From Squalus acanthias (Eukaryota), in contig JASTWF010000810.1 in NCBI GenBank assembly GCA_030390025.1, positions 1 to 64,000 of the forward strand: 64,000 nucleotides of DNA, read 5' to 3'. The translations under genes were made by a program, and so were the position numbers. The notes beneath the pieces are model-generated. The model saw only the letters and a list, made by a program, of their open reading frames with translations. It searched no databases and was not told the origin of the DNA. Below, one piece after another: positions 1 through 64,000 of the stretch (position 1 is the first letter of the stretch; every line of letters begins with the position of its first letter).

Positions 1-3000
1 GGACACTTCCTGTGTCCCTGTTGACCATGTGTGCAGGAAGTGTATCCAGCTGCAGCTAATAGCAGACCGCATTGCGGAGCTGGAGCTGCGAATGGAAGCA
101 TACTGGAGCATTCGCGATGCTGAGGACATCGTGGATATCACGTTTAGGGAGTTGGTCACAACGCAGGTAAAGGCTGCAGAGGCAAGAAGGGAATGGGTGA
201 CCAGCAGTCAGAGTAGTAGGCGCAGTCATGTAGTGCAGGGGTCCCCTGTGGACATCCCCCTCTCAAACAGATATACCACTTTGGATATTGTTGAGGGAGA
301 TGGCTTATCAGGGGAAGGCAGCAGCAACCAAATTCCTGGCATTTTGGGTGGTTCTGCTGCACAGGACGGGAGGTAGAAGAGCGAGAGAGCTATAGTGATA
401 GGGGATTCTATTGTAAGGGGTATAGATAGGCGTTTCTGCGGCCGCAAACGAGACTCCAGGATAGTATGTTGCCTCCCTGGTGCGAGGGTCAAGGATGTCT
501 TCGAGCGGCTGCAGGGCATTCTGGAGGGGGAGGGTGAACAGCCAGTTGTCGTTTTGCATACAGGTATCAACGATAAAGGTAAAAAACGGAATGAGGTCCT
601 TAAATCTGAAAATAGGGAGTTAGGAGGTAAATTAAAATATAGTACATCAAAGGGAGTAATCTCAGGATTGCTACCGGTGCCACGTGCTAGACAGAGTAGA
701 AATAGAAGGATATTTCAGATGAATACGTGGCTAGAGGAATGGTGCAAGGGGGAGGGATTCAAATTCCTGGGACATTGGAACCGGTTCTGGGGGAGGTGGG
801 ACCAGTACAAACTGCACGGTTTGCACCTGGGCAGGACCGGGACCGATGTCTTTGCTAGTGCTATTGGGGAGGGTTAAAACTAAAATGGCAGGGGGTTGGG
901 AACCTGTGCAGGGAAACAGAAGAAAGGGAAGCAAGGATAGAAGCAAAAGACAGGAAGGACAAAGGCAAAAGTGGAAGGCAGAGAAATCAAGTGTGTAAAT
1001 CAAACAGGGCTACAGTAAATACTATTTCTAAAAGGAATAAGAGTGTTAAAAAAACAAGTCTGAAGGCTTTGTGACTTAATGCGAGGAGCAATCGTAATAA
1101 GGTGGATGAATTAGCTGCGCAAATAGATGTAAACGGATATGTTATAATTGGGATTACGGAGACATGACTCCAGGGTGACCAAGGCTGGGAATTCAACATC
1201 CAGGGGTATTCAATATTCAGGAAGGACAGGCAAAAAGGAAAAGGGAGGTGGGGTAGTATTGCTGGTTAAGAGGAGATTAACACAATAGTACGGAAGGATA
1301 TTAGCTCCGATCATGTTGAATCTGTATGGGTAGAGCTGAGAAATACCAAGGGGCAGAAAACGTTAATGGGAGTTGTATACAGACCCCCAAACAGTAACGC
1401 TGAAGTTGGGGATGGCATTAAACAGGAAATTAGAGATGCGTGCAATAAGGTCACAGCAGTTATCATGGGTGACTTTAATCTGCATATAGATTGGGCTAAC
1501 CAAATTAGTAACAATACTGTGGAGGAGGAATTCCTAGAGTGTATACGGGATGGTTTCCTGGACCAATATGTCGAGGAACCAACCAGAGATCAGGCCATCT
1601 TTGACTGGGTATTATGCAATGAGAAAGGATTAATTAGCAATCTTGTTGTGCGAGGCCCCTTGAGGAGGAGCGATCATAATATGATAGAATTCTTCATTAA
1701 GATGGAGAGTGAAGTAGTTGACTCAGAGACTAGGGTCCTGAATTTAAATAAAGGAAACTACGATGGTATGAGGCGTGAGTTGGCTAGGGTGGATTGGGGA
1801 GCGTTACTTAAAGGGTTGACGGTGGATAGGCAATGGCAAACATTTAAAGGTCGCATGGATGAACTACAGAATTTGTTCATCCCTTTTTGGCATAAAAATA
1901 AAACAGAAAGGGTGACTCGACCGTGGCTAACAAGGGAAATTAGGGATAGCATAAAATCCAAGGAGACGACATATAAATTGGCCAGAAAAAGCAGCAAGCC
2001 TGAGGATTGGGAGCAGTTTAGTATTCAGCAAAGGAGGACAAAGGGATTAATTAAGAGAGGGAAAATGGAATATGAGAGTATGCTTGCAGGGAACATAAAA
2101 ACTGAATGTAAAAGCTTCTATAGATATGTGAAGAGAAAAAGATTGGTGAAGTCAAGCGTAGGTCCCTTGCAGTCAGAATCAGGGGAATTTATAAAAGGAA
2201 CAAAGAAATGGATGATGAATTGACTACATACTTTGGTTCTGTCTTCACAAAGGAGGACACAAATAAACTCCCAGAGATGTCGGGGAACATAGGGTCTAAT
2301 GAGAGGGAGGAATTGAATGAAATCACTATTTGTAGGTAAATGATGTTAGGGAAATTGAAGGGATTGAAGGCCGATAAATCCCCAGGGCCTGATAATCTAC
2401 ATCATAGGGTTCTTAAGGAAGTGGCCCTAGAAACATAAGATGCATTGCGGGTCATCTTTCAAAATTCTATAGACTCTGGAACAGTTCCCATGGATTGGAG
2501 GGTAGCAAATGTAACCCCACTTTTAAAAAAAGGTGGTAGAGAATGAACGGGGAATTATAGACCAGTAAGCCAGACATCGTTAGTGGGCAAAATGCTGCAG
2601 TCCATTATAAAAGATGTAATAGCAGAGCACTTGGAAAACAGTGACAGGATCGGACAAAGTCAACATGGATTTACAAAAGGGAAATCATGCCTGACTAATC
2701 CAGTGGAATTTTTTGAGGATGTAACTGGTAGAATAGATAAGGGAGAAACAGTGGATGTGGTGTATTTGGACTTTCAGAAGGCTTTCGATAAGGTCCCGCA
2801 TAAGAGATTAGCGTGCAAAGTTAAAGCCCATGGGATTGGGGTTAAGGTATTGATTTGGATAGAGAACTTTTTGGCAGACAGGAAGCAAAGAGTTGGAATA
2901 AACTGTTTTTTTTCCAAGTGGCAGGCAGTGACTAGTGGGGTAAAGCAGTGATCGGTGCTACCTCCCCAGCTATTCACAATATGTATTCATGATCTAGATG

Positions 3001-3960
3001 AGGGAACTAGATGTAATATCTCTAAGTTTGCAGATGACACAAAGCTGGGTGGGCGTGTGTGCTGTGAGGAGGATGCAGAGAAACTCCAGTATGATTCGGA
3101 CAGGTTGGTTGATTGGGCAGAGGTATGGCAGATGCAGTATAATGTGGATAAATGCGAGGTTATCCACTTTGGTGGCAAAAACAGGAAGACAGATTATTAT
3201 CTGAACGGCAATAGATTGGGAAAAGGGGAAGTGCAACGAGATCTGGGAGTCCTTCTGCACCAGTCGCTGAAGGTAAGCATGCAGGTGCAGCAGGCGGTTA
3301 AGAAGGTAAATGATATGTTTGCCTTCATAGCGAGAGGATACGAGTACAGGAGCAAGGATGTCTTGCTGCAGTTGTACATGGCGTTGGTGAGACCACACCT
3401 TGAGTATTGTGTGCAGTTTTGGTCGCCTTATCTGTGGAAGGATGTTCGTGCCATGGAGGGTGTGCAGCGAAGATTTACCAGACTGAAACCTGGGATGGCA
3501 GGAATGACGTATGAAGAGAGATTGGGTCGATTAGGCTTATATTCGCTAGAGTTTCGAAGAATGAGAGGGATCTCATTGAAACTTATAAAATTCTAACAGG
3601 ACTAGACAGACTAGATGCAGGAAGGATGTTCCCGATGGCGGGGGAGTCCAGAACCAGAGGCCACAGTCTAAGGATAAGGTGTACGCCATTTTGGACTGAG
3701 ATGAGGAGGAATTTCTTCACCCAGAGAGTGGTGAACCTGTGGAATTCTCTACAAGAGAAGGCAGTTGAGGCCAATTCATTAAATATATTCAAGAAGGAGA
3801 TAGATATATTTCTCAAGGCTAAAGGGATCAAGGGATATGGGGAGAAAGCAAGGACAGGGCACTGAATTTGTATGATCAGCCATGATCTCATTAAATGGCG
3901 GAGCAGGCTCGAGGGCCGAATGGCCTACTCCTGCTCCTATCTTCTATGCTTCTATGCTTA
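1..3960 (+). mobile_element. CR1-clade LINE, near full length (5' end runs off window), decayed
   Basis: ORF1 pieces: CxxC/coiled coil (29-376) and SGNH esterase IGDSIVRG..CLPGA..HTGIND..LHL (395-877). ORF2 pieces: APE endonuclease (GVVYRPP, MGDFN, SDHN; 1366-2223) and RT (QHGF, YLDFQKAFDKVPH, KFADDTKLGG; 2583-3596). CR1 3' UTR ends in a short ttctatgc repeat near 3945-3960. Multiple stops and frameshifts. Confidence 0.95.
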
Positions 3961-5006
3961 AAAATTTCCACATTCTGTTTTAGTAACAGTTTGAGGCAAG
4001 AGAAGACATTCAGTCCATCTAACCCACCACATTATTTTGATTGTTGCATCATCCATACCAATAATGTGTTCCACATAATTAACAGCTTTTAATAAAAAAA
4101 AGTTACTCTTGAATTTTCTATTTTGTTTTGTTGTACTTAATTTGTAAATTTGGCTTTGCTCTGTACAAGACAGAAACTCTTACTCGGATCCAATATTTCC
4201 AGACCTTTCCTAACTTTATTACGTCCCCTCTCAGTCTTCTTTTTTCAAAGAGAGACGAGGCCCGAGGTAAGAATAACATAAGTTTTCTATTCACTCAAAT
4301 TTCATTCGATGAAATATTATTTCAAATGTGATTAGGAATAGTAATTACCCAGTGTACATTACACTCGGATTTTCGAAAGATACAATTTGCAAAGCTCTGA
4401 GTTGTAAAACTGACTTCAGTGGAAAAACACATTTGGAGAGGTGTAGAGTGGGCAGCCCGTCACATAGCAACGGTTTTGCACTATCGCAAAAATATAAAAT
4501 TACCCCATTGAGCGTGACATTGGTCTTGGCGGTAGCGCAAAACCGGCAACATCAAATCAGCAGCCCATTTTACATCCTGCATGATATTCTCTTCAATGGG
4601 GTTGATCGTAAATTGATTCGCTTGGCGTCAATGGTTTGCAAGCTTTATCAGTTGCTTAACCCTGACAATAGCGCTAGTGCCATTTTGAAGGAGAGCTATC
4701 GCTGGGCGCCCAACCTGCCAGCCTCTTTCAGGTGGTAAGCCCTTTTCAATTTAGAAATCATTGTCCTTGGACACTGAGCGCCACTATTGGTTGGAGATAC
4801 CCCATGGTTGAAGAAGACCTCCATGAGGAGTGCAAAACGGGCTGGTGATGACCTTTTCGATCTACTGCTCGGGACGAATGTATACCCCATATTGATTTAA
4901 GGCAGGCAGCTGTTCATAATACTCAGTGTGATAGTTTTTAATATTATTGGCATGCCAACTTTTTTTTCATGCATGGGATGGCAGCGTCGCTGGCAAAGCA
5001 GGCATA

Positions 5007-8000
5007 TCATAGAATCATAGAATCATAGAAGATAGGAGCAGGAGTAGAATATTCGGCCCCTCTAGCCTGCTCCGCCATTCAATGCGATCTTGACTGACCA
5101 ACCAAATTCAGTACCCTGTCCCTGCTTTCTCCCCATATCCCTTGATCCCTTTAGCCTTAAGAAATATATCCAACTCCTTCTTGAATCTATTTAATGAATT
5201 GGCCTCTATTGCCTTCTGTGGCAGAGAATTCCACAGGTTCACCACTCTCTGGGTGAAGAAATTCCACCTAATTTATGTCCTAAGTGGCTAACCCCTTATC
5301 CTTAGACTGTGACCCCTGGTTCTGGATATTCCGAGCATCGGGAACATACTTCCTGCATCTAGTTTGTCCTGTCCTGTTAGAATTTTCTAAGTTTCAATGA
5401 GATCCCCTCTCATTCTTCTAAACTCCAGCGAGTATAGCCCAATCGACCCAATCACTCTTCATACATCATTCCTGCCATCCCAGGTATCAGCCTTGTGAAT
5501 CTTCGCTGAATTCCTTCCATGGCAAGAACATCCTTCCTCAGAATAGGCGACCAAAACTGCACACAGTTCTCAAGGTGTGGTCTCACCAAGGCCCTGTACA
5601 ACTGCAGCAAGACATCCTTGTTCGTGCACTCAAACCCTCTCGCTATGAAGGCCAGCATACCATTTGCCTTCTTAACCACCTGATGCAACTGCATGCTTAC
5701 CTTCAGCGACTGGTGCACAAGGACACCCAGGTCTCGTTGCACTTCCCCTTCTCCCAATCTATTGCCATTCAGATAATAATCTGCCTTTCTGTTTTTGACA
5801 CCAAAGTGGATATCCTTGCATTTTTCCACGTTATATTGCATCTGCCACGCTTCTGCCCAATCACCCAACCTATCCAAATCATCCTGGAGTTTCTCAGCAT
5901 CCTCCTCGCAGCACACACGCCCACCCAGTTTTGTGTCATCTGCAAACTTGGAGATATTACATCTAGTTCTCTTGTCTCGATCATTAATATATATTTTGAA
6001 TAGCTGGGGTCCAAGGACCGATCCCTGTGGTACCCCTCTAGTCACTGCCTGCCACTCAGAAAAAGACCTGTTTATTCCAACTCTTTGCTTGCTGTCTGCC
6101 AAGCAGTTCTCTATCCAAGTCAATACCTTGCCCCAATCCCATGTGCCTTAACTTTACATGCTAATCTCTTATTTGGGACCTTATCAAAAGCCTTTTGGAA
6201 ATCCAAATACGCTACATCCACTGGTTGTCCCTTATCTATTTTACCAGTTACATCCTCAAAAAATTCCAGTCGATTAGTCAAGCTTGATTTACCTTTTGTA
6301 AATCCATGTTGACTTTGTCCGATCCTGTCACTGTTTTCCAAGTGCTCTGCTATGACATCTTTTATAATGGATTCTAGCATTTTCCCCACTACCGATGTCA
6401 GGCTAACCGGTCTGTAATTCCCCGTTTTCTCTCGACCACCCTTTTTGAATAGTTGGTTAACATTAGCTACCCTCCAATCCATGGGTACTGTTCCAGATTC
6501 CATCGAATGTTGGAAGATGATCAGCAATGCATCTACTATTTCTAGGGCCACTTCCTTAAGTACCCTAGGATGTAGATTATCAGGCCCTGGGGATTTATCG
6601 GCCTTCAATCCCTTCAATTTCCCTAACACCATTTCCCTACAAATACTGATTTATTTCAGTTCCTCCCTTTCATCAGACCATATGTTCCCCCAAATCTCTG
6701 GGAGGTTATTTGTGTCCTCCTTTGTGAAGTCAGAACCAAAATATGTATTTAATTGGTCTGACATTTCTTTGTTCCCCATTATAAGTTCCCCTGATTCTTA
6801 CTGCAATGGACCTATGCTTGATTTAACTAATCTTTTTCTCTTCACATATCTATAAAAGCTTTTACATTCAGTTTTTATGTTCTCTGCAAGCTTACTCTCG
6901 TATTCTATTTTCCCCTTCTTAATTAATCCCTTTGTCCTCCTTTCTTGAATCTTAAACTGCTCCCAATCCTCAGGGTTACTGCTTTTTCTGGCCAATGTAT
7001 ATGCCCTCTCCTTGGATCTTATGCGATCCCTAATTTCCCTTGTTAGCCACGGTTGGGTCACCATTTTGTTTTATTCTTATGCCAAACTGGGATGAACAAA
7101 TTCTGTAGTTCGTCCATGCGGTCTTTGAATGTTTGCCATTGCCTATCCACTGTCAACCCTTTCAGTGACATTCCCCAATCAATCCTACCCAAATCGCACC
7201 TCATACCATTTTAGTTTCCTTTATTTGAATTCAGGACTCTAGTCTCTGAGTCAACTACTTCAATCTCCATCCTAATGAAGAATTCTATCATATTATGATC
7301 GCTCCGACCCTAGGCGCCTCGCACAACAAGATTGCTAATTAATCCTTTCTCATTGCATAATACCCACTCTAAGATGGCCTGATCTCTGGTTGGTTCATCG
7401 ACATATTGGTCCAGGAAACCATCCCGTAAACACTCCAGGAATTCCTCCTCCATAGTATTGTTACTAATTTTGTTAGCCCAATCTATATGTCGATTAAAGT
7501 CACCCATGATGACTGCTGTGCCCTTATTGCACGATTCTCTAATTTCCCTTTTAATGCCATCCCCATCCTCTGCATTACTGTGTGGAGGTCTGTATATCAC
7601 TCCCACTAACGTTTTCTGCCCCTTGTTATTTCTCAGTTCAATCCATACAGATTCCACATTGTCAGAGCTAATATCCTTCCTTTCAACTGTGTTAATCCCC
7701 TCTTTAAACAGCAATGCTAACCCACCTCCCTTTCCTTTTTGCCTATCTTTCCTGAATATTGAGTACCCCTGGATTTTGTGTTCCCAGCCTTGGCCACCCT
7801 GGAGCCATGTTTCGGTAATCCCAATCAAATCATATTTGTTTAGCTCTATTTGCGCAGCTAATTCATCCACCTTTTTCCGAATGCTCCTTGCATTAAGACA
7901 CAAAGCCTTCAGGCTTGTTTTTTTAACGCTCTTAGACCTATTAGAATTAGTATTTACTCGCGCCATGTTTGATTTAAACCGTTGTTTTCTCTGACTGCCA

Positions 8001-9480
8001 CTTTTGTTTTTCTCCTTCCTTTCTTTTGCTTTTATCCTTGTTTCCCTTTCCTCTGTATCCCTGCTCAGGTTCCCAACCCCTTGCCATTTATTTCAAACCC
8101 TCCCCTAGAGCACTAGCAATCACTCCCCCTAGGACATCGGTCCTGGCCCTGCCCAGGTGTAGACCATCCGGTTTGTACTGGTCCCACCTACCACAGAACC
8201 GGTTCCAATGCCCCAGGAATTTTAATCCCTCCACCTTGCACCATTCCTCTAGCCATGTATTCATTTGAAATATCTTTCTATTTCTACTCTGACTAGCACT
8301 GGCACTGGTAGCAATCCTGAGATTACTACCTTTGAGGTCCTATATTTTAATTTACCTTCTAACTCCCTATATTCTGCTTTTAGGACCTCATCCCGTTTAT
8401 TACCTATATCGTTGGTACCTATATGCACCACAACAACTATCTGTTCACCCTCCCCTTCCAAAATGCTCTGTAGCCGCTCTGAGACATCCTTGACCCTTGT
8501 AACAGGGAGGCAACATGCCATCCTGGAGTCTCGTTTGCGGCTGCAGAAACGCCTATCTGTTCCCCTTACAATAGAATCCCCTATCACTATAGCTCTCCCA
8601 ATTTTTTCCTCCCATCCTGTGCAGCAGTACCATCTACGGTGCTAGGAAGTTGGCTGCTGCTGTCTTCCCCTGATAAGCCATCTCCCTCAACAATATCCAA
8701 AGCGGTATATCTGTTTGAGAGGGGGTTGGTCACAGGGGACCCCTGCACTACCTGCCTCCGCCTATTACTCTGCCTGGTGGTCACCCATTCCCTTCCTGCC
8801 TGTATAACCTTTACCTGCAGTGTGCCCAACTCCCTAAACGTGCTATCCACGATGTCCTCAGCATCGCAAATGCTCCATTATGCATCCATCCACAGCTCCA
8901 GCGCCACAATGCGGTCTGTCAGTAGCTGCAGCTGGATACATCTCCCGCACACATGGTTGTCAGGGACACAGGATGTGTCACTGAATTCCCACATAGTGCA
9001 GGAAGAGCATTTCACAGCACCGAGCTGTCCTGTCATGACTAACCCTTTAATTAATTAATTAATTAAAATTAAATTAATATTAAATGGCTCCCACCAATTA
9101 CACTGGAATTAAGTGATATACTCAAGGGCCCTTGCTTAACAGTAGTCCCCGCTACACAAAGAGACCGTAGAAACCACAAAATTTAAATTTAGAAAAATTG
9201 AGAAAGAAAATACTCACCAACCAATCACTTACCTGCTTTTTGGTGATGTCACACTACGAATACTTTTTGCTTCCATCTCCCGGAACATGGATTTGTAAGC
9301 CGCCTCGGGGCTCACCTTAAGTACCGCCGCTCGCCACCTCTTTTCCCTCGTGGGTCCGCCGCCTCTACCGCCTCGCCGCTCGAGGCCTCGCTGCCGCCTC
9401 GGGGCTCACCTTAAGTACCGCCGCACGCCACCTCTGTTCTCTCGCAGGTCCGCCGCCTTGCCGTCTCTCTGCTCCAGGCC
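5007..9480 (-). mobile_element. CR1-clade LINE, full length with 5' UTR, decayed; same subfamily as 1-3960
   Basis: (GATTCTAT)n tail at 5007-5031; RT (5452-6632); endonuclease (7310-7966); ORF1 esterase (8261-8587); ORF1 start MTGQLGAVKCSSCTMWE..HVCGRC at ATG 9036; GC-rich 5' UTR with a 94-bp tandem duplication (9301/9395). Confidence 0.95.
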
Positions 9481-10689
9481 TTTTATTGCCCATCTCTAAT
9501 TGTCCTTGTGAAGGTGGTGTTGAGACGACTTCTTGAATCGCTGCAGTCCTTGTTGGCGGTTTAGCATAACTTGCTGGTTTGCTAGGCATTTTAGAGGGAA
9601 GTTGAAAGTCAACCACTTTGCTGTGGGTCTTGAGTCACTGGGTAAGGCGACATATTTCCTTCTTTAAAGGACATTAGTAAATCAAATGGGCTTTTACAAC
9701 AATCAGGTAGTTTCATGGTCACCATTACTGACACTAAAGATTTTTAATTAACTGAATTTTAACTGAATTTAAATTTCCCCAGCTGCCGTGGTGGGATTAG
9801 AACTCATGTCTCTGGATTTTTAGTCAAATCTTACGGAATTACTAGTGCAGTAATGTAACCACGATGCTGCCGTACCCCAATTGCACTTATGCATTGTGTA
9901 GATAATACATATACCCAAATAATTATTAGCTAATTTATGTTTTGGAATGTGTCTTCTTAAACATCTGAGAAATTACTGAAACTCGAGACCTGGTAATTTT
10001 AACTTACACCAATAATGTAAAGCAGGCGATTTCGGATGAGTCAGTCATTACACACCCCGCCCGATTTTCCTTTCCAGTTACTTAAATGGGATGGAAAATC
10101 GGGCGGGGTGTACAATGGGCTGCCCATCGAAACCGTCTGCTTACACTATCGCTGAAAGCAAAAAATACATTTTGCTTCTCAATGATAAGGTCCAATTGTT
10201 GGCGAATTGTTATAATTATTATAATTCGAATGTGTTTCGTTGAACTCATAGCTGTGGTTACAACCAAGATACATCACCAGCTTCAGTTCACTGCAATAGC
10301 CGACAAGCCTCGCTGAGCTCAGCAAAAAATCGCAATAAGATAATCAATACATTTGTCAAATATAACAGAATTGTTGATGTTTTCCGATAACTACTTGACC
10401 AGATCATCATTCAATGTTATATATGTCCTTGAAGTGCATTAATCATATAAACTTGAATAGAAATTTGTGACGGAAGCTATAATCACATCCCAACTCAAAC
10501 CACAGGACGGGAATATGCTGCACTCTGATTAAAAGCGCCCATCTCTTAAAAAGAACACTTTATAAGTCACAATTCAACAGATAGTGGAGCCCACTCGCAA
10601 TGTGGTGCACAATATTCCTAATAGATAACCTTGAGCAATCCATTGCTAAAATATCAAATTTCATGATAAAAAAAAATGGAGATGCAAAG

Positions 10690-11002
10690 GGGTCGAAAAC
10701 CAGGGGGCACAGATTTTAAATGATTGGGGGTAGGTTTAGAGGGGATTTGAGGGGAAGTTTATTTACCTAGAAGGTTGTGGGGGTCTGGAACTCACTGCCT
10801 GAAAGGTGGTAGAGGCAGGAACCCTAACCACATTTAAAAAGTACTTGGATGTGCACTTTGGATGCTCTAACCTGCAGGGCAACGGACCAAGAGCTGGGAA
10901 GTGGGATTAGGCTGGATAGCTCTTTGTTGGCAAACGTGGACACGATGGGCCGAAATGACCTCCTTCTGTGTTGTAAAATTCTATCACTCTACGATTCTAT
11001 GA
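10690..11002 (+). mobile_element. CR1-type LINE 3' fragment
   Basis: Degenerate TRGH..VWNSLP coding remnant followed by gatgggccgaaatgacctccttctg and a gattctat tail. Confidence 0.75.
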
Positions 11003-11282
11003 AACTAAATAAATCGTTGCCAAATAATGTCACTTTCACAGGGCACAACCCTGGTTCATAGGATTCGAACCAATACTGTGGGATATGGTAAGTAGAACAT
11101 TGAAACTTACAAGAAAGTGAGGCAACAGCTTGCACTTACAATGTTTTTATTTCGAGCACCTCAGCGGGGAGCTGAACACTGAGAAAGGAATCGGGATAGA
11201 GGAGAATCATAATTCAACAGATAGGTATTCATCATTTTTAAAAGCGGTGAAAAAGCAAGTCCAACTGGTTCTGCAATAGATC

Positions 11283-14200
11283 ATCATCAACAACAACAAC
11301 TTGCATTTATATAACGCCTTTAAAGTAGTTAAACGTCCCAAGCCACTTCACAGAAGTTTCATCAACTACATTTGACAGTAAGCTAGATAAGGAGAAATAG
11401 GACAGGTGAGCAAAAGCTGGTCAAAGAGATAGTTTTTAAGGCGAGTCTTAAAGAAGAGCTAGGGATGGCGAGGCGGATAAATTTAGGGAGGTTCTTCTGG
11501 AGCTTACGGCCTAAGCAACTGAAAATCATGGCTGCAAATGGTGGAGAATTATAATCGCGGATGTGCAAGCGGCCAACATTGTAGAAGTGCAGAGATACTG
11601 CAGGGCTGTAGACCTGAATGAGGTAACAGAGATAAAGAGGGGCGAGGCCGTGGGGGGATTCGAAAGCAAGGTCGAGAACTTAAAATCTGAAGCGTTGCCT
11701 GTCCTGAAGCCAAAGTATTTGGTGAGCAAAGGTCTGACAGGTGAACGGGAATTGGTCCGAATTAGGATACGTGTGGCAGAGTTTTGAATGAGCTCAAGTT
11801 TATGGATGGTACAAGGTGGGAGGCCGGCCAGAGAGCATTGGAATAGTCCAATCGAAAGGTAACAAATGCATCAATGAGTGTTTCAGCACCAGATGAGCTG
11901 AGGCAGGGTGGAGATGGGCGATACAAACATAAGAAGATAAGACATAGAAGCAGGAGTAGGTCATTTGGCCCCTCAAGCCTGCTCCGCCATTCAATAAGAT
12001 AATGGCTGATCTGATCTTGGTCTTAACTCCACTTCCCTGCCCGCTCCCCATAACACTTGACTCCCTTATCGTTTAAAAATCTGCCTATCTCCACCTTAAA
12101 TATATTCCATGACCCAGCCTCCACAGCTCTCTGGGGAAGAGAATTCTAAAGATTCACGACCCTCTGAGAGAAGAAATTCCTCCTTATTTCCGACTTAAAA
12201 GGGTGCCCCCTTTTTCAGAAATTATGCCCCCTAGTTCTAGAATAACCCACGAAGCGAATTATACTCTCTGCATCTATCCTGTCGAACCCCTTCAGAATCT
12301 TTAATGTTTCAATAAGAACCCCTCTCAATCTTCTAAACTCCAATGAGTATAGGCCCAAGCTACTCAACCTTTCTTCATAAGATAACTCCTTCATCTCAGG
12401 AATCAACCTCGTGAACCTTCTCTGAACTGCCTTCAATGCAAGCATATCCTTTCTTAAATAAGGAGACCAAAACTGTACGCAGTACTCCAGGTGTGGTCTC
12501 ACCAACGCACTGTACAGTTAAACAGGACTTCTCTATTTTAATACTCCATTCCCTTTGCAATAAAGGCCAACACTCCATTTGCCTTCCTAATTACTTGCTG
12601 TACCTACATGCTAACTTTTTTTGATTCATGTACGAGAATCCCCAGAACCCTCTGTACCTCAGCATTTTGTAATCTCTCCACATTTAAACAATAATTTACT
12701 TTTTAATTTTTCCGACCAAAGTGGGTAACTTTTAATGTGGTACCTTATCTAATTCCTTCTGGAAATCCAAAAACACGACATCTACTGTTTCCGCTTTATT
12801 CACCAGTTCATTATATCCTCAAAGAACTCCAGCAAACTTGTCATACATGATTTCCCTTTCATAAAACCATACTGACTCTGCTTGACTATATTATGATTTT
12901 CTAAATGTCCGGCTTTCACTTCCTTAATGATAGACTCCAGCATTTTCCCAGTGACAGATGTTAGTCTAACTGGTCGATAGTTGCCTGCTTTCTGTCTCCA
13001 ACCTTTCTTAAATAGGGGTGTTACATTTGCGGTTTTCCAGTCCGCTGCGACCTCTCCAGAATAAAGGGAATTTTGGTAGATTAAAACCAATGCATCCACT
13101 ATCTCTGCAACCACCTCTTTTAAGACTCTAGGAAGCACGCCATCGGATCCAGGGGACTTGTCCACCTTTAGTCACATTTGTTTCCCTAGTACTTTCTCTC
13201 TAGTGATAGTGATTGTTTTAAGTCCCCCCCCCCACCCCCACCGCACCCCAATAGCCCCTTGATTATCCATTATTGGGATGCTGGTAGTGTCTTCTACTGG
13301 GAAGACCGATACTAAATATTTGTTCAAGGTCTCCGCCATTTCCCTGTTTCCCATTATTAATTCCCCCAGACTCATCCTCTAGGGAACCAACGTTTACTTT
13401 AGCTACTCTTTCCTTTTTGTATACCTGTATAAGCTCTTACTGTCTGTTTCTTTGTGTCTTGCTAACTTACTCTCATAAGCTATCTTCCCTCTCTTTAACA
13501 TTTTTTAGTCGTCCTTTGCTGCTTTTCAAAAATTTCCCTAGCTCTGGCCTTTCACTAATCTTCGCAACATTGAATGCTTTTGTTTTCAATTTGATACCAT
13601 CCTTCACCTCCTTAGTAAGCCACGGATAGTTCATCCTTCTCTTAGATTCTTTCTTTCTCACTTGAATATATCTTTGCTGAGTTATGAAATATCTCCTTAA
13701 ATGTTTGCCACTGCTTTTCTACATTCTTACCCTGTAATATATTTTCCCAGTCCACTTTTACCAAGTCTGCCTTCATACCTTTGTAATTAACTTTGTTTTA
13801 TTTGAAGACAATAGTTTGAGACCTAGCTTTCTCACCGTCAAATTGATTTTGAAATTCTACTATGCTATGATCACTCTTCCTAAGAGGATCCTTCACTTCA
13901 AGATCATTAATTAATCCAGCCTCGTTACACATTACCATATCTAAAATAATATTCTCCCTGGTTGGTTCCACAACATATTTTTCCAAGAAACCATCCTGTA
14001 TACACTCTAAGAACTCTTCCTCAAGTCTACCTTTACCAATTGGCTTTGTCCAATCACTATGAAGATTGAAATCTCCCATGATTATAGCCGTACCTTTCTT
14101 ACAAGCCTGTATTATTTCTTGATTTCTTATCTGTCCTTCAGTGTAGCTACTGTTTGGGGGACTGTAGACAATTCCCACCAGTGACATTTTACCCTCATAA

Positions 14201-16415
14201 TTTCTTATCTCCACCCAAACTGATTCTATGTCTTGATCTTCGAGGCCAATATAATTTCTCATTATTGCACTGATCTCATGCCTTATTAACAGAGCTACAT
14301 CACCTCCTTTTACTTTCTGCCTATCGTTACGAAATGGGAAATACCCCTTAATATTCAGTTCCCAGCCTTGGTCACCTTGCAACCACGTCTCTGTAATGGC
14401 TATCAGATCATACCTATTTATTTCTATTTGTGCTGTCAACTCAACTATCTTGCTACGAATGCTGCGTGCGTTTAGATATAGAGCTTTCAATTTTGTCTTT
14501 TTACCATTTTTCCCTACTCTGGCACCTCTTTCTGATGCACTCTTATGTGTATACGCTCTGTCCCATCCTGTCACACTCTGGTTATCATTACCCCTATCGC
14601 TACCCTGCACTTTTGCCGTCTCATTTTTCTTTGACTTTTTAAATTTCCACTCAGCGTATCCCTACCCCCCACTATTTAGTTTAAAGCCCTATCCAAAGCC
14701 ATAGTTATTCGATTCGCCAGGATTCTGGTCCCAGCCAGATTCAAATGAAGCCCGTCCGAATGAAACAGTTCCCTCTTATCCCAGTACTGGTGCCAGTGCC
14801 CCAGGATTCGAAACCCATTTCTCACACAAAAATATTTGAGCCACTCGTTCATCTCGCTGATCGTATATACCCTATGTCAATTTGCACGTGGCTCAGGTAG
14901 AAATCCAGAGAATATTTCCTTTGTTGTCCTGCTTTTTAATGTAGCTGGTAGCTGCTCAGCAGATCCTTTTTCTTTGTCCTACCTATGTTGTTGGTACCTA
15001 CATGGACCACGACTACTGGATCTTTCTTCTCCCACTCTAAATTTCTCTCCAGCCCAGAAGAGATGTCCTTTACCCTGGCACCGGTCAGGCAACGCAGCCT
15101 CCGGGACCGTTGCTCTTGGTTGCAGAGAACAGTGTCTATCCCCCTAACTATACTGTCCACTACTACTACCACATTGCTTTTAGCTCCCTCCACTTGAATG
15201 GCTCCCTGTACCACGTTGCTTTGGTCAGTTTGCTCAGCCTCACTGCAATCCCTGCTCTCGCCCACACAGAGGGTAAGAAGCTCGCAACTGTTCGAAAAGA
15301 GCAAGGACTGAGGCTCCTCCACCGCTACCTCCTGGTTCCACATACCTGCCTCGCTCGAAGTCACACCCAGCTGTCCCTGACAACGCACCAAATTTGAATT
15401 AATTAATCTAAGGGGTGTGACTGCCTCCTGGAAGACAGCGTCCAGGTAACTCTCCCCCTCCCCGATGTGTCGCAGTGTTTGCAGCTCGGACTCCAGCTCA
15501 TCAACAGAAGCGGATGTTCCTCGAGTACGAACACTTACTGCAAAAGTGATTGTCATGGACCTCAATGGTATCCACCAGCTCCCACATGTTGTAGCAGTAA
15601 CACATCGCCTGCCCTTCCATCTTTAATGTATTTAATTAATAAAATGTATAAGTTTTGAACGTTAATTTTTTATTCCCTGCTCTTAATTTAAACCTATGTC
15701 CAAGAAAAGAGAAAAATACTGACGAACCAATCACTTCCCTGCATTCCTGTGACGTCAATCCTTGTTTTTGTTGTCAGGTCCGCTGCCTCTGCTCTCGGGC
15801 CTTCCTTTGCCCCACTGTTTATTTGCTCCGCCTCCCCTTTCGCTCAGATCCGCTGCCTTTGCCTTTTCCCTGTGATGTCAACTTTTATTTTTCTCCGAAT
15901 GCGGTTGGGGAGTTTCACATAGCCGAACTCCCGTTGGTTTTCTGTCCCCTATCGTGCAGATATTTAATTCCTGCTCTCCTGGAGGCTGACAAAGATAGAA
16001 AAAGAAGAAAGGAGCACCTCCCTCCCCTCCTCACCGAAGTTATGGAGGTGAAAGTAGCCAGTCTTGGTGATGGAGAGGATATGGTGACGGAATCTCAACT
16101 GCGGGCGAAAAAAGATACCAATCATGCAAACAATCCGGTTCAGCCTCAGACTGTGGCCACGGAGAAATATGGAGTCAGTGGCTAGGAAAGAAGCTTACAG
16201 CAGGGGCCAAAGACATTGAGTTTTTACTTTCCAATATTTAATTGGAGGAAATTTCTGCTCTTCCAATATTGGATGTCTGACAAGCCATTATCACAGCAGA
16301 GACAGTGGAGAGGCTGAGAGAGGTGGTGGTGAGTTTGAGCTGGGTCTTGGCAGCATACACGTGGAACCTGAAGTTGTGTTTTCGGATAATATCGCCGAGG
16401 GCCAGCATCAGAGGA
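11283..16415 (-). mobile_element. L2-clade LINE fragment (11283-11922 and 16039-16415) split by a CR1 insertion
   Basis: (AAC)n tail and ttgcatttatataacgcctt 3' end at 11283-11320; RT remnant MLALGDIIRKHNFRFHVYAAKTQL (degenerate YADD) near 16340-16410; flanks rejoin as gggcgat|gttatggagg. Confidence 0.75.
11923..16038 (-). mobile_element. CR1-clade LINE (second subfamily), near full length with internal RT deletion
   Basis: aacataag-type tail at 11923; RT pieces 12215-12505 and 12800-13165; endonuclease 13798-14610; ORF1 esterase 14936-15565 (VVDSIVRG, HVGTNNIG). The FADD-bearing part of RT is missing at a junction near 12730. Confidence 0.92.
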
Positions 16416-17517
16416 CAAAGATCCAATTGCCCCTGACAGTGGAGGAAATGGACAGGGGATAGGTTACAGGACAGAATTAGAGAAACCGAAGAGCTACTTT
16501 TAAGTTTTAAGATGACACAATGGATATAAATCAATGCTATTGGTCATGATGTATGACGCGCGGCTGATCTGATATCATCTGTTTCGCACTATCGCCAAAA
16601 TATGAAATTACCCCCAGAGGGTGCACTCTGCATAGAATGATGGAGAATGAGCTTACAACTGAGTAATGGTGCTGGCGACATAGAGTTGCTATTTGAAATA
16701 TTGCGCAGTGCCACACCCAGCACGGACACTTTCAGTTCTTCGTGTACGGTGTGCTCAGGTTATAGCTATACAGAACTATGAGCATAAAGAAACTTTAAAA
16801 GGGACTAACTTGAAACAGCATCATATTGTTTAGTAGATCAAGAAACTCTAAACACTAGTGTCGATGGTATTGACTCTGATTATTTGGGCATTTGACATCA
16901 TCGCGTGCCTATGACACAATTGCCCCAACAAAGGTTGTCAGTTCAAGCAACCTCGATTGTACAATCTATCGACTGTATGTCTGGACGCTGTCTCCAGAAT
17001 TGCTGGACTGGAATTATTTAATTGGAAAGGATATGTTCTACAGGAAACACTTGCATCATAAGGAACTAACCAAACTGAATGTAAAAGGTCAGCAATAAGG
17101 AATAGTTAAGGTTTCATTCCAGCAGAAGACCAACTTTAAATTGATGGCAGTACGGATAAATTGAATAAGATTCAACTGATATATGCATCTCATAGAAGGA
17201 GAAGTGTTTTTACAAATTGCAAACTACGAAGTCATGCTAAGGTAAAGCACAATAATGAGACGATCGGGTAGATTCCCCATAGGAATGAAAATCCTGCGTT
17301 TTGTTAAATGGGCGGTCGATCTGCAATGCCAGTTCTAAGCCAAGGCAGCAAGTTTTATACCCTAATCGATTTTCTTTTTCATTTACATCAATGGAAAATG
17401 AAGTCCCCAGTCTTAGTGTAAAATGGACTGCAGATTGCCAAGAGCCCACTTGATGCTACTGGCTTAGACGGATTTCGCAGCCACAGACCTCTGCTTGCCA
17501 TTTCGTTACGAATCTTT

Positions 17518-18494
17518 GGCCGAAATGTTCCCATCAAAAAACGCATGCGTTTGGAGCGTGAGTGCAGTTCAATTGTTAAAATCTGAATCTGAACCTGATC
17601 CCGCCTCCAATCCCCCCACTTCCGGTTTTCCCGGGGCAGGGCGGGACGGTGCGGTGTATAGGGGCGTGTGCCGGCAGCCAACACGCTGCCAGGGGGCGTT
17701 ACCACATTTTAAATATTGTAATGAGGCTGAAAGACTCTTTTTCCACTCCATTTTTTTTTACTGCCTGTGGACGAGTTTCACCCAATTTGTGAAACCTGAC
17801 AGTTAAACAGAGGCGGGGACTGCTGCATCCACGAGTTAAGTGGCTCTTCACCTACCTCCTAGATCGAGTGTCCAGACCATACACACCCACCCGAGATCCG
17901 AGACCGCCCCCCCTCGGCGATCACCTTCCCAGTCCTCACCCCGTCCACCCCAAGGCCTCCCGGGCCAACGATGATGATGAGGCCAGCCATGATCCTCTGG
18001 TGGTGGACCCCGCTCCTGCGGCGCCCCGCCGGCCCTCCGCCCCATCCCTGGCCGAACCACCCATGATCTACAGTCACGCCCCTGATCACCGATACCCCCG
18101 CAATCCCAGTTTGCCTGTTGATTCCTGACCACCCCCCATCATCTGCTGATCCTGCAAGTCCCCCCACCTTCATCTCTCCCCCCTCCCGATTGCTCTCCCA
18201 ACTCCCGATTGACGACCCCCGTCCCGATTGCCGATACTCGCGCGCCGATCCCGACCCCCTTCCCGCGATCCCTTCCCTGGACCGACCCGTCGTCTCTGAG
18301 GCCTACCCAACCGCAACTAGACCGCCTCTCAAGCTGTCTGGCTGTGGGCGGGAATCCGAGTCCTGGCATTCAAGTTTGCCCCTGATGGTATTATCGCCAT
18401 AATCTGAGCGAAACCCGGCCTCCCTGGTTTCCCGCCGGCCTCGGACCGTCCCTCCCCGCGCCACCAACATGCCTTCCCGAACGAAATTCCGGCC
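17518..18494. mobile_element. GC-rich non-autonomous DNA transposon-like element
   Basis: Imperfect terminal inverted repeats ggccgaaatgt ... aaattccggcc around a CpG/C-rich interior; no clear TSD; ORFs are low-complexity. Confidence 0.45.
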
Positions 18495-18708
18495 TACTGT
18501 TTGAAATATACATACTGTCAGTACATTTTTCCGCAAAACTTAATGCTTCACTTTTCTATGCATTGCAATACAAGTCCTGACTCATGTGCCCACTCTGCAA
18601 ACCTGGATATGTCCTACTGAAATGTCTTGATTCTTCCTTACAGTTTATTATTTTTCGAATTGAGTAATTTGGTATTATCAGGAAACTTCAGCAATCTTTT
18701 CTAGTGGT

Positions 18709-19032
18709 TGTTGTTAGATTAACCGAGTAGATTAATCCAAATTGTAAAGATTCCGACACAAGATAACATCAACGTGTTGGTTTTATTAATAATGACAGAA
18801 AGTACATACACGTCTACACGAATTTCTATCCAATCCAGGCGTGTTCTCAGAACAGACTATCAAAGAATTACGGAATGTGAACTATTTTATACACTCAGAG
18901 AAACAGTTAATAAAAAATGTCGGGTTCCTTGCTCTGAATTTATCAATTCGTAGATTAGTCATCTGATCCTCATGTATTATATGCTACTACACCAATAGAT
19001 GTCAATGTTGTACCACATATCCCCCATTCTCT
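18709..19032 (-). mobile_element. Putative 3' LTR with polypurine tract (LTR retroelement remnant)
   Basis: Minus strand reads AGAGAATGGGGGATA then TGTGG (start 19017), ATTGG, TATAAAA (~18885), AATAAA (~18782), ending in CA at 18743 or 18709-18712. Confidence 0.4.
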
Positions 19033-19928
19033 TTAGAATGTGGAGAATGTTTAATTTCTTAGTGAAATGTAAGACAATTTTGCAGATTATAAACATCGCA
19101 CCTTTCTAGAATACCGTAAACCAGCAATGTTGACTCGATACTAGCCATAATTCGTTCCGCGGATCTTTGCTTGCATTTAAATTGCCTTATACTGAAAATA
19201 TATCCTAATTACTTAGCTTTGGCCTGCAGAATCCTAACGACTTGATCTAAACGACGTTTTAGCGTCTATCACACAGAATACCGTTTCATAATGCAACGGT
19301 GTTAATACGGTCTTCTGTATTTTAAGCAATTTTCCACATTATTTCTCACCAAATGTTCTTAACTTTTCACTGAGTCATGCCTAATGTATGACTGCGGTTT
19401 CTACACATCCTGCTTTTCTGCAGCCCTCTATGCTAACTATCCCATGATAACCTTTCACCTGTGCCTGACTACTAACCTATTATATTACAAACTATCCTGC
19501 AACTATGTCCGAACTATTGACATGAAAGGAGAAACCATAGATTTCTAGTAAAGAGCCATGGGACACACAACCACTCACATCCCCAAATCTGAGAATGAAA
19601 ATCCATCTACATCTTTTCTTAGCTCTCTGCTCACTATCTAGCTCTCTAGTCACTTGCTTGTGTGCATTTTAATTCCACAGTGCGTATTTTCTGAAACAAC
19701 TCTCCATTTAGTCCTCTATCATTCTCAGTCATGCTTTTCATGCTCAGTTAGAAAAAAATCTACACCTGCATTAACTCTGATTCTAAGACAGCAAGCTTTA
19801 TTTTTTACGTCATGCAGAAAGGATTTGAGTACATAACTGCAAAGACTAACAATGCCATTAAACATTTCTGGTGTGACATCCAACGAGTGTAATGCAAATC
19901 TATCCTCAATTTTTCTGAGATAAGATAA

Positions 19929-20662
19929 TGGCCTGATTTTACAGGGCCTATGGCAGCCTATGCACAGCGTACGTGAGCTGCAAGTTCTGGGTTTCCGAAT
20001 GCGATGCGCTTGTGCAAAAATCCGGAACTGGCTAACTTTCTAATTTTCCGTTGACAAATTGTATCCATCCGCTGTAATTTCACTTTCACTGGCGTAGAGT
20101 TGAGCTATTTGCCCAATTACTGCCCGGCGAATACCCACCAAACCCATATGCCTGGTAAAAGCAGGCGTAAGGCTTTCTTTTACCAGGGCAAGGGTTAAAA
20201 TAAATGTTCAAATAACATTTTAAATGCTTTAAACATCACTTACATTTAAAGTGAGTTTAGGTTATTTTTGTCCGGCTTAAAAATGTATACATTTATTTTT
20301 CAAAAAATAATTTTAATTGTTAATGTTTAATCAAAGGCTATTTTAATTAATTTTGAACCTGTGATTATTTATTTTTATTTCATGGTTGTGAAATTGTATT
20401 TATTAGGCGATTTCTATTATGCTTATTGGGATTCCATACATAAAAGGAGTCCAATAGCATAATAGGATTTCCCGTTTATCATTGGTTGGGCTCCCCACGT
20501 GTTCCCAGGTACGCTTGCGAACAGCATGCGCCCTGGGATGCGTGGCGCTTTACGCAGGCGTCCCAATGGTCGGTAGCTCCGGAGACACCAAGTAAGTATG
20601 GAGTTTTCTTGCAGTTCGGAGGCGTTCGCGTGTAGCAAGCCGCCGACCGCAATTTCCAGGCA
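19929..20662. mobile_element. Harbinger-type MITE (family shared with 34798-35539 and 43434-44812)
   Basis: Imperfect TIRs tggcctgatttt / aatttccaggca flanked by TAA on both sides; internal palindrome ggtaaaagcaggcgtaaggctttcttttacc; core ccacgtg..ggtacgcttgcgaac shared with the other copies. Confidence 0.65.
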
Positions 20663-22717
20663 TAAATCTCGGTCTCCATACTCAATAACGTGAGTTGACC
20701 AGTTTCGTAAATATGTTCATAACTCGCAAGATGGCGATTAAAAATCTAAACCTATATTCAGAAAATATCTGAACCACCCAGAATATTTCCTCGAGTTGTT
20801 AATGACGAAATGTAAATAACGTTACTGCAAGAAACGCAGCTTTAATTGTTCAATATTTAAGGATAGGAAAGTGGGTCAAAGAAGATATGTTGATTGAACA
20901 TCAGGAAATTATTTTCCTCCTTCAAGAAGCAATACAGATTTGAAAAATTTGACCTCAAATCCAAGTATTTTCACAAATGTTGAGAAGCTGCCGGTTTCTC
21001 AAGCTATTTAACATCCTGATTCTTTTCCTTCTTGGGGCAGGTTGGGGAAATAAATTAAAGTTCTCTGGGGTGAGCAGGTGATGTAAGAGGGGTGTATATG
21101 ATTGAATAATCATATATGCACCTTGGATGCAGGGTGGATGGGCTAAATGGCATTAACATGCTTTGAAATTTCGCAAATGTATTATTATTATTGAAGGGAT
21201 AATTGGGCGAATACTAAAACAGTAGTAGTTTAAAATCATGAATGGCCTTTTAATTTGAAGAATGCAGACCTTCAAAGATGAAGTTGACAAGGTAACACGC
21301 GTTCAGCAGAGTGACGAATGTGATTGGGAAATACCAGTAAAATGTTTATTGAACTCGAGGTGAACACAACCGTGAAGCAGATGATGACAGCTGCAGAGAG
21401 TTTTCCCGTTGACCCAGTGAAAAGATGACACTCAGCGTTATTCTTAACACCGAGGTTCCTCCTCCGAGGAGAATGGACTTAAACAACAGAAACTGGCCAA
21501 GAAACGAGTGTCAGTACCTCCATAATTCTGCTCATTGATGGCGGAGGAGAGGGTGATTCTGGTTTCGTGTTGATAGATCCGCAGCAATAAATTTGCACAG
21601 ATGCACCAGCTCAATACACCGATCACCTGTTTTCTCCATCAGTAACTGTTTTAAGGGTGTCACCAGCAGTACCTTGTTTCTGGTTCTCGGCACCGTCCCA
21701 CGACTTTAGGAGTCTCGCCATTGTTACCTCTTTTAGAGTTTGCCCATTGGTAATTGTTTTATGGGACTTTCAAATTCATCATAAAATACTGTCCCGGATT
21801 CCCGGTCAGCTGCGAAGGAACGGCGCTCACCTATCATTACGCGGATAGATGCCCACAGATTTTCTGTGTGCTTTTGACAGCAATTTACAGTTCTTAGAAA
21901 TCTTTTGGAGCGCATGGACCTCTACAGGGGATCTATGGCATGTACGAGCCTTCAAAAAAGCGTGTCCCTTCAACCAATCAGATTCTAAACCATGAAGTAA
22001 AAATTAGAATATGAAATTAATTGTAAAATTATGTACTGAAAGTGAAATAAAGAGATGGAAAGAAAGATGGGAGGAGGAAAGAGAGAAAACAGAGACAGGA
22101 AGAAAAGTAAAAATAAATTGTAGCTGTTACATATTTTACATTTTTCAGCACCAGACACGTTGTTTGGCAGTAATCAAGACTTATCACGTCATTAAAAATT
22201 CCCTTATACCTGAATGCACCAGCCCTATTTTTTCTGGCGTGTTTAGTGGGTAACTTGTCGGTAAGTACAGCAACTGCACCCCATTACTTGGATTTCAATG
22301 CTGAGTGAATCCCAAGGGACCTGTGCAGCGCAACATGTGGACGAGCAGGGCAACCAAAAAGCAACTTCCGGATTTCCACATTTAACTACACATGTATGGA
22401 TTCCGAAAGATCCTGTCCGATTTACTCCATAATAACAGCGAGCGCTGATAGTCTCACCGCTTTTCATAACGCAAAATCAGTGCCATTTTATTTGTCGTTA
22501 AGAAGAATGTTCGTGTAGGGGAATGGGACACTTTCTAAGTTGGGTACTCCGTGTTCATTTCGAGCAGACAGGTAAGACATGGGCTATTAGCAACAGAAAG
22601 CCACTTCAGTATCCGCCCTGGAATTTACCTTTTCCCCAGACTCCATATAGCTCCCCCTATTAAATCAGTGCGAATTGCCTATTTTTTTACCTTAGCAGCC
22701 TTGTGTTCTTTGAGTGT

Positions 22718-23160
22718 CAGCTTGACACAGTGGTACTATTCTCGGATTTGAGTAAGAATACCAAGGGTTCCAGCCCGACTCCGAGATTTGAGCACATAAT
22801 TAAGATCAATAATTCAGTGCAGAACTGAGGGAAATGCGTCTTTTGGTTGATACCTCAAACGAGCACCCTGTGTCTGCCCTCTGAGGTGAACAAGAAAGCT
22901 TCCATGGCAACAGTTGAAGAAAAGCAAGTAAGTTCTCCAGGTGCCCCAGTCAGCATTCATTTTGTAAGCAACACCACCAAAACAGATTGGCCGGTCATTT
23001 ATTTCATTTGGCTTGGTGGGATTTTGCTGTGCACATTTCGGTTGCCGACATTGTTACTACATATGAGCAGTGATTACACTTTATAACGAATTTATTGGCG
23101 GTAAAACGCTTTGGAACGCCCTGAGGTCACGAGAGGCTCCGAATAAATCCATTGTTTCCA
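22718..23160 (+). mobile_element. tRNA-derived Deu-domain SINE (SacSINE1-like)
   Basis: Degenerate A/B-box head, gagcacataat..cagtgcag..ctgaggg, gtctgccctct core, L2-like tail aaacgctttgg..cctgagg; similar to 59740-60140 and 61600-62045. Confidence 0.7.
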
Positions 23161-23269
23161 ATTTCTTGGACTCAGCTCTGGTGATACTTCAAACAAGGCA
23201 AATTACTATGGTTGGTGATCTCTATTTGCATCATTTGGCCCAAGAATTAGTCTGGTCGCTATGACTTAA

Positions 23270-24278
23270 AATGAAAACTTTGCGATTTCGCTCAATCAGG
23301 ACAATTCTTTTCACTCGGTGGGTGAAGACCTCAAGAAGCTGTGTGTATCGGAATAACAAATGTCTCCTTGAAAGTTTCCTTTGGCCTGCACCTCAGATGA
23401 AATCGTCAAATCATCCGTTTCCGGGTTTTTATGATTTCTTGGAAATACCGAACAATAGAATATTTCAGGATAACGTTTATAATGTCGCTAATTAATTATC
23501 ATAACGTATCATTCCTGATTAAATAACTGCTTGACTAGTCAAGGGACCGATTTCTAAAGCTCACGCAAGAGTCATCAGATTTCCATCCGAAGTGGAAAAG
23601 AAAGACCGAGAGCAACCTTCTGTTGGGGCCAAAATATCGTGGTTGGAAATCATTACGATTTCAGTTTTTGACTTCAGGGAGGAAGAATGAAAAGGAAATT
23701 AAGAATGATTGATTGCCAAGAAATGCGAGAGCGCAAATTTAGTGTCAGTAATTGAAATGTGCATTTCCTTAGAAAAAGTGCACTAAAGGAGGTACAAAAC
23801 CAACCTGAGCTGCCAGCGAAGTAATATAGCAGAAAGGGTTAAATGTGGTTCGTATTAAACACAAAAGAATCGAATATGTCATTCGACATATAGCCCAATG
23901 CCCTGTAAATATGATTAAAATTAACTAAATTGTTTAAAAGTTACTATTTTTCTAGTGACCATCTTATGCCATTCAAATGTTATGAGTTATCAATCGTTCT
24001 GTAGCGATAGTAACTTTTGAATTTAATTCGTTTCAGAGCTAACCGATCAAAGGAAATTCAGATTACTGCAGCAGCCATTTTCATTTTTCTCTTTTTGACC
24101 CTGATTGAAAAGAGGCTGATTTGAAATAATTTCGTGAGTGGGAAGCAAAATACCTTTGTACTTATCTTGTACTTTCTGCATCCTGTCTCCAGAACTTGAC
24201 CTTTGCTTCACCCAGCGAGGTTCCATACATTGTGGGAGTAGAATTGTCCTGACTGAACGAAATCGCAAAGATTTCATT
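23270..24278. mobile_element. Non-autonomous DNA transposon with long imperfect TIRs, TTAA flanks (Kolobok/piggyBac-type target)
   Basis: Left end aatgaaaactttgcgatttcgctcaatcaggacaattct matches the reverse complement of the right end (aatgaaatctttgcgatttcgttcagtcaggacaattct); TTAA at 23266-23269 and 24279-24282. Confidence 0.6.
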
Positions 24279-24329
24279 TTAAGATATGATTTCATTGTCG
24301 TTGTACAAGGACTTCATGGTAAACCGTTA

Positions 24330-24835
24330 CAAATCTCTGGCTAGGACTCAGCTGGAGTATTGTGCACAAGTCTGGATAGCACACTTTAGGATTGATGTCA
24401 AGGCCCTGGGAGGGTAGTGAGGAAGTTTACCAGGTGGTACCAGGGATGAGGGAGTTCATTTACGTGGAGAGATTGGACAAGCTGGGATTTTTCTCATTTG
24501 AGCTGAGAAGGTTATGGGGAGACCAAATAAAATTATTCAATATTAGGAGGGGTATTGATAGAGCAAGTAGGTAGAAACTGTTTCATCTGGCAAGTGTTTC
24601 GGTTACCAGAAGTCATAGATTTAAAATGAATGGCAAAATAACTAGAGGGTAAAATAGGAGAAATTTCTTCAAACGGAGGGTTGATAGGATTTGGAACGCA
24701 CTACCTGAAATTTAGGTAGAATCAGATTCCATAGAAACTTTCAAAACGTATTTCGACATGTACTTGAATAGTGATGGGGAAAAGCTGGGGTATTGGACTA
24801 AATTGGAAAGCTCTTTCAAAGCGCCAGCACAGGCA
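24330..24835 (+). mobile_element. Old CR1 3' fragment
   Basis: ctggagtattgtgcaca..tttaccagg..ttggaacgcactacctga remnants of the CR1 RT C-terminus. Confidence 0.7.
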
Positions 24836-24944
24836 GGTTATATAACGAATAACGAATAAGGTGCGAATTTCATCTTTCTTTGCTTTTCCTTTCGCTCTTT
24901 CACAGCGTCGGTACAGGCAGCACCGGGTCAATGGCATCTTTCTC

Positions 24945-25925
24945 TGCTTTTCCTTTCGTTCCTGACAAGACCAGCATTTAATACCCATCCCTAATTGCCC
25001 TTAAGAAGGTGGTAGTGAGCCCCCTTCTTGAACCGCTGCAATCCCTGTGGTGAAGGTACTCCCATAGTGTTTTAAGGGAGGGAGTTCCATGATTTTGACC
25101 CAGCGACAATGAAGGAACAGCGATATATTTCCAAGTCAGAATGGTGCGTGACTTGGAGAGGAAATTAGAGGTGATGGAGTTCGCATGCGCCTGCTACCCT
25201 TGTCATTCTAGGTGGTAGAGCTCAAAGGTTTGGGAGGTGCTTTCCATGCTACCTTGGTGAGTTGCTGCAATGCATCTTGTAAATGTTACACACTGCGGCC
25301 ACGGTGCGCTGGTGGTGGAGGGAGTGATTGTTTAAGGTGGTGGATGGGGTGCCAATCAAGTGGGCTCCTTTGTCCTAGATGATGAGAGCTTCTTAATTTT
25401 CTTGGAGCTGCACGCATCCAGGCAAGTGGAGAGTATTCCATTACACTCCTGACTTGTGACTTCTAGATGGTGGAAAGGATTTGGAGAGTCAGGAGGTGAG
25501 ACACTCGCAGCAGAATACCCAGCTGCTGACCTGCTCTAAAGACATATTATTTGAGTCTGGTCCAGTTAAGTTTCTGGTCAATCATGACCCACAGGATGTT
25601 GATGGTGGAGTTTACGGCGATGGCAATTCCGTTGAATGTCAAGGGGTGGTGGTTAAATGCTCTCTTGCTGGAGGTAGTCATTGCCTGACATTTGTGTGGC
25701 TCGAATGTTATTTGCCATGTACCAGCCCAACCGTGAATGTCGTCCAGGTCTAGCTGCTTGCCGGCATGGACTGATTCGTTATCTGAGGAGTTGCGAATGG
25801 AACTGAACACTGCACAATCATCAGCGAACATCCCCAAATCTGACCATATGATGGAGGGAAGGTCATTGATGAAGCACAGAAAATGGTTGGGTATAGGACA
25901 CGGCCTTGAGGAACTCCTGTAAGAT
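24945..25925 (-). mobile_element. LINE RT 3' fragment (CR1/L2 group)
   Basis: GVPQGRVLYPTIF and MFADDCAVFSSIR..WQITFEPHKCQAM RT motifs; 3' end gcatttaatacccatccctaattgccc, similar to the repeat split at 5005/9481. Confidence 0.75.
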
Positions 25926-27203
25926 TATTTGATTCTGTGAAGGTACCTATTCTCTCTAACACACTTTATCAACAGACATTTTAATAACATGCCTCTATTG
26001 GTCAATGTATGTGGCTGGAACAAATCACTGGGCGCCTACAGTCTGTTAAGTAAACAGCTGTCAACCAGCTGGGTCATGTGAAAAATGACGGTCAGATCAA
26101 TAACTTGCAAACATAACTGAATGGATGAAACAGATCAACTTCTAAGTGTGAATACGTATAACGTGGTGCCTGATGGAACGGACTGAAGCGGAGGGAAATT
26201 GCAAGCTCTTTCAGCGAGCCGGTACGGACGAGTTGGGCCGAAATGTGTTGTTTAGTGATAGAAAATTCTATGAGTTGGTCATTCTGAGAAAACGACAGGT
26301 AACAATGGTTACCCGTGACAAATTATGCGATCTACTTAAGTAACCCACTCAATGCACCCGTACAAATCCACGCAGGCACACAAGTAGCATTTGCATTAGG
26401 AAGACAACTTGCTAATAATGTGTGATAAGGTTGGATGACGTGGGTTAGGAGGAGGCTCGTATATAGCATAAACACCAGCATGGACCGATTTGTATCTTTC
26501 TGTGCTTTACATGGCCAAGAAATTGATGAAGAAAGGGAAAATAGAATATGAGAGTAAACTTGCGAGAGACATAAAAACAGACTGTAAAAGCTTCTATATG
26601 TATGTGAAAAGGCAAAGATTAGCGAAAGTAAATGTGGGTCCCTTACAGGCCGAGACTGGAGAAATTATAATGGGGAATAAGGAAATGGCAGAGAATTTAA
26701 ACAAAGACTTTGGCCGCGATCTTGCCGGTGCTCAGAGGCGGGTCAGGTGTGAAAATGACAAAGGTTGACAGCGGATAGGGAACCCGCCGTCAACTCGCCT
26801 CCAAGCGAGTCTCCCAGGTGTCGGGTGAGTCGCCGCAAAACAGACCCGACACCAAGCGGCGGGGGAGGCAATTCAAATCATTAACTGGATTGTTAAGCAT
26901 CCAATTAACTGTTATTTGAATGCTGCATTTCAATTTTGCGTGCTCCCCAACGGGTTACCGCTGCTCGGTGAACATGTCAGCTCACCAGGTCGTGAATTGA
27001 CTCTGTATTGCATTATCTGGTTACCTGACAGCTGCAGATGTTGCATAAAGGATACCGTGTTGCAGCTGTTCACTTTCAGAGCTCAGAAACCGTTGGTTAC
27101 TGCATTTGGAAGAAATATACAGCCTTGTGCAGCTTGCAAGTGTTTGGAGCCAACTCTCTATCTACTTCCAACTCATTGGAACAACCTCTCTTAGCATTCA
27201 GTT

Positions 27204-28329
27204 TTGCTTCTGTCATCTCTCTGTCACCTACCATCAGAATGTGTACGCTTTACAGTTTATCACATTGATCCTCAGATTCTGCCCACAAAGAGCCCCAACA
27301 CCAGGAGAACCAGGCACCGCAGCAGCCACAACAACAGCAAGAGCACCAACCTTCGCCTCAACCACCTGATGCTGCACAGGGCAGAGGGCATCGGCACAGG
27401 CCTGGACTTCAGCGGATGTGCTACCCCCATGGTTTACAGCCAGAGGATGAGCTTTTTCAACATGACTGAGCAGCAGTGCCAATGGAAGCTTATGCTATCA
27501 CGCCAGGATGTGGCGGGTATTTACAGATTGCTGGAGCAAGAGCAGCAGCCCAGAGTAGCGGGTGGGTATCCCTTACCAGTAGCTGTGAAAGTCACACTTG
27601 CCCTCAAATTCGTCACCTCACGCTCCTTCCAGTCATCTGCAGCAGACATTTGCGGCATCCCCGATGCCCTATTTGATAAGTCAGCAAATTATATAAACTT
27701 TGCAACTGATGAAGCCAGTGCTGCTGAGCGCTCGGTTGGCTTTGCGGCTCTAGCTGGATTCCCATGGCGGCAGGGCGTAATCGACTGCACGCATGTGGCC
27801 ATCAGGGCACCCCTTCATGACCCAGCAGTATTGATTAACCGCAAGGGCTTCCACTCCCTCAATGTGCAACTGGTCTGCATCCATAGGAAGATCATTCTCC
27901 ATGTGTGCGCCAAGTTCCCTGGGAGCTGCCAAGACTCCTACATCCTGCGCCACTACACCGTTCCTCAGCTCTTCATACCTCCAAACAGTCTTTCGGGCTA
28001 GCTGCTTGATGACAAGAGCAATCCATTAAAGACGTGGTGCATGACACCTTTGAGGAAGACAATAAAACGACCTCGAGGAACAGTATAATCAACGCCTGAT
28101 CTCCACCAGAAGTGACATAGAGCAGACGATTGGGTTGCTTAAAATGTGCTTCAGATGCCTGGACAGATCTGGAGGAGCCCTGCAGTCCGCACTAGCCAGT
28201 GTCTCCAGAATCGTTGTGGTCTGCTGTGCCCTGCACAACATAGCGCAGCAGCGAGGCTTAATGCTGCAGGAGGAAGAACGCGCTAAGTGCACAGCCTCTT
28301 TGGAGGAGGAGGAGGTGGTGGAGGAGTAG
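27204..28329 (+). pseudogene. Harbinger (HARBI1-like) DDE transposase, disrupted
   Basis: [61 protein letters not shown] motifs; in-frame TAG at 27999-28001 and a frameshift. Confidence 0.9.
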
Positions 28330-28747
28330 GAGGAGGAAGAGGAGGTTGAGGGCGACGATAAGGAAGACATTAATCAGCCAGCGCTGCCAATGCTACCAGT
28401 ACAGGAACACATTGCTGCCCGTGAGGCCAGGAATCACGTCATCATGTCCAGACTTAGCTAAGTTCACGCTACACAGACATGTGGCTGCCACATGCTTTAG
28501 CATATTGGCATCAGCCCACATTAATACCATTAACCATCCCTACAATAACCAGTCCTACCGTTCAATCTCCCCGCCATTGATGGAGTTTCAAGCATCCCTA
28601 ACCATCCACTCTGCCATTTCCAAGTGTCAACACATATTTGTGAAGGAACAGTATTTGAATGAATTAAAGATTTATTCCGCAAAATAAAATTAACAGAAAC
28701 TAGTCATTAACATTGAAATAAACACCCAAGTGACTACACTTTTAAGT

Positions 28748-30646
28748 CTATTGGCGTGTCAACTTTCTTTTCCGAGTGTTTCTACGTGGTGCAACCTCCC
28801 CTGCAGCTTCAGCAGAGGTAGAGGCAGCCTGCTCACTTCCCTGCTGCATCTTCTTAGATGTCTTTGACGGTCGTCCTCTGGGTTTTGGACCCTGTTTGGG
28901 ACCCTCCAAAGTCAGCTCCTCCTGCGACTGTGCAGTGGCAGACTCGGCCATCGCTGTCAGTGGAGGCATCTGGGGCTCTGACTGAGGGGTAGGCAATAGG
29001 GTTGAAGTGTTAGCGCTTGGAGAGGGTCCCCTACTTCCATGTACCCACCCACCATCATCCCTCTCATGGGCCATCGGCACTTCTCTGCTAGCAAGTAGCT
29101 GGAGAGCACCTTCCTGCATATCAGTGGAGCCATGAGGACCTCCTAGCAAGCACCCCTATGTGCCTTTGTTTTCTCTCCTCGATAGTTGCCCATCTATTCA
29201 CCATAGATGACCATCTATTTTGAAGTGAGACCATGTGCTCATGCGACTGGCGCATTAGATCATCCAGGCAGATGGTCATCATATCCATGGAGGAACCAGC
29301 AGTCGTGAGTGCATGCGCCACGGTGTTGCTCATGCTTGAGATGGGCTCCTCCATTCTCTGCTCACATGCAGTCACCCCCGTTGCAAACCCAGTCAGAGCC
29401 TCCTGCACTTGTTGCTCCAGCTTCAAGAACGCCCTCTTCCTTGATGGCCTCCGAGCCTCAGCGTCTGCAAGCAGCTGAGCAGAGCTAGGAGACTCCTGCT
29501 CCCTCCGACGAGGTAACTCCAATGCTGGCCCTGTCTCCACCATCTGCTCTTGCTCGTGTGTGATGTATGAGAAACCAGGTGACAACACTATTCTATCTCG
29601 CGATGGACCCACTGAGGCGATTGTATCTGTGGTGGTGCTGACTTGCCTTGTCTCAGGTGATGCTGCACCCTCAGTGGCTGGAGCCTCCTCTGAGTTGTGA
29701 TCCTCCAGTTCCTCATGGACATTGGAGAGGGGCGCTCTTGATGGACCTTTGGGAGGGTAAATACATCAGTTAAATATATGATATGTACATGGAATACAGA
29801 TACCATGATGTGCATTATGAGCCATAAATTCCAGTTGACAGTAACCACCATATGAGTGACTGATGAATGACATGTAGGTGTATTGGAAATGATTCTGGCA
29901 TCAGGTTGGTCAGATGAGCCCCTCTCTCCTTCCCAGACTTGCGGCTGGTCCACCGCTCCAGTGATCTCCAGGGCAGCCTCCTCTGCAAGAGTCAGAATGG
30001 CCAATGATTGAGGGCCACCTCCAGTCCTCTCCCTCTCCCTTTTGTTGCGGGCTCTCTTCCCCTGCAGGGAGGGAAAGAAGAGAACGTTGAGTGAGACTAA
30101 TTGAATTAGTTTAAGGAATGTCTGTGGTAGATCTTTACAGGGAGACTATAATGGAGTGGGGGTGACTGTAACAAGTCACATCCATTACTGTTGCCAGTTG
30201 GTGTCATTACATTAGAATGAGGGTGAGTGTGAGGGGTGCATAGTAAGATAGGGATCCAATAATGTAGATAGATAGAGAGGGATGGGTGAAGGTCCAAGGG
30301 ATGTTGCATTGAGTTACGATACGCATGAGTAGGGTTGAGAATGCTGAGTAATGGGGAAATGATATTAGGCACAGCAGCATGAAGGTTATTGTGGCTTTAT
30401 ACTCACTTTGTTAGATCGTAGAAGATCATGAAAACGCTTGCAGCACTGAACCCAGGTCCTCATGACCACACACCTGCCAGTTACATCCTTAGCTATTTGA
30501 AGCCTGGCTGCCATGGTCTCCTGGGGAGGTCTCTTCCGACCACTGGCAGGGAAGACAACCTTCCTGCGTGCTCGTATTCCCTCCACAAGAACATGAAGGG
30601 AGTCATCACTGAAGTGAGGAGCAGCCCTCTGCCTTTCTGAGGCCAT
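28748..30646 (-). pseudogene. Harbinger accessory Myb/SANT-like (trihelix) DNA-binding protein, spliced, disrupted
   Basis: Exon 1 30646-30407 (RAAPHFSDDSLHVLV..RTWVQCCKRFHDL, donor GTGAGT, phase 0); exon 2 starts 30061 after ctgcAG (GKRARNKRERERTGGGP..LTLAEEAALEI); downstream coiled-coil and basic C-terminal pieces in shifted frames. Confidence 0.85.
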
Positions 30647-31431
30647 TCTTGGAGCAGAACAAGGTGCATCTTCTAATGGAGCAAATTAAATGAAGTGGGG
30701 CCATGAGCCCTTCAAATAGATCGGCAAAAGAAGCGTCAGCGCTGATGTCACCTGAGCTGAACCTTGTAATCGGTTCGGTGAACGCGAAGGGCGGACTTAG
30801 CAAGGGCCATTAACGGAAAATCATTTTCTAGGAGGGATGTAGATGGCAGCAGTTCGTAGCCCGAAAACGACTTCTCCCGCCCCGGTCCGCCTCAATCGGC
30901 CAGATCGCGGCCTTTGTGTCTGTTTTCACGGAAGAAGACGCAAAAAACTTCCCGGAAATAGTGGAGAACCAAGGGTCTAGCAAGAATGAGGTACTGAAAG
31001 AAATTAGTTTTAGTAAAGAAATAGTACTGGAGAAATTAATGGGACTGAATGCAGATAAAACCCCTGGACCTAGGTTTTGCAAGAGGTGGCTATACATATA
31101 GTGGATACATTGGTTTTCATTTTCCAGAATTCCATATTTTAAGAGCGGTTCCCACAGAGTAAAAGACACGAGGGAGAGAGAAAAAATGGAACTGCAGACC
31201 AGTTAGCCTGACATCAGCAGCAGGGAAAATGTTAGAATCTATTATTAAGGATGTTGTGACAGGGCACTTAGAAAATAATAGTATGATTGGCCAGAGCCAA
31301 CGCCGATTTCTGAAAGGGAAATCGTGTTTGACGAATCTGTTAGAGTTTTTTGAGATTGTACCTAGCTGAATAGATAAGGGGGAACAGGTGGATGTGGTGT
31401 ATGTTGATTTTCAGATGGCATTCGATAAGGT

Positions 31432-31524
31432 TGAGAGGTCGCACAACACCAGGTTATAGTCCAACAGTTTTATTTGAAATCACAAGCTTTCGGAGCTATC
31501 GATTGCTCCTTCCTCAGGTGAAGT
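31432..31524 (-). mobile_element. 93-bp Penelope-like terminal fragment
   Basis: Flanked by a TAAGGT duplication (31426-31431, 31525-31530) inside the CR1 AFDKVPHKR codons; contains a hammerhead motif followed by AATAAA. Confidence 0.75.
31480..31521 (-). ncRNA. Minimal type I hammerhead ribozyme motif (Penelope-associated type)
   Basis: Minus strand TCAC-CTGAGGA-A-GGAGC-aatcgata-GCTCC-GAAA-GCTT-GTGA: stem I TCAC/GTGA, core CUGANGA..GAAA, 5-bp stem II, palindromic AAGCTT in place of stem III. Confidence 0.7.
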
Positions 31525-33243
31525 TAAGGTGCCACACAAGAGGTTATTAAACAAAATTAGGGCTCATGCGATTGGGGGTAATATACTGGCATCGATTAAG
31601 GATTGGTTAACCGACAGAAAACAGAGAGCAGGAATAAATGGATCATTTTCGGGTTGGCAGGCTGTAACTAGTGTGGTAACTCAAGGATCAGTGCTTGGGC
31701 CTCAGCTATTCACAATCTGTATCAATGATTTGGATGAGGAGATCAAATGTAATCTATTATTGTTTGCTGATGATACAAAGCTGGGTGGGAATGTAAGTTG
31801 TGAGGAGGATGGGATGAGGCTTCAAGGGGATATAGACAGGCTGAGTGAGTGGGGAACAAATGGAATATAATCTGGAGAAATGTAAAGTTATCCACTTTGG
31901 TAGGAAAAATAGAAAAGCAGAGTATTTTTTCAATGGTGAGAGATTGGAAAATGTTGATGTGCAGAGGTACCTGCGCGTCCTTGTACACAAATCACTGAAA
32001 GTTAACATGCAGGTACAGCAAGCAATTAGGAAAGCAAATGCTATGTTGGCATTTGTTACAAGAGGATTTGTGTATAAGAGTAAAGACGACTTACTGCAAT
32101 TATGTAGGGCCCTGGTGTGACCACACCTGGAGTATTGTGCACAGGTTTGGTCACCTTACCTAAGGAAGGATATACTTGGCATAGATGGAGTGCAGCAAAG
32201 TGACTGATTCTTGGGATGGGGGATTGTCATATGAAGCGAGATTGAGTAGACAAGTCTTATATTCTCCAGCGTTTAGAAGAATGAGATGTCATCGCATTAA
32301 AATATATACAATTCCTACAGGGATTGACAGGGTAGATGCATGGAGGATGTTTCCCCTGTCTGGGGAGTCTAGAACCAGGGGGTCACGGTCTCAGAATAAT
32401 GGAATAGCCATTTAGGACTGAGATGAGGAGAAATCTCTTCACCCAGCGAGTGGTGAATCTTTGGAATTCTCTACCCCAGAGGGCTGTGGAAGCTCAGTCG
32501 TTGAGTATATTCAAGACAGAGATCGATTCAATTTTGGATATTAAGGGAATCAAGGGCTATGGGGTAGTGCAGGAAAGTGGAGATGAGGTACAAGATCAGC
32601 CATGATCTTATTAAATGGCGGATCAGGCTCGAGGTGTCAAATGGCCTACCCCTGCTCCTTTTTCTTATGTTCTTTTGTAATGTTCTTATGTAATTCAAGT
32701 AAATTCTATGACTTTATCATTCTGAGAAAGCTGCAGAAAACATGATCACTGATGACGCATCATGCGATCTACTTAAGTACCCTACATGTACACACACATG
32801 CTATATTGCGCTTGCAAACATAACTTTGCAGGAGGAGAATAAAACAATCAAATTCATGGGCCAGTTGCAAAGGTTATACCCTCATTTTGCACAATCTTCA
32901 ATGGAGCTATTGCCTAATAAAATTACCCAACACAAATTTCAAATTGATAACAGCTTCCACTGGCAATGTGATTAGACCGTTCCACATATTCCCCAACCTC
33001 TGTCTGAAGCAGTTATATCGTAGCTGGACCACAAAATGAAGCCAGGCTGAGCAGTTGGCAACCTAATTGTTTTCTTCGTACTAGATCGATTTGAGAAGCC
33101 CCCACAGAGGACTTTCTTTCTTAGCTGCTGGCTCCGAAGTGTACTTCGCACAAGGATATTACGATCCATGTGTCGAGAAGTTCGAGTTTCCCGCGGTGCA
33201 ATTCAAATCAATGAACTGTAGTGGGGTTCCCCTTGTGCGAACT

Positions 33244-34440
33244 CTTCTTCTTGGGCAGTCTCTCGGAACCAAAGTTGACCTGCTTCCACACTAAAAATGA
33301 GTTCTTAGGTGACTGTTGAGTCCAATGCGGGACTTACAGTCTCTGTCACAGGTGGGGCAGATGGTGGTTGAAGGGGGTGGTGGGTGGGGTGCTTGGGTTG
33401 ATGTGCGGCCCTTCTGCTGATTGCACTTGGCTTCCAATTGCTTCCGGCGAAGAGACTCAAGGTGTTCGTTGCCTTCCCGGCTGCTTCGCCTGCACTTTGT
33501 GCGGTGTTGGGCCTGGGATTCCCAGGTGGCGGTGGGGATGTTGCACTTATTCAAGGAGGCTTTGAGGCTGTCCTTTAAGCATTTCCTCCGCACACCTGGG
33601 GCTCTCTTGCCGTGTCGGAGCTCCGAGTACTGCGTTTGTTTTGGGATTCTCATATCGGGCATGCAGACGATGTGGCCTGTCCATCGGAGCTGATCGAACG
33701 TGGTCAAAGCTTCGATGCTGGAGATGTTGGCCTGAGCGAGAACACTGACGTTGGTGTGCCTGTCCTGCCAATGGATTTGCAGGATCTTGCGGAGGCAGCG
33801 TTGGTGGTACCTCTCCAGTGCTTTGAGGTGCCTGCTGTACATGGTCCATGTCTCTGAAGCATACAGGAGGGCGGGTATCACTACTGCTCTGTAGCCCATG
33901 AGCTTGGTGCTGGGTGTGAGGTCCTGGTCTTCAAACACTCTCTTCCTCAGGTGATCAAAGGCTTCACTGGCCCACTGAAGGTGCTGTTGGACTTCGTCAG
34001 CGACGTGTGCCCTTGTTGACAGTAGGCTCCTGAGGTATGGAAAGTGGCCCACATTGTTCAAGGCCTCGTCATGGATTTTGATAATCGGGGAGTGGTACTG
34101 TGTGGCGGGGGCAGGTTGGTAGAGGAACTTTGACTTATGGATGTTTAGTGTAAGGCCCATGCTTTCGTATGCTTTGGTGAAGGTGTTGATGATGGTTTGG
34201 AGTTCGAACTCAGAGTGTGCGCAGATGCAAGCATCGTCTGCATACTGTAATTCGATGACAGAGGACGGGAGGACCTTGGATCTGGACTGGAGGCGACGGA
34301 GGTTGAACAGTTTCCCATGTGTTCTGTAGATTAGCTCCACTACAGCGGGGAGCTTACTGAGGGTGAGATGGAGCATTGCTGCCAGGAAGATCGAGAAGAG
34401 CGTTGGTGCGATGACACAGCCTTGCTTGACCCCGGTCCGT
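33244..34440 (-). mobile_element. RTE-clade LINE, 5'-truncated
   Basis: 361-aa ORF (33291-34376) with LQYADDA, FPYLRS, LLYASETW, LRWTGH and C-terminal C2H2 finger CPTCDRDCKSRIGLNSHLRTH; GVKQGCVIAPTLF just upstream; (GAA)n tail. Confidence 0.92.
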
Positions 34441-34797
34441 AACGGGTGATCTCACCACCTACAAGATTTAGATGAAATGTACAAATATGAGGCAGTACAC
34501 GGCACATTTGAACAATATCGTGACCTAAAACATCAGAAACATTTCAATTAATTGTTGCTATTTTAGTGCATTTACATTTAAGGTATAGTTTAATGAAACA
34601 AATTAAAAAGTGCTGAGCTATGTTTAATGTTTGCTTGAAGAACATTTGTTTCTACATTATCTTGCCGTAACCTGCTTTCTTGTTGATGTCAAACTGTGAT
34701 GTAAGCGTGTAATTGTAATTTGGACGATAGTGTATCGAAAGCCCGTTCTTACCACACTCCCGATTTTTATTTCCATTGACTTCAGTGTGATAATAAT

Positions 34798-35539
34798 GGC
34801 CCAAAAATGAGTGCCTCTACGCGAGAGTACGCACTGTGTACTCTCGCGTATTCTGTCTCCAATTGCCGGTTTTCTGCATGCACTGTGCATGCGCTGAAAA
34901 CCGGCACTTGGTGATTTCAAAAGGGGGCGGTTCCTAAGTGAACCGCGTGCGCGCTACAGGCTGCGCGCACGCAGTGCACTTAGTGCTTTGAACGCGCAGG
35001 TAAGCATGGAAGAATTTGCACATAAAGAAAGGAGGCGTAAGACCCTCTTTTAACAAGGTAAGTAGTTAATTAAGTATTATTTTGAATTTTTTTCAACAGG
35101 TATATCTTTTTTAGAGACTTTAAAGAAAGGTAAGTTTATTTTTATAACTTTTTAAAAGATTTTAAATTTTTTCAAAAATTTAATTTTTTGTTTAAAGTGG
35201 TTAATTTATTTAACTATACTTATTTTATTAATGTGATGGATTTTTTAAAATTTAATTGAGGTTTAGCTGTTCTTTTGGGGTCGTATAGATTCATAGCTTT
35301 CACAGCACTTGTTGTGAAAACTATGAATGAAAGATGGTGTGCTACCATTGGCTCTAACTGAATCACGTGATCCCACAGCTCGCACGAATTAACTGCGCCT
35401 GTGGGATACGCAAGCACTGCCCAGCTGCTGTCCAGAAAATCAAGTTCGTGCGAGCTGGGAATGAAAAAGCCGGCGCGCAGTGAGATATCGCGGGGAAGCC
35501 TTACCCCCGCACGAAGGCTCCCTCACTAATTTTTGGGCC
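34798..35539. mobile_element. Harbinger-type MITE, 742 bp
   Basis: 16-bp TIRs GGCCCAAAAAT(G/T)AGTG with one mismatch; 3-bp TSD AAT (34795-34797, 35540-35542). Confidence 0.8.
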
Positions 35540-38500
35540 AATTAGTTTGTGACTATGTTGAAATGTATAATAGCTCTCGCTAAAATGACAGTTTTCTGCT
35601 TATTGTGTGCACAGGTTACGGCGGTTCTGCTCCGGCGCGTTGCGACTTGGAATGACAGAACGTGAGTTAGTGCCAGATATTGCCCCAAGGGTCAGTTCTA
35701 TATCTGGGATAGAGGATGCGGAACAGCAGTTGCAGAGGCTTGGAGCCGGACACCGGGTAGAATTCAACGGATAATGGTATTTGAGTAAAAGTAAACAAAT
35801 GATAGGTTGGGGGGAGGCTCACAGCGAACATTACTTTTTGGAGGATAAGCTTGTCTGTGTTGGGTTAGGTGACAATACACATGAACCTTGGATGATGTAG
35901 AATGTTGGAGGGTCAAGGGCTATAGAAAAAAGGCCGATACAGAGAGTTAAGGTATAGATTAGCCATGATTTAATTGAATAGTGGAATATGCTCAAGGGAC
36001 TGAATTGTCTCCTCTTGTACATATGTTTCTGAGAACATTTACGGGATGGAATTTGTCCCGGCGTTACCGACAGCCCACTGGCTAACCACGTATCAAATTT
36101 GCTCATACGGGTAGTCACTCTGAACAACGGAGACTCTCTTATTCAATGTCTTCTTAACGAAGAGTCTTGGAAGGAGTTAAATTGGGAATTGATCTTTCAA
36201 CATAGAAAAAGTTATTATCAGTCCTACACTGGGCAGCTTGAACTGCAGTGACAAAAAGAGCACTTTGTTTACACGATGTTTGTCGGTGTACTTCCGTCGG
36301 TTTGGGCTGAGCATTTCCTGAGCGGAGCGCAGCAAGCAAAATCTAACGGTGACATTTATACACCAGAACAGAATTCTACGGATTTTCCTCCCATTGAAAT
36401 TAACGGGTGGAACATCCGACGGGTTCCCTTAAGGGCGTGTGAACTTCCCCGACAGATTTCCTTCCTGCCCTCAGCCCACTGACTAAATACGCAGATGTAA
36501 CCCCGATGTCTCACGGGGGACGAATTGCTTTCAGCAGGACTTACTGCCCTCACCTTCATGAGGACAAAAGTTAATGAGGAACTTTACATTAGGAGACAGG
36601 AAAACTGGGGCACGGTAGGTTGGTGGGTCGACTCAAGCTCACTTTTGTCCTTCACGTTCATATGTATATATATATATATATATGATCCATTATTGAGTAT
36701 TTACAACTTCATTACTCTCAGCTACCTTGGTGCTTATTCCCTGGTCGGCAGATAGGATTGACTAATGAGCGGCAGCCCACAGAAATCTTGATGCCCTAGA
36801 ATTTGTTGAATATTAAATCACTCCTATCTACCTTATCTTGCCTGTATGTTTAGTGCAATGCATATTAAATAACCCTGGCAGTCTGGTAGTCTCACTCAAA
36901 ATACTGCGCATTGGTTAGTATTTTGGATACATGAACGAAATGTCCCCAGAACCTAGACAAATCAATAGTCCCCGTGGGGCACGGGGGTGGGTGTGGGGGG
37001 TGCGGTCCGGGGTCGGTATCTCACCGCCCGGATCACTTTATTGAGATCTTTGATATTTACAGGTTTTGAAAAACACACACTTCTCAACGAGATGAGTTGC
37101 AGTGTTGTCAGCAGATACCGACGTTCTCAAATGAAAGATAAGTCCAGAGAGCAGGGCAGCGCCAAGTTTGAAAAGAAGGGGAGATGAATCGGAAAAAAAT
37201 AACCAACTGACGCCAAGCTTGGGTTTTTAATCTGAAGTTTCTGAAATATTTTATTGTGCAGCTGATTTTGCACGAGCTGAAGGAACTAAACTATAGCAAC
37301 ACATCCTGTCTCACAATCAGGATATTACAATATTTATGATCAACATTATTACACGATTTAAACAACTGGTTCTAAAAGATTTATGAGTAAGCCTTTTTGT
37401 TAAGCAACCTCCTTTCTCCTCTGGTTCACAACAACAATTTTCGAGGAAGCACGAGACATTTGAACAGGCATTCCTGTCATATGGAGAGCGTACAGAATGG
37501 ATCCACCGAGATGCCAAGGATTAGAAATTACAGTTATGAGGAGAAACTTGAGATACTTGTTGGGCAAATGTATTAAGGGTTACGTAACCAAGGCGGGTTG
37601 ATGAAGTTAAGATCCAGGTCAGCCATGTTGTAACTGAATGGTGGAACAGGCTTGAGGGGCGGAATGGCCTAATCCTGTTTCTATTTTCCTATACTTCCAA
37701 TATTACGATACACAGTAAAGGTGGTCGGTCTTTAACTCTTATCAGCAATTGGATATTCGGTTTCTGCATCTTTCGAGAACACTCTGACAAACCTTTCACT
37801 CAAATTAAGAAACTTAAAATGCAGAAATGTACAAAATGATTACAGACAGTAATGTAAAATTTGTTGCTCAGTGAATGAGAACAGAGTTAACCTGATACCA
37901 AAAGGTAACAAAAAACATAAAGCAACTTGTGAAAAGAGTTCAAATCTTCGTACATTTCAACAGAAGACAAACCCAGACACATTAATCAATGTAAGCTTGT
38001 GTCACACAATTTCTTACAGCTTTCAAATAAACTTAAAATCTTTTACCAAATAAAAACAAACTGTTACTTTTACAACTATAAGCATTCTGTGAAACAATTC
38101 TGTAGTACAATTCAACTACAGGATGTCTTCATTATCATTCACAGAGCCATAGCATGGCCGCCTTTTTAGCGCCTCTGGTCACACATTCCAATATCATTCA
38201 GAGGAATTAAAATCACATCAAGCATTGAGTACTGAAATTGGTCAGAAATTTGAAAAAAAATTGTTGATGTGATTGTCTCATGTCCAGAACTAGAGGTTTT
38301 CACACAATTTACAATAACAACAATTTCACAATGGCCATAATAAAAGTCTGTTTTTCACAATTTAATAGTTAAGTTAACCACAATAACTCAAATGTAATTA
38401 AGACCAATATCTTAAACGCAACACACTTTCCAGCTTGCAAAAGAGGGAGGAGCCACAGACACAGTAACACCGTAACATTCACACATGGTTGGTAAAAAGA

Positions 38501-39854
38501 CAGTAAAATCCACACTTAAAACAAAAAAAATAACTGCAGAACAGCAGAAAAACGACACGCGCTTCCCGGTTCTTCTTTATTCCATCAAAAACTATTTATC
38601 CTTTTTTCCTTCAATCAATTTTTAATTTCTGATGTTTTATACTGAATCCAATTCTGTACTGATTCAAAATTTCAAGCTCACATTCCTTGTCCTCGACCAA
38701 GCCTGTTACATCCTGCACAGCTCTTAAAACTTTCCTTTGGTACATGGGAGGGTTGCTATTACATAGATTAAAGGATGAAGGTGTAGGGTTTGATGAATCC
38801 ACATATGGCATTTTAACAATATCTCTGCGTTACTGATTTTTTGTTATTACTTACTTTGTAAAGATGTTAATATTATTTTTGTTAAGGCAACCGTAACTGC
38901 AAGGCATGATTAGAGGGCTGGGCCAAATATGCCAAGAGGTAGTTGCGCTAGTTTGATTTAAGTGTTGATAATATAGCATGCTGTAAACACCTGCGTTTGT
39001 AAATAATTTTCTGCTGAAGTGTGGTTCCGTGGAATCGGCATGCTTGATGCTGAGAGACATATTTTTCAAAGTTAACATTTGTGCAAGAACAATGGTAGAG
39101 GTAATAAGATACATCTGTACATGTTTACGAGAGTAAAAGGTCAGAGTATGCGATTGTGAAACTGCAGAGTTGCCAGAATCGAGTAGAACTGAAGAAAGTT
39201 GTGAACTTTGAGTCTCTTGCAAAAGCAGACAGCAGGAATCACCTGTACGGGGTGTACGTGCTGGGATATCAGGAGGCCACGGACGAACAAAATGGGAGCA
39301 TAATCCAATCATTTCGGCTGAAATGATTCATGACCTAATATGGTGAGGCACTAGCACTCCAAGGGGGATAAAAGAGAGAGATTACAGAACATCGGGGGCA
39401 AGCTTAGAGGAAGGAGATCGACTACGGTCAACAGAACACAGTAAGAAGCTTACAGAAGATCGTGCCCCAGAGAGCTTGGAAGCACAAACCGTCGGAGCCA
39501 AGACTCGCTGTATACCTATTGCCTTTGTTAAGTAATAATCTTTCATATCTTTGTGATACTCAATACATTCTTTGGCTTAATTAAAGAGCGTAAGTCGGTA
39601 TCTTGTAAGTCAAAATTGGTCAAGAGTCCGAGGTGAGGCGGGTTGGGTGTCCTCTGTCTCATAAACGTTATCATTTTGAGGGTTCTGCCTTACTGATAAC
39701 TTACAAAGGGAACGCTAAATATTCAGTCGAGAGTCCAATCTATATATCAAGGAACATTTTTGAAGCAATTTTTAAAATTATGTTTTAAAATTCTACGCAA
39801 TTGCGTTGGTTCATGGCATATTTTGCGATTGCCGATATTTCAAACATTTTTCTA

Positions 39855-40630
39855 AATGGCTGATCTTCTGCCTCAACTCCATTCACCGGCCCTATCGCCA
39901 TATCCCTTGATGCCCTTACTAGTGAGACTTCTATCGACTTCTGTTTTGAATATACCCAATGACAGAGCCTCCACAGCCCTCTGGGGTAGAGAATTCCATA
40001 GATTCACCACCATCTGTGTGAAGACATTTCTTGTCATCTCAGTCTTGAGTGGCCCACCCTTTATCCTGATGTTGTGGCCCCTGGTTCTATACTCCCCAGA
40101 CAAGGGATACATTCTCCCAGCATCCACCCTATCAAGCCCTGTAATAATTTTGTATGCTTCAAAGAGATCCCCTCTCATTCTTCTGAATTCAAGAGAATAC
40201 AGGCCGAGTTTACTCAATCTCTTCTCATACGACAGTTCTGCCATCCCAGGAATCAATCTCGTGAACCTTCGTTGCACTCCCTCTATGAGAAGTATATCCT
40301 TCCCTAAGGATGGTGACCAGAATTGTACACAGTACTCCAGGAGTGGTCTGACCAAGGCCCTATATAATTGGAGTCAGAGTTCCTTGCTCCTGTACTCAAA
40401 TCCTCTTGTAATGAAGGACAGCATATAATTTGCCTCTTTAATGGCTTGCTGCACCTTCACATTCACGTTCAGTGATTCATGTACAAGGACACCCAGGACC
40501 CTTTGAGCATCTGCATTCCCCAATCTTTCACCATTTAGCAAATACTCTGCCTTTCTGTTTTTTTCTACCAAAGTGTATAACTTCACATTTATCCACATTA
40601 TATTCCATCTGTCATGTTCTCGCCCACTCA
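39855..40630 (-). mobile_element. CR1 3' fragment
   Basis: ORF 39873-40355 VRPLLEYCVQFWSP..RTRGH..VNLWNSLPQ. Confidence 0.9.
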
Positions 40631-41729
40631 CTGTGGAGCTGTGCGCAATGTCGAGGCCGACGGATAAGCACACCTGCGATCACGTGGGACGGTGCGCCAA
40701 TCAGGAAAACGGAATCTCCGATGCTCATTCATGATTTTTTTATTGCTTTAGTTTAGCGGAGAAGATGTAAATATGCTGCTTGTGCGTCTAGGTTTCTTGT
40801 GTGCAAAAGTTTCGCTGCAGGGAAATTGCATTTCATTAATGGTTTGTTAAATTATTTCAAATCATGAAAGCCTCAGAGAATAGCCAGCTATGTCATCGGC
40901 ATTTCAAACAGTTAAGCATAAAATGTAGACACTTGTTCTTTGCCTTTTTTTTCTGCGGGTGAGCCAGTTTTGTGAAATGCATCGCAGTTTCGGCACAAGG
41001 GCAGCTTTTTCTCATAAAAGTACACTTGTAATCTCGGTCTGAAATGAGCTTTGGTAGTTCGTTTTCACCCTTTGCATATTTGTCTCGGCGGGCTGTGTTG
41101 GGATCAGTTGAAATAATTAGAAAGATGAGATATTAGTTAGCTGGATACAGATATTTATTTTGAAGATAATTTTTAATTACATTTTGGTCATTATGAAAAT
41201 AACTGTTGTATATTGCAAGCTGCTTCCTATCCCCATCCCTCCCCCGACGATCTGCAAACAGGCTGTTTCCACCAGTCGTAAAATTTTGCAGCATAATTGC
41301 TGGGCAGTTGGAGGGTAATTCGCCCAACTCTGCGCCAGCAATGAAGATTTGAGAGTCGCAGCGGATGATCTGTCATGTCGGAACTTGACAGATCGCAAGT
41401 TCGGGATTTAGCACATGCGCAAGCGCGTACAGAAATCCCCAAAGTTGCTGTCAATTTCAAAGGCGGTATTACTATGAACTCTGAGAGTTCATCGTCATAC
41501 TGACCACAAATTCTGCCCCAATAACTACAAATAAATACCTAGGAAATTACAGTGGAAATAAGTTTACACAGAAAAGTGATCAAAGGGTGGTAACAGAGTG
41601 AAGGATTTTGCAGAGTGAAGTGTGTGTCGACATAAGATATTAAATATATCCGGGCTAGATTAATTACTACTGCAAGTGAATACCCATTGAAACAAACACA
41701 TTTTTCAAAAATAACATTTTTAACATAGA

Positions 41730-42400
41730 ATTACATATACAGCACCGAAACAGGTCATTTAGTTGAATTGCTCTATGTCGATGTTTACAAGCCACACGAA
41801 CCTCCTGCCAATCGAATTGTCTGTTCTCACCCTGTTCCCATATCCCACAATATTCCCTCATGAATGCATAAACCTTACTTTAAATTGATCACTGATATCT
41901 GCCTCAGCCATTCTATATGGCGGTGAGTTCCACATTTTGAACACTATCTGAAAAATTAAATTACTTCCAAATTATTTATTTGACCTATTATTGGCTGTCT
42001 TAGAGTTGTGCTGCCGTTTCTGGACTAATTCACAAGTGGAACAAATTTTTCCACATCCAACCTATTGTTCCCCTACACCATTTTAAAGACCTCTATCAGG
42101 TCACTTCTTAGTCTACTGCGCTTGAGGAGCAAGGAGTCCGAGCCTGCACAATGTTTCCTGCTATTTGTATCCGCTCCATTCTGGGAACATCCTTGCAAAT
42201 CTTTACTGCACTTTCTCCAGTGGTTCAGTATCCATTTTGTAATGTGTCCACTAGAATTTTGCAGAGAACTTTAATGTGGTCTCGTCAAGGCCTATATAAA
42301 TTCAAAATTACCTCCCTGCTTTTGTATTCTATTTCTCTAGAAATGAACCCAATTACTTTGTTTGCAATCATTATTAACTTCTGAACTTGTATAGCTACTT
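41730..42400 (-). mobile_element. Old CR1-type 3' fragment
   Basis: Degenerate atagaattacatatacagcaccgaaacaggtcatt 3' end and RT C-terminal remnants. Confidence 0.55.
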
Positions 42401-43194
42401 CAAACGATTCCCAGAACTCTGTTTACTTTGTGTTTAGTCTTGGCTTGTCTCTAGCACTCTTGCCTCTGAGTCAGAACGTTCTCGTCCATATCCCATTCCA
42501 GACACTTTAGCACATAATCTAGGCTAACACACCAGTGCTGAAGGTATGCTGCACTGTCGGAATTGCTGAATTTTTCGTTTATGTGCTCCTTCTCCAGACG
42601 TTTTGTTGTCTCATTATTTAGCAAAGATTGTAGTCTATTTCCTACATCTGTCATTAAGACATCGCATTTTTCACAACATTTACTTTCAGTCAGTTTTTTT
42701 CAAAGTAACAGCGCATGCTATCATGTAGTGATGACTAGATAGTTGCAGATGTCATCGTTTTATACATTGCGACAGCACACGGTCCGTTTACATCTAAGTT
42801 GAGACTGAATCAACCTAGACTGATCCTCAGCGCCTCTCTATTCAGCCTTCGGTGAGAGTCTTGGACAGAATGTTCTTGGAGTAAGTTCACAGCAATTGTC
42901 GGATCACAACAAAAAATTGACAGTAAATTGGTAAACTCGTTGAAAGGACGCAAGGATGGTGGGTTCAGGAAATGCCAATGTCACAATTGTTCCTGGTGAT
43001 TTAGCGCGGCATATTTTGTATTAGTATAGAGGGAGCTCCACACTGACACCTATATCTGCCCTGGTACGTCGTGAATCTAATATGGGTGGCATAAATAGAC
43101 AAATAATTTTCGTTCTGCAGCACATTAATGTTTAAATGAAAATACCAAAGATTTATTTGTGGAACGCTAAATATTTTAAAGAATTATAAAACAA

Positions 43195-43430
43195 TAGTTC
43201 GGACCAACTGGAGTATCGTATTCATTTCTAGGCACCACACTTTAGGAAGGACGTGAAGGCTTTGCAGATGGTACAGAAAGATTTACTAGAATGTTTCCAG
43301 GGATGAGTAATTACACTTACGTGGATACACTACAGAAACTGTGGTTGTTCTCCTTAGAGCAGAGAAAGCTAAGAATAGATTGATAGAGATGTATAAAATC
43401 ATGAAGGGTTTAGATAGAGTAAATAAAGAT
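43195..43430 (+). mobile_element. CR1 fragment
   Basis: caactggagtat..caccacactttaggaagga..atttactagaatg remnants. Confidence 0.65.
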
Positions 43431-43433
43431 AAT

Positions 43434-44812
43434 GGGCTGGATATTACAATCCCTCCGGTTTTGTACGTGCTGTGTATAGGGATATCGGAAATGCCGGTTT
43501 CAGAATGCTCTTGACAGATCGGACGCCTGCTCTACAGAAGGGCCTATGCTGGCATATAGTTCCGTTTTCTGTAGAACCTCTGCCCACAGAAAACTCTTAG
43601 AAATCTTACTCCTGGTAAAAGCTGGCCTGCTTTTACCAGCATAAGATTTGAAAAAAGTATGAATAAAATGTTCCCCTCATTTATCATTTAAAAATAATTT
43701 TAAAAAGGGAAGTTTATTTTTAGCACGGTACAAAACTTTAATTATTCTTTTCAAAAAATTGCATTTTTTTCAAAATATTTAATTTATTGTAATTTCAACA
43801 AATTTTTAAAATGCGATGGTTGTTTTTTATTTATTTAATGTTTTACAGTGTTTTTGGGGTGATCTCCATTCATATATTTGAGAGTTCTGTCTGTCAAGTG
43901 TATGAAGGTAGATTCCTTTCTTTGGTTGACTCCCCATCGCCCACGTGATCCAAGGTACGCTTGCGAACCGCATGGGCCTCTGGGACACCTGGTCCCTGCA
44001 CATTTCAAGTTGGAGAGGCACAGGAGAGGAAGTGTCCGGACCTGGAAAGCCCTCAGTTAAGTCCATAGATTTTTTTCCAGATCGGAGGACTACGCACGCG
44101 GGACGCCTCCGATCAGAAAATACTTCCCAATTGCCCCACAATTTCCGATAGGTTGCTTCCTGCGTGCGGATGCCTCCTACCGGAAAAAAAAATCTAAGCC
44201 CTTACCTGAGGACTCCCGAGGTCCGTCCATTTCCGATCCTGGGACTCTCCACGATGAAATGCGCAGGGCCCAGATATCCCAGGGGTGCATGCGGTTCGCA
44301 AGCATCCTTGGGATCACGTGGGGCAGGCGAGCCAATGCGAGAAGGAAATCACCCTTCATACATTTTACAGATAGACCTATCAAAAGCATAAATGGGGATC
44401 ACCGAAAAAGACTTCAAAACATTAAATACATTTTAAAAAACTATCACGTTTTTAAAATGGGTTCAGATTAATTTAAATTAAATACTTTAAACAAAAATTT
44501 AATTTTTTGAAAAAAGTAATTAAAGTTTTTTACGCGGTTAAAATGAATTTACCTTTTTTGAAAGTATTTTAAAGTTATAATTAAGTGAAAAAAAATTAAT
44601 TATTTTAACTTTTTTTAAACACTTATGCTGGTAAAAACAGGCGTTACGCCTGCTTTTAACTGGCGTAAGATTTTTAATTGATTTCAGTGGGCGGAGGTTC
44701 TGCAGAAAGCGGAACACTCCCCCGCAGAGGCCCTTCTCCAGCGCAGGCGTCCGATCTCTCAAGAGGATTTTTGACAGATCGGAAATGCCGGTTTTCAGCG
44801 CATGCGTTCCGG
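43434..44812. mobile_element. Two abutting inverted MITE copies (43434-44128 and ~44132-44812)
   Basis: Arms are reverse-complement homologous (mirrored pseudo-ORFs LANRMGLWDTWSLHISSWR and LANRMHPWDIWALRISSWR); first copy flanked by AAT on both sides. Confidence 0.8.
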
Positions 44813-45539
44813 TTAAATAGGAGATCTCTTAAATAAGACTCTACCACTTGCTTTCACTGCAGTTTACACTTTAATAGTTGTCTCAATAAACAGGAAGTCA
44901 TAGAAGGATGTCTTAATGTTAATATAAACACACTGGAAATATTACTACTAACGAAAAATAAACGGTAGAAAGATCAGCATCTGAAAAAGAAAGCTAGTTT
45001 GAAGTCTCGGATGGAACGCCTCATAGGAGCATTGACGTCTGATCCGATTTTGGTTTTCTAACATTTTATTTTTAAATTTGAGATTGACAGAGCTGTTGGG
45101 TTGGAAGTATATATATATATATATATGTATATATTTAACAGGGCTAGATATAACCAGCAGGGTCCAGTTAAATTTTACAGCCAATATTATCATAATTTAG
45201 CTCTTTGTTCTGTTAGATCAGCCTAAGTTCTTTCCTTATTCTTTTGCCTCGACATCTTCTTATGCTTTTTGTTCTCTTTAGGTTTCCGTCTTTGGCTGCA
45301 ACCTCGGCCAATTAAAGCAGTCTATTTTCAATCTTCCCTCCAATGGTCTGTAAAATCGAAGCGTTTTACGGTTAGCTCATTACCTTGATTGGTCAGCAGA
45401 GTGATGCATGAAACAGATCTGAAAAGCAGCATAATTTTCTTCAACATTCAGTCACCAACTGAACTGTGCTCCGAATGTTTGCCTCAGACACGGTTTCAAT
45501 AGCATAAAAAGAAGTGTTTTATTGATATTTTTCCATCGA

Positions 45540-46170
45540 TACAGAAAGTTAACATGCAGGTACAGCAAACAATTAGTAAGGCAAACGGTATGTTAGCTTT
45601 TATTGCAAGGGAGTTGGAGTATAAGAGAAAGGAATATTGCTGCAAATATACAGGGCTTTAGTCAGATCACACCTGGGGTACTGTGTGCAGTTTTGGTCTC
45701 CTTACCTAAGGAAGGGTAGACTTGCCTTAGAGCAGTTGGAACTGAGGTTCACTAGATTGATTCCTTGGAGAATGGGCCTCTTTTGTCTTTAATTTAGAAG
45801 AATGAGAGGTGATCTCATTGAAAAGTATAAAGTTGTTAGAGGACTTAACACGGTACATGCTGAGAGGTTGTTTCCACTGGCTAGTGAGTCTAGAACCTGG
45901 GGTCACAGTCTCATGATAAGGGGTCAGCCATTTCAGACTGAGATGAGGAGGAATTTCCTCAATCACAAAGTCAATCTTTGGAGTTCTCTACTCCAGAGGC
46001 CTGTAGATGCTCATTCGATATGTTTTTGGACTTTATGGGAATCAAGGGATATGGGGATAGGGCGGCAAAATGGATTTGATGTCGAAGATTAGCCTTGAAT
46101 TTATTGAATGGTGGAGCAGGCTCCAGAGGCCTCATGGCCTCTGCCTTATCCTATTTCTTATATTCTTATG
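45540..46170 (+). mobile_element. CR1 3' fragment
   Basis: MRGDLIE..SRTWGHSL..EMRRNF..NLWSSL; CR1 3' UTR with ttcttat tail. Confidence 0.88.
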
Positions 46171-46469
46171 AGAACACGAGGACTAGCTGACGCAGTGACT
46201 TCGTGCTTTGGGATCTGAGATTTGAGTGTAGCCTGCACTGACAGATTATTCTCCATTACTTGGCCCGTCTCAATCTAACTCTTCGTTTTCTGCTTTACAG
46301 CAGCAAATGTGCAATGAATTAAAAATCGACATTGATGGATTAGCAGTCTCACTCAGAGAAGCCAGTGATTAGTTGGCGGGAGAGTGGGGAGAAAATCGCA
46401 TGATCCAATTGCAGTGTTTTTCATAAGGAAGAGCTTCAGGCAATTCATTGGAACAGAGTAATGGAATAT

Positions 46470-47185
46470 CACTTTGTATCTAACCGTACTGCACTGCCAC
46501 AGTGCAAGCTAAATGGACCAGGGCCAAGGAAGTTCTGCTATATATCTAACCAGTGCTGTAACTCCATTCAGAGTGTTTGATGGTCAGTGTTTAGCGAGAT
46601 TGACTCTGTATCTATCCCGTGGCGTAACTGCAATGGCAGTGTTTGATGGGACAATTTAGAAGGAGCTTTACTCTGTATGTAACCCAACTTCACTAGACCT
46701 GGGAATGTTTTATGGGACAGTGTAGAGGGAGCTTTACTTTGTTTCTTACGCATGCTGTACCTGCCCTGTGAGTGTTTGAATGGACAGAATACAGGGAGCT
46801 TTTCTCTGTATCCAAAGCATGCTGTACCTCCTTTGGGACTGATTCTTTGATGGGACATTGTTTACGGAGCTTTACTCTGTATCTAACCCGTGCTCTCCCT
46901 GCGATTGGTGTGTTTGTTGGATTAGGGTAGAGGAAGCTTTACTCTGTATCTCTCCCGTGCTGTACCTGCCCTGGGAGTGTTTGATGGGACAGTGTAGACT
47001 GAGCTTTACTCTTTATGTAACCCTTGCTTTACCAGTCCTGGGCATGTAGAGGGAGCTTCACTATATCTAAACCATGCTGCAACGACACATGGAATGTTTG
47101 ATGGGACAGTGTAGAAGGAGCTTTACTCTCGATGTAACCCAACTGCACTAGACCTGTAGGTGTTTGACGGAGCAGTGTAGAGGGT
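46470..47185. repeat. Degenerate minisatellite, ~66-67-bp unit, about 10 copies
   Basis: Recurrent gtgtttgatgggacagtgtagagggagctttactctgtat.taacc at 46573, 46639, 46705, 46772 and onward. Confidence 0.9.
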
Positions 47186-47412
47186 ACTTAGGTCAGCATG
47201 CACACCATTCTGTAATTGACTGGAGATGTTTGAAGCAGGGAATGGGGCTGATGGTGATTGGTTTATTTCGTATGATGGCCACTCGTGCATATAATCATTT
47301 ACCAATATACACGTAAAAATAGCCGTATATATAACATTATTATATATGCTTAGTACAGCATTGCATTATTTTACGCTTTCAACATTTTCGAAAATTCAGT
47401 AGAAAAACCCAC

Positions 47413-47456
47413 CCGTTCTTCTAAGTGGCGAGGACCCTCTTCGTTTACGCGTGCGC
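47413..47456 (-). CDS. IgSF VJ-C1 receptor exon 5, first cytoplasmic exon (GARVNEEGPRHLEER)
   Basis: Acceptor ttgtatttcactAG, donor CGG|GTGGGT; 44 nt, phase 1 to 0, open in frame with the TM exon. Confidence 0.65.
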
Positions 47457-47914
47457 CTAGTGAAATACAACATCAAAGTTTGACCAGACAGCAAGACGTG
47501 AACAACCGAAATCCGACTTAGTTTCAGCCAATAACGCCTTAAGGATCATAGTTGATGAAACGTTTTGAAAATGTATTCGCAACTCTCCCCCCGCCCCCTT
47601 GGTTGAACGATCTAGATGTAACGTTCCTGAAATGCCTTCGGCTCATAACACAGGGAATCAATGATTCAAAACAACAAAACAACACCAGAAAATTGCAAAC
47701 ATCGGTACTCATTTATCAGTTACTTTAAGTTCATTTGCATGAATCTTGGGCAAATCTTTTTCTTCCAGACTGTTGAATCAATTATTACTTTACAACATAT
47801 CAACATAATTCCCTTCCTGGACCAGATATAACGTTCCTTCCTTTGCTCGGCGTCATGTTCATCCCTTTTTTATTACAAATCTTTCACAGTGAAACTACAT
47901 AGGTGGCTCATTAC

Positions 47915-48028
47915 CTTTACAGTTACTGAGTTGGTAACTCTTCCCAATGAAAGTGATGATGGCTAGAATTATCAGTGCACCACCTGCACATCCAGCAATT
48001 AGTAGGGGAAGGGATGGGAGTCCTTTGC
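47915..48028 (-). CDS. IgSF VJ-C1 receptor exon 4, transmembrane (GKGLPSLPLLIAGCAGGALIILAIITFIGKSYQLSNCK)
   Basis: Acceptor attttAG, donor AAG|GTAATG; 114 nt, phase 1-1; long uncharged hydrophobic stretch. Confidence 0.85.
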
Positions 48029-48230
48029 CTAAAATCATAATCACAATACAAATAATCATCATAATATTGCTATTACTGATAATAGTAATAATCAATCACC
48101 AGCTCTTCATTATCGGCAGTATTATGCAAACAGTCTTTTGAACATATGTTAGTTCTCCCATTTACATTTTGCGTGTCTCCACAGCAGAGCCGAGGACTGA
48201 GACTGTTAACTGTGCAAACTGGTTTACATC

Positions 48231-48322
48231 TATATATATATATATATATATACATAAAGACAGATAGATGGATAGAGAGAGAGAGAGAGAGATAGATAGA
48301 AAGATAGATAGAGAGATAGATA
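48231..48322. repeat. Compound microsatellite (TA)n/(GA)n/(GATA)n in intron 3
   Basis: Directly visible. Confidence 0.9.
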
Positions 48323-48869
48323 TAATATTTTTAGTCATTCTTATTTTCCTCTCAGCGGAATCCTGCACATAAATTGTTTGCATTACTGGATTAAAATGTA
48401 ACTTTTGAATTTTCATTGACACGACAATAATGAACTTGGTAGCTAAAAAGATTATAGCGCAAATTACAGACGCACCATTCATTCTCGGGTGGTATCTCAC
48501 GAAGAGTTGGGCAGTTGACATAGGGAACTGATCTGGATCGGCAGGTTCTCAATAACGTAAAATACTTAAATATATGAGAAAAACACATTCTACGAACTTT
48601 CTCTCGCTGTTAAATGGCGAGCAATTGAATCTGGTGAAGATTAGTATAATTCAGTTGATCATTATAATTTTTGTAGATTAAACTCCATTTCTCGGATGGC
48701 AGACGTTTGTCTCTTATATCCGTTTCACAAATCAGCAAATAGAATTAATCTTTGAATGACCATTCTGAAAAATTAATTGTACATCTGAAACAAAAAATGA
48801 TTGACAGCAAATAAGGCCGATTTAAAGTGCTCAGTGGATGCCAGTATTGCACAAATGTCAACATCTTAC

Positions 48870-49178
48870 CTGGGTTGGAACTGGAATCAAAGTAAACAGC
48901 CACGGCTGGACTCTGCAGTGTGAGGTGAGACACCACACAGGTATATACAGCCCCGCTCTGGGCTGGCTGTGTCGTCTGCAATCTGCTGGAAGCTTCATAC
49001 ATTCCCTCCGAATTCTGCTTTATAATGGTGTTGATCCCAGTCACAATGTTGGTGTTATTTTTATACCAAGTGAAGCTGAGAGCCTCCGGGTAGAAGTCGG
49101 CCGTTTCACACACAAGTGTTAGAGTAGATGGGTCGGTTCCGGACACTTTGGGATCCAGTCTCACGGGTTCTGGTGAAA
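48870..49178 (-). CDS. IgSF VJ-C1 receptor exon 3, C1-set Ig domain
   Basis: Acceptor ccctcttccacAG, donor CAG|GTAAGA; 309 nt, phase 1-1; C1 signatures LVCETADFYP, FTWYKN, YEASSRL, YTCVVSH. Confidence 0.93.
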
Positions 49179-50264
49179 CTGTGGAAGAGGGTCAAGAATA
49201 CACTGATTGCCCAGACTTTGGTATTTTAGTTCCGTTTGGCGTCCAGCCTTCCTGAATATGATACGATGATTCCAATTCGCATTTTGGTTACTTAACAATT
49301 CGAAATAAGATTCTTCCCATAACTTTCTAGGCTAATATGCGGACGCTGCAGAAGCTTGTTGCAGGAACAGGAGAAAGCAATTCAGTGCGACTAGACATTC
49401 AGGCCGTCGCCGCTTTGCGCTTAGTCCAGGCAAAAAAATATATTTATATTTCAACTGAGCAACTTTTTGCTCAGTTTTGTTATTAGGCAGGTTTAAATCA
49501 ATAGGCAAAACTTATTTCAAACAACTCGCGTTAGGATTTGTAAATGTGGAACACAGGGGAAAATTATTGCCGTCCAGAGAAGCGATACATAGATCCCGGG
49601 ATACTTTGTAAGTGCAGGAAAAATAATTGTGTCCAAAATTTAAAGAGAAAAAGCCCAACTTGCTGGATATTTAATTAAAATGGAATGGCGGGAATTGAGG
49701 GTTGAGGGGATCATCCTTGGAGAAGTATGAGGGAAGTGGCTGAAAATCCAGACTCTTTCATAGTGGCACATAGAAAGCCTAACATTAGACTGGAAATATA
49801 TTATCACCGTCAAGAACCGCCCCCCCCCCCCCCAAACCCCACCTCACCCCCGCCATTCGTACTTGTTAAAGTTACAATTTAAATTGAGAGTTATGATCTG
49901 ACCACAGTTCGTTCACGGAGAAGCGCGTGAGATTCCACAGACTGGGTTCGACTCTCATGCAGTATAATTCCCGACTAGTATCAAATCTAGTTTGCGAAAC
50001 TGATCAAAGTATCCCTTAGACCAAATTGTAAACTTACCAGGAGTTTATTCAAATGTAAATAGATTGTACTCGCTCCGTCACCGTTCTCTAAATATTTAAC
50101 GATTTATGTACAAAACTCTTCCCGGACAAAGGACTCGTCTGTCACACTTTGCAGTATTTCGTGTCAGTATTGATACAGTTACAGCTCAGTCGTCCACTCA
50201 CTGAGTTGAGTTCAAACCGATAGGGTTTTACATACAGATTATTTGTACAATTGGACTACCAGAA

Positions 50265-50790
50265 TCTTTGAAGGTGGCAGAACAAGCATATGGTGCCCAT
50301 GGCTTTATAAACAGAGACATAGAGTACAAAAGCAAGGATGCTCAGTTAAACGTGTATACATCACTGGTTAGGACTCATCTGGAGTATTGTGTCCATTCTG
50401 GGCACAACGTTGTAGGAAGGATGTCAAGGCCTTGGAGAGGGTGCAGAAGAGATTTACTAGAATGATACCAGGGACGAGGGTCTTCAGTTGCATGGAGATA
50501 CTGGAGAAGCTGGAATTGTTGTGCTTAGAGTAGAGAAAGTTAAGGGGAGATGTATTAAGGAGTGCAAAATGATGAGAGGCTTTGAGTTAGTAAATACACA
50601 GAAACCCTTTCCAGTGGCAGATGGGCACAGATTTAAGATAATTGCGAGATGTGTAGAATGCTTTTTTGCACAGCGAGTTTTTATGATTTGGATTGAACTG
50701 CCTGAAAGGCTGGTGGATGCAGATTCAGTCGTAACTTTCAAAACGGAATTTGGATATATACTTAAAAAGGAAAGTTTGCTTAGTCCCATG
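50265..50790 (+). mobile_element. Old CR1 3' fragment in intron 2
   Basis: IEYKSKD..YTSLVRTHLEYCV..QRVFMIW remnants. Confidence 0.8.
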
Positions 50791-51123
50791 GCACTTTTGT
50801 GCTAGATTTTCACATAGGATTCAAGGTGCGCCCCTACCAATATCTTGTACAAACTTATTTCTTCTTTATCGATAGCCAGTAAATCAAGGTCCCTATTTCT
50901 GCCACATACTTTGGATTCAGATTCTTCTTCTGTATATTGTCCTGGAGCCCAGAGATACTTAACATATCGTGATATGATTTTGGGGCTGATTTTAAATAAT
51001 GTTCCCTAATCATCTCCCATAAACTAGCTGTAGTGGTCAATTCATTAAATAATCAAAAAAGTGCGATACTATATACACTGTCATACAATAGCAGCGACCG
51101 CAACTTTCTCCAAGGTCGCTTAC

Positions 51124-51435
51124 CGTGCACATCAAGCTTCGATCCGGCTCCTTTTATCATCGGGTTACCTGTGTATCTCACTCCACAGTAATAGGATCCG
51201 GAGTCTGGGAAACGGACACTCAGGATCTGGAAGGAAGCCTCTCCGTTTTTCAAAGGAAAGAATCGTTTCCTGCCGTCAGAATCTGGTTGTATGAAGTGAT
51301 TGTCGCCAAGTCTCCACCAATAAACATTCACATCTGAATTATTCTGGACAGAGCTGGTCTTGCAATGGAAGGTAATGTCTGCACCTGCCATCACACTGGT
51401 GCTTTCAGGGCTTTGGGAAACTGCAGCGGAAGCAA
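51124..51435 (-). CDS. IgSF VJ-C1 receptor exon 2, V-set domain with built-in J-like G strand
   Basis: Acceptor ttttgttttAG, donor ACG|GTAAGC; 312 nt, phase 1-1; VSQSP, TFHC, VYWW, ASFQI, DSGSYYC, KGAGSKLDV. Confidence 0.93.
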
Positions 51436-51579
51436 CTAAAACAAAATAAACATTAATCACAAAATAGAGATAAAAGATAGGCACGAATAGACAGCTCGCT
51501 AAATATGTCTATATAGAGATCGATAAAAAATTAAAAAAGCAAGCAAGAAAGTAAAATATTCGATTATAATGGAAAATAC

Positions 51580-51625
51580 CTTTGTAAATAACCCCAAGCG
51601 CCCATATGTAGTGACACACAAACAT
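51580..51625 (-). CDS. IgSF VJ-C1 receptor exon 1, leader (MFVCHYIWALGVIYK)
   Basis: ATG at 51625 in acaATG context; 46 nt ending AAG|GTATTT, phase 1; 144-nt intron to the V exon; splices to give ..GVIYKVASA-AVSQSP, a plausible signal peptide. Confidence 0.75.
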
Positions 51626-53351
51626 TGTTCAATGGAAATTGTTCTGCCACTGAACCGCGGCTCGGATGGTTTGGAAATATCAGTTTGTAGATAATCCGAT
51701 AAGATTTGTGATTTGACGAGATGTCATATCGCGTGCCTAAAACTGTTTCCGATAATCTATTTTAAGAGGCGAGCTGTGAACGTAAATGTCAGTTAATGTG
51801 CGTGAGCACCTCATCTTAACAGGATCTGCAATCTGCAGTTAAACCAAAGCCCCATTGGTCGGCCTGCACGTGGTTTATCTCAATGACGTAACATTAAAGA
51901 AGTGACCGGTAACAACACGTTGATGAAACTCCCTGATTAGGCAGAAACAATTTATATTATATAGAAGTTACAGAAAGGAAGGGGTGCGGGAAGACGGGTG
52001 GGATGGGAGGGTTGCATTGCCAATTACAGAAGGTCGGAAAGTTTGAGAAAGAAGATATTTTGAGCTGAGTCTGCTGCAAATAATTTGGCCCCTAACCCGT
52101 CAATATTTCCTTCCTCGGTCTTTATTATCCATTGCTGATGGGTTCGGAGCAGGAATCCGGTGATGCCGCAGATTTCCAAAGGCTGTGGCCCGGTAAAGAC
52201 GGTAATCGGAGGATGGATTCTAGTCTTCGTGTCGGCGTTACTTCAGGGCAGGACTTCCATCCGCCCCTCCAAACCCACTCCGATCCGGAATCATTTCTTT
52301 CTAGTCGGCCTTCTTCTGATAGGCACGGCAGCTCCCGTCAAAGCGAGAAGTGATCGACTGCTGAGCCTTGAGAGTAGGACGTCCCAGAGGAGGGTAGTTC
52401 AGGCAGTTTACAGGGAGGCTGCTGACGAAGTCTGTGCAACCACGCCACCCAAGAACTACAGGAAGAGATTAATTGTACCACAGATAGAACTTTCACTCAT
52501 CTCATTGCCTCATATTGTTTCCCTCGGATGACCTGGGTGTTAGGATAACTCACGCATGCAAACGAAAACATTTTCAAGTACTCAAGCAACATCTAAACTA
52601 AGAAACACTCTGTCCAATCACATAGCATGCTGCAGGAATTCTTCAGAGACAATTTCTTAAAATGCCTAATTCCCCTGCACCTCACAGTGTCATGTGATGC
52701 CTGCACTCATACTGGGGAAAACAAGGACCCCTACCACTGATCTTTTAACATTATATTAAGTTCTCACGAAGGATGAAAGGAAGAAGACAATCGCCAAGCG
52801 GGTATTCGCTCTGTAATGTACTGACCAATGTGTCTGAATCTGTTCCCGCCAAAAGGGGGATGAATGTAAGGGACACACATGCCGCAACTCCAAATAGTGG
52901 TAATGGAAGTGCTTCAGTAATGTCCCATCCTATCTCTGTGCATGATAGAATTTCAGACATGGGCCCTCCATCCTCTAAAACAGAAAGGCTGCCGGAAGCT
53001 GGTCCCTCTGGAAGATTTGGATCACTCAGATGCTTGTTATTTCAGGCTTCAAGGGTTCTAGCAGATCCGATTTAGCCACCCAATCCTCGCCACCAGCCAT
53101 CTCAGTCATGGAGCACCTTTTGGATGTAGCAGCCTAGGAGTTCGAGAACATAAGTCGGCTGGCATAAAGGGTAAACATGGCATTACGAAGCAGTTGTAGA
53201 CATCCTGGACTTTCCATTGTTTTTTCGTTTGACTGTCCAACCCAGTCCTATTCTAAACGTTGCCTGAGACGTGTGTCGGATATTGCGTCACATAATAGGT
53301 TAACAACCCGGAATAGGGAAAATAGCATCACGGGTTAATTGGTATGAGGAT

Positions 53352-53655
53352 NNNNNNNNNNNNNNNNNNNNNNNNNNNNNNNNNNNNNNNNNNNNNNNNN
53401 NNNNNNNNNNNNNNNNNNNNNNNNNNNNNNNNNNNNNNNNNNNNNNNNNNNNNNNNNNNNNNNNNNNNNNNNNNNNNNNNNNNNNNNNNNNNNNNNNNNN
53501 NNNNNNNNNNNNNNNNNNNNNNNNNNNNNNNNNNNNNNNNNNNNNNNNNNNNNNNNNNNNNNNNNNNNNNNNNNNNNNNNNNNNNNNNNNNNNNNNNNNN
53601 NNNNNNNNNNNNNNNNNNNNNNNNNNNNNNNNNNNNNNNNNNNNNNNNNNNNNNN
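53352..53655. other. Assembly gap (304 N)
   Basis: Run of N. Confidence 1.
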
Positions 53656-54199
53656 ATGTGTCAGAGAAATATCTGTGACAAAAACAGCATGACCAAGATA
53701 AAGTATAAAAGCAGAATTAAATGCATCTGGTGAAAAAGTAATGAACTGTATTCACGTAAACCTGGCCTTAGTCAACAGAATCTTAAATGAAACTTGTATC
53801 ACGTGAATTTAGAAGTGTATCAGTTTAAATAGTTAAGAAAGCGGGGTGAGTGGGGTTATAATGGAACATGAAGCATTAGACCAAATAAACCTGAAAAAAG
53901 AGTTGCCGAATGGTTTCACGTTGAGACTAGCCAGGTGACACATCGCAGAGCTGGGCAAATCAGATTTGAGTTCGTTTTCAGACAAAGGGAGAGCACATGG
54001 TGCTCGGGTTAGATCATACAATCAAAAGTGGGTCTGTTATGGCAAAAGTATAAATGTAGAACGCAGCGTATCTTGGAGTGGGGGAGCGGGGGGCGTCTGA
54101 GCATGATTGGCCTTGAATATATGATAGACATCGTTGCTTGTTTGTAATCATTTATATCAGCAATAAATCTTGAAAGGTAAGCTGTCTCTAGAATACGAG

Positions 54200-55110
54200 C
54201 CTTTCTTCGGACTAAAGTGGGAATCCTATATGGTATCATTCACTTCCATTCCTATGTTCAAATAAAGATGACATTGAAGGGCCGATGCAGAAAGTAACCA
54301 CAGTAAACTGGGCGGAACTGTTAACAGGTAAAACTACAGATGAACAGTGGGAGATGTACAAAGAAGTATTTGTCATAATACAAGACCTGTACATACCCCT
54401 AAACAACAAGAGCGCTACTTGTGTAAGTAAACAACTTTGGACAACTAAAGAAATTTGCAGACGGCTCCAAGTTAGGTGGCACAGCAAGTAATGTAAACCG
54501 TAGCAAAACGATGCAAAGGGACATTGATAGATTAAGTCAATGGGCAAATCTGTGGCAGATGTATTTCAGTGTGGAGAAATATGAGGTCATCCACTTTAGA
54601 CATAAGACTGATAGAGCAGAGTATTTTCTATATATTGACAACCTAGGAACTATGGAGGAGCAGAGACTAAGTGGTCCACATACATAAATCACGAAAAGCT
54701 AGTGGACAGGTAGAAAAATAATGTGAAAGTTTAATGGAACGTTAGCATTTATCTCAAGGAATAGAAAAGGGCTGAAAGTCATGCTACAATTGTGTAAAGC
54801 TCTGGTTACATCGCATCTGGAGCACTGCGTTCGATTCTGGGCACCGCACCTCAGGAAGGATATTTGGCCGTGGATGGGGTGCTGTACAGATTCACCAGAA
54901 TGGTAACGGGGCTAAAGGATTTAAATTATGGGGGGATGTTGCACAGACAAGGCTTGTATTTCCTTGAGCATAGAATGTTAAGGGGTGATCTAATTGAGAT
55001 CTTTACGATGATTCAATGATTTGATAGGGTTGATAGAAATAAATTATATCGTTGATTCCAGAACTATGGGGCATAACATTAAAATTATATGTTCACCTTC
55101 CAGGGGTGTT
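54200..55110 (+). mobile_element. Old, internally deleted CR1 fragment
   Basis: VNWAELL..EQWEMYKEV, gtggcagatg..gtcatccacttt, ctggagcactgcgttcgattctgg, agaactatggggcataa remnants. Confidence 0.7.
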
Positions 55111-57840
55111 GTCAGGGCCCTCCCCCGTGTCAATTCCATTTCCCGCACTTCTACCCTTAATCCTTCTCCTCCCCCCCAGAACCATGAAAGGGTTCCCGTC
55201 ATTCTCACTTCCCACCCCACCAGCTTCCAATTTCAGTGGATCATACTCCACCATTTCCACCACATCCAGCCAATGCCGCCACCAAACACATGTTCCCCTC
55301 CCATTCCATCCCGTTTCAGCATTCTGGAGGGATACCCTAGTCCACTCTTCAATCAGCCCAACACCGCTCCCCTTCCCACGGCACCTTCCCATGCATGCGC
55401 AGCTGATGGAATGCCTGCCCTTTTACATCCTTCCTTCTCACAGTCGAGAGCCCTAAATACACCTTCCAGGTGAAACAGTGATTTACATGTACTACTTTTA
55501 ATTTAATATACAGTATTCGCTGCTCATGCTACAGTCTCCTGTACATTGAGGAGCCCAACCGCATATTGGGAGATTGCTTTTTTGAGCACCTCGGTTCATT
55601 CTGCAATTGTGACCCTGAGCTTCCGGTCGCTTGTCATTTTAATTCTCGGTCCCACACCCACTTTGACCTCTCCGTCCTCGGCCTCCTACACTGTTCTAAT
55701 GAAGCTCGAGGAAGAACATCTCTTTCGATTAAGTACTTTAAGCCTTCAGGTCTCAACATTGAGATCAACAATTTCAGATCATAACCACCGCTCTCATTTT
55801 TTGGAGAGAAGCTGTTTGTAATGATTCTGCTAAGGGCCATTTACAACTCCTCTGGACCCATCTTCTGTTTCTTTACTTGTTCCTTTACCACCCCCGTATG
55901 CCTTCCAGCATCATCCCTTTTATCATTTATTCATTGCTGCCTTCCACTCTATCACAAACATTCCCTATTTGTTCTTTCGTCCCCTCCCGCTTTCCTTGCC
56001 TCCGTACTTACTTAAACGGTATTATATCTCTAACCTTTGCCGGATCTGACGAAAAAATAACATAAGAACATAAGAAATAGGAGCAGGAGTAGGCATTCGG
56101 TCCATCGAGACTGCTCTGCCATTCAATAAGATCATGGCTGATCTTCTAACTCAACTCCACTTTCCTGCACTATCCCCATATCCCTCGAATCCCCTACTAT
56201 CCGAAAATCTATGGATCTCTGTCTTGAATATATTCAACGACTGAGCCTCCACAGCCCTCTGGGGTAGAAAATTACAAAGATTCACCACCCTCTGAGTGAA
56301 GAAATGTCCCCACATCTCAGCCCTAAATGACCGACTCATTATTCTGAGACTGTGAACTCTGGTTCTGGACTCCCCAGCCAGGGGAACTATCCCCCCTGCA
56401 TTTAACCTGTCAAGCCCTGTAAGAACGTTTTATGTTTCAAGGAGATCACCTCTAATTCTTCTAAACTCTAGAGCATATTGATCTAGTCTACTCCATCTCT
56501 CATCATAGGACAATCTCCACAACCCACGAATCAGTCTGGTGAAACTTTGATGCACTCCTTCTATGCCAAGTATATCCTTCCTTCGGTAAGGAGACCAAAA
56601 CTGTACTCAATACGCCAGGTGTGGTCTTACCAAGGTCCAACATATAATTGGATTAAGACGTCTTTAATCTTATACTCAAATCCTCTTGTAATAAAGGCCA
56701 ACAAACCATTTCCTAATTGCTTGCTGTACCTGCATGTTAACTTTCAGTGATTCATGTACAAGGACACCCAGTTCCCTCTGAACACCAACATTTCCCAATC
56801 TCTCACCATTTGAATAATAATCTGCTTTTCTATTTCACTTACCAAAGTGCATAACTTCACATTTCTCCAAGTTATATTCCATTTGCCATGTTCTTGCCCA
56901 CTCACTTAGCATGTCTATATCCCCTTGAAGCCTCTTTGCATCCTCCTCACAATTTACATTCCAACCCAGCTTTGTATCATCAGCAAATTTGGATATATTA
57001 CATTTGGTCCCCTCATCTAGATTGTACATAGCTGAGGACCAAGCACTGATCCTTGCGGCACACATTACAGCCTGCCAATCCGTAAATGATCCGTTTATTC
57101 CTATTCTCTGTTTTCTCTCCGTTAACCAATCCTGAATCCATGCTAGTATATTAACCCCAATCCCAAGAGCCCTAATTTTGTTTAATAACCTCTTGTGTGG
57201 CAGCTTATAGAATGCCTTCTGAAAATCCAAAAACACCACATCCCCTGGGTCCCCCTTATCTATTCTGCTAGTTGCAAACTCAAAAAACTCTAACAGATTT
57301 GTCAAACATGATTTCCCTTTCATAAATCCGTGTTGAATCTGCCCAATCCTATTATTATTTTCTAAGTGCCCTGCTACCACCTCCTTAATGATAGATTCCA
57401 GCATTTTCCCTGCTACTGATGTCAGGCTCACTGTTCTGTAGTTCCCCATTTTCTCTCTCCCTCTTTTCTTAAATAGTGCGTTTACATTTGCTACCTTCCA
57501 AACCGTGGAAAACGTTCTAGAATCTATGGAATTTTGAAAGATGGCAACCAATGCATTCATTATCTCTATAGCCACCTCATTCAAAACCCGAGCATGTAGG
57601 CCATCAGCTGCAGGGGATTTATCGGCTTTCAGGCCCATTATTTTCTCAATTACTATTTTTTTTGCTAATATTAATTTCTTTCAGTTCCTCATTCTCGCTA
57701 GACCCTTGGTACTCCAGTATTTCCGAGAGGATTTTTGCGTCTTCTTCCATAAAGAGTCAACGACCTGAAAATTTAACTCCGTTTTTCTCTGGACAGGTGC
57801 TGTTAACCTGCTGAGAATTTCGAGCTTTATTTGTTTTTAT
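55110..57840 (+). mobile_element. Penelope-like element 3' part (GIY-YIG remnant and terminal repeat), split by a CR1 insertion
   Basis: RALPRVNSISRTS..RVPVILTSHPTS; FTCTT.NLIYSIRCSC..LYIEE..GDCFFEHL..LPVACHFNS..PSGLNIEINNF; terminal segment resumes at ~57755. Confidence 0.8.
56058..57754 (-). mobile_element. 5'-truncated CR1 LINE
   Basis: (aacataag)n tail at ~56058-56075; RT ORF 56835-57638 (QHGF, FLDFQKAF, KFADDTKLG). Confidence 0.93.
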
Positions 57841-57938
57841 CCTCCAATGTGACCGGTCCACCAGAGATCAGAGTCACATCTCAGTGTGAAATTGAACAGG
57901 AGCAGGGCTGCAAATGCATCTGGGGCACCTTTTCTTTG

Positions 57939-58237
57939 GGAGGTAATTTTAACTTTGGACTGTGTTGTAACATTCGCGATATTGGATTTGCCGGTGATAT
58001 GCGCTGATGGATTTAACTTCTATTGACTTTAATGGAAATAAAAATCGGGCGTGGCCTATAATAGACGGCTAATTCGATAGCGCCCGTTTTACACAACCGC
58101 CCAAAGTTAAAATTGCTCGATGTGCGATAGTGTTGAGCGATTGCCCCAATGGAAATAAAAATTGGGAGAGATATAAATCGGTCTTCCGATATGTTATTAC
58201 CAGTTTTATAGATCACAGAAAGTAAAAATTACCCCCA
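57939..58237. mobile_element. Short palindromic MITE(s) with GGGGTAATTTT-type ends
   Basis: gaggtaatttttaactttgg ... ccaaagttaaaattgctc and a second end aaaattaccccc; related pieces near 4500, 9992-10150, 16605 and 34740. Confidence 0.55.
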
Positions 58238-59739
58238 TGTGCATTGACATTTACAGGGCATGTGAAGTTTAGTGAAATCCTGTAGTGAAATAACCACACA
58301 GGCCTCCTCAGTATTCCCTGTCCTTCCTCAGAAACCAGCTCTGCCACTGAGCAGATCCAATGGTTCATGTGCGTGTTCGCAGTCTAAGAGGCAGAATTAA
58401 CCTTCTATGTATAAAAACAGATCAGTTATTAAATCTACCTTGAAAGGTGTTGTTTAATAGTTGCACTTGCTAACCACAAGACATGTTTCCATTATGTTGA
58501 AATAAACTCAATGCTTGATACCCCCAGAAATGCTAAGATTCACGTTCTCACTTATGCATAAAGAGCGATAATAGAATAAACATTGGCCAACAGTTTTCAG
58601 TACAACAGAAACCACATCACAGATTTGGTAAAAGGTCACATTAAGTCATATCTAGCTTTGTACACGAGCAGTAAATCATCCACTCATTAACCCCGTCACT
58701 GCTGCAGATTAATGAAATCGATTCCTATTTGATCGAGTCTATCTTAGTAGCACTTGAAAGTGATAACATTTCTGTGCAATATATCTGCAGCCCACTGGTT
58801 ACATTGCAGATGTGTGCATCTCCATGTCGAGGTCATAAACGTATTTACACACATAAGCCTGTTTAGTAACGCACACAAGCATTCTTCCAGAGCCACAACC
58901 AACCCTTCTCAACCCGTGAACAATTAGCTGAGAGTCAAAGACTTCGCAAACAGTCATTCAGTCAGACAATTTGGGAATTGCTCCGAGAAGGCCGGAAATG
59001 TATCCCAGATAAACATAAGTACACGTGACAACAACATTTTAATCAACAGGCCAATTTTCAAGAAAGTCAAGAATTGGTATGTGATAGATGTTCAAATCAC
59101 CCAAATGAGGCTTGACTTGGAGCAATGATTAAACACACTGCCGAGTCTGTAAACATATGGCTGGAAATTATTAACTGAGAGAGGATGGAATGTTTATAGC
59201 TGGACCAACCTGATGGAGGAGATTTATGTGTGATGGCGTTCACTATTTAGAAAAGTCTCAACGACATTAGACGAATTTAAAAACCACAATTCTTCAGTAA
59301 TTTCTCCAAAAAAATCCCAGGGTAAGACGCTATTCCAATAATGAAGATTTTATCATAGTTTAAAACGGCTTTTTTCAGAGCCATGTTAAAGAAAGGTGCA
59401 GCCTGACGCCTTTGTAGCCGTTAATGTCAAAGTACCTTGACAGGTCGCTTTCGCTTTCTCTAGTGTACCAAGGATATTTCTTCTGCCCAACACTTCATCC
59501 CATCTACTGCCCTACTGGTTCTGCTGAATGTCAGATGTGCCGCCTTTCGGATAAGAAGTTAGAGACAGTATCGGAAGAAAAATAAGGCTTTTCCCGCAGT
59601 GCAGGACTGAATCAACCCCACCAAAACAGAAACACAGATAATGTATCTTATTGACTCTACATATAAAAGCCACTACACTTCAAGAAGAAATTCAAGATAT
59701 GTAAAAGAGGTCTGAGATGTGCTGGCGACGCAAGAAGTG

Positions 59740-60140
59740 ACCTTGGATCAGTGGTTGAGGGTTCAACTACCCGGCCATAGTTTTGAGCACATAATCTAGG
59801 CTGAAAGTCCAGTGCAGTATTCAGTGCGTGCTGCACTCTCGGAGGTGCGGTCTTTTGCTGAGCGATTAAGCCGGGGCCCTGTATGCCCTCTCAGGTGGAC
59901 GATAAATATCCCATTACACCATTGAAAGAACGGATGTCCTGGTCAATATTTATCCCTCCGGCAACATCACTGAAAGAGATTGTCATTATTTCATTGCTGT
60001 TTGTGGGATCTTGCTGTGTGAAAATTGGCTGCCGGGTTCTCTACTTTAAAGCAATGACGCTTCAAAAGTAGTGTATTGTCTGCAAAGCGCTTTAGGAGTT
60101 CCTGATACCTTGAAAGGGACCGCATTGTTCTTTCTTTGCT
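59740..60140 (+). mobile_element. Deu-domain SINE (SacSINE1-like)
   Basis: gagcacataatctaggctga..gtgctgcactctcggaggtgc..gccctctcaggtggac..ttgctgtttgtgggatcttgctgtg..aaagcgcttt. Confidence 0.75.
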
Positions 60141-61599
60141 TTCCTTCGTTCTGATAACTCTCTATATTTTTTAAACCTTAATCTGTTCCACTAAGAGCCT
60201 GGCCCTTCATCTAATGATTTTAATAGTGTTCGTTTCCGTTGTTCGTTTCTTACAAACCCTGCACAAGGTCAGTGAACAATTTTCAGTTGTTCCCCTGCTT
60301 CGTAGTGATCTATCCAACCTTTCCAGAAACTGTGCAATTACATCTTCAAACCAAATCGATTTCTGCACAGAGGAGCTGCAACCATAATTAGGGCATTCCA
60401 CGGCATTCTCTGCTGAACCATATACCAGGGCTGATTCGACCCTTTGGAAACTCCCGAGGCCGAAGGGTGCCCGCAGGGAGAGCTGGCCAGCTACCAGGAG
60501 GCCCATAACTGGAACCTGCCGTTCCGTCCTTTAACTTCACTACGCAGAACATCAAGTACTGCGGACTTAATATTTCCTGGCCAATGTTTCCTGCAAGCGC
60601 CTTTCCGTCACCGGCGTGTCCTACTACTGGACCAGTCCTTGTAGTGTCCCAATATTGCGCAGATTTATAAGTGCAACTCATCAAACAACATCTTGTACCA
60701 TGCGATGCATCTCATACGCGTTTATTGGGACTACCTCTCCAATAAAATAATTTTAGGTTTGGTGGGGATTCATGGAGTATGCACGAATGTGTTTACTCTT
60801 CTCACTTATGATATGAATCAATAATGTATCAGCGAATGTTAGTGTTGACAAATGAAGATATTCTAGTTTCAACAACCCAGACAACCCTAGCTGTCCCCAT
60901 GGTTCATAAGATATCTGACACTAACCTGATTTTCCAGTTTATACAACCGAATGCATATTACAGAGCCATGGCGGTCTAACATTTCTGCACACAAGACTGA
61001 GCTTTGTTTATGTTTATGTTCATAAAAATGTCTGTAACTTTAAGCTTACTGCAGTAGCAAAGTGAAGAGGTGGCAGGAAGGAATGTGATATACATTTATT
61101 TTACCAGAACACAATCTTACAAGTAGATTTATTACAGAATACAAATCAGTAAAATAAGAAAGGCAACATACAATATCCATATTCTATTATGTTAATGCTT
61201 TTTCGTCTGGGCATTCTGTTAACTCTCGAATAACAGTGATACACTGGAAAGTAGATTACAACTAAATGAATAGTAACAACATAATAAAAGTCAAGGCCCA
61301 GTAAAGACCAGTCGGCCCACTGAAGCTCGTCGCTTAGTACCCAGCTCACCCTTTAGAGCATCCAGACACATTTACAATACAACTAACAATTTTGGTTCTG
61401 TAGCCCGTTTGAAGAAGTATTCAAGCCTCTGACTAAAATATAAACACTTGCTAATACCTTTAAAAAAAAAATTCTTACTTAATTATGTTTTGTTCTCCGG
61501 TACTACTTCCGGGATTTACTTTTAAATTCTGCATTCACCTTATCTGAACTATTTAATGTTTTATAGGTTACAGTAAGTTCCTAAATTAGCTACTTTCTT

Positions 61600-62045
61600 C
61601 CTAGGCAGAAGTCTCCTTTCTGAGTATTAAGGTAAATTTTTCGATCGCCACTCAATATCTTTAGTACATAATCTAATCTAACAGGTCGGAGCAGCATTGA
61701 GGGATGCTGCAATCTCAGTGTTCCCGTCTTTTGGATGAGTCGTTAAATCAAATTCCCGTCTGCCCTCTCATCGTAAATGAACCCATGGCACAATGTGAAG
61801 AAAATCAGCGAAGTTCTCTTGCTCTCATGGCCAATATTTAAGCCTCAGCCAACATCAGTGAAACAGTTATCAGATCATACATTTCATTTACTGTTTGTGG
61901 GGTCTTGCTGTGCGTGTTGGCTGTCCCATTTTCCCTACATGACAATCGTGACTACAATTGTAAAGTACTTCCGTGACTTTGAAGCGATTTGGGAGGAGTT
62001 GAGATCTCAGAAAGGCATATATACAGGCAGTTTCATTTTTTCTTT
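61600..62045 (+). mobile_element. Deu-domain SINE (SacSINE1-like), older copy
   Basis: Same order of motifs as 59740-60140. Confidence 0.65.
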
Positions 62046-63022
62046 CAACCAACTGATTCCCTGTTCACTGAGATTAATTTTATTCCTTGAACCCAATCCA
62101 ATCCCTATGGCCAGAATTCAATATAAAGGAAAATCGAGTGCAAACCTGTTGTCTATTCTCTAGCGCCCATTTTGCGCTATCGCTCAAGACGAATTTATAC
62201 CCGATGAAGATTAAATGCACATTCCTATTAATTTTCAAATAACTCAAGTTACTGATACTTGAGCGATCACGGTGTTGTGATTAAGGATTTATCTATCAAT
62301 CGTGAAAACGCTTTAAATCCAACATTTTCCAAAGCTGCATAGAATTCAAGCAGCACAAAACAGCAACTACGAAATAGAAGTCCGAACACGAATCGGTTGC
62401 CTGGCCTTTGAACGGCTGGGACCTGTTAGAGCAAAGCTTGGGCGGCGTGTCAGTGGGTTTTTAGAATCTATTTCATCTGCAGCTTCAAAAATAAGGCGAA
62501 TGGGGCAGACAGACAGGAGCCCGCTTCTAATTCATGCTGGACGTTAGTTGCTAACTATTTCTAAACTGGGGCTCCCCACCCTTCTTCTAAGAATAGTTGC
62601 AATTATTTTCCCAGTTACTGATGTTAGGTTAATGAGCATCTAGTTAGTTAAACACAAATAAAACGGGTTCCGCATTGGCGCAAATATTACTTGGCTTTTC
62701 CTTCCGTTAAAATAACGTCTGCTCTTTGATTTTTCATCTGTAGCTGAGCATACTCCGTGCTCTTATCCTTAAAATTAGGGTTTGCTGTTTTCTTCGAGCC
62801 TGTCATGTCGAGAGCAGCGTAGGTCAACTTATTATCAGGCCCCCTTTGCTTGGTCTGTGAAATCAATATTTGGAAATATCATTACTTCGACATTGTACTT
62901 GTTTATAGTCTAATATTTAGCAATTTCATTGGAATAGCTGGATCCTCGCAGAAATAGCGAGGATATAAATGATGAATTAAATATAAAAGATTACCATAGT
63001 ACTATTCAAGGTCTTTCTTACA

Positions 63023-63184
63023 CTATCCTGCATGCCCATTAATTACAGTTAATCTTTGTCTCTTTGTTCTGCTCCCCAGCCCTACCTGGGCATACACTGT
63101 CCTCTCTTGATGCTTTGGTCTTGGACCTTTCCGGGACTTGGTCAGATCTAATGTGGCATAAGGCGTCATCACTTCGGCTGGTCC
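63023..63184 (-). CDS. Terminal cytoplasmic exon with two ITIM/ITSM-like motifs, from an immune receptor gene lying beyond the window end
   Basis: Strong acceptor ttttgcccttcctcccatgcAG; phase 0 reads GPAEVMTPYATLDLTKSRKGPRPKHQERTVYAQVGLGSRTKRQRLTVINGHAG*; TPYATL and TVYAQV with tyrosines 21 residues apart. A CAG|GTAGGG site after YAQ could be an alternative end. Confidence 0.7.
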   Translation of the reverse strand, partial: GPAEVMTPYATLDLTKSRKGPRPKHQERTVYAQVGLGSRTKRQRLTVINGHAG

Positions 63185-64000
63185 CTGCATGGGAGGAAGG
63201 GCAAAACTATATTTTGTTATGGTGTTAGGGCAGATACCGCGGTTCGGCGCTCCCTGCACAGAACGATGCGAGCAGGCCCTAAAACCGCAGATTCAGAGTC
63301 CATCCATTAAATGGATGGATGAAATATCAGTCACTGCTGCCAGAACCTTCTTGTCTGTGCTCCGTGTCCGCGCCGTCAGTGCCCAGCAGGCGGAATCAGT
63401 CGCATTATCACAAATATTCGAACAGTTTGGGGGAGGGTGAAAGAAGGTTTCTTCTTTACCGCCTGGACCTGAAGCATCGTCAGGGCTGCGCATGGATTGG
63501 AATATCTTGCGGAGCCGCTGCTGGCAACAGACCCCGCGCATTTTCCTAAAATTGAATCGAATGCAAAGAAATTCCCTCGGGACGAGCGATCCTCTCCACT
63601 AGATCTCCCTTTCTGCGCTCCGCCCATGCATTGCTTAACGCCCAGACGGTAAAGACGAAAATCTACCTCCAAAAATGCGCGGTGCTACAACCGGTCTCCT
63701 GATCTCACTTTGCTGGGTGACCACTAGAAGCCCCATAGAATCTGTGTAATAGGCTGAAAGTGCCCTTTAGGTTGTGTGTCTGGGAATTCCACGGGTGTCC
63801 CGCCGAAGTTACGGAAATCCCTAGAAATTTACATTTTAAGAAAGTAAAGAAATATAAGGGATCAAAGTTCATCCCTGAATTCCATTGATAGGAGTAATCT
63901 AGTTGAAATAACCTTCATCTGGCAAGGTTTTCATACTTGAAATTACACTTTCGTTGCAAAAAATATAGTAAAACCATTTAACTCCTTTAGAACATTGAGC

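What the first reader, a model, noticed from the sequence alone, without database searches (positions are those of the whole stretch)
47413..51625. Intact non-rearranging antigen-receptor-like gene: leader-VJ-C1-TM-cytoplasmic
Seen: five minus-strand exons (51625-51580, 51435-51124, 49178-48870, 48028-47915, 47456-47413) with GT-AG borders and compatible phases give an unbroken 275-aa product. The V domain carries its J-like strand (KGAGSKLDV; compare FGxGTxLxV) in the same exon, and the next domain is C1-set (FYP, YxCxVxH). Known: C1-set domains are largely restricted to TCR/Ig/MHC, tapasin, SIRP and some B7-family proteins. Germline-joined VJ domains occur in NKp30, NITR, PRARP and SIRP-type receptors, which are discussed as models of the pre-RAG antigen receptor. 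Inference: this is a TCR/IgL-shaped but germline-fixed type I membrane receptor of a cartilaginous fish. It is probably only auto-annotated, and I cannot assign it to a named gene.
Basis: partly seen in the sequence, partly recalled or inferred. Interest (0 to 1): 0.85.

Follow-up and report, generated by a model that had tools for sequence, protein, structure and literature searches.

The report
Shark SIRP-like VJ-C1 membrane receptor
This is an intact shark gene for a surface receptor shaped like one T-cell-receptor or antibody light chain but fixed in the germline, and it belongs to a large, so far unnamed, SIRP-like family of paired immune receptors found in sharks, rays and chimaeras.

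Summary
One 849-nt transcript contig, about 93% identical, joins exons 1 to 4 at these borders. A letter-identical contig spans the exon 1-2 junction. Exon 2 is a V-set domain with its J strand in the same exon. Exon 3 is C1-set. Models and fold searches agree.

Correction: the 275 codons carry no stop. The frame runs on to TAA at 47373-47371, with AATAAA at 47267. The 3' end has no RNA support.

The gene belongs to a multigene family seen here only in cartilaginous fish. All 56 profile hits come from there, under seven kinds of automatic name, 22 of them SIRP-type. Relatives carry SIRP-alpha-like tyrosine tails, a transmembrane arginine, or neither. This gene sits in a short-tailed, motif-less clade shared by sharks and rays. 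An inhibitory-tailed paralogue ends 11 kb upstream.

It is not IgL, UrIg or single-V NKp30. SIRP membership is unproven. I found no paper on the family, but key papers were not held. The scan noted similar genes elsewhere in this genome.

The parts
51580..51690 (-). Exon 1: at least 65 nt of 5' UTR (51690-51626), then ATG at 51625 and most of the signal peptide (46 coding nt, phase 1 donor). This is the split leader.
   Evidence: The X1 contig covers 51690-51580 and joins to 51435. The X2 contig is identical across this junction.
51124..51435 (-). Exon 2: end of the leader plus a V-set domain with the J-like G strand (GAGSKLDV) in the same exon.
   Evidence: Pfam V-set 9.1e-11. The AF2 model has pLDDT 91.7. 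Family-invariant residues Q7, P9, G17, C24, W39, G79, C83 and the G95-x-G97...V102 motif are kept. No RSS.
48870..49178 (-). Exon 3: a single C1-set domain (FYP, YTCVVSH).
   Evidence: Pfam C1-set 1.4e-13. The AF2 model has pLDDT 85.3. The best Foldseek matches are MHC class II beta2 domains, TM 0.78-0.83. It is joined to exons 2 and 4 in the X1 contig.
47915..48028 (-). Exon 4: stalk, a transmembrane helix (LPLLIAGCAGGALIILAIITFIG) with no charged residue, and the juxtamembrane stretch KSYQLSNCK.
   Evidence: It matches P0156 at 73% over 30 residues. It is joined to exon 3 in the X1 contig.
47371..47456 (-). Exon 5: a short cytoplasmic tail. The frame reads on to TAA at 47373-47371 (288-aa model). 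There is no tyrosine motif.
   Evidence: No RNA support. Inferred.
47262..47267 (-). AATAAA, about 104 nt after the read-through stop. Candidate polyadenylation signal.
   Evidence: Inferred.
62687..63184 (-). The last two coding exons of the upstream tandem paralogue. They carry four tyrosine motifs (TPYATL, TVYAQV, LTYAAL, TEYAQL) and a stop. The rest of that gene lies beyond the window.
   Evidence: tblastn to the tails of P0004, P0162, P0013 and P0019 gives E 1e-9 to 1e-10.

Best explanation
This is an intact, spliced, non-rearranging gene for a type I membrane protein. The parts in order are a split leader, a VJ-type V domain, one C1-set domain, an uncharged transmembrane helix and a short tail without signalling motifs. 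It is the short-tailed member of a multigene family of paired immune receptors found across cartilaginous fish. Sister genes have the same ectodomain but end either in SIRP-alpha-like ITIM/ITSM tails (inhibitory, presumably recruiting SH2 phosphatases) or in a transmembrane arginine with a short tail (activating, presumably through an adaptor). The most likely mechanism (inferred) is as follows. The V domain binds a cell-surface ligand. This copy cannot signal on its own, so it acts as an adhesion, decoy or co-receptor form, much like mammalian SIRP-gamma. It would tune the inhibitory neighbour that ends 11 kb upstream. Shown here: the gene structure, the domain types, splicing of exons 1-4, the family, the clade and the absence of motifs. 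Inferred: the 3' end, the ligand, the lack of signalling and the cell type.
For: Structure and frames. Domains. Splicing. Family: the V exon against 1.84 billion representatives gave 278 hits with E<=1e-3. Of the best 150 listed, 78 of the 93 that are 520 aa or shorter also match this C1 exon. All 20 proteins whose sources I looked up are from sharks, rays or a chimaera. The profile search gave 56 of 56 hits from chondrichthyans, 22 of them with SIRP-type automatic names. Closest relatives are P0155 and P0001 (Heterodontus) and P0156 (Heptranchias), at 72-75% in V and 78% in C1. In the trees the window V sits in an 8-row clade (SH-aLRT 99) and the window C1 in the same 8 rows (88; 9 rows at 98). 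That clade holds sharks plus a sawfish and a skate, all with short tails. Signalling classes over 85 family proteins: 24 have two or more Tyr motifs, 6 have one, 19 have a TM R/K, 17 are neutral and short, and 19 have no TM or are partial. The window TM has no charge and the tail has no [SIVLTA]xYxx[ILV] motif. No ITIM-like exon was found in the 17 kb downstream. The SIRP alpha/beta/gamma design is described in passages of PMC12975943.
Against: The 849-nt spliced contig is only about 93% identical, so it may come from a paralogue. For this exact locus only the exon 1-2 junction is shown, and the runs are only guessed to be RNA. Exon 5 and the stop are not covered by reads, so a further 3' exon outside the 17 kb I scanned cannot be excluded. 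SIRP kinship is not demonstrated. Among solved structures the family profile scores SIRP-alpha (103 bits) about the same as Ig lambda chains (88-97 bits). The V model's best Foldseek match is NKp30, not SIRP (rank 50), although the top rows are near-tied. There is one C1 domain, not the two of SIRPs. The tail search found only the query itself. The likeness of the tyrosine tails to human SIRP-alpha rests on my recall of the human motifs. 'No signalling' is an argument from absence. A TM cysteine and small-residue motifs could mediate pairing with a signalling partner.
Confidence: 0.7

Rival explanations
1. It is a member of the published shark NCR3 (NKp30) family, that is an NKp30 homologue that kept a C1 domain.
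For: The best Foldseek match of the V model is human NKp30, 3noi (E 1.5e-8, TMq 0.76, 23-25% identity). Database isoforms of family genes skip the C1 exon and are V-TM, which is the NKp30 layout (P0137 against P0138). Nurse shark NCR3 is a multigene family (accession list in PMC12227049).
Against: The Foldseek and VIA rows are ties with vNAR, TCR V, VL and PD-1 (Z 14.4-15.0). None of the 76 names I saw says NCR3 or NKp30 receptor; five say 'NCR3 ligand 1-like'. PMC12227049 treats NCR3 as a VJ-domain gene and uses it only in the V trees. The defining paper (Kinlein 2021) was not held, so this rival is not closed.
Confidence: 0.1
2. It does signal, but through a partner. It would pair through its transmembrane or stalk region with an adaptor or with a tailed paralogue, as a TCR chain does with CD3.
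For: The chain has the TCR layout (V-C1-TM-short tail). There is a cysteine at the outer edge of the TM (AGCAGG) and small-residue motifs. About 10 of 17 aligned family members have a Cys in this column.
Against: The TM has no basic residue, unlike the 19 TM-R/K family members. The TM Cys is replaced by Tyr in the Mustelus and Scyliorhinus orthologues, so it is not essential. No dimer model could be run.
Confidence: 0.12
3. It is a B7-family ligand (B7H6/CD276-like, V + C) rather than a receptor.
For: Automatic names include 'NCR3 ligand 1-like' (5 of 56) and 'CD276 antigen homolog' (3 of 56). CD276 chains are among the better PDB matches of the C1 exon. Pfam C2-set_3 scores 1.1e-4.
Against: C1-set scores 1.4e-13 against C2-set_3 at 1.1e-4 and C2-set_2 at 0.037. 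The V domain has a conserved GxG...LxV J strand. That B7 V domains lack this strand is my recall, not tested here. Sister genes carry ITIM/ITSM tails or a TM arginine, which are receptor designs.
Confidence: 0.05
4. It is a germline-joined Ig light chain or TCR-like antigen-receptor gene.
For: The best PDB sequence matches of the V exon are VL domains (E 1.6e-6 and weaker). Automatic names include 'immunoglobulin lambda-1 light chain-like'.
Against: A TM exon is spliced directly after the single C exon. The per-domain match to Ig lambda C (28 bits) is no better than to UrIg2 C domains (20-28 bits). The gene has orthologues in at least 6 species with the same membrane-bound layout. The TM has no basic residues. 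The PDB is dominated by antibodies, which favours VL as the top hit.
Confidence: 0.03

Closest known systems
SIRP family (SIRP-alpha/beta/gamma; PTPNS1/SHPS-1)
   Same: Both have a non-rearranging V domain with a J-like strand, followed by C1-set domain(s), a TM and a tail. Both are paired-receptor sets with an ITIM-tailed, a TM-charged and a short-tailed form. Of the automatic names, 22 of 56 are SIRP-type. SIRP-alpha (103 bits) and SIRP-gamma (95 bits) are among the best two-domain PDB matches. The four-tyrosine tails of the relatives and of the neighbour resemble the human SIRP-alpha tail in order and wording (human motifs recalled).
   Different: This family has one C1 domain, not two. The activating forms have arginine rather than lysine in the TM (the mammalian residue is recalled). 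No sequence or synteny evidence yet separates SIRP from IgL-like or UrIg-like kinship. The ligand is unknown.
UrIg and UrIg2 (elasmobranch non-rearranging Ig; PMC12227049)
   Same: Both have a single-exon VJ domain with a split leader, followed by C1-type domains, in elasmobranchs. UrIg2 (9dmx) is the top PDB hit of the C1 exon by whole-sequence score.
   Different: UrIg has three C domains and is secreted. Nurse shark UrIg2 has nine C domains. This gene has one. The UrIg2 score is the sum of three domains of 20-28 bits each, no better than Ig lambda C.
NKp30 (NCR3)
   Same: Both have a germline VJ-type V domain on a membrane receptor. NKp30 is the best Foldseek match of the V model. C1-skipping isoforms of family genes have the NKp30 layout.
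   Different: NKp30 has no C domain. Identity is 23-25%, and the match ties with many other V domains.
TCR and Ig light chains
   Same: The chain layout is leader-V(J)-C1, and for TCR also TM plus a short tail. VL domains are the best PDB sequence matches of the V exon.
   Different: There is no separate V and J and no RSS. The TM has no basic residues. FR2 reads YWWRLG in place of the WYQQ-type motif of antibody V domains (the antibody motif is recalled).
PRARP (chicken and other non-rearranging VJ genes, Fu et al. 2019)
   Same: Both are non-rearranging VJ membrane proteins discussed as remnants of the antigen-receptor precursor (mention and reference entry in PMC10751288).
   Different: PRARPs are V or V-C2 with an ITIM, by my recall of the abstract; I did not read the paper. 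Here the second domain is C1-set.

Membership tests
SIRP family | N-terminal V-set domain, germline-encoded, with a J-like G strand | tested here: met
   Pfam V-set 9.1e-11. The GxG...LxV motif is conserved in 50 aligned sequences. Single exon and no RSS.
SIRP family | [quoted passage not shown] | tested here: not met
   There is only one C1 exon between V and TM. The X1 contig joins V-C1-TM directly. The window holds no second C1-like exon.
SIRP family | A paired set of ITIM-tailed, TM-charged and short-tailed forms with similar ectodomains | tested here: met
   (24 / 19 / 17 of 85 family proteins, crude rules). This gene is the short-tailed form without motifs. The neighbour has four Tyr motifs.
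SIRP family | Closer in sequence to SIRPs than to other V-C1 proteins | tested here: inconclusive
   Family profile against the PDB: SIRP-alpha 103 bits, SIRP-gamma 95, Ig lambda chains 88-97, UrIg2 120.7. SIRP-alpha D1 is rank 50 in Foldseek. No tetrapod SIRP sequence was available for a tree.
SIRP family | Conserved synteny with the tetrapod SIRP cluster; binding to CD47 | not testable with these tools
Apart from this gene and the neighbour's tail, the window holds only retroelement and transposase fragments among the 10 large ORFs I scanned.
Rearranging Ig/TCR | Separate V and J segments flanked by recombination signal sequences | tested here: not met
   V and J are in one open exon. No nonamer occurs in 47000-52000. 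The one heptamer-like site (47891, in intron 4) has no nonamer.
Rearranging Ig/TCR | For TCR: basic residues in the TM. For IgL: a secreted chain without a TM | tested here: not met
   The TM is uncharged, and the TM exon is spliced on.
UrIg / UrIg2 | A VJ exon with split leader, followed by three or more C1-type domains (PMC12227049) | tested here: not met
   The VJ exon and split leader are present, but there is only one C exon.
NKp30 / NCR3 | A single V domain followed directly by stalk and TM, with no C domain | tested here: not met
   A C1-set exon is present and spliced between V and TM.
NKp30 / NCR3 | Specific V-domain kinship; MHC linkage | tested here: inconclusive
   3noi is the top Foldseek hit but ties with other V domains. 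Linkage was not testable. Kinlein 2021 was not held.
B7 family | A V domain plus a C2-type or B7-type C domain | tested here: not met
   C1-set 1.4e-13 against C2-set_3 at 1.1e-4 and C2-set_2 at 0.037. The C1 model matches MHC II beta2 domains best.

The most novel reading that the evidence does not exclude
This chondrichthyan VJ-C1-TM family, and not only the multi-C-domain UrIg genes, may be the surviving membrane-bound form of the pre-RAG antigen-receptor chain. It has one germline VJ domain, one C1 domain, a TM and a short tail, as in a TCR chain. Tetrapod SIRPs would be its descendants after duplication of the C1 exon. The short-tailed clade, conserved from sharks to rays, would then be the nearest living model of an unrearranged TCR-like chain.
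Probability: 0.15. Interest if true: 0.85.

Novelty: new variant of a known kind. Interest (0 to 1): 0.6.

Why it matters
The introduction of PMC12227049 says that germline single-exon VJ genes are actively sought as clues to how Ig and TCR arose. In the papers I could read, the cartilaginous-fish examples are UrIg, UrIg2 and NCR3. A whole family of VJ-C1-TM receptors, present in sharks, rays and a chimaera, has the exact chain layout of a TCR or light chain plus SIRP-like signalling variants. It would add a membrane-bound comparator at the base of the jawed vertebrates. It would also push the SIRP-type paired-receptor design back to the origin of gnathostomes. The family can be tested directly through synteny with the MHC and its paralogues, trees with SIRP/NKp30/AgR domains, and assays of ligand and dimer state. 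It is tempered by two facts. The mechanism is a familiar one, and homologues are already in public annotations, although under inconsistent automatic names.

Tried and rejected
Germline-joined IgL: rejected. A TM exon is spliced on, the C domain is no closer to Ig lambda C than to UrIg2 C domains, and membrane-bound orthologues exist.

UrIg/UrIg2 membership: rejected on domain number.

Tapasin or TAPBPL, despite 11 of 56 automatic names: rejected. The V domain starts right after the leader, so there is no N-terminal tapasin domain.

MHC class II beta, despite 2 of 56 names and the top C1 fold matches: only the C1 fold is shared.

Hidden ITIM exons downstream: none in 30000-47915 by motif scan. 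None by tblastn with 11 relatives' tails, nor with all 197 stored proteins.

Searches that led nowhere:
- The tail-only homology search found only the query.
- The Atlas tail search gave no usable hit.
- The Atlas whole-protein search gave near-equal IgL-like, SIRP, B7 and BTN clusters.
- VIA-align gave ties at Z 14.4-15.0.

Literature searches:
- 'PRARP' gave no immunology hit among the 10 rows listed of 106.
- SIRP + shark + C1 domain + nonrearranging gave 3 papers, none on this family.
- SIRP + Callorhinchus + immunoglobulin superfamily gave 0.
- signal regulatory protein + shark + CD47 gave 91 papers; none of the 15 listed was relevant.
- The paired-receptor search gave nothing relevant among the 12 rows listed of 14.
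- 'VJ-C1' occurs, in the antigen-receptor sense, only in PMC10751288 among the 7 papers listed.

Those of PMC12227049 and PMC10751288 may list such genes.


Full report
**The observation**

Each is preceded by a polypyrimidine tract plus AG and followed by GT. All introns are phase 1. Exon 1 (51625-51580) encodes MFVCHYIWALGVIYK plus one base, a split leader.

Exon 2 (51435-51124) is a V-set domain (Pfam 9.1e-11). Its G strand, GAGSKLDV, lies in the same exon. Exon 3 (49178-48870) is C1-set (1.4e-13) with FYP and YTCVVSH. Exon 4 (48028-47915) encodes a stalk and an uncharged transmembrane helix.

AlphaFold models built exon by exon are confident, with pLDDT 91.7 for V and 85.3 for C1. The C1 model matches MHC class II beta2 domains best, a classical C1 fold. 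The V model matches V-type domains.

**Correction**

After 47413 there is a GT, but the frame also reads on to TAA at 47373-47371. An AATAAA follows at 47267. I therefore prefer a 288-aa read-through model, but this is inferred.

The first 14 codons of the exon resemble the same position in the chimaera protein P0162 (7 of 14, E 0.003). BLASTP found nothing against the closest full-length relative, P0156. tblastn without composition correction gave 11 of 26.

**RNA**

Laid on 47300-51700, one 849-nt contig of X1 joins 51690-51580 | 51435-51124 | 49177-48869 | 48027-47914. The contig differs at 61 of 846 letters, so it comes from a paralogue, an allele or a related species.

A 203-nt contig of X2 has no difference and crosses intron 1. 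An X4 contig with 16 differences crosses it too. The X1 contig stops two letters after exon 4, so exon 5 is untested. All four runs pile up deeply on 50240-50830, which is a repeat in intron 2.

**No rearrangement**

There is no nonamer in 47000-52000. The single heptamer-like site is in intron 4.

**What it belongs to**

The V exon was scored against 1.84 billion cluster representatives and gave 278 hits at E<=1e-3. Of the best 150 listed, 93 are 520 aa or shorter. Of those, 78 also match this C1 exon in a local BLAST. The remainder of the list are giant multi-Ig proteins.

I looked up sources for 20 proteins, and all are from sharks, rays or a chimaera. A profile of 18 family proteins then found 56 proteins, all chondrichthyan by their names. 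Two of the names are cut off, with gi numbers next to Callorhinchus entries.

The automatic names are a medley:
- 19 PTPNS1 (SIRP-alpha)-like
- 3 SIRP-beta-1-like
- 11 tapasin-related-like
- 5 Ig lambda-like
- 5 NCR3-ligand-1-like
- 3 CD276 homologues
- 2 MHC class II beta-like
- 8 unnamed

That search sees only proteins that share exact words with the query, so the absence of bony-vertebrate hits proves nothing. Within each species the hits sit on records of one length, which suggests one chromosome.

**This gene's place in the family**

The closest proteins are P0155 and P0001 (Heterodontus) and P0156 (Heptranchias). They are 72-75% identical in V and 78% in C1. No hit is identical, so the window's own species is not among them.

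In quick maximum-likelihood trees of 86 rows, the window V falls in an 8-row clade (SH-aLRT 99). That clade holds proteins of Heptranchias, Heterodontus (two), Mustelus, Scyliorhinus canicula, Pristis and Leucoraja. The window C1 falls with the same rows (88; 98 when P0161 is added). All have short tails. The window keeps every invariant and near-invariant family residue. V is less conserved than C1, for example 48% against 61% to the skate.

**Signalling designs**

I applied crude automatic rules to 85 family proteins:
- 24 have two or more [SIVLTA]xYxx[ILV] motifs in the tail.
- 6 have one.
- 19 have R or K in the TM, many as RF[IV]L...D/E-H with a short tail.
- 17 are neutral and short.
- 19 lack a TM or are partial.

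The long tails read like xxYAxL ... TxYAQ ... LTYAxL ... xEYAxL. As far as I recall the human sequence, that is the order and wording of the four SIRP-alpha tyrosines.

The window gene has no TM charge and no such motif. No ITIM-like exon lies in the 17 kb downstream. Eleven kb upstream, at 63184-62687, lie the last two exons of a tandem paralogue with TPYATL, TVYAQV, LTYAAL and TEYAQL. The rest of the window is retroelement and transposase debris.

**Comparison with known families**

SIRPs are V + two C1 domains, with alpha (ITIM), beta (TM charge, DAP12) and gamma (very short tail) forms (passages of PMC12975943). This family shares the design but has one C1. Its profile scores SIRP-alpha (103 bits) no better than Ig lambda chains (88-97 bits) in the PDB. 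Membership therefore stays open, and I call the family SIRP-like.

UrIg and UrIg2 have three or more C domains (sections 4 and 7 of PMC12227049). NKp30 has none. Its top Foldseek rank (E 1.5e-8) is a near-tie with vNAR, TCR, VL and PD-1.

PMC10751288 calls UrIg a 'novel nonrearranging (VJ-C1)' gene of elasmobranchs. It says that several VJ-C1-type genes are known in tetrapods (passages).

**In print?**

I found no paper on this family in the searches. However, Kinlein 2021, Flajnik 2012 and 2023, Ohta 2019 and Ohta & Flajnik 2015 were not held, and supplements were closed.

**Earlier notes of this scan**

Unchecked first-reader notes flag the neighbour's tail and similar SIRP-like VJ-C1 genes on other pieces of this genome. 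They also place NKp30-like single-V genes on a piece that one note assigns to the MHC class III region.

**Verdict**

This is a real, intact gene, and the finding is interesting but not unprecedented. It is the short-tailed member of a SIRP-like VJ-C1-TM paired-receptor family of cartilaginous fish that has, as far as I could find, not been described. All tests were done exon by exon or with database relatives.

Noticed in passing
window 62687-63184 (minus strand): The last two coding exons of a tandem paralogue carry four tyrosine motifs (TPYATL, TVYAQV, LTYAAL, TEYAQL) and a stop. The V, C1 and TM exons must lie beyond the window's end.
   Followed up: partly
window 50240-50830 (intron 2): A repeat is covered at summed contig depths of hundreds to tens of thousands in all four runs, with many loose ends. 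It is probably an abundant, transcribed interspersed element.
   Followed up: no
P0137 against P0138, also P0083, P0080, P0128, P0103: Predicted isoforms of family genes go from V straight to TM without the C1 exon, which gives an NKp30-like V-TM layout. SIRPs also have D1-only splice variants.
   Followed up: partly
window 51136-51150; relatives in alignment A1: The family J strand is usually N-G-T-G-S-x-L-V-V, which includes an N-glycosylation sequon. This gene has K-G-A-G-S-K-L-D-V and has lost the sequon. The skate orthologue also has K at the first position.
   Followed up: no
window 1366-2223, 2955-3596, 5452-6123, 7310-7966, 13798-14610, 33291-34376, 56835-57638; 27204-28001: ORFs with LINE-type endonuclease or reverse-transcriptase matches, and one with a DDE_Tnp_4 transposase match. 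No other host gene was seen in the 10 large ORFs scanned.
   Followed up: partly
P0006 residues 1-170: The Heterodontus model named 'tapasin-related protein-like' has an N-terminal part that matches retroelement ORFs in this window. It is probably a gene-model fusion with a transposon.
   Followed up: no
window 48220-48327 and 49820-49850: A CT/TA microsatellite lies in intron 3, where read laying skipped repeats. A long G run lies in intron 2.
   Followed up: no
window 49527-49781: A 255-nt X1 contig is identical to intron 2, while the spliced X1 contig is only about 93% identical. This hints that organism A may be the window's species and that the spliced contig comes from a paralogue.
   Followed up: no

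What the first reader, a model, noticed from the sequence alone, without database searches (positions are those of the whole stretch)
63023..63184. Orphan ITIM/ITSM exon upstream implies a tandem cluster of inhibitory VJ-C1 receptors
Seen: a phase-0 terminal exon encoding TPYATL and TVYAQV on the same strand, 11.4 kb upstream of the leader exon. Its phase matches the phase-0 end of the VJ-C1 gene's cytoplasmic exon at 47413. Known: paired TxYxxL/V motifs about 20-25 aa apart recruit SHP-1/2 or SAP-family SH2 proteins in PD-1, SIRPa and SLAM receptors. Inference: this is the tail of a neighbouring paralogue, so the locus may be a multigene family of antigen-receptor-like checkpoint or NK-type receptors. 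This is the best candidate for an undescribed system in the window.
Basis: partly seen in the sequence, partly recalled or inferred. Interest (0 to 1): 0.8.

Follow-up and report, generated by a model that had tools for sequence, protein, structure and literature searches.

The report
Shark inhibitory V-C1 receptor cluster
These exons encode the signalling tail of one member of a clustered family of antibody-like but non-rearranging cell-surface receptors in sharks, rays and chimaeras, which probably act as immune brakes and sit beside short-tailed sister genes.

Summary

The exon starts at 63184 (minus strand, phase 0) and is internal, not terminal.

A profile of the two exons found 21 proteins: 20 carry this tail, 18 of them with V and/or C1 domains. 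The family search gave 34 hits from ten chondrichthyan species. All 8 H. perlo proteins, including orthologues of both window genes, share one contig length.

The downstream VJ-C1 gene has no tyrosine tail. Its last exon is a decayed copy of the terminal exon, with the stop codon in the ITIM-tyrosine position.

It probably works like SIRPα (SHP recruitment; inferred), but has one C1 domain and SIRP orthology is unproven. The upstream ectodomain lies outside the window. Ten literature searches found no description; key papers were unavailable.

The parts
63086..63184 (-). Tail exon A of the upstream receptor gene (phase 0-0, 33 codons): Y1 in TPYATL (63166-63149) and Y2 in TVYAQ (63100-63086); the exon of the finding, with its true 3' end
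   Evidence: splice sites; homology to H. perlo P0037; junction in homologues
62855..63085 (-).
   Evidence: the read-through adds 0 to the alignment score with P0037 (136 vs 136)
62687..62854 (-).
   Evidence: (15 identical columns with exon A)
62079..62084 (-). First AATAAA downstream of exon B's stop (about 600 nt); candidate poly(A) signal, unverified
51580..51625 (-). Leader exon of the downstream short-tailed VJ-C1 gene
   Evidence: matches the N-terminus of P0003
51124..51435 (-). V exon with the G strand (GxGxxLxV, J-like) in the same exon; no RSS nonamer found in 45-64 kb
   Evidence: (Pfam V-set 9.1e-11)
48870..49178 (-). C1-set exon
   Evidence: (Pfam C1-set 1.4e-13)
47915..48028 (-). 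Transmembrane exon, no charged residue in the membrane core
47413..47456 (-). First cytoplasmic exon (44 nt, ends in phase 0)
45312..45347 (-). Last coding exon of the short-tailed gene (11 codons plus stop); decayed copy of exon B whose stop codon occupies the ITIM-tyrosine position; similarity to exon B continues into the 3' UTR to about 45190
   Evidence: (206/286 identical to P0003, same C-terminus)

Best explanation
Exons A and B are the last two exons of a gene whose 5' part lies to the right of the window. It encodes a type I membrane receptor with one germline-joined VJ-type domain, one C1 domain, an uncharged transmembrane helix and an unstructured tail of about 110 residues with four tyrosines (five in most relatives). 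It is one member of a head-to-tail cluster found in chimaeras, sharks and rays. The tail is built from a duplicated module of about 33 codons, and relatives carry from one to several modules. SHOWN from sequence: exon structure, the family, tail-ectodomain linkage in relatives, and paralogy of exon B with the last exon of the neighbouring gene. INFERRED from same-contig lengths and gene numbering: clustering. INFERRED from established ITIM biology: ligand binding to the V domain leads to Src-family phosphorylation of the tail; the Y3/Y4 pair (23 residues apart), perhaps helped by Y1, engages the tandem SH2 domains of SHP-1/SHP-2 and damps activation of the leukocyte. The short-tailed neighbour lost its ITIM by a stop codon at the tyrosine position and most likely acts as a non-signalling decoy, competitor or adhesion partner. 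Ligand and cell type are unknown.
For:: a profile of exons A and B gave 21 hits in 1.84 billion representatives; 20 of 21 carry this tail and 18 of those 20 have Pfam V and/or C1 domains, 9 both; the spliced tail is 67/85 identical to H. perlo P0037 (score 346); the window's VJ-C1 protein is 206/286 identical to H. perlo P0003; of 32 junction-like sites in homologues, 20 continue with Thr as exon B does; 34 family hits; 8 of 8 H. perlo proteins share longest-contig length 66547297 (P0003 and P0037 among them), 6 of 6 Heterodontus proteins share 99651266, the 4 Callorhinchus proteins with a contig length share 18121395, and gene ids LOC103185940...943 and ...949 are close. P0008 is a model with a tail of this type fused in front of a V domain, as head-to-tail neighbours would give; the neighbour's last exon matches exon B at 19 of 36 nt from the acceptor (0 of 1919 other acceptors reach this) and scores 84 locally (1 of 2000 shuffles); model of relative P0034 shows two beta-sandwich domains, one long helix (224-261) and a low-confidence tail. 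Motif definitions and the two-SH2 binding model: PMC12151841 (passages); SIRPα four-tyrosine tail and SHP recruitment: PMC8281132, PMC13503985 (passages).
Against: The ectodomain exons of this gene are not in the window; the 816 nt upstream of exon A give only background scores (27-42) against relatives. No transcript data were seen; all relatives are predicted models. Only Y3 meets a strict definition: Y1 and Y4 have Thr at -2 with Leu at +3 (neither strict ITIM nor strict ITSM) and Y2 lacks the +3 hydrophobic residue after splicing. The fifth tyrosine conserved in relatives is Leu here. A shared contig length shows a shared chromosome or scaffold, not adjacency. A word-based search with exon B alone found nothing. 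A protein profile of exon-B-type segments did not detect the decayed copy in the neighbour; that homology rests on DNA tests. No functional test exists.
Confidence: 0.8

Rival explanations
1. One reading: exon A is terminal, is read through the donor to the stop at 63023, and gives a two-tyrosine tail ending in a strict ITSM (TVYAQV) that could bind SAP-family adaptors. As a minor intron-retention isoform this would be a switch between two kinds of tail.
For: The frame stays open for 20 codons past the donor. The intron start is homologous to the coding continuation of exon B. TVYAQV fits TxYxxV/I and has the hydrophobic pY-1 residue that PMC12151841 names as needed for SH2D1A binding. One homologue model (P0011) keeps Val-Gly after the motif.
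Against: Good donor at 63086; intact, conserved exon B in phase; the read-through adds nothing to the match with the orthologue; none of the 20 tail homologues ends with such a peptide.
Confidence: 0.07
2. The two exons are a relic of a pseudogene or a detached tail with no functional ectodomain in this species.
For: The ectodomain cannot be seen; the fifth tyrosine is lost; tandem receptor clusters often hold pseudogenes (general knowledge); some homologue models look truncated (P0033, P0031).
Against: Both exons have open frames, canonical splice sites and 79% identity to the H. perlo orthologue, higher than the 72% of the intact neighbouring gene.
Confidence: 0.08
3. The family is the cartilaginous-fish branch of the SIRP family (true orthologues), the ITIM members being CD47-sensing 'don't eat me' receptors of myeloid cells. 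This concerns ancestry and ligand and is compatible with the gene anatomy above.
For: NCBI most often names the long-tailed members SIRPα-like. Atlas feature hits at 0.95 include two SIRPα clusters. SIRPα is the best non-immunoglobulin PDB match to the family profile (108.5 bits in total). The tail has two tyrosine pairs, as SIRPα has.
Against: One C1 domain instead of two. The V-C1 stretch scores higher against antibody light chains (72-73 bits) than against SIRPα (64.6). NCBI gives other members six other names. No tree with SIRP references and no synteny could be tested.
Confidence: 0.25
4. The exons belong to an unrelated gene, for instance a transmembrane adaptor without an Ig ectodomain (SIT/LST1-like).
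For: Two hits score weakly to Pfam SIT, below its cut-off; Atlas feature hits for the tail alone are C1orf162/LST1 at 0.79-0.80, which is chance level.
Against: The closest tail (P0037) sits behind a family-type C1 domain and TM; 18 of 20 tail homologues have Ig domains; exon B is paralogous to the last exon of the adjacent VJ-C1 gene.
Confidence: 0.03

Closest known systems
SIRP family (SIRPα/SHPS-1, SIRPβ1, SIRPγ)
   Same: Non-rearranging V plus C1-set ectodomain; four-tyrosine inhibitory tail; clustered paralogues with and without signalling tails (PMC8281132, PMC13503985, passages). Most frequent automatic NCBI name for the long-tailed members.
   Different: One C1 domain, not two; tail assembled from duplicated exons with variable copy number; no central transmembrane lysine in 35 aligned members, where SIRPβ1 has one (recalled); CD47 binding and orthology untested.
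UrIg / UrIg2 (elasmobranch non-rearranging VJ-C1 genes)
   Same: Shark genes with a single-exon VJ domain followed by C1 domains; UrIg2 is the top PDB hit by summed score.
   Different: UrIg2 has nine C1 domains and forms disulfide-linked Fc-like dimers; the paper has no occurrence of 'ITIM' or 'inhibitory' (PMC12227049). The high score is a sum over three domains; the V-C1 stretch alone scores 55.7 bits.
PD-1 and the CD28 family (CD28HL3)
   Same: ITIM followed by an ITSM-like motif in the tail; present in cartilaginous fish (PD-1).
   Different: These have a single V domain and no C1 (PMC11599192); the PD-1 consensus (I/V)(D/E)YG(E/V)L(D/E)F and (T/V)EYATIx(F/Y) (PMC12151841) is not met.
NITR (bony fish) and MDIR (skate) immune-type receptor families
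   Same: Lineage-specific tandem families of Ig receptors with inhibitory and non-inhibitory members (recalled, not tested).
   Different: They have V, V-I or CD300-like domains rather than C1-set (recalled); not compared here.
B7-H6 (NCR3LG1) and tapasin-related protein
   Same: V-C1 pair; used as automatic names for some members; B7-H6 is among the tied two-domain fold matches (Z 13.9, rmsd 4.9, 192 aligned).
   Different: Neither is in the top 60 PDB sequence matches of the family profile; neither is known to carry such a tail (recalled).
Tetrapod VJC1 genes (Ohta et al. 2019) and PRARP
   Same: Germline-joined VJ with C domains, regarded as relics of an antigen-receptor precursor (as cited in PMC10751288).
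   Different: Could not be compared: the paper was not held. This is the main risk to novelty.

Membership tests
ITIM/ITSM-bearing inhibitory receptor | At least one strict ITIM (S/I/V/L)xYxx(I/V/L) in the cytoplasmic tail | tested here: met
   LTYAAL in exon B; definition from PMC12151841
ITIM/ITSM-bearing inhibitory receptor | Strict ITSM TxYxx(V/I) | tested here: not met
   TPYATL and TEYAQL have Leu at +3; TVYAQV exists only unspliced. Close relatives have TEYAEI or TEYAQI.
ITIM/ITSM-bearing inhibitory receptor | Tyrosine phosphorylation, SHP-1/2 recruitment and inhibition | not testable with these tools
   needs pull-downs and reporter assays
Chondrichthyan V-C1-TM family defined here | Tail homologous to tails of family members with V/C1 ectodomains | tested here: met
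Chondrichthyan V-C1-TM family defined here | Own V, C1 and TM exons upstream of exon A | not testable with these tools
   the window ends 816 nt upstream; no eukaryotic genome collection was available
SIRP | One V-set plus two C1-set domains | tested here: not met
   full-length members have one V and one C1; SIRPα layout from PMC8281132
SIRP | Four-tyrosine inhibitory tail (SIRPα) | tested here: met
   four tyrosine motifs over exons A and B
SIRP | Ectodomain closer to SIRP than to other V-C1 proteins | tested here: inconclusive
   profile: light chains 72-73 bits, SIRPα 64.6, UrIg2 55.7; Atlas 0.95 to SIRPα and to unnamed V-C1 clusters alike; fold searches tied among many Ig proteins
SIRP | Activating partner with a central transmembrane lysine (recalled for SIRPβ1) | tested here: inconclusive
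   none in 35 aligned members; 5 have Arg or Lys near the outer end of the helix (P0006, P0031, P0041, P0045, P0047); the sample of the family is incomplete
SIRP | CD47 binding; synteny with tetrapod SIRP loci | not testable with these tools
   no flanking genes in the window; no binding data
PD-1 / CD28 family | Single extracellular V domain and PD-1 motif consensus | tested here: not met
   C1 domain present in relatives; consensus of PMC12151841 not matched
UrIg / UrIg2 | VJ followed by several C1 domains forming Fc-like dimers | tested here: not met
   one C1 only; per-domain scores of the window's C1 against UrIg2 are 20-28 bits
Rearranging Ig/TCR locus | V and J split and flanked by recombination signal sequences | tested here: not met
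   V and the G strand are in one exon; no nonamer and no heptamer next to the V exon in an exact-match scan of 45-64 kb
Tetrapod VJC1 / PRARP genes | Orthology by sequence and synteny | not tested
   paper and sequences not available

The most novel reading that the evidence does not exclude
This is an unrecognised, more than 400-million-year-old paired-receptor complex of cartilaginous fish: germline-joined VJ-C1 receptors whose signalling is tuned by gain and loss of a tyrosine-motif exon module (one to several copies, or none through a stop at the ITIM tyrosine), with a few short-tailed members bearing an outer-membrane Arg/Lys as activating partners. It would be the missing NK/myeloid 'self-sensing' receptor family of sharks and a living model of the inhibitory VJ-C1 receptor from which SIRPs and rearranging antigen receptors diverged. 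It may be homologous to the similarly named genes interleaved with KLR lectin genes on reedfish chromosome 12, which would tie it to an ancestral NK complex.
Probability: 0.3. Interest if true: 0.82.

Novelty: new variant of a known kind. Interest (0 to 1): 0.56.

Why it matters
The innate inhibitory and NK-type receptors of cartilaginous fish are poorly known (my background knowledge). Genes with an unsplit VJ exon are sought as relatives of the antigen-receptor precursor (PMC12227049). This family gives named, testable candidates in ten species, hidden in databases under at least seven inconsistent automatic names. It also shows within one window how an inhibitory receptor became a short-tailed paralogue. 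The mechanism itself (ITIM to SHP) is conventional, and the genes are already in RefSeq as predicted models, so the gain is a family definition and an evolutionary question made testable, not a new kind of system.

Tried and rejected
1. Word-based search with exon B alone against longer proteins: 7 candidates, none at E<=10. The full HMMER search then found the family, so this was a sensitivity limit.
2. Pfam has no model for either tail exon; Rfam found nothing in the window.
3. A candidate extra cytoplasmic exon of the VJ-C1 gene at 45418-45384 was rejected because skipping it reproduces the H. perlo C-terminus.
4. The idea that A/B splice onto the window's VJ-C1 gene was rejected: they lie upstream on the same strand.
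5. No further V, C1 or tail copies in the window by tblastn and blastn.
6. Fold searches with the P0034 model did not discriminate: Foldseek returned TCR, light chains and PD-L1 at similar E-values; the 50 VIA-align rows span Z 14.7-12.9 and list no SIRP, which is inconclusive.
7. Atlas search of the tail alone was at chance level.
8. The trees have no outgroup and say nothing on the family's origin. Left out: P0001, P0002, P0028, P0042, P0046, P0049, P0050 and rows under the score or coverage cut-off. P0038 and P0039 were wrongly labelled 'short' there; both have tyrosine motifs.
9. P0028 (papain-like protein with repeats) was dropped as a chance hit.
10. Cluster-member listing (accessions, further names) was not available, so gene coordinates and adjacency in relatives stay unchecked.
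11. Literature: ten searches gave no paper describing this family. The supplementary tables of PMC3964593 had no hit for SIRP, ITIM or CD47, but its main supplementary PDF could not be read. Ohta et al. 2019 was not held.
12. No complex prediction was run.

Full report
1. Observation. The minus strand of 63023-63184 translates to 53 residues and a stop, with TPYATL at 63166 and TVYAQV at 63100. The acceptor is good and the phase is 0. A six-frame scan, however, showed a second motif pair in the same frame, LTYAAL at 62827 and TEYAQL at 62758, in an exon 62854-62687 that ends in a stop. Exon A has a donor at 63086 matching 7 of 9 consensus positions, like four of the five donors of the neighbouring gene, and the intron is 231 nt. 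The two exons are duplicates of each other (15 identical columns; DNA score 77, reached by 3 of 2000 shuffles). Motifs alone are weak evidence: loose pairs occur 5 times against 2.53 expected, while a stricter pattern chosen after the fact occurs twice, which 0 of 200 simulations reached.

2. The neighbouring gene. Leader 51625-51580, V 51435-51124, C1 49178-48870, TM 48028-47915 and a 44-nt cytoplasmic exon ending in phase 0 at 47413 form one frame; Pfam confirms V-set and C1-set. The V exon's 5 hits among 204 candidates are all shark proteins at 65-75% identity. With a last exon starting at 45347 the protein is 286 residues, 206 identical to the 286-residue Heptranchias perlo P0003, with the same C-terminus. 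It has no tyrosine motif. V and the J-like G strand share one exon, and no RSS nonamer was found. The rest of the window, as far as examined, is LINE and Harbinger-type repeat DNA, with no further V, C1 or tail copies.

3. What the tail belongs to. A word-based search with exon B failed. A full HMMER search with a profile of both exons returned 21 proteins. Twenty carry this tail; 18 of the 20 have V and/or C1 domains and 9 have both; one hit was a chance match to a repeat. Their C1 domains are 33-52% identical to the window's C1 where scored. In homologues the residue after the second motif is Thr at 20 of 32 junction-like sites and Val at one. Exon A is therefore penultimate, and the tail has four tyrosines: Y1 (TPYATL), Y2 (TVYAQ plus Thr), Y3 (strict ITIM) and Y4 (ITSM-like). 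A fifth tyrosine seen in most relatives is Leu here.

4. A cluster. A family alignment retrieved 34 proteins at E<=1e-20; 32 show a chondrichthyan species name (ten species: chimaera, sharks, rays) and two show only accession numbers close to a Callorhinchus entry. All 8 H. perlo proteins share one longest-contig length, including the orthologues of both window genes; so do 6 of 6 Heterodontus proteins and the 4 Callorhinchus proteins for which a length is given, and Callorhinchus gene ids are close together. This shows a shared chromosome or scaffold; adjacency is inferred. Tails vary: of the 8 H. perlo proteins, 4 have several tyrosine motifs, 1 has one and 3 (two of them isoforms) have none; some relatives have extra modules (P0008, P0009, P0013, P0034). 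In both V and C1 trees the window gene falls in a 7-member short-tailed clade (100/97), and P0037 falls in a separate C1 clade (100/96) (no outgroup). No central transmembrane lysine occurs in 35 aligned members; five have Arg or Lys near the outer end of the helix, among them the very short-tailed P0041.

5. The short-tailed gene descends from an inhibitory one. In register from the acceptor, its last exon matches exon B at 19 of 36 nt, which none of 1919 other minus-strand acceptor-like sites reaches; the local DNA score of 84 was reached by 1 of 2000 dinucleotide shuffles. Its stop codon lies in the codon where exon B has the ITIM tyrosine, and P0003 ends at the same place, so the change predates the split of the two lineages. 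A protein profile did not detect the relic. This is in-window evidence that the two genes are paralogues.

6. Mechanism. By established ITIM biology (PMC12151841, PMC13503985 and PMC8281132, passages read) the likeliest action is ligand-triggered phosphorylation of the tail and recruitment of SHP-1/SHP-2 through the Y3/Y4 pair. This is inferred; ligand, cell type and binding were not tested. SAP binding is unlikely for the spliced form: Y4 has Glu at pY-1 and Y2 lacks the +3 residue. An AlphaFold model of relative P0034 (35 sequences, mean pLDDT 72.9) gives two Ig domains, a membrane helix and a disordered tail.

7. Comparison with known families. It works like SIRPα but is not shown to be a SIRP: one C1 domain instead of two, and the V-C1 stretch scores 72-73 bits against antibody light chains, 64.6 against SIRPα and 55.7 against UrIg2. 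Atlas features put SIRPα clusters and unnamed V-C1 clusters level at 0.95; fold searches were tied. It is not PD-1 or a CD28-family member (PMC11599192, passages), nor UrIg (PMC12227049, passages). NCBI names members SIRPα-like, SIRPβ1-like, tapasin-related-like, NCR3LG1-like, Ig lambda-like, CD276 homolog or MHC II beta-like, so no family is recognised in annotation.

8. Novelty. Ten searches found no description. Passages of PMC10751288, PMC6795676 and PMC8236899 do not mention it. The library lacks most subscription papers. Ohta et al. 2019 on VJC1 genes was not held (nothing read; title seen), and the main supplementary PDF of the elephant shark genome paper could not be read; either may cover this family. 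A gene table in the supplement of PMC10751288 lists genes with the same mix of automatic names among KLR lectin genes on reedfish chromosome 12; homology was not tested.

9. Verdict. New variant of a known kind (clustered inhibitory/paired Ig receptors). Interest 0.56; 0.82 if it proves to be the undescribed NK/myeloid receptor complex of cartilaginous fish (probability about 0.3).

Noticed in passing
window 45347-45190, minus strand: The last exon and 3' UTR of the short-tailed VJ-C1 gene are a decayed copy of exon B; the stop codon sits at the ITIM tyrosine, and a second stop in another frame may mark the second tyrosine motif (by eye).
   Followed up: yes
window 62722-62687, minus strand: The fifth, C-terminal tyrosine kept in most relatives (P0037, P0010, P0014, P0019) is Leu in this genome.
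   Followed up: partly
P0041, also P0006, P0031, P0045, P0047: Arg or Lys near the outer end of the transmembrane helix; P0041 has an 8-residue tail and is a candidate activating member.
   Followed up: partly
P0008: Gene model with a tail of this family placed in front of a V domain, probably two head-to-tail neighbours fused by annotation.
   Followed up: no
PMC10751288 supplement, reedfish NC_041405.2 about 7.4-12.5 Mb: SIRPα-like, tapasin-related-like, CD276-like and NCR3LG1-like genes interleaved with KLR/NKG2/CD69-like lectin genes; possibly a related cluster in a basal ray-finned fish. Names only.
   Followed up: partly
window 27195-30685: Harbinger-type element: DDE_Tnp_4 nuclease on the plus strand (1.2e-10) facing a Myb/SANT-like frame on the minus strand.
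   Followed up: partly
window 1270-3862, 33294-34451, 56838-57680 and others: LINE fragments with endonuclease and reverse-transcriptase domains; one lies between the two receptor genes.
   Followed up: partly
window 46543-47042: Tandem repeat of period 67 (7.4 copies) in the intron after the first cytoplasmic exon.
   Followed up: no
window 53352-53655: Assembly gap of 304 N between the two receptor genes, so the 11-kb spacing is approximate.
   Followed up: no
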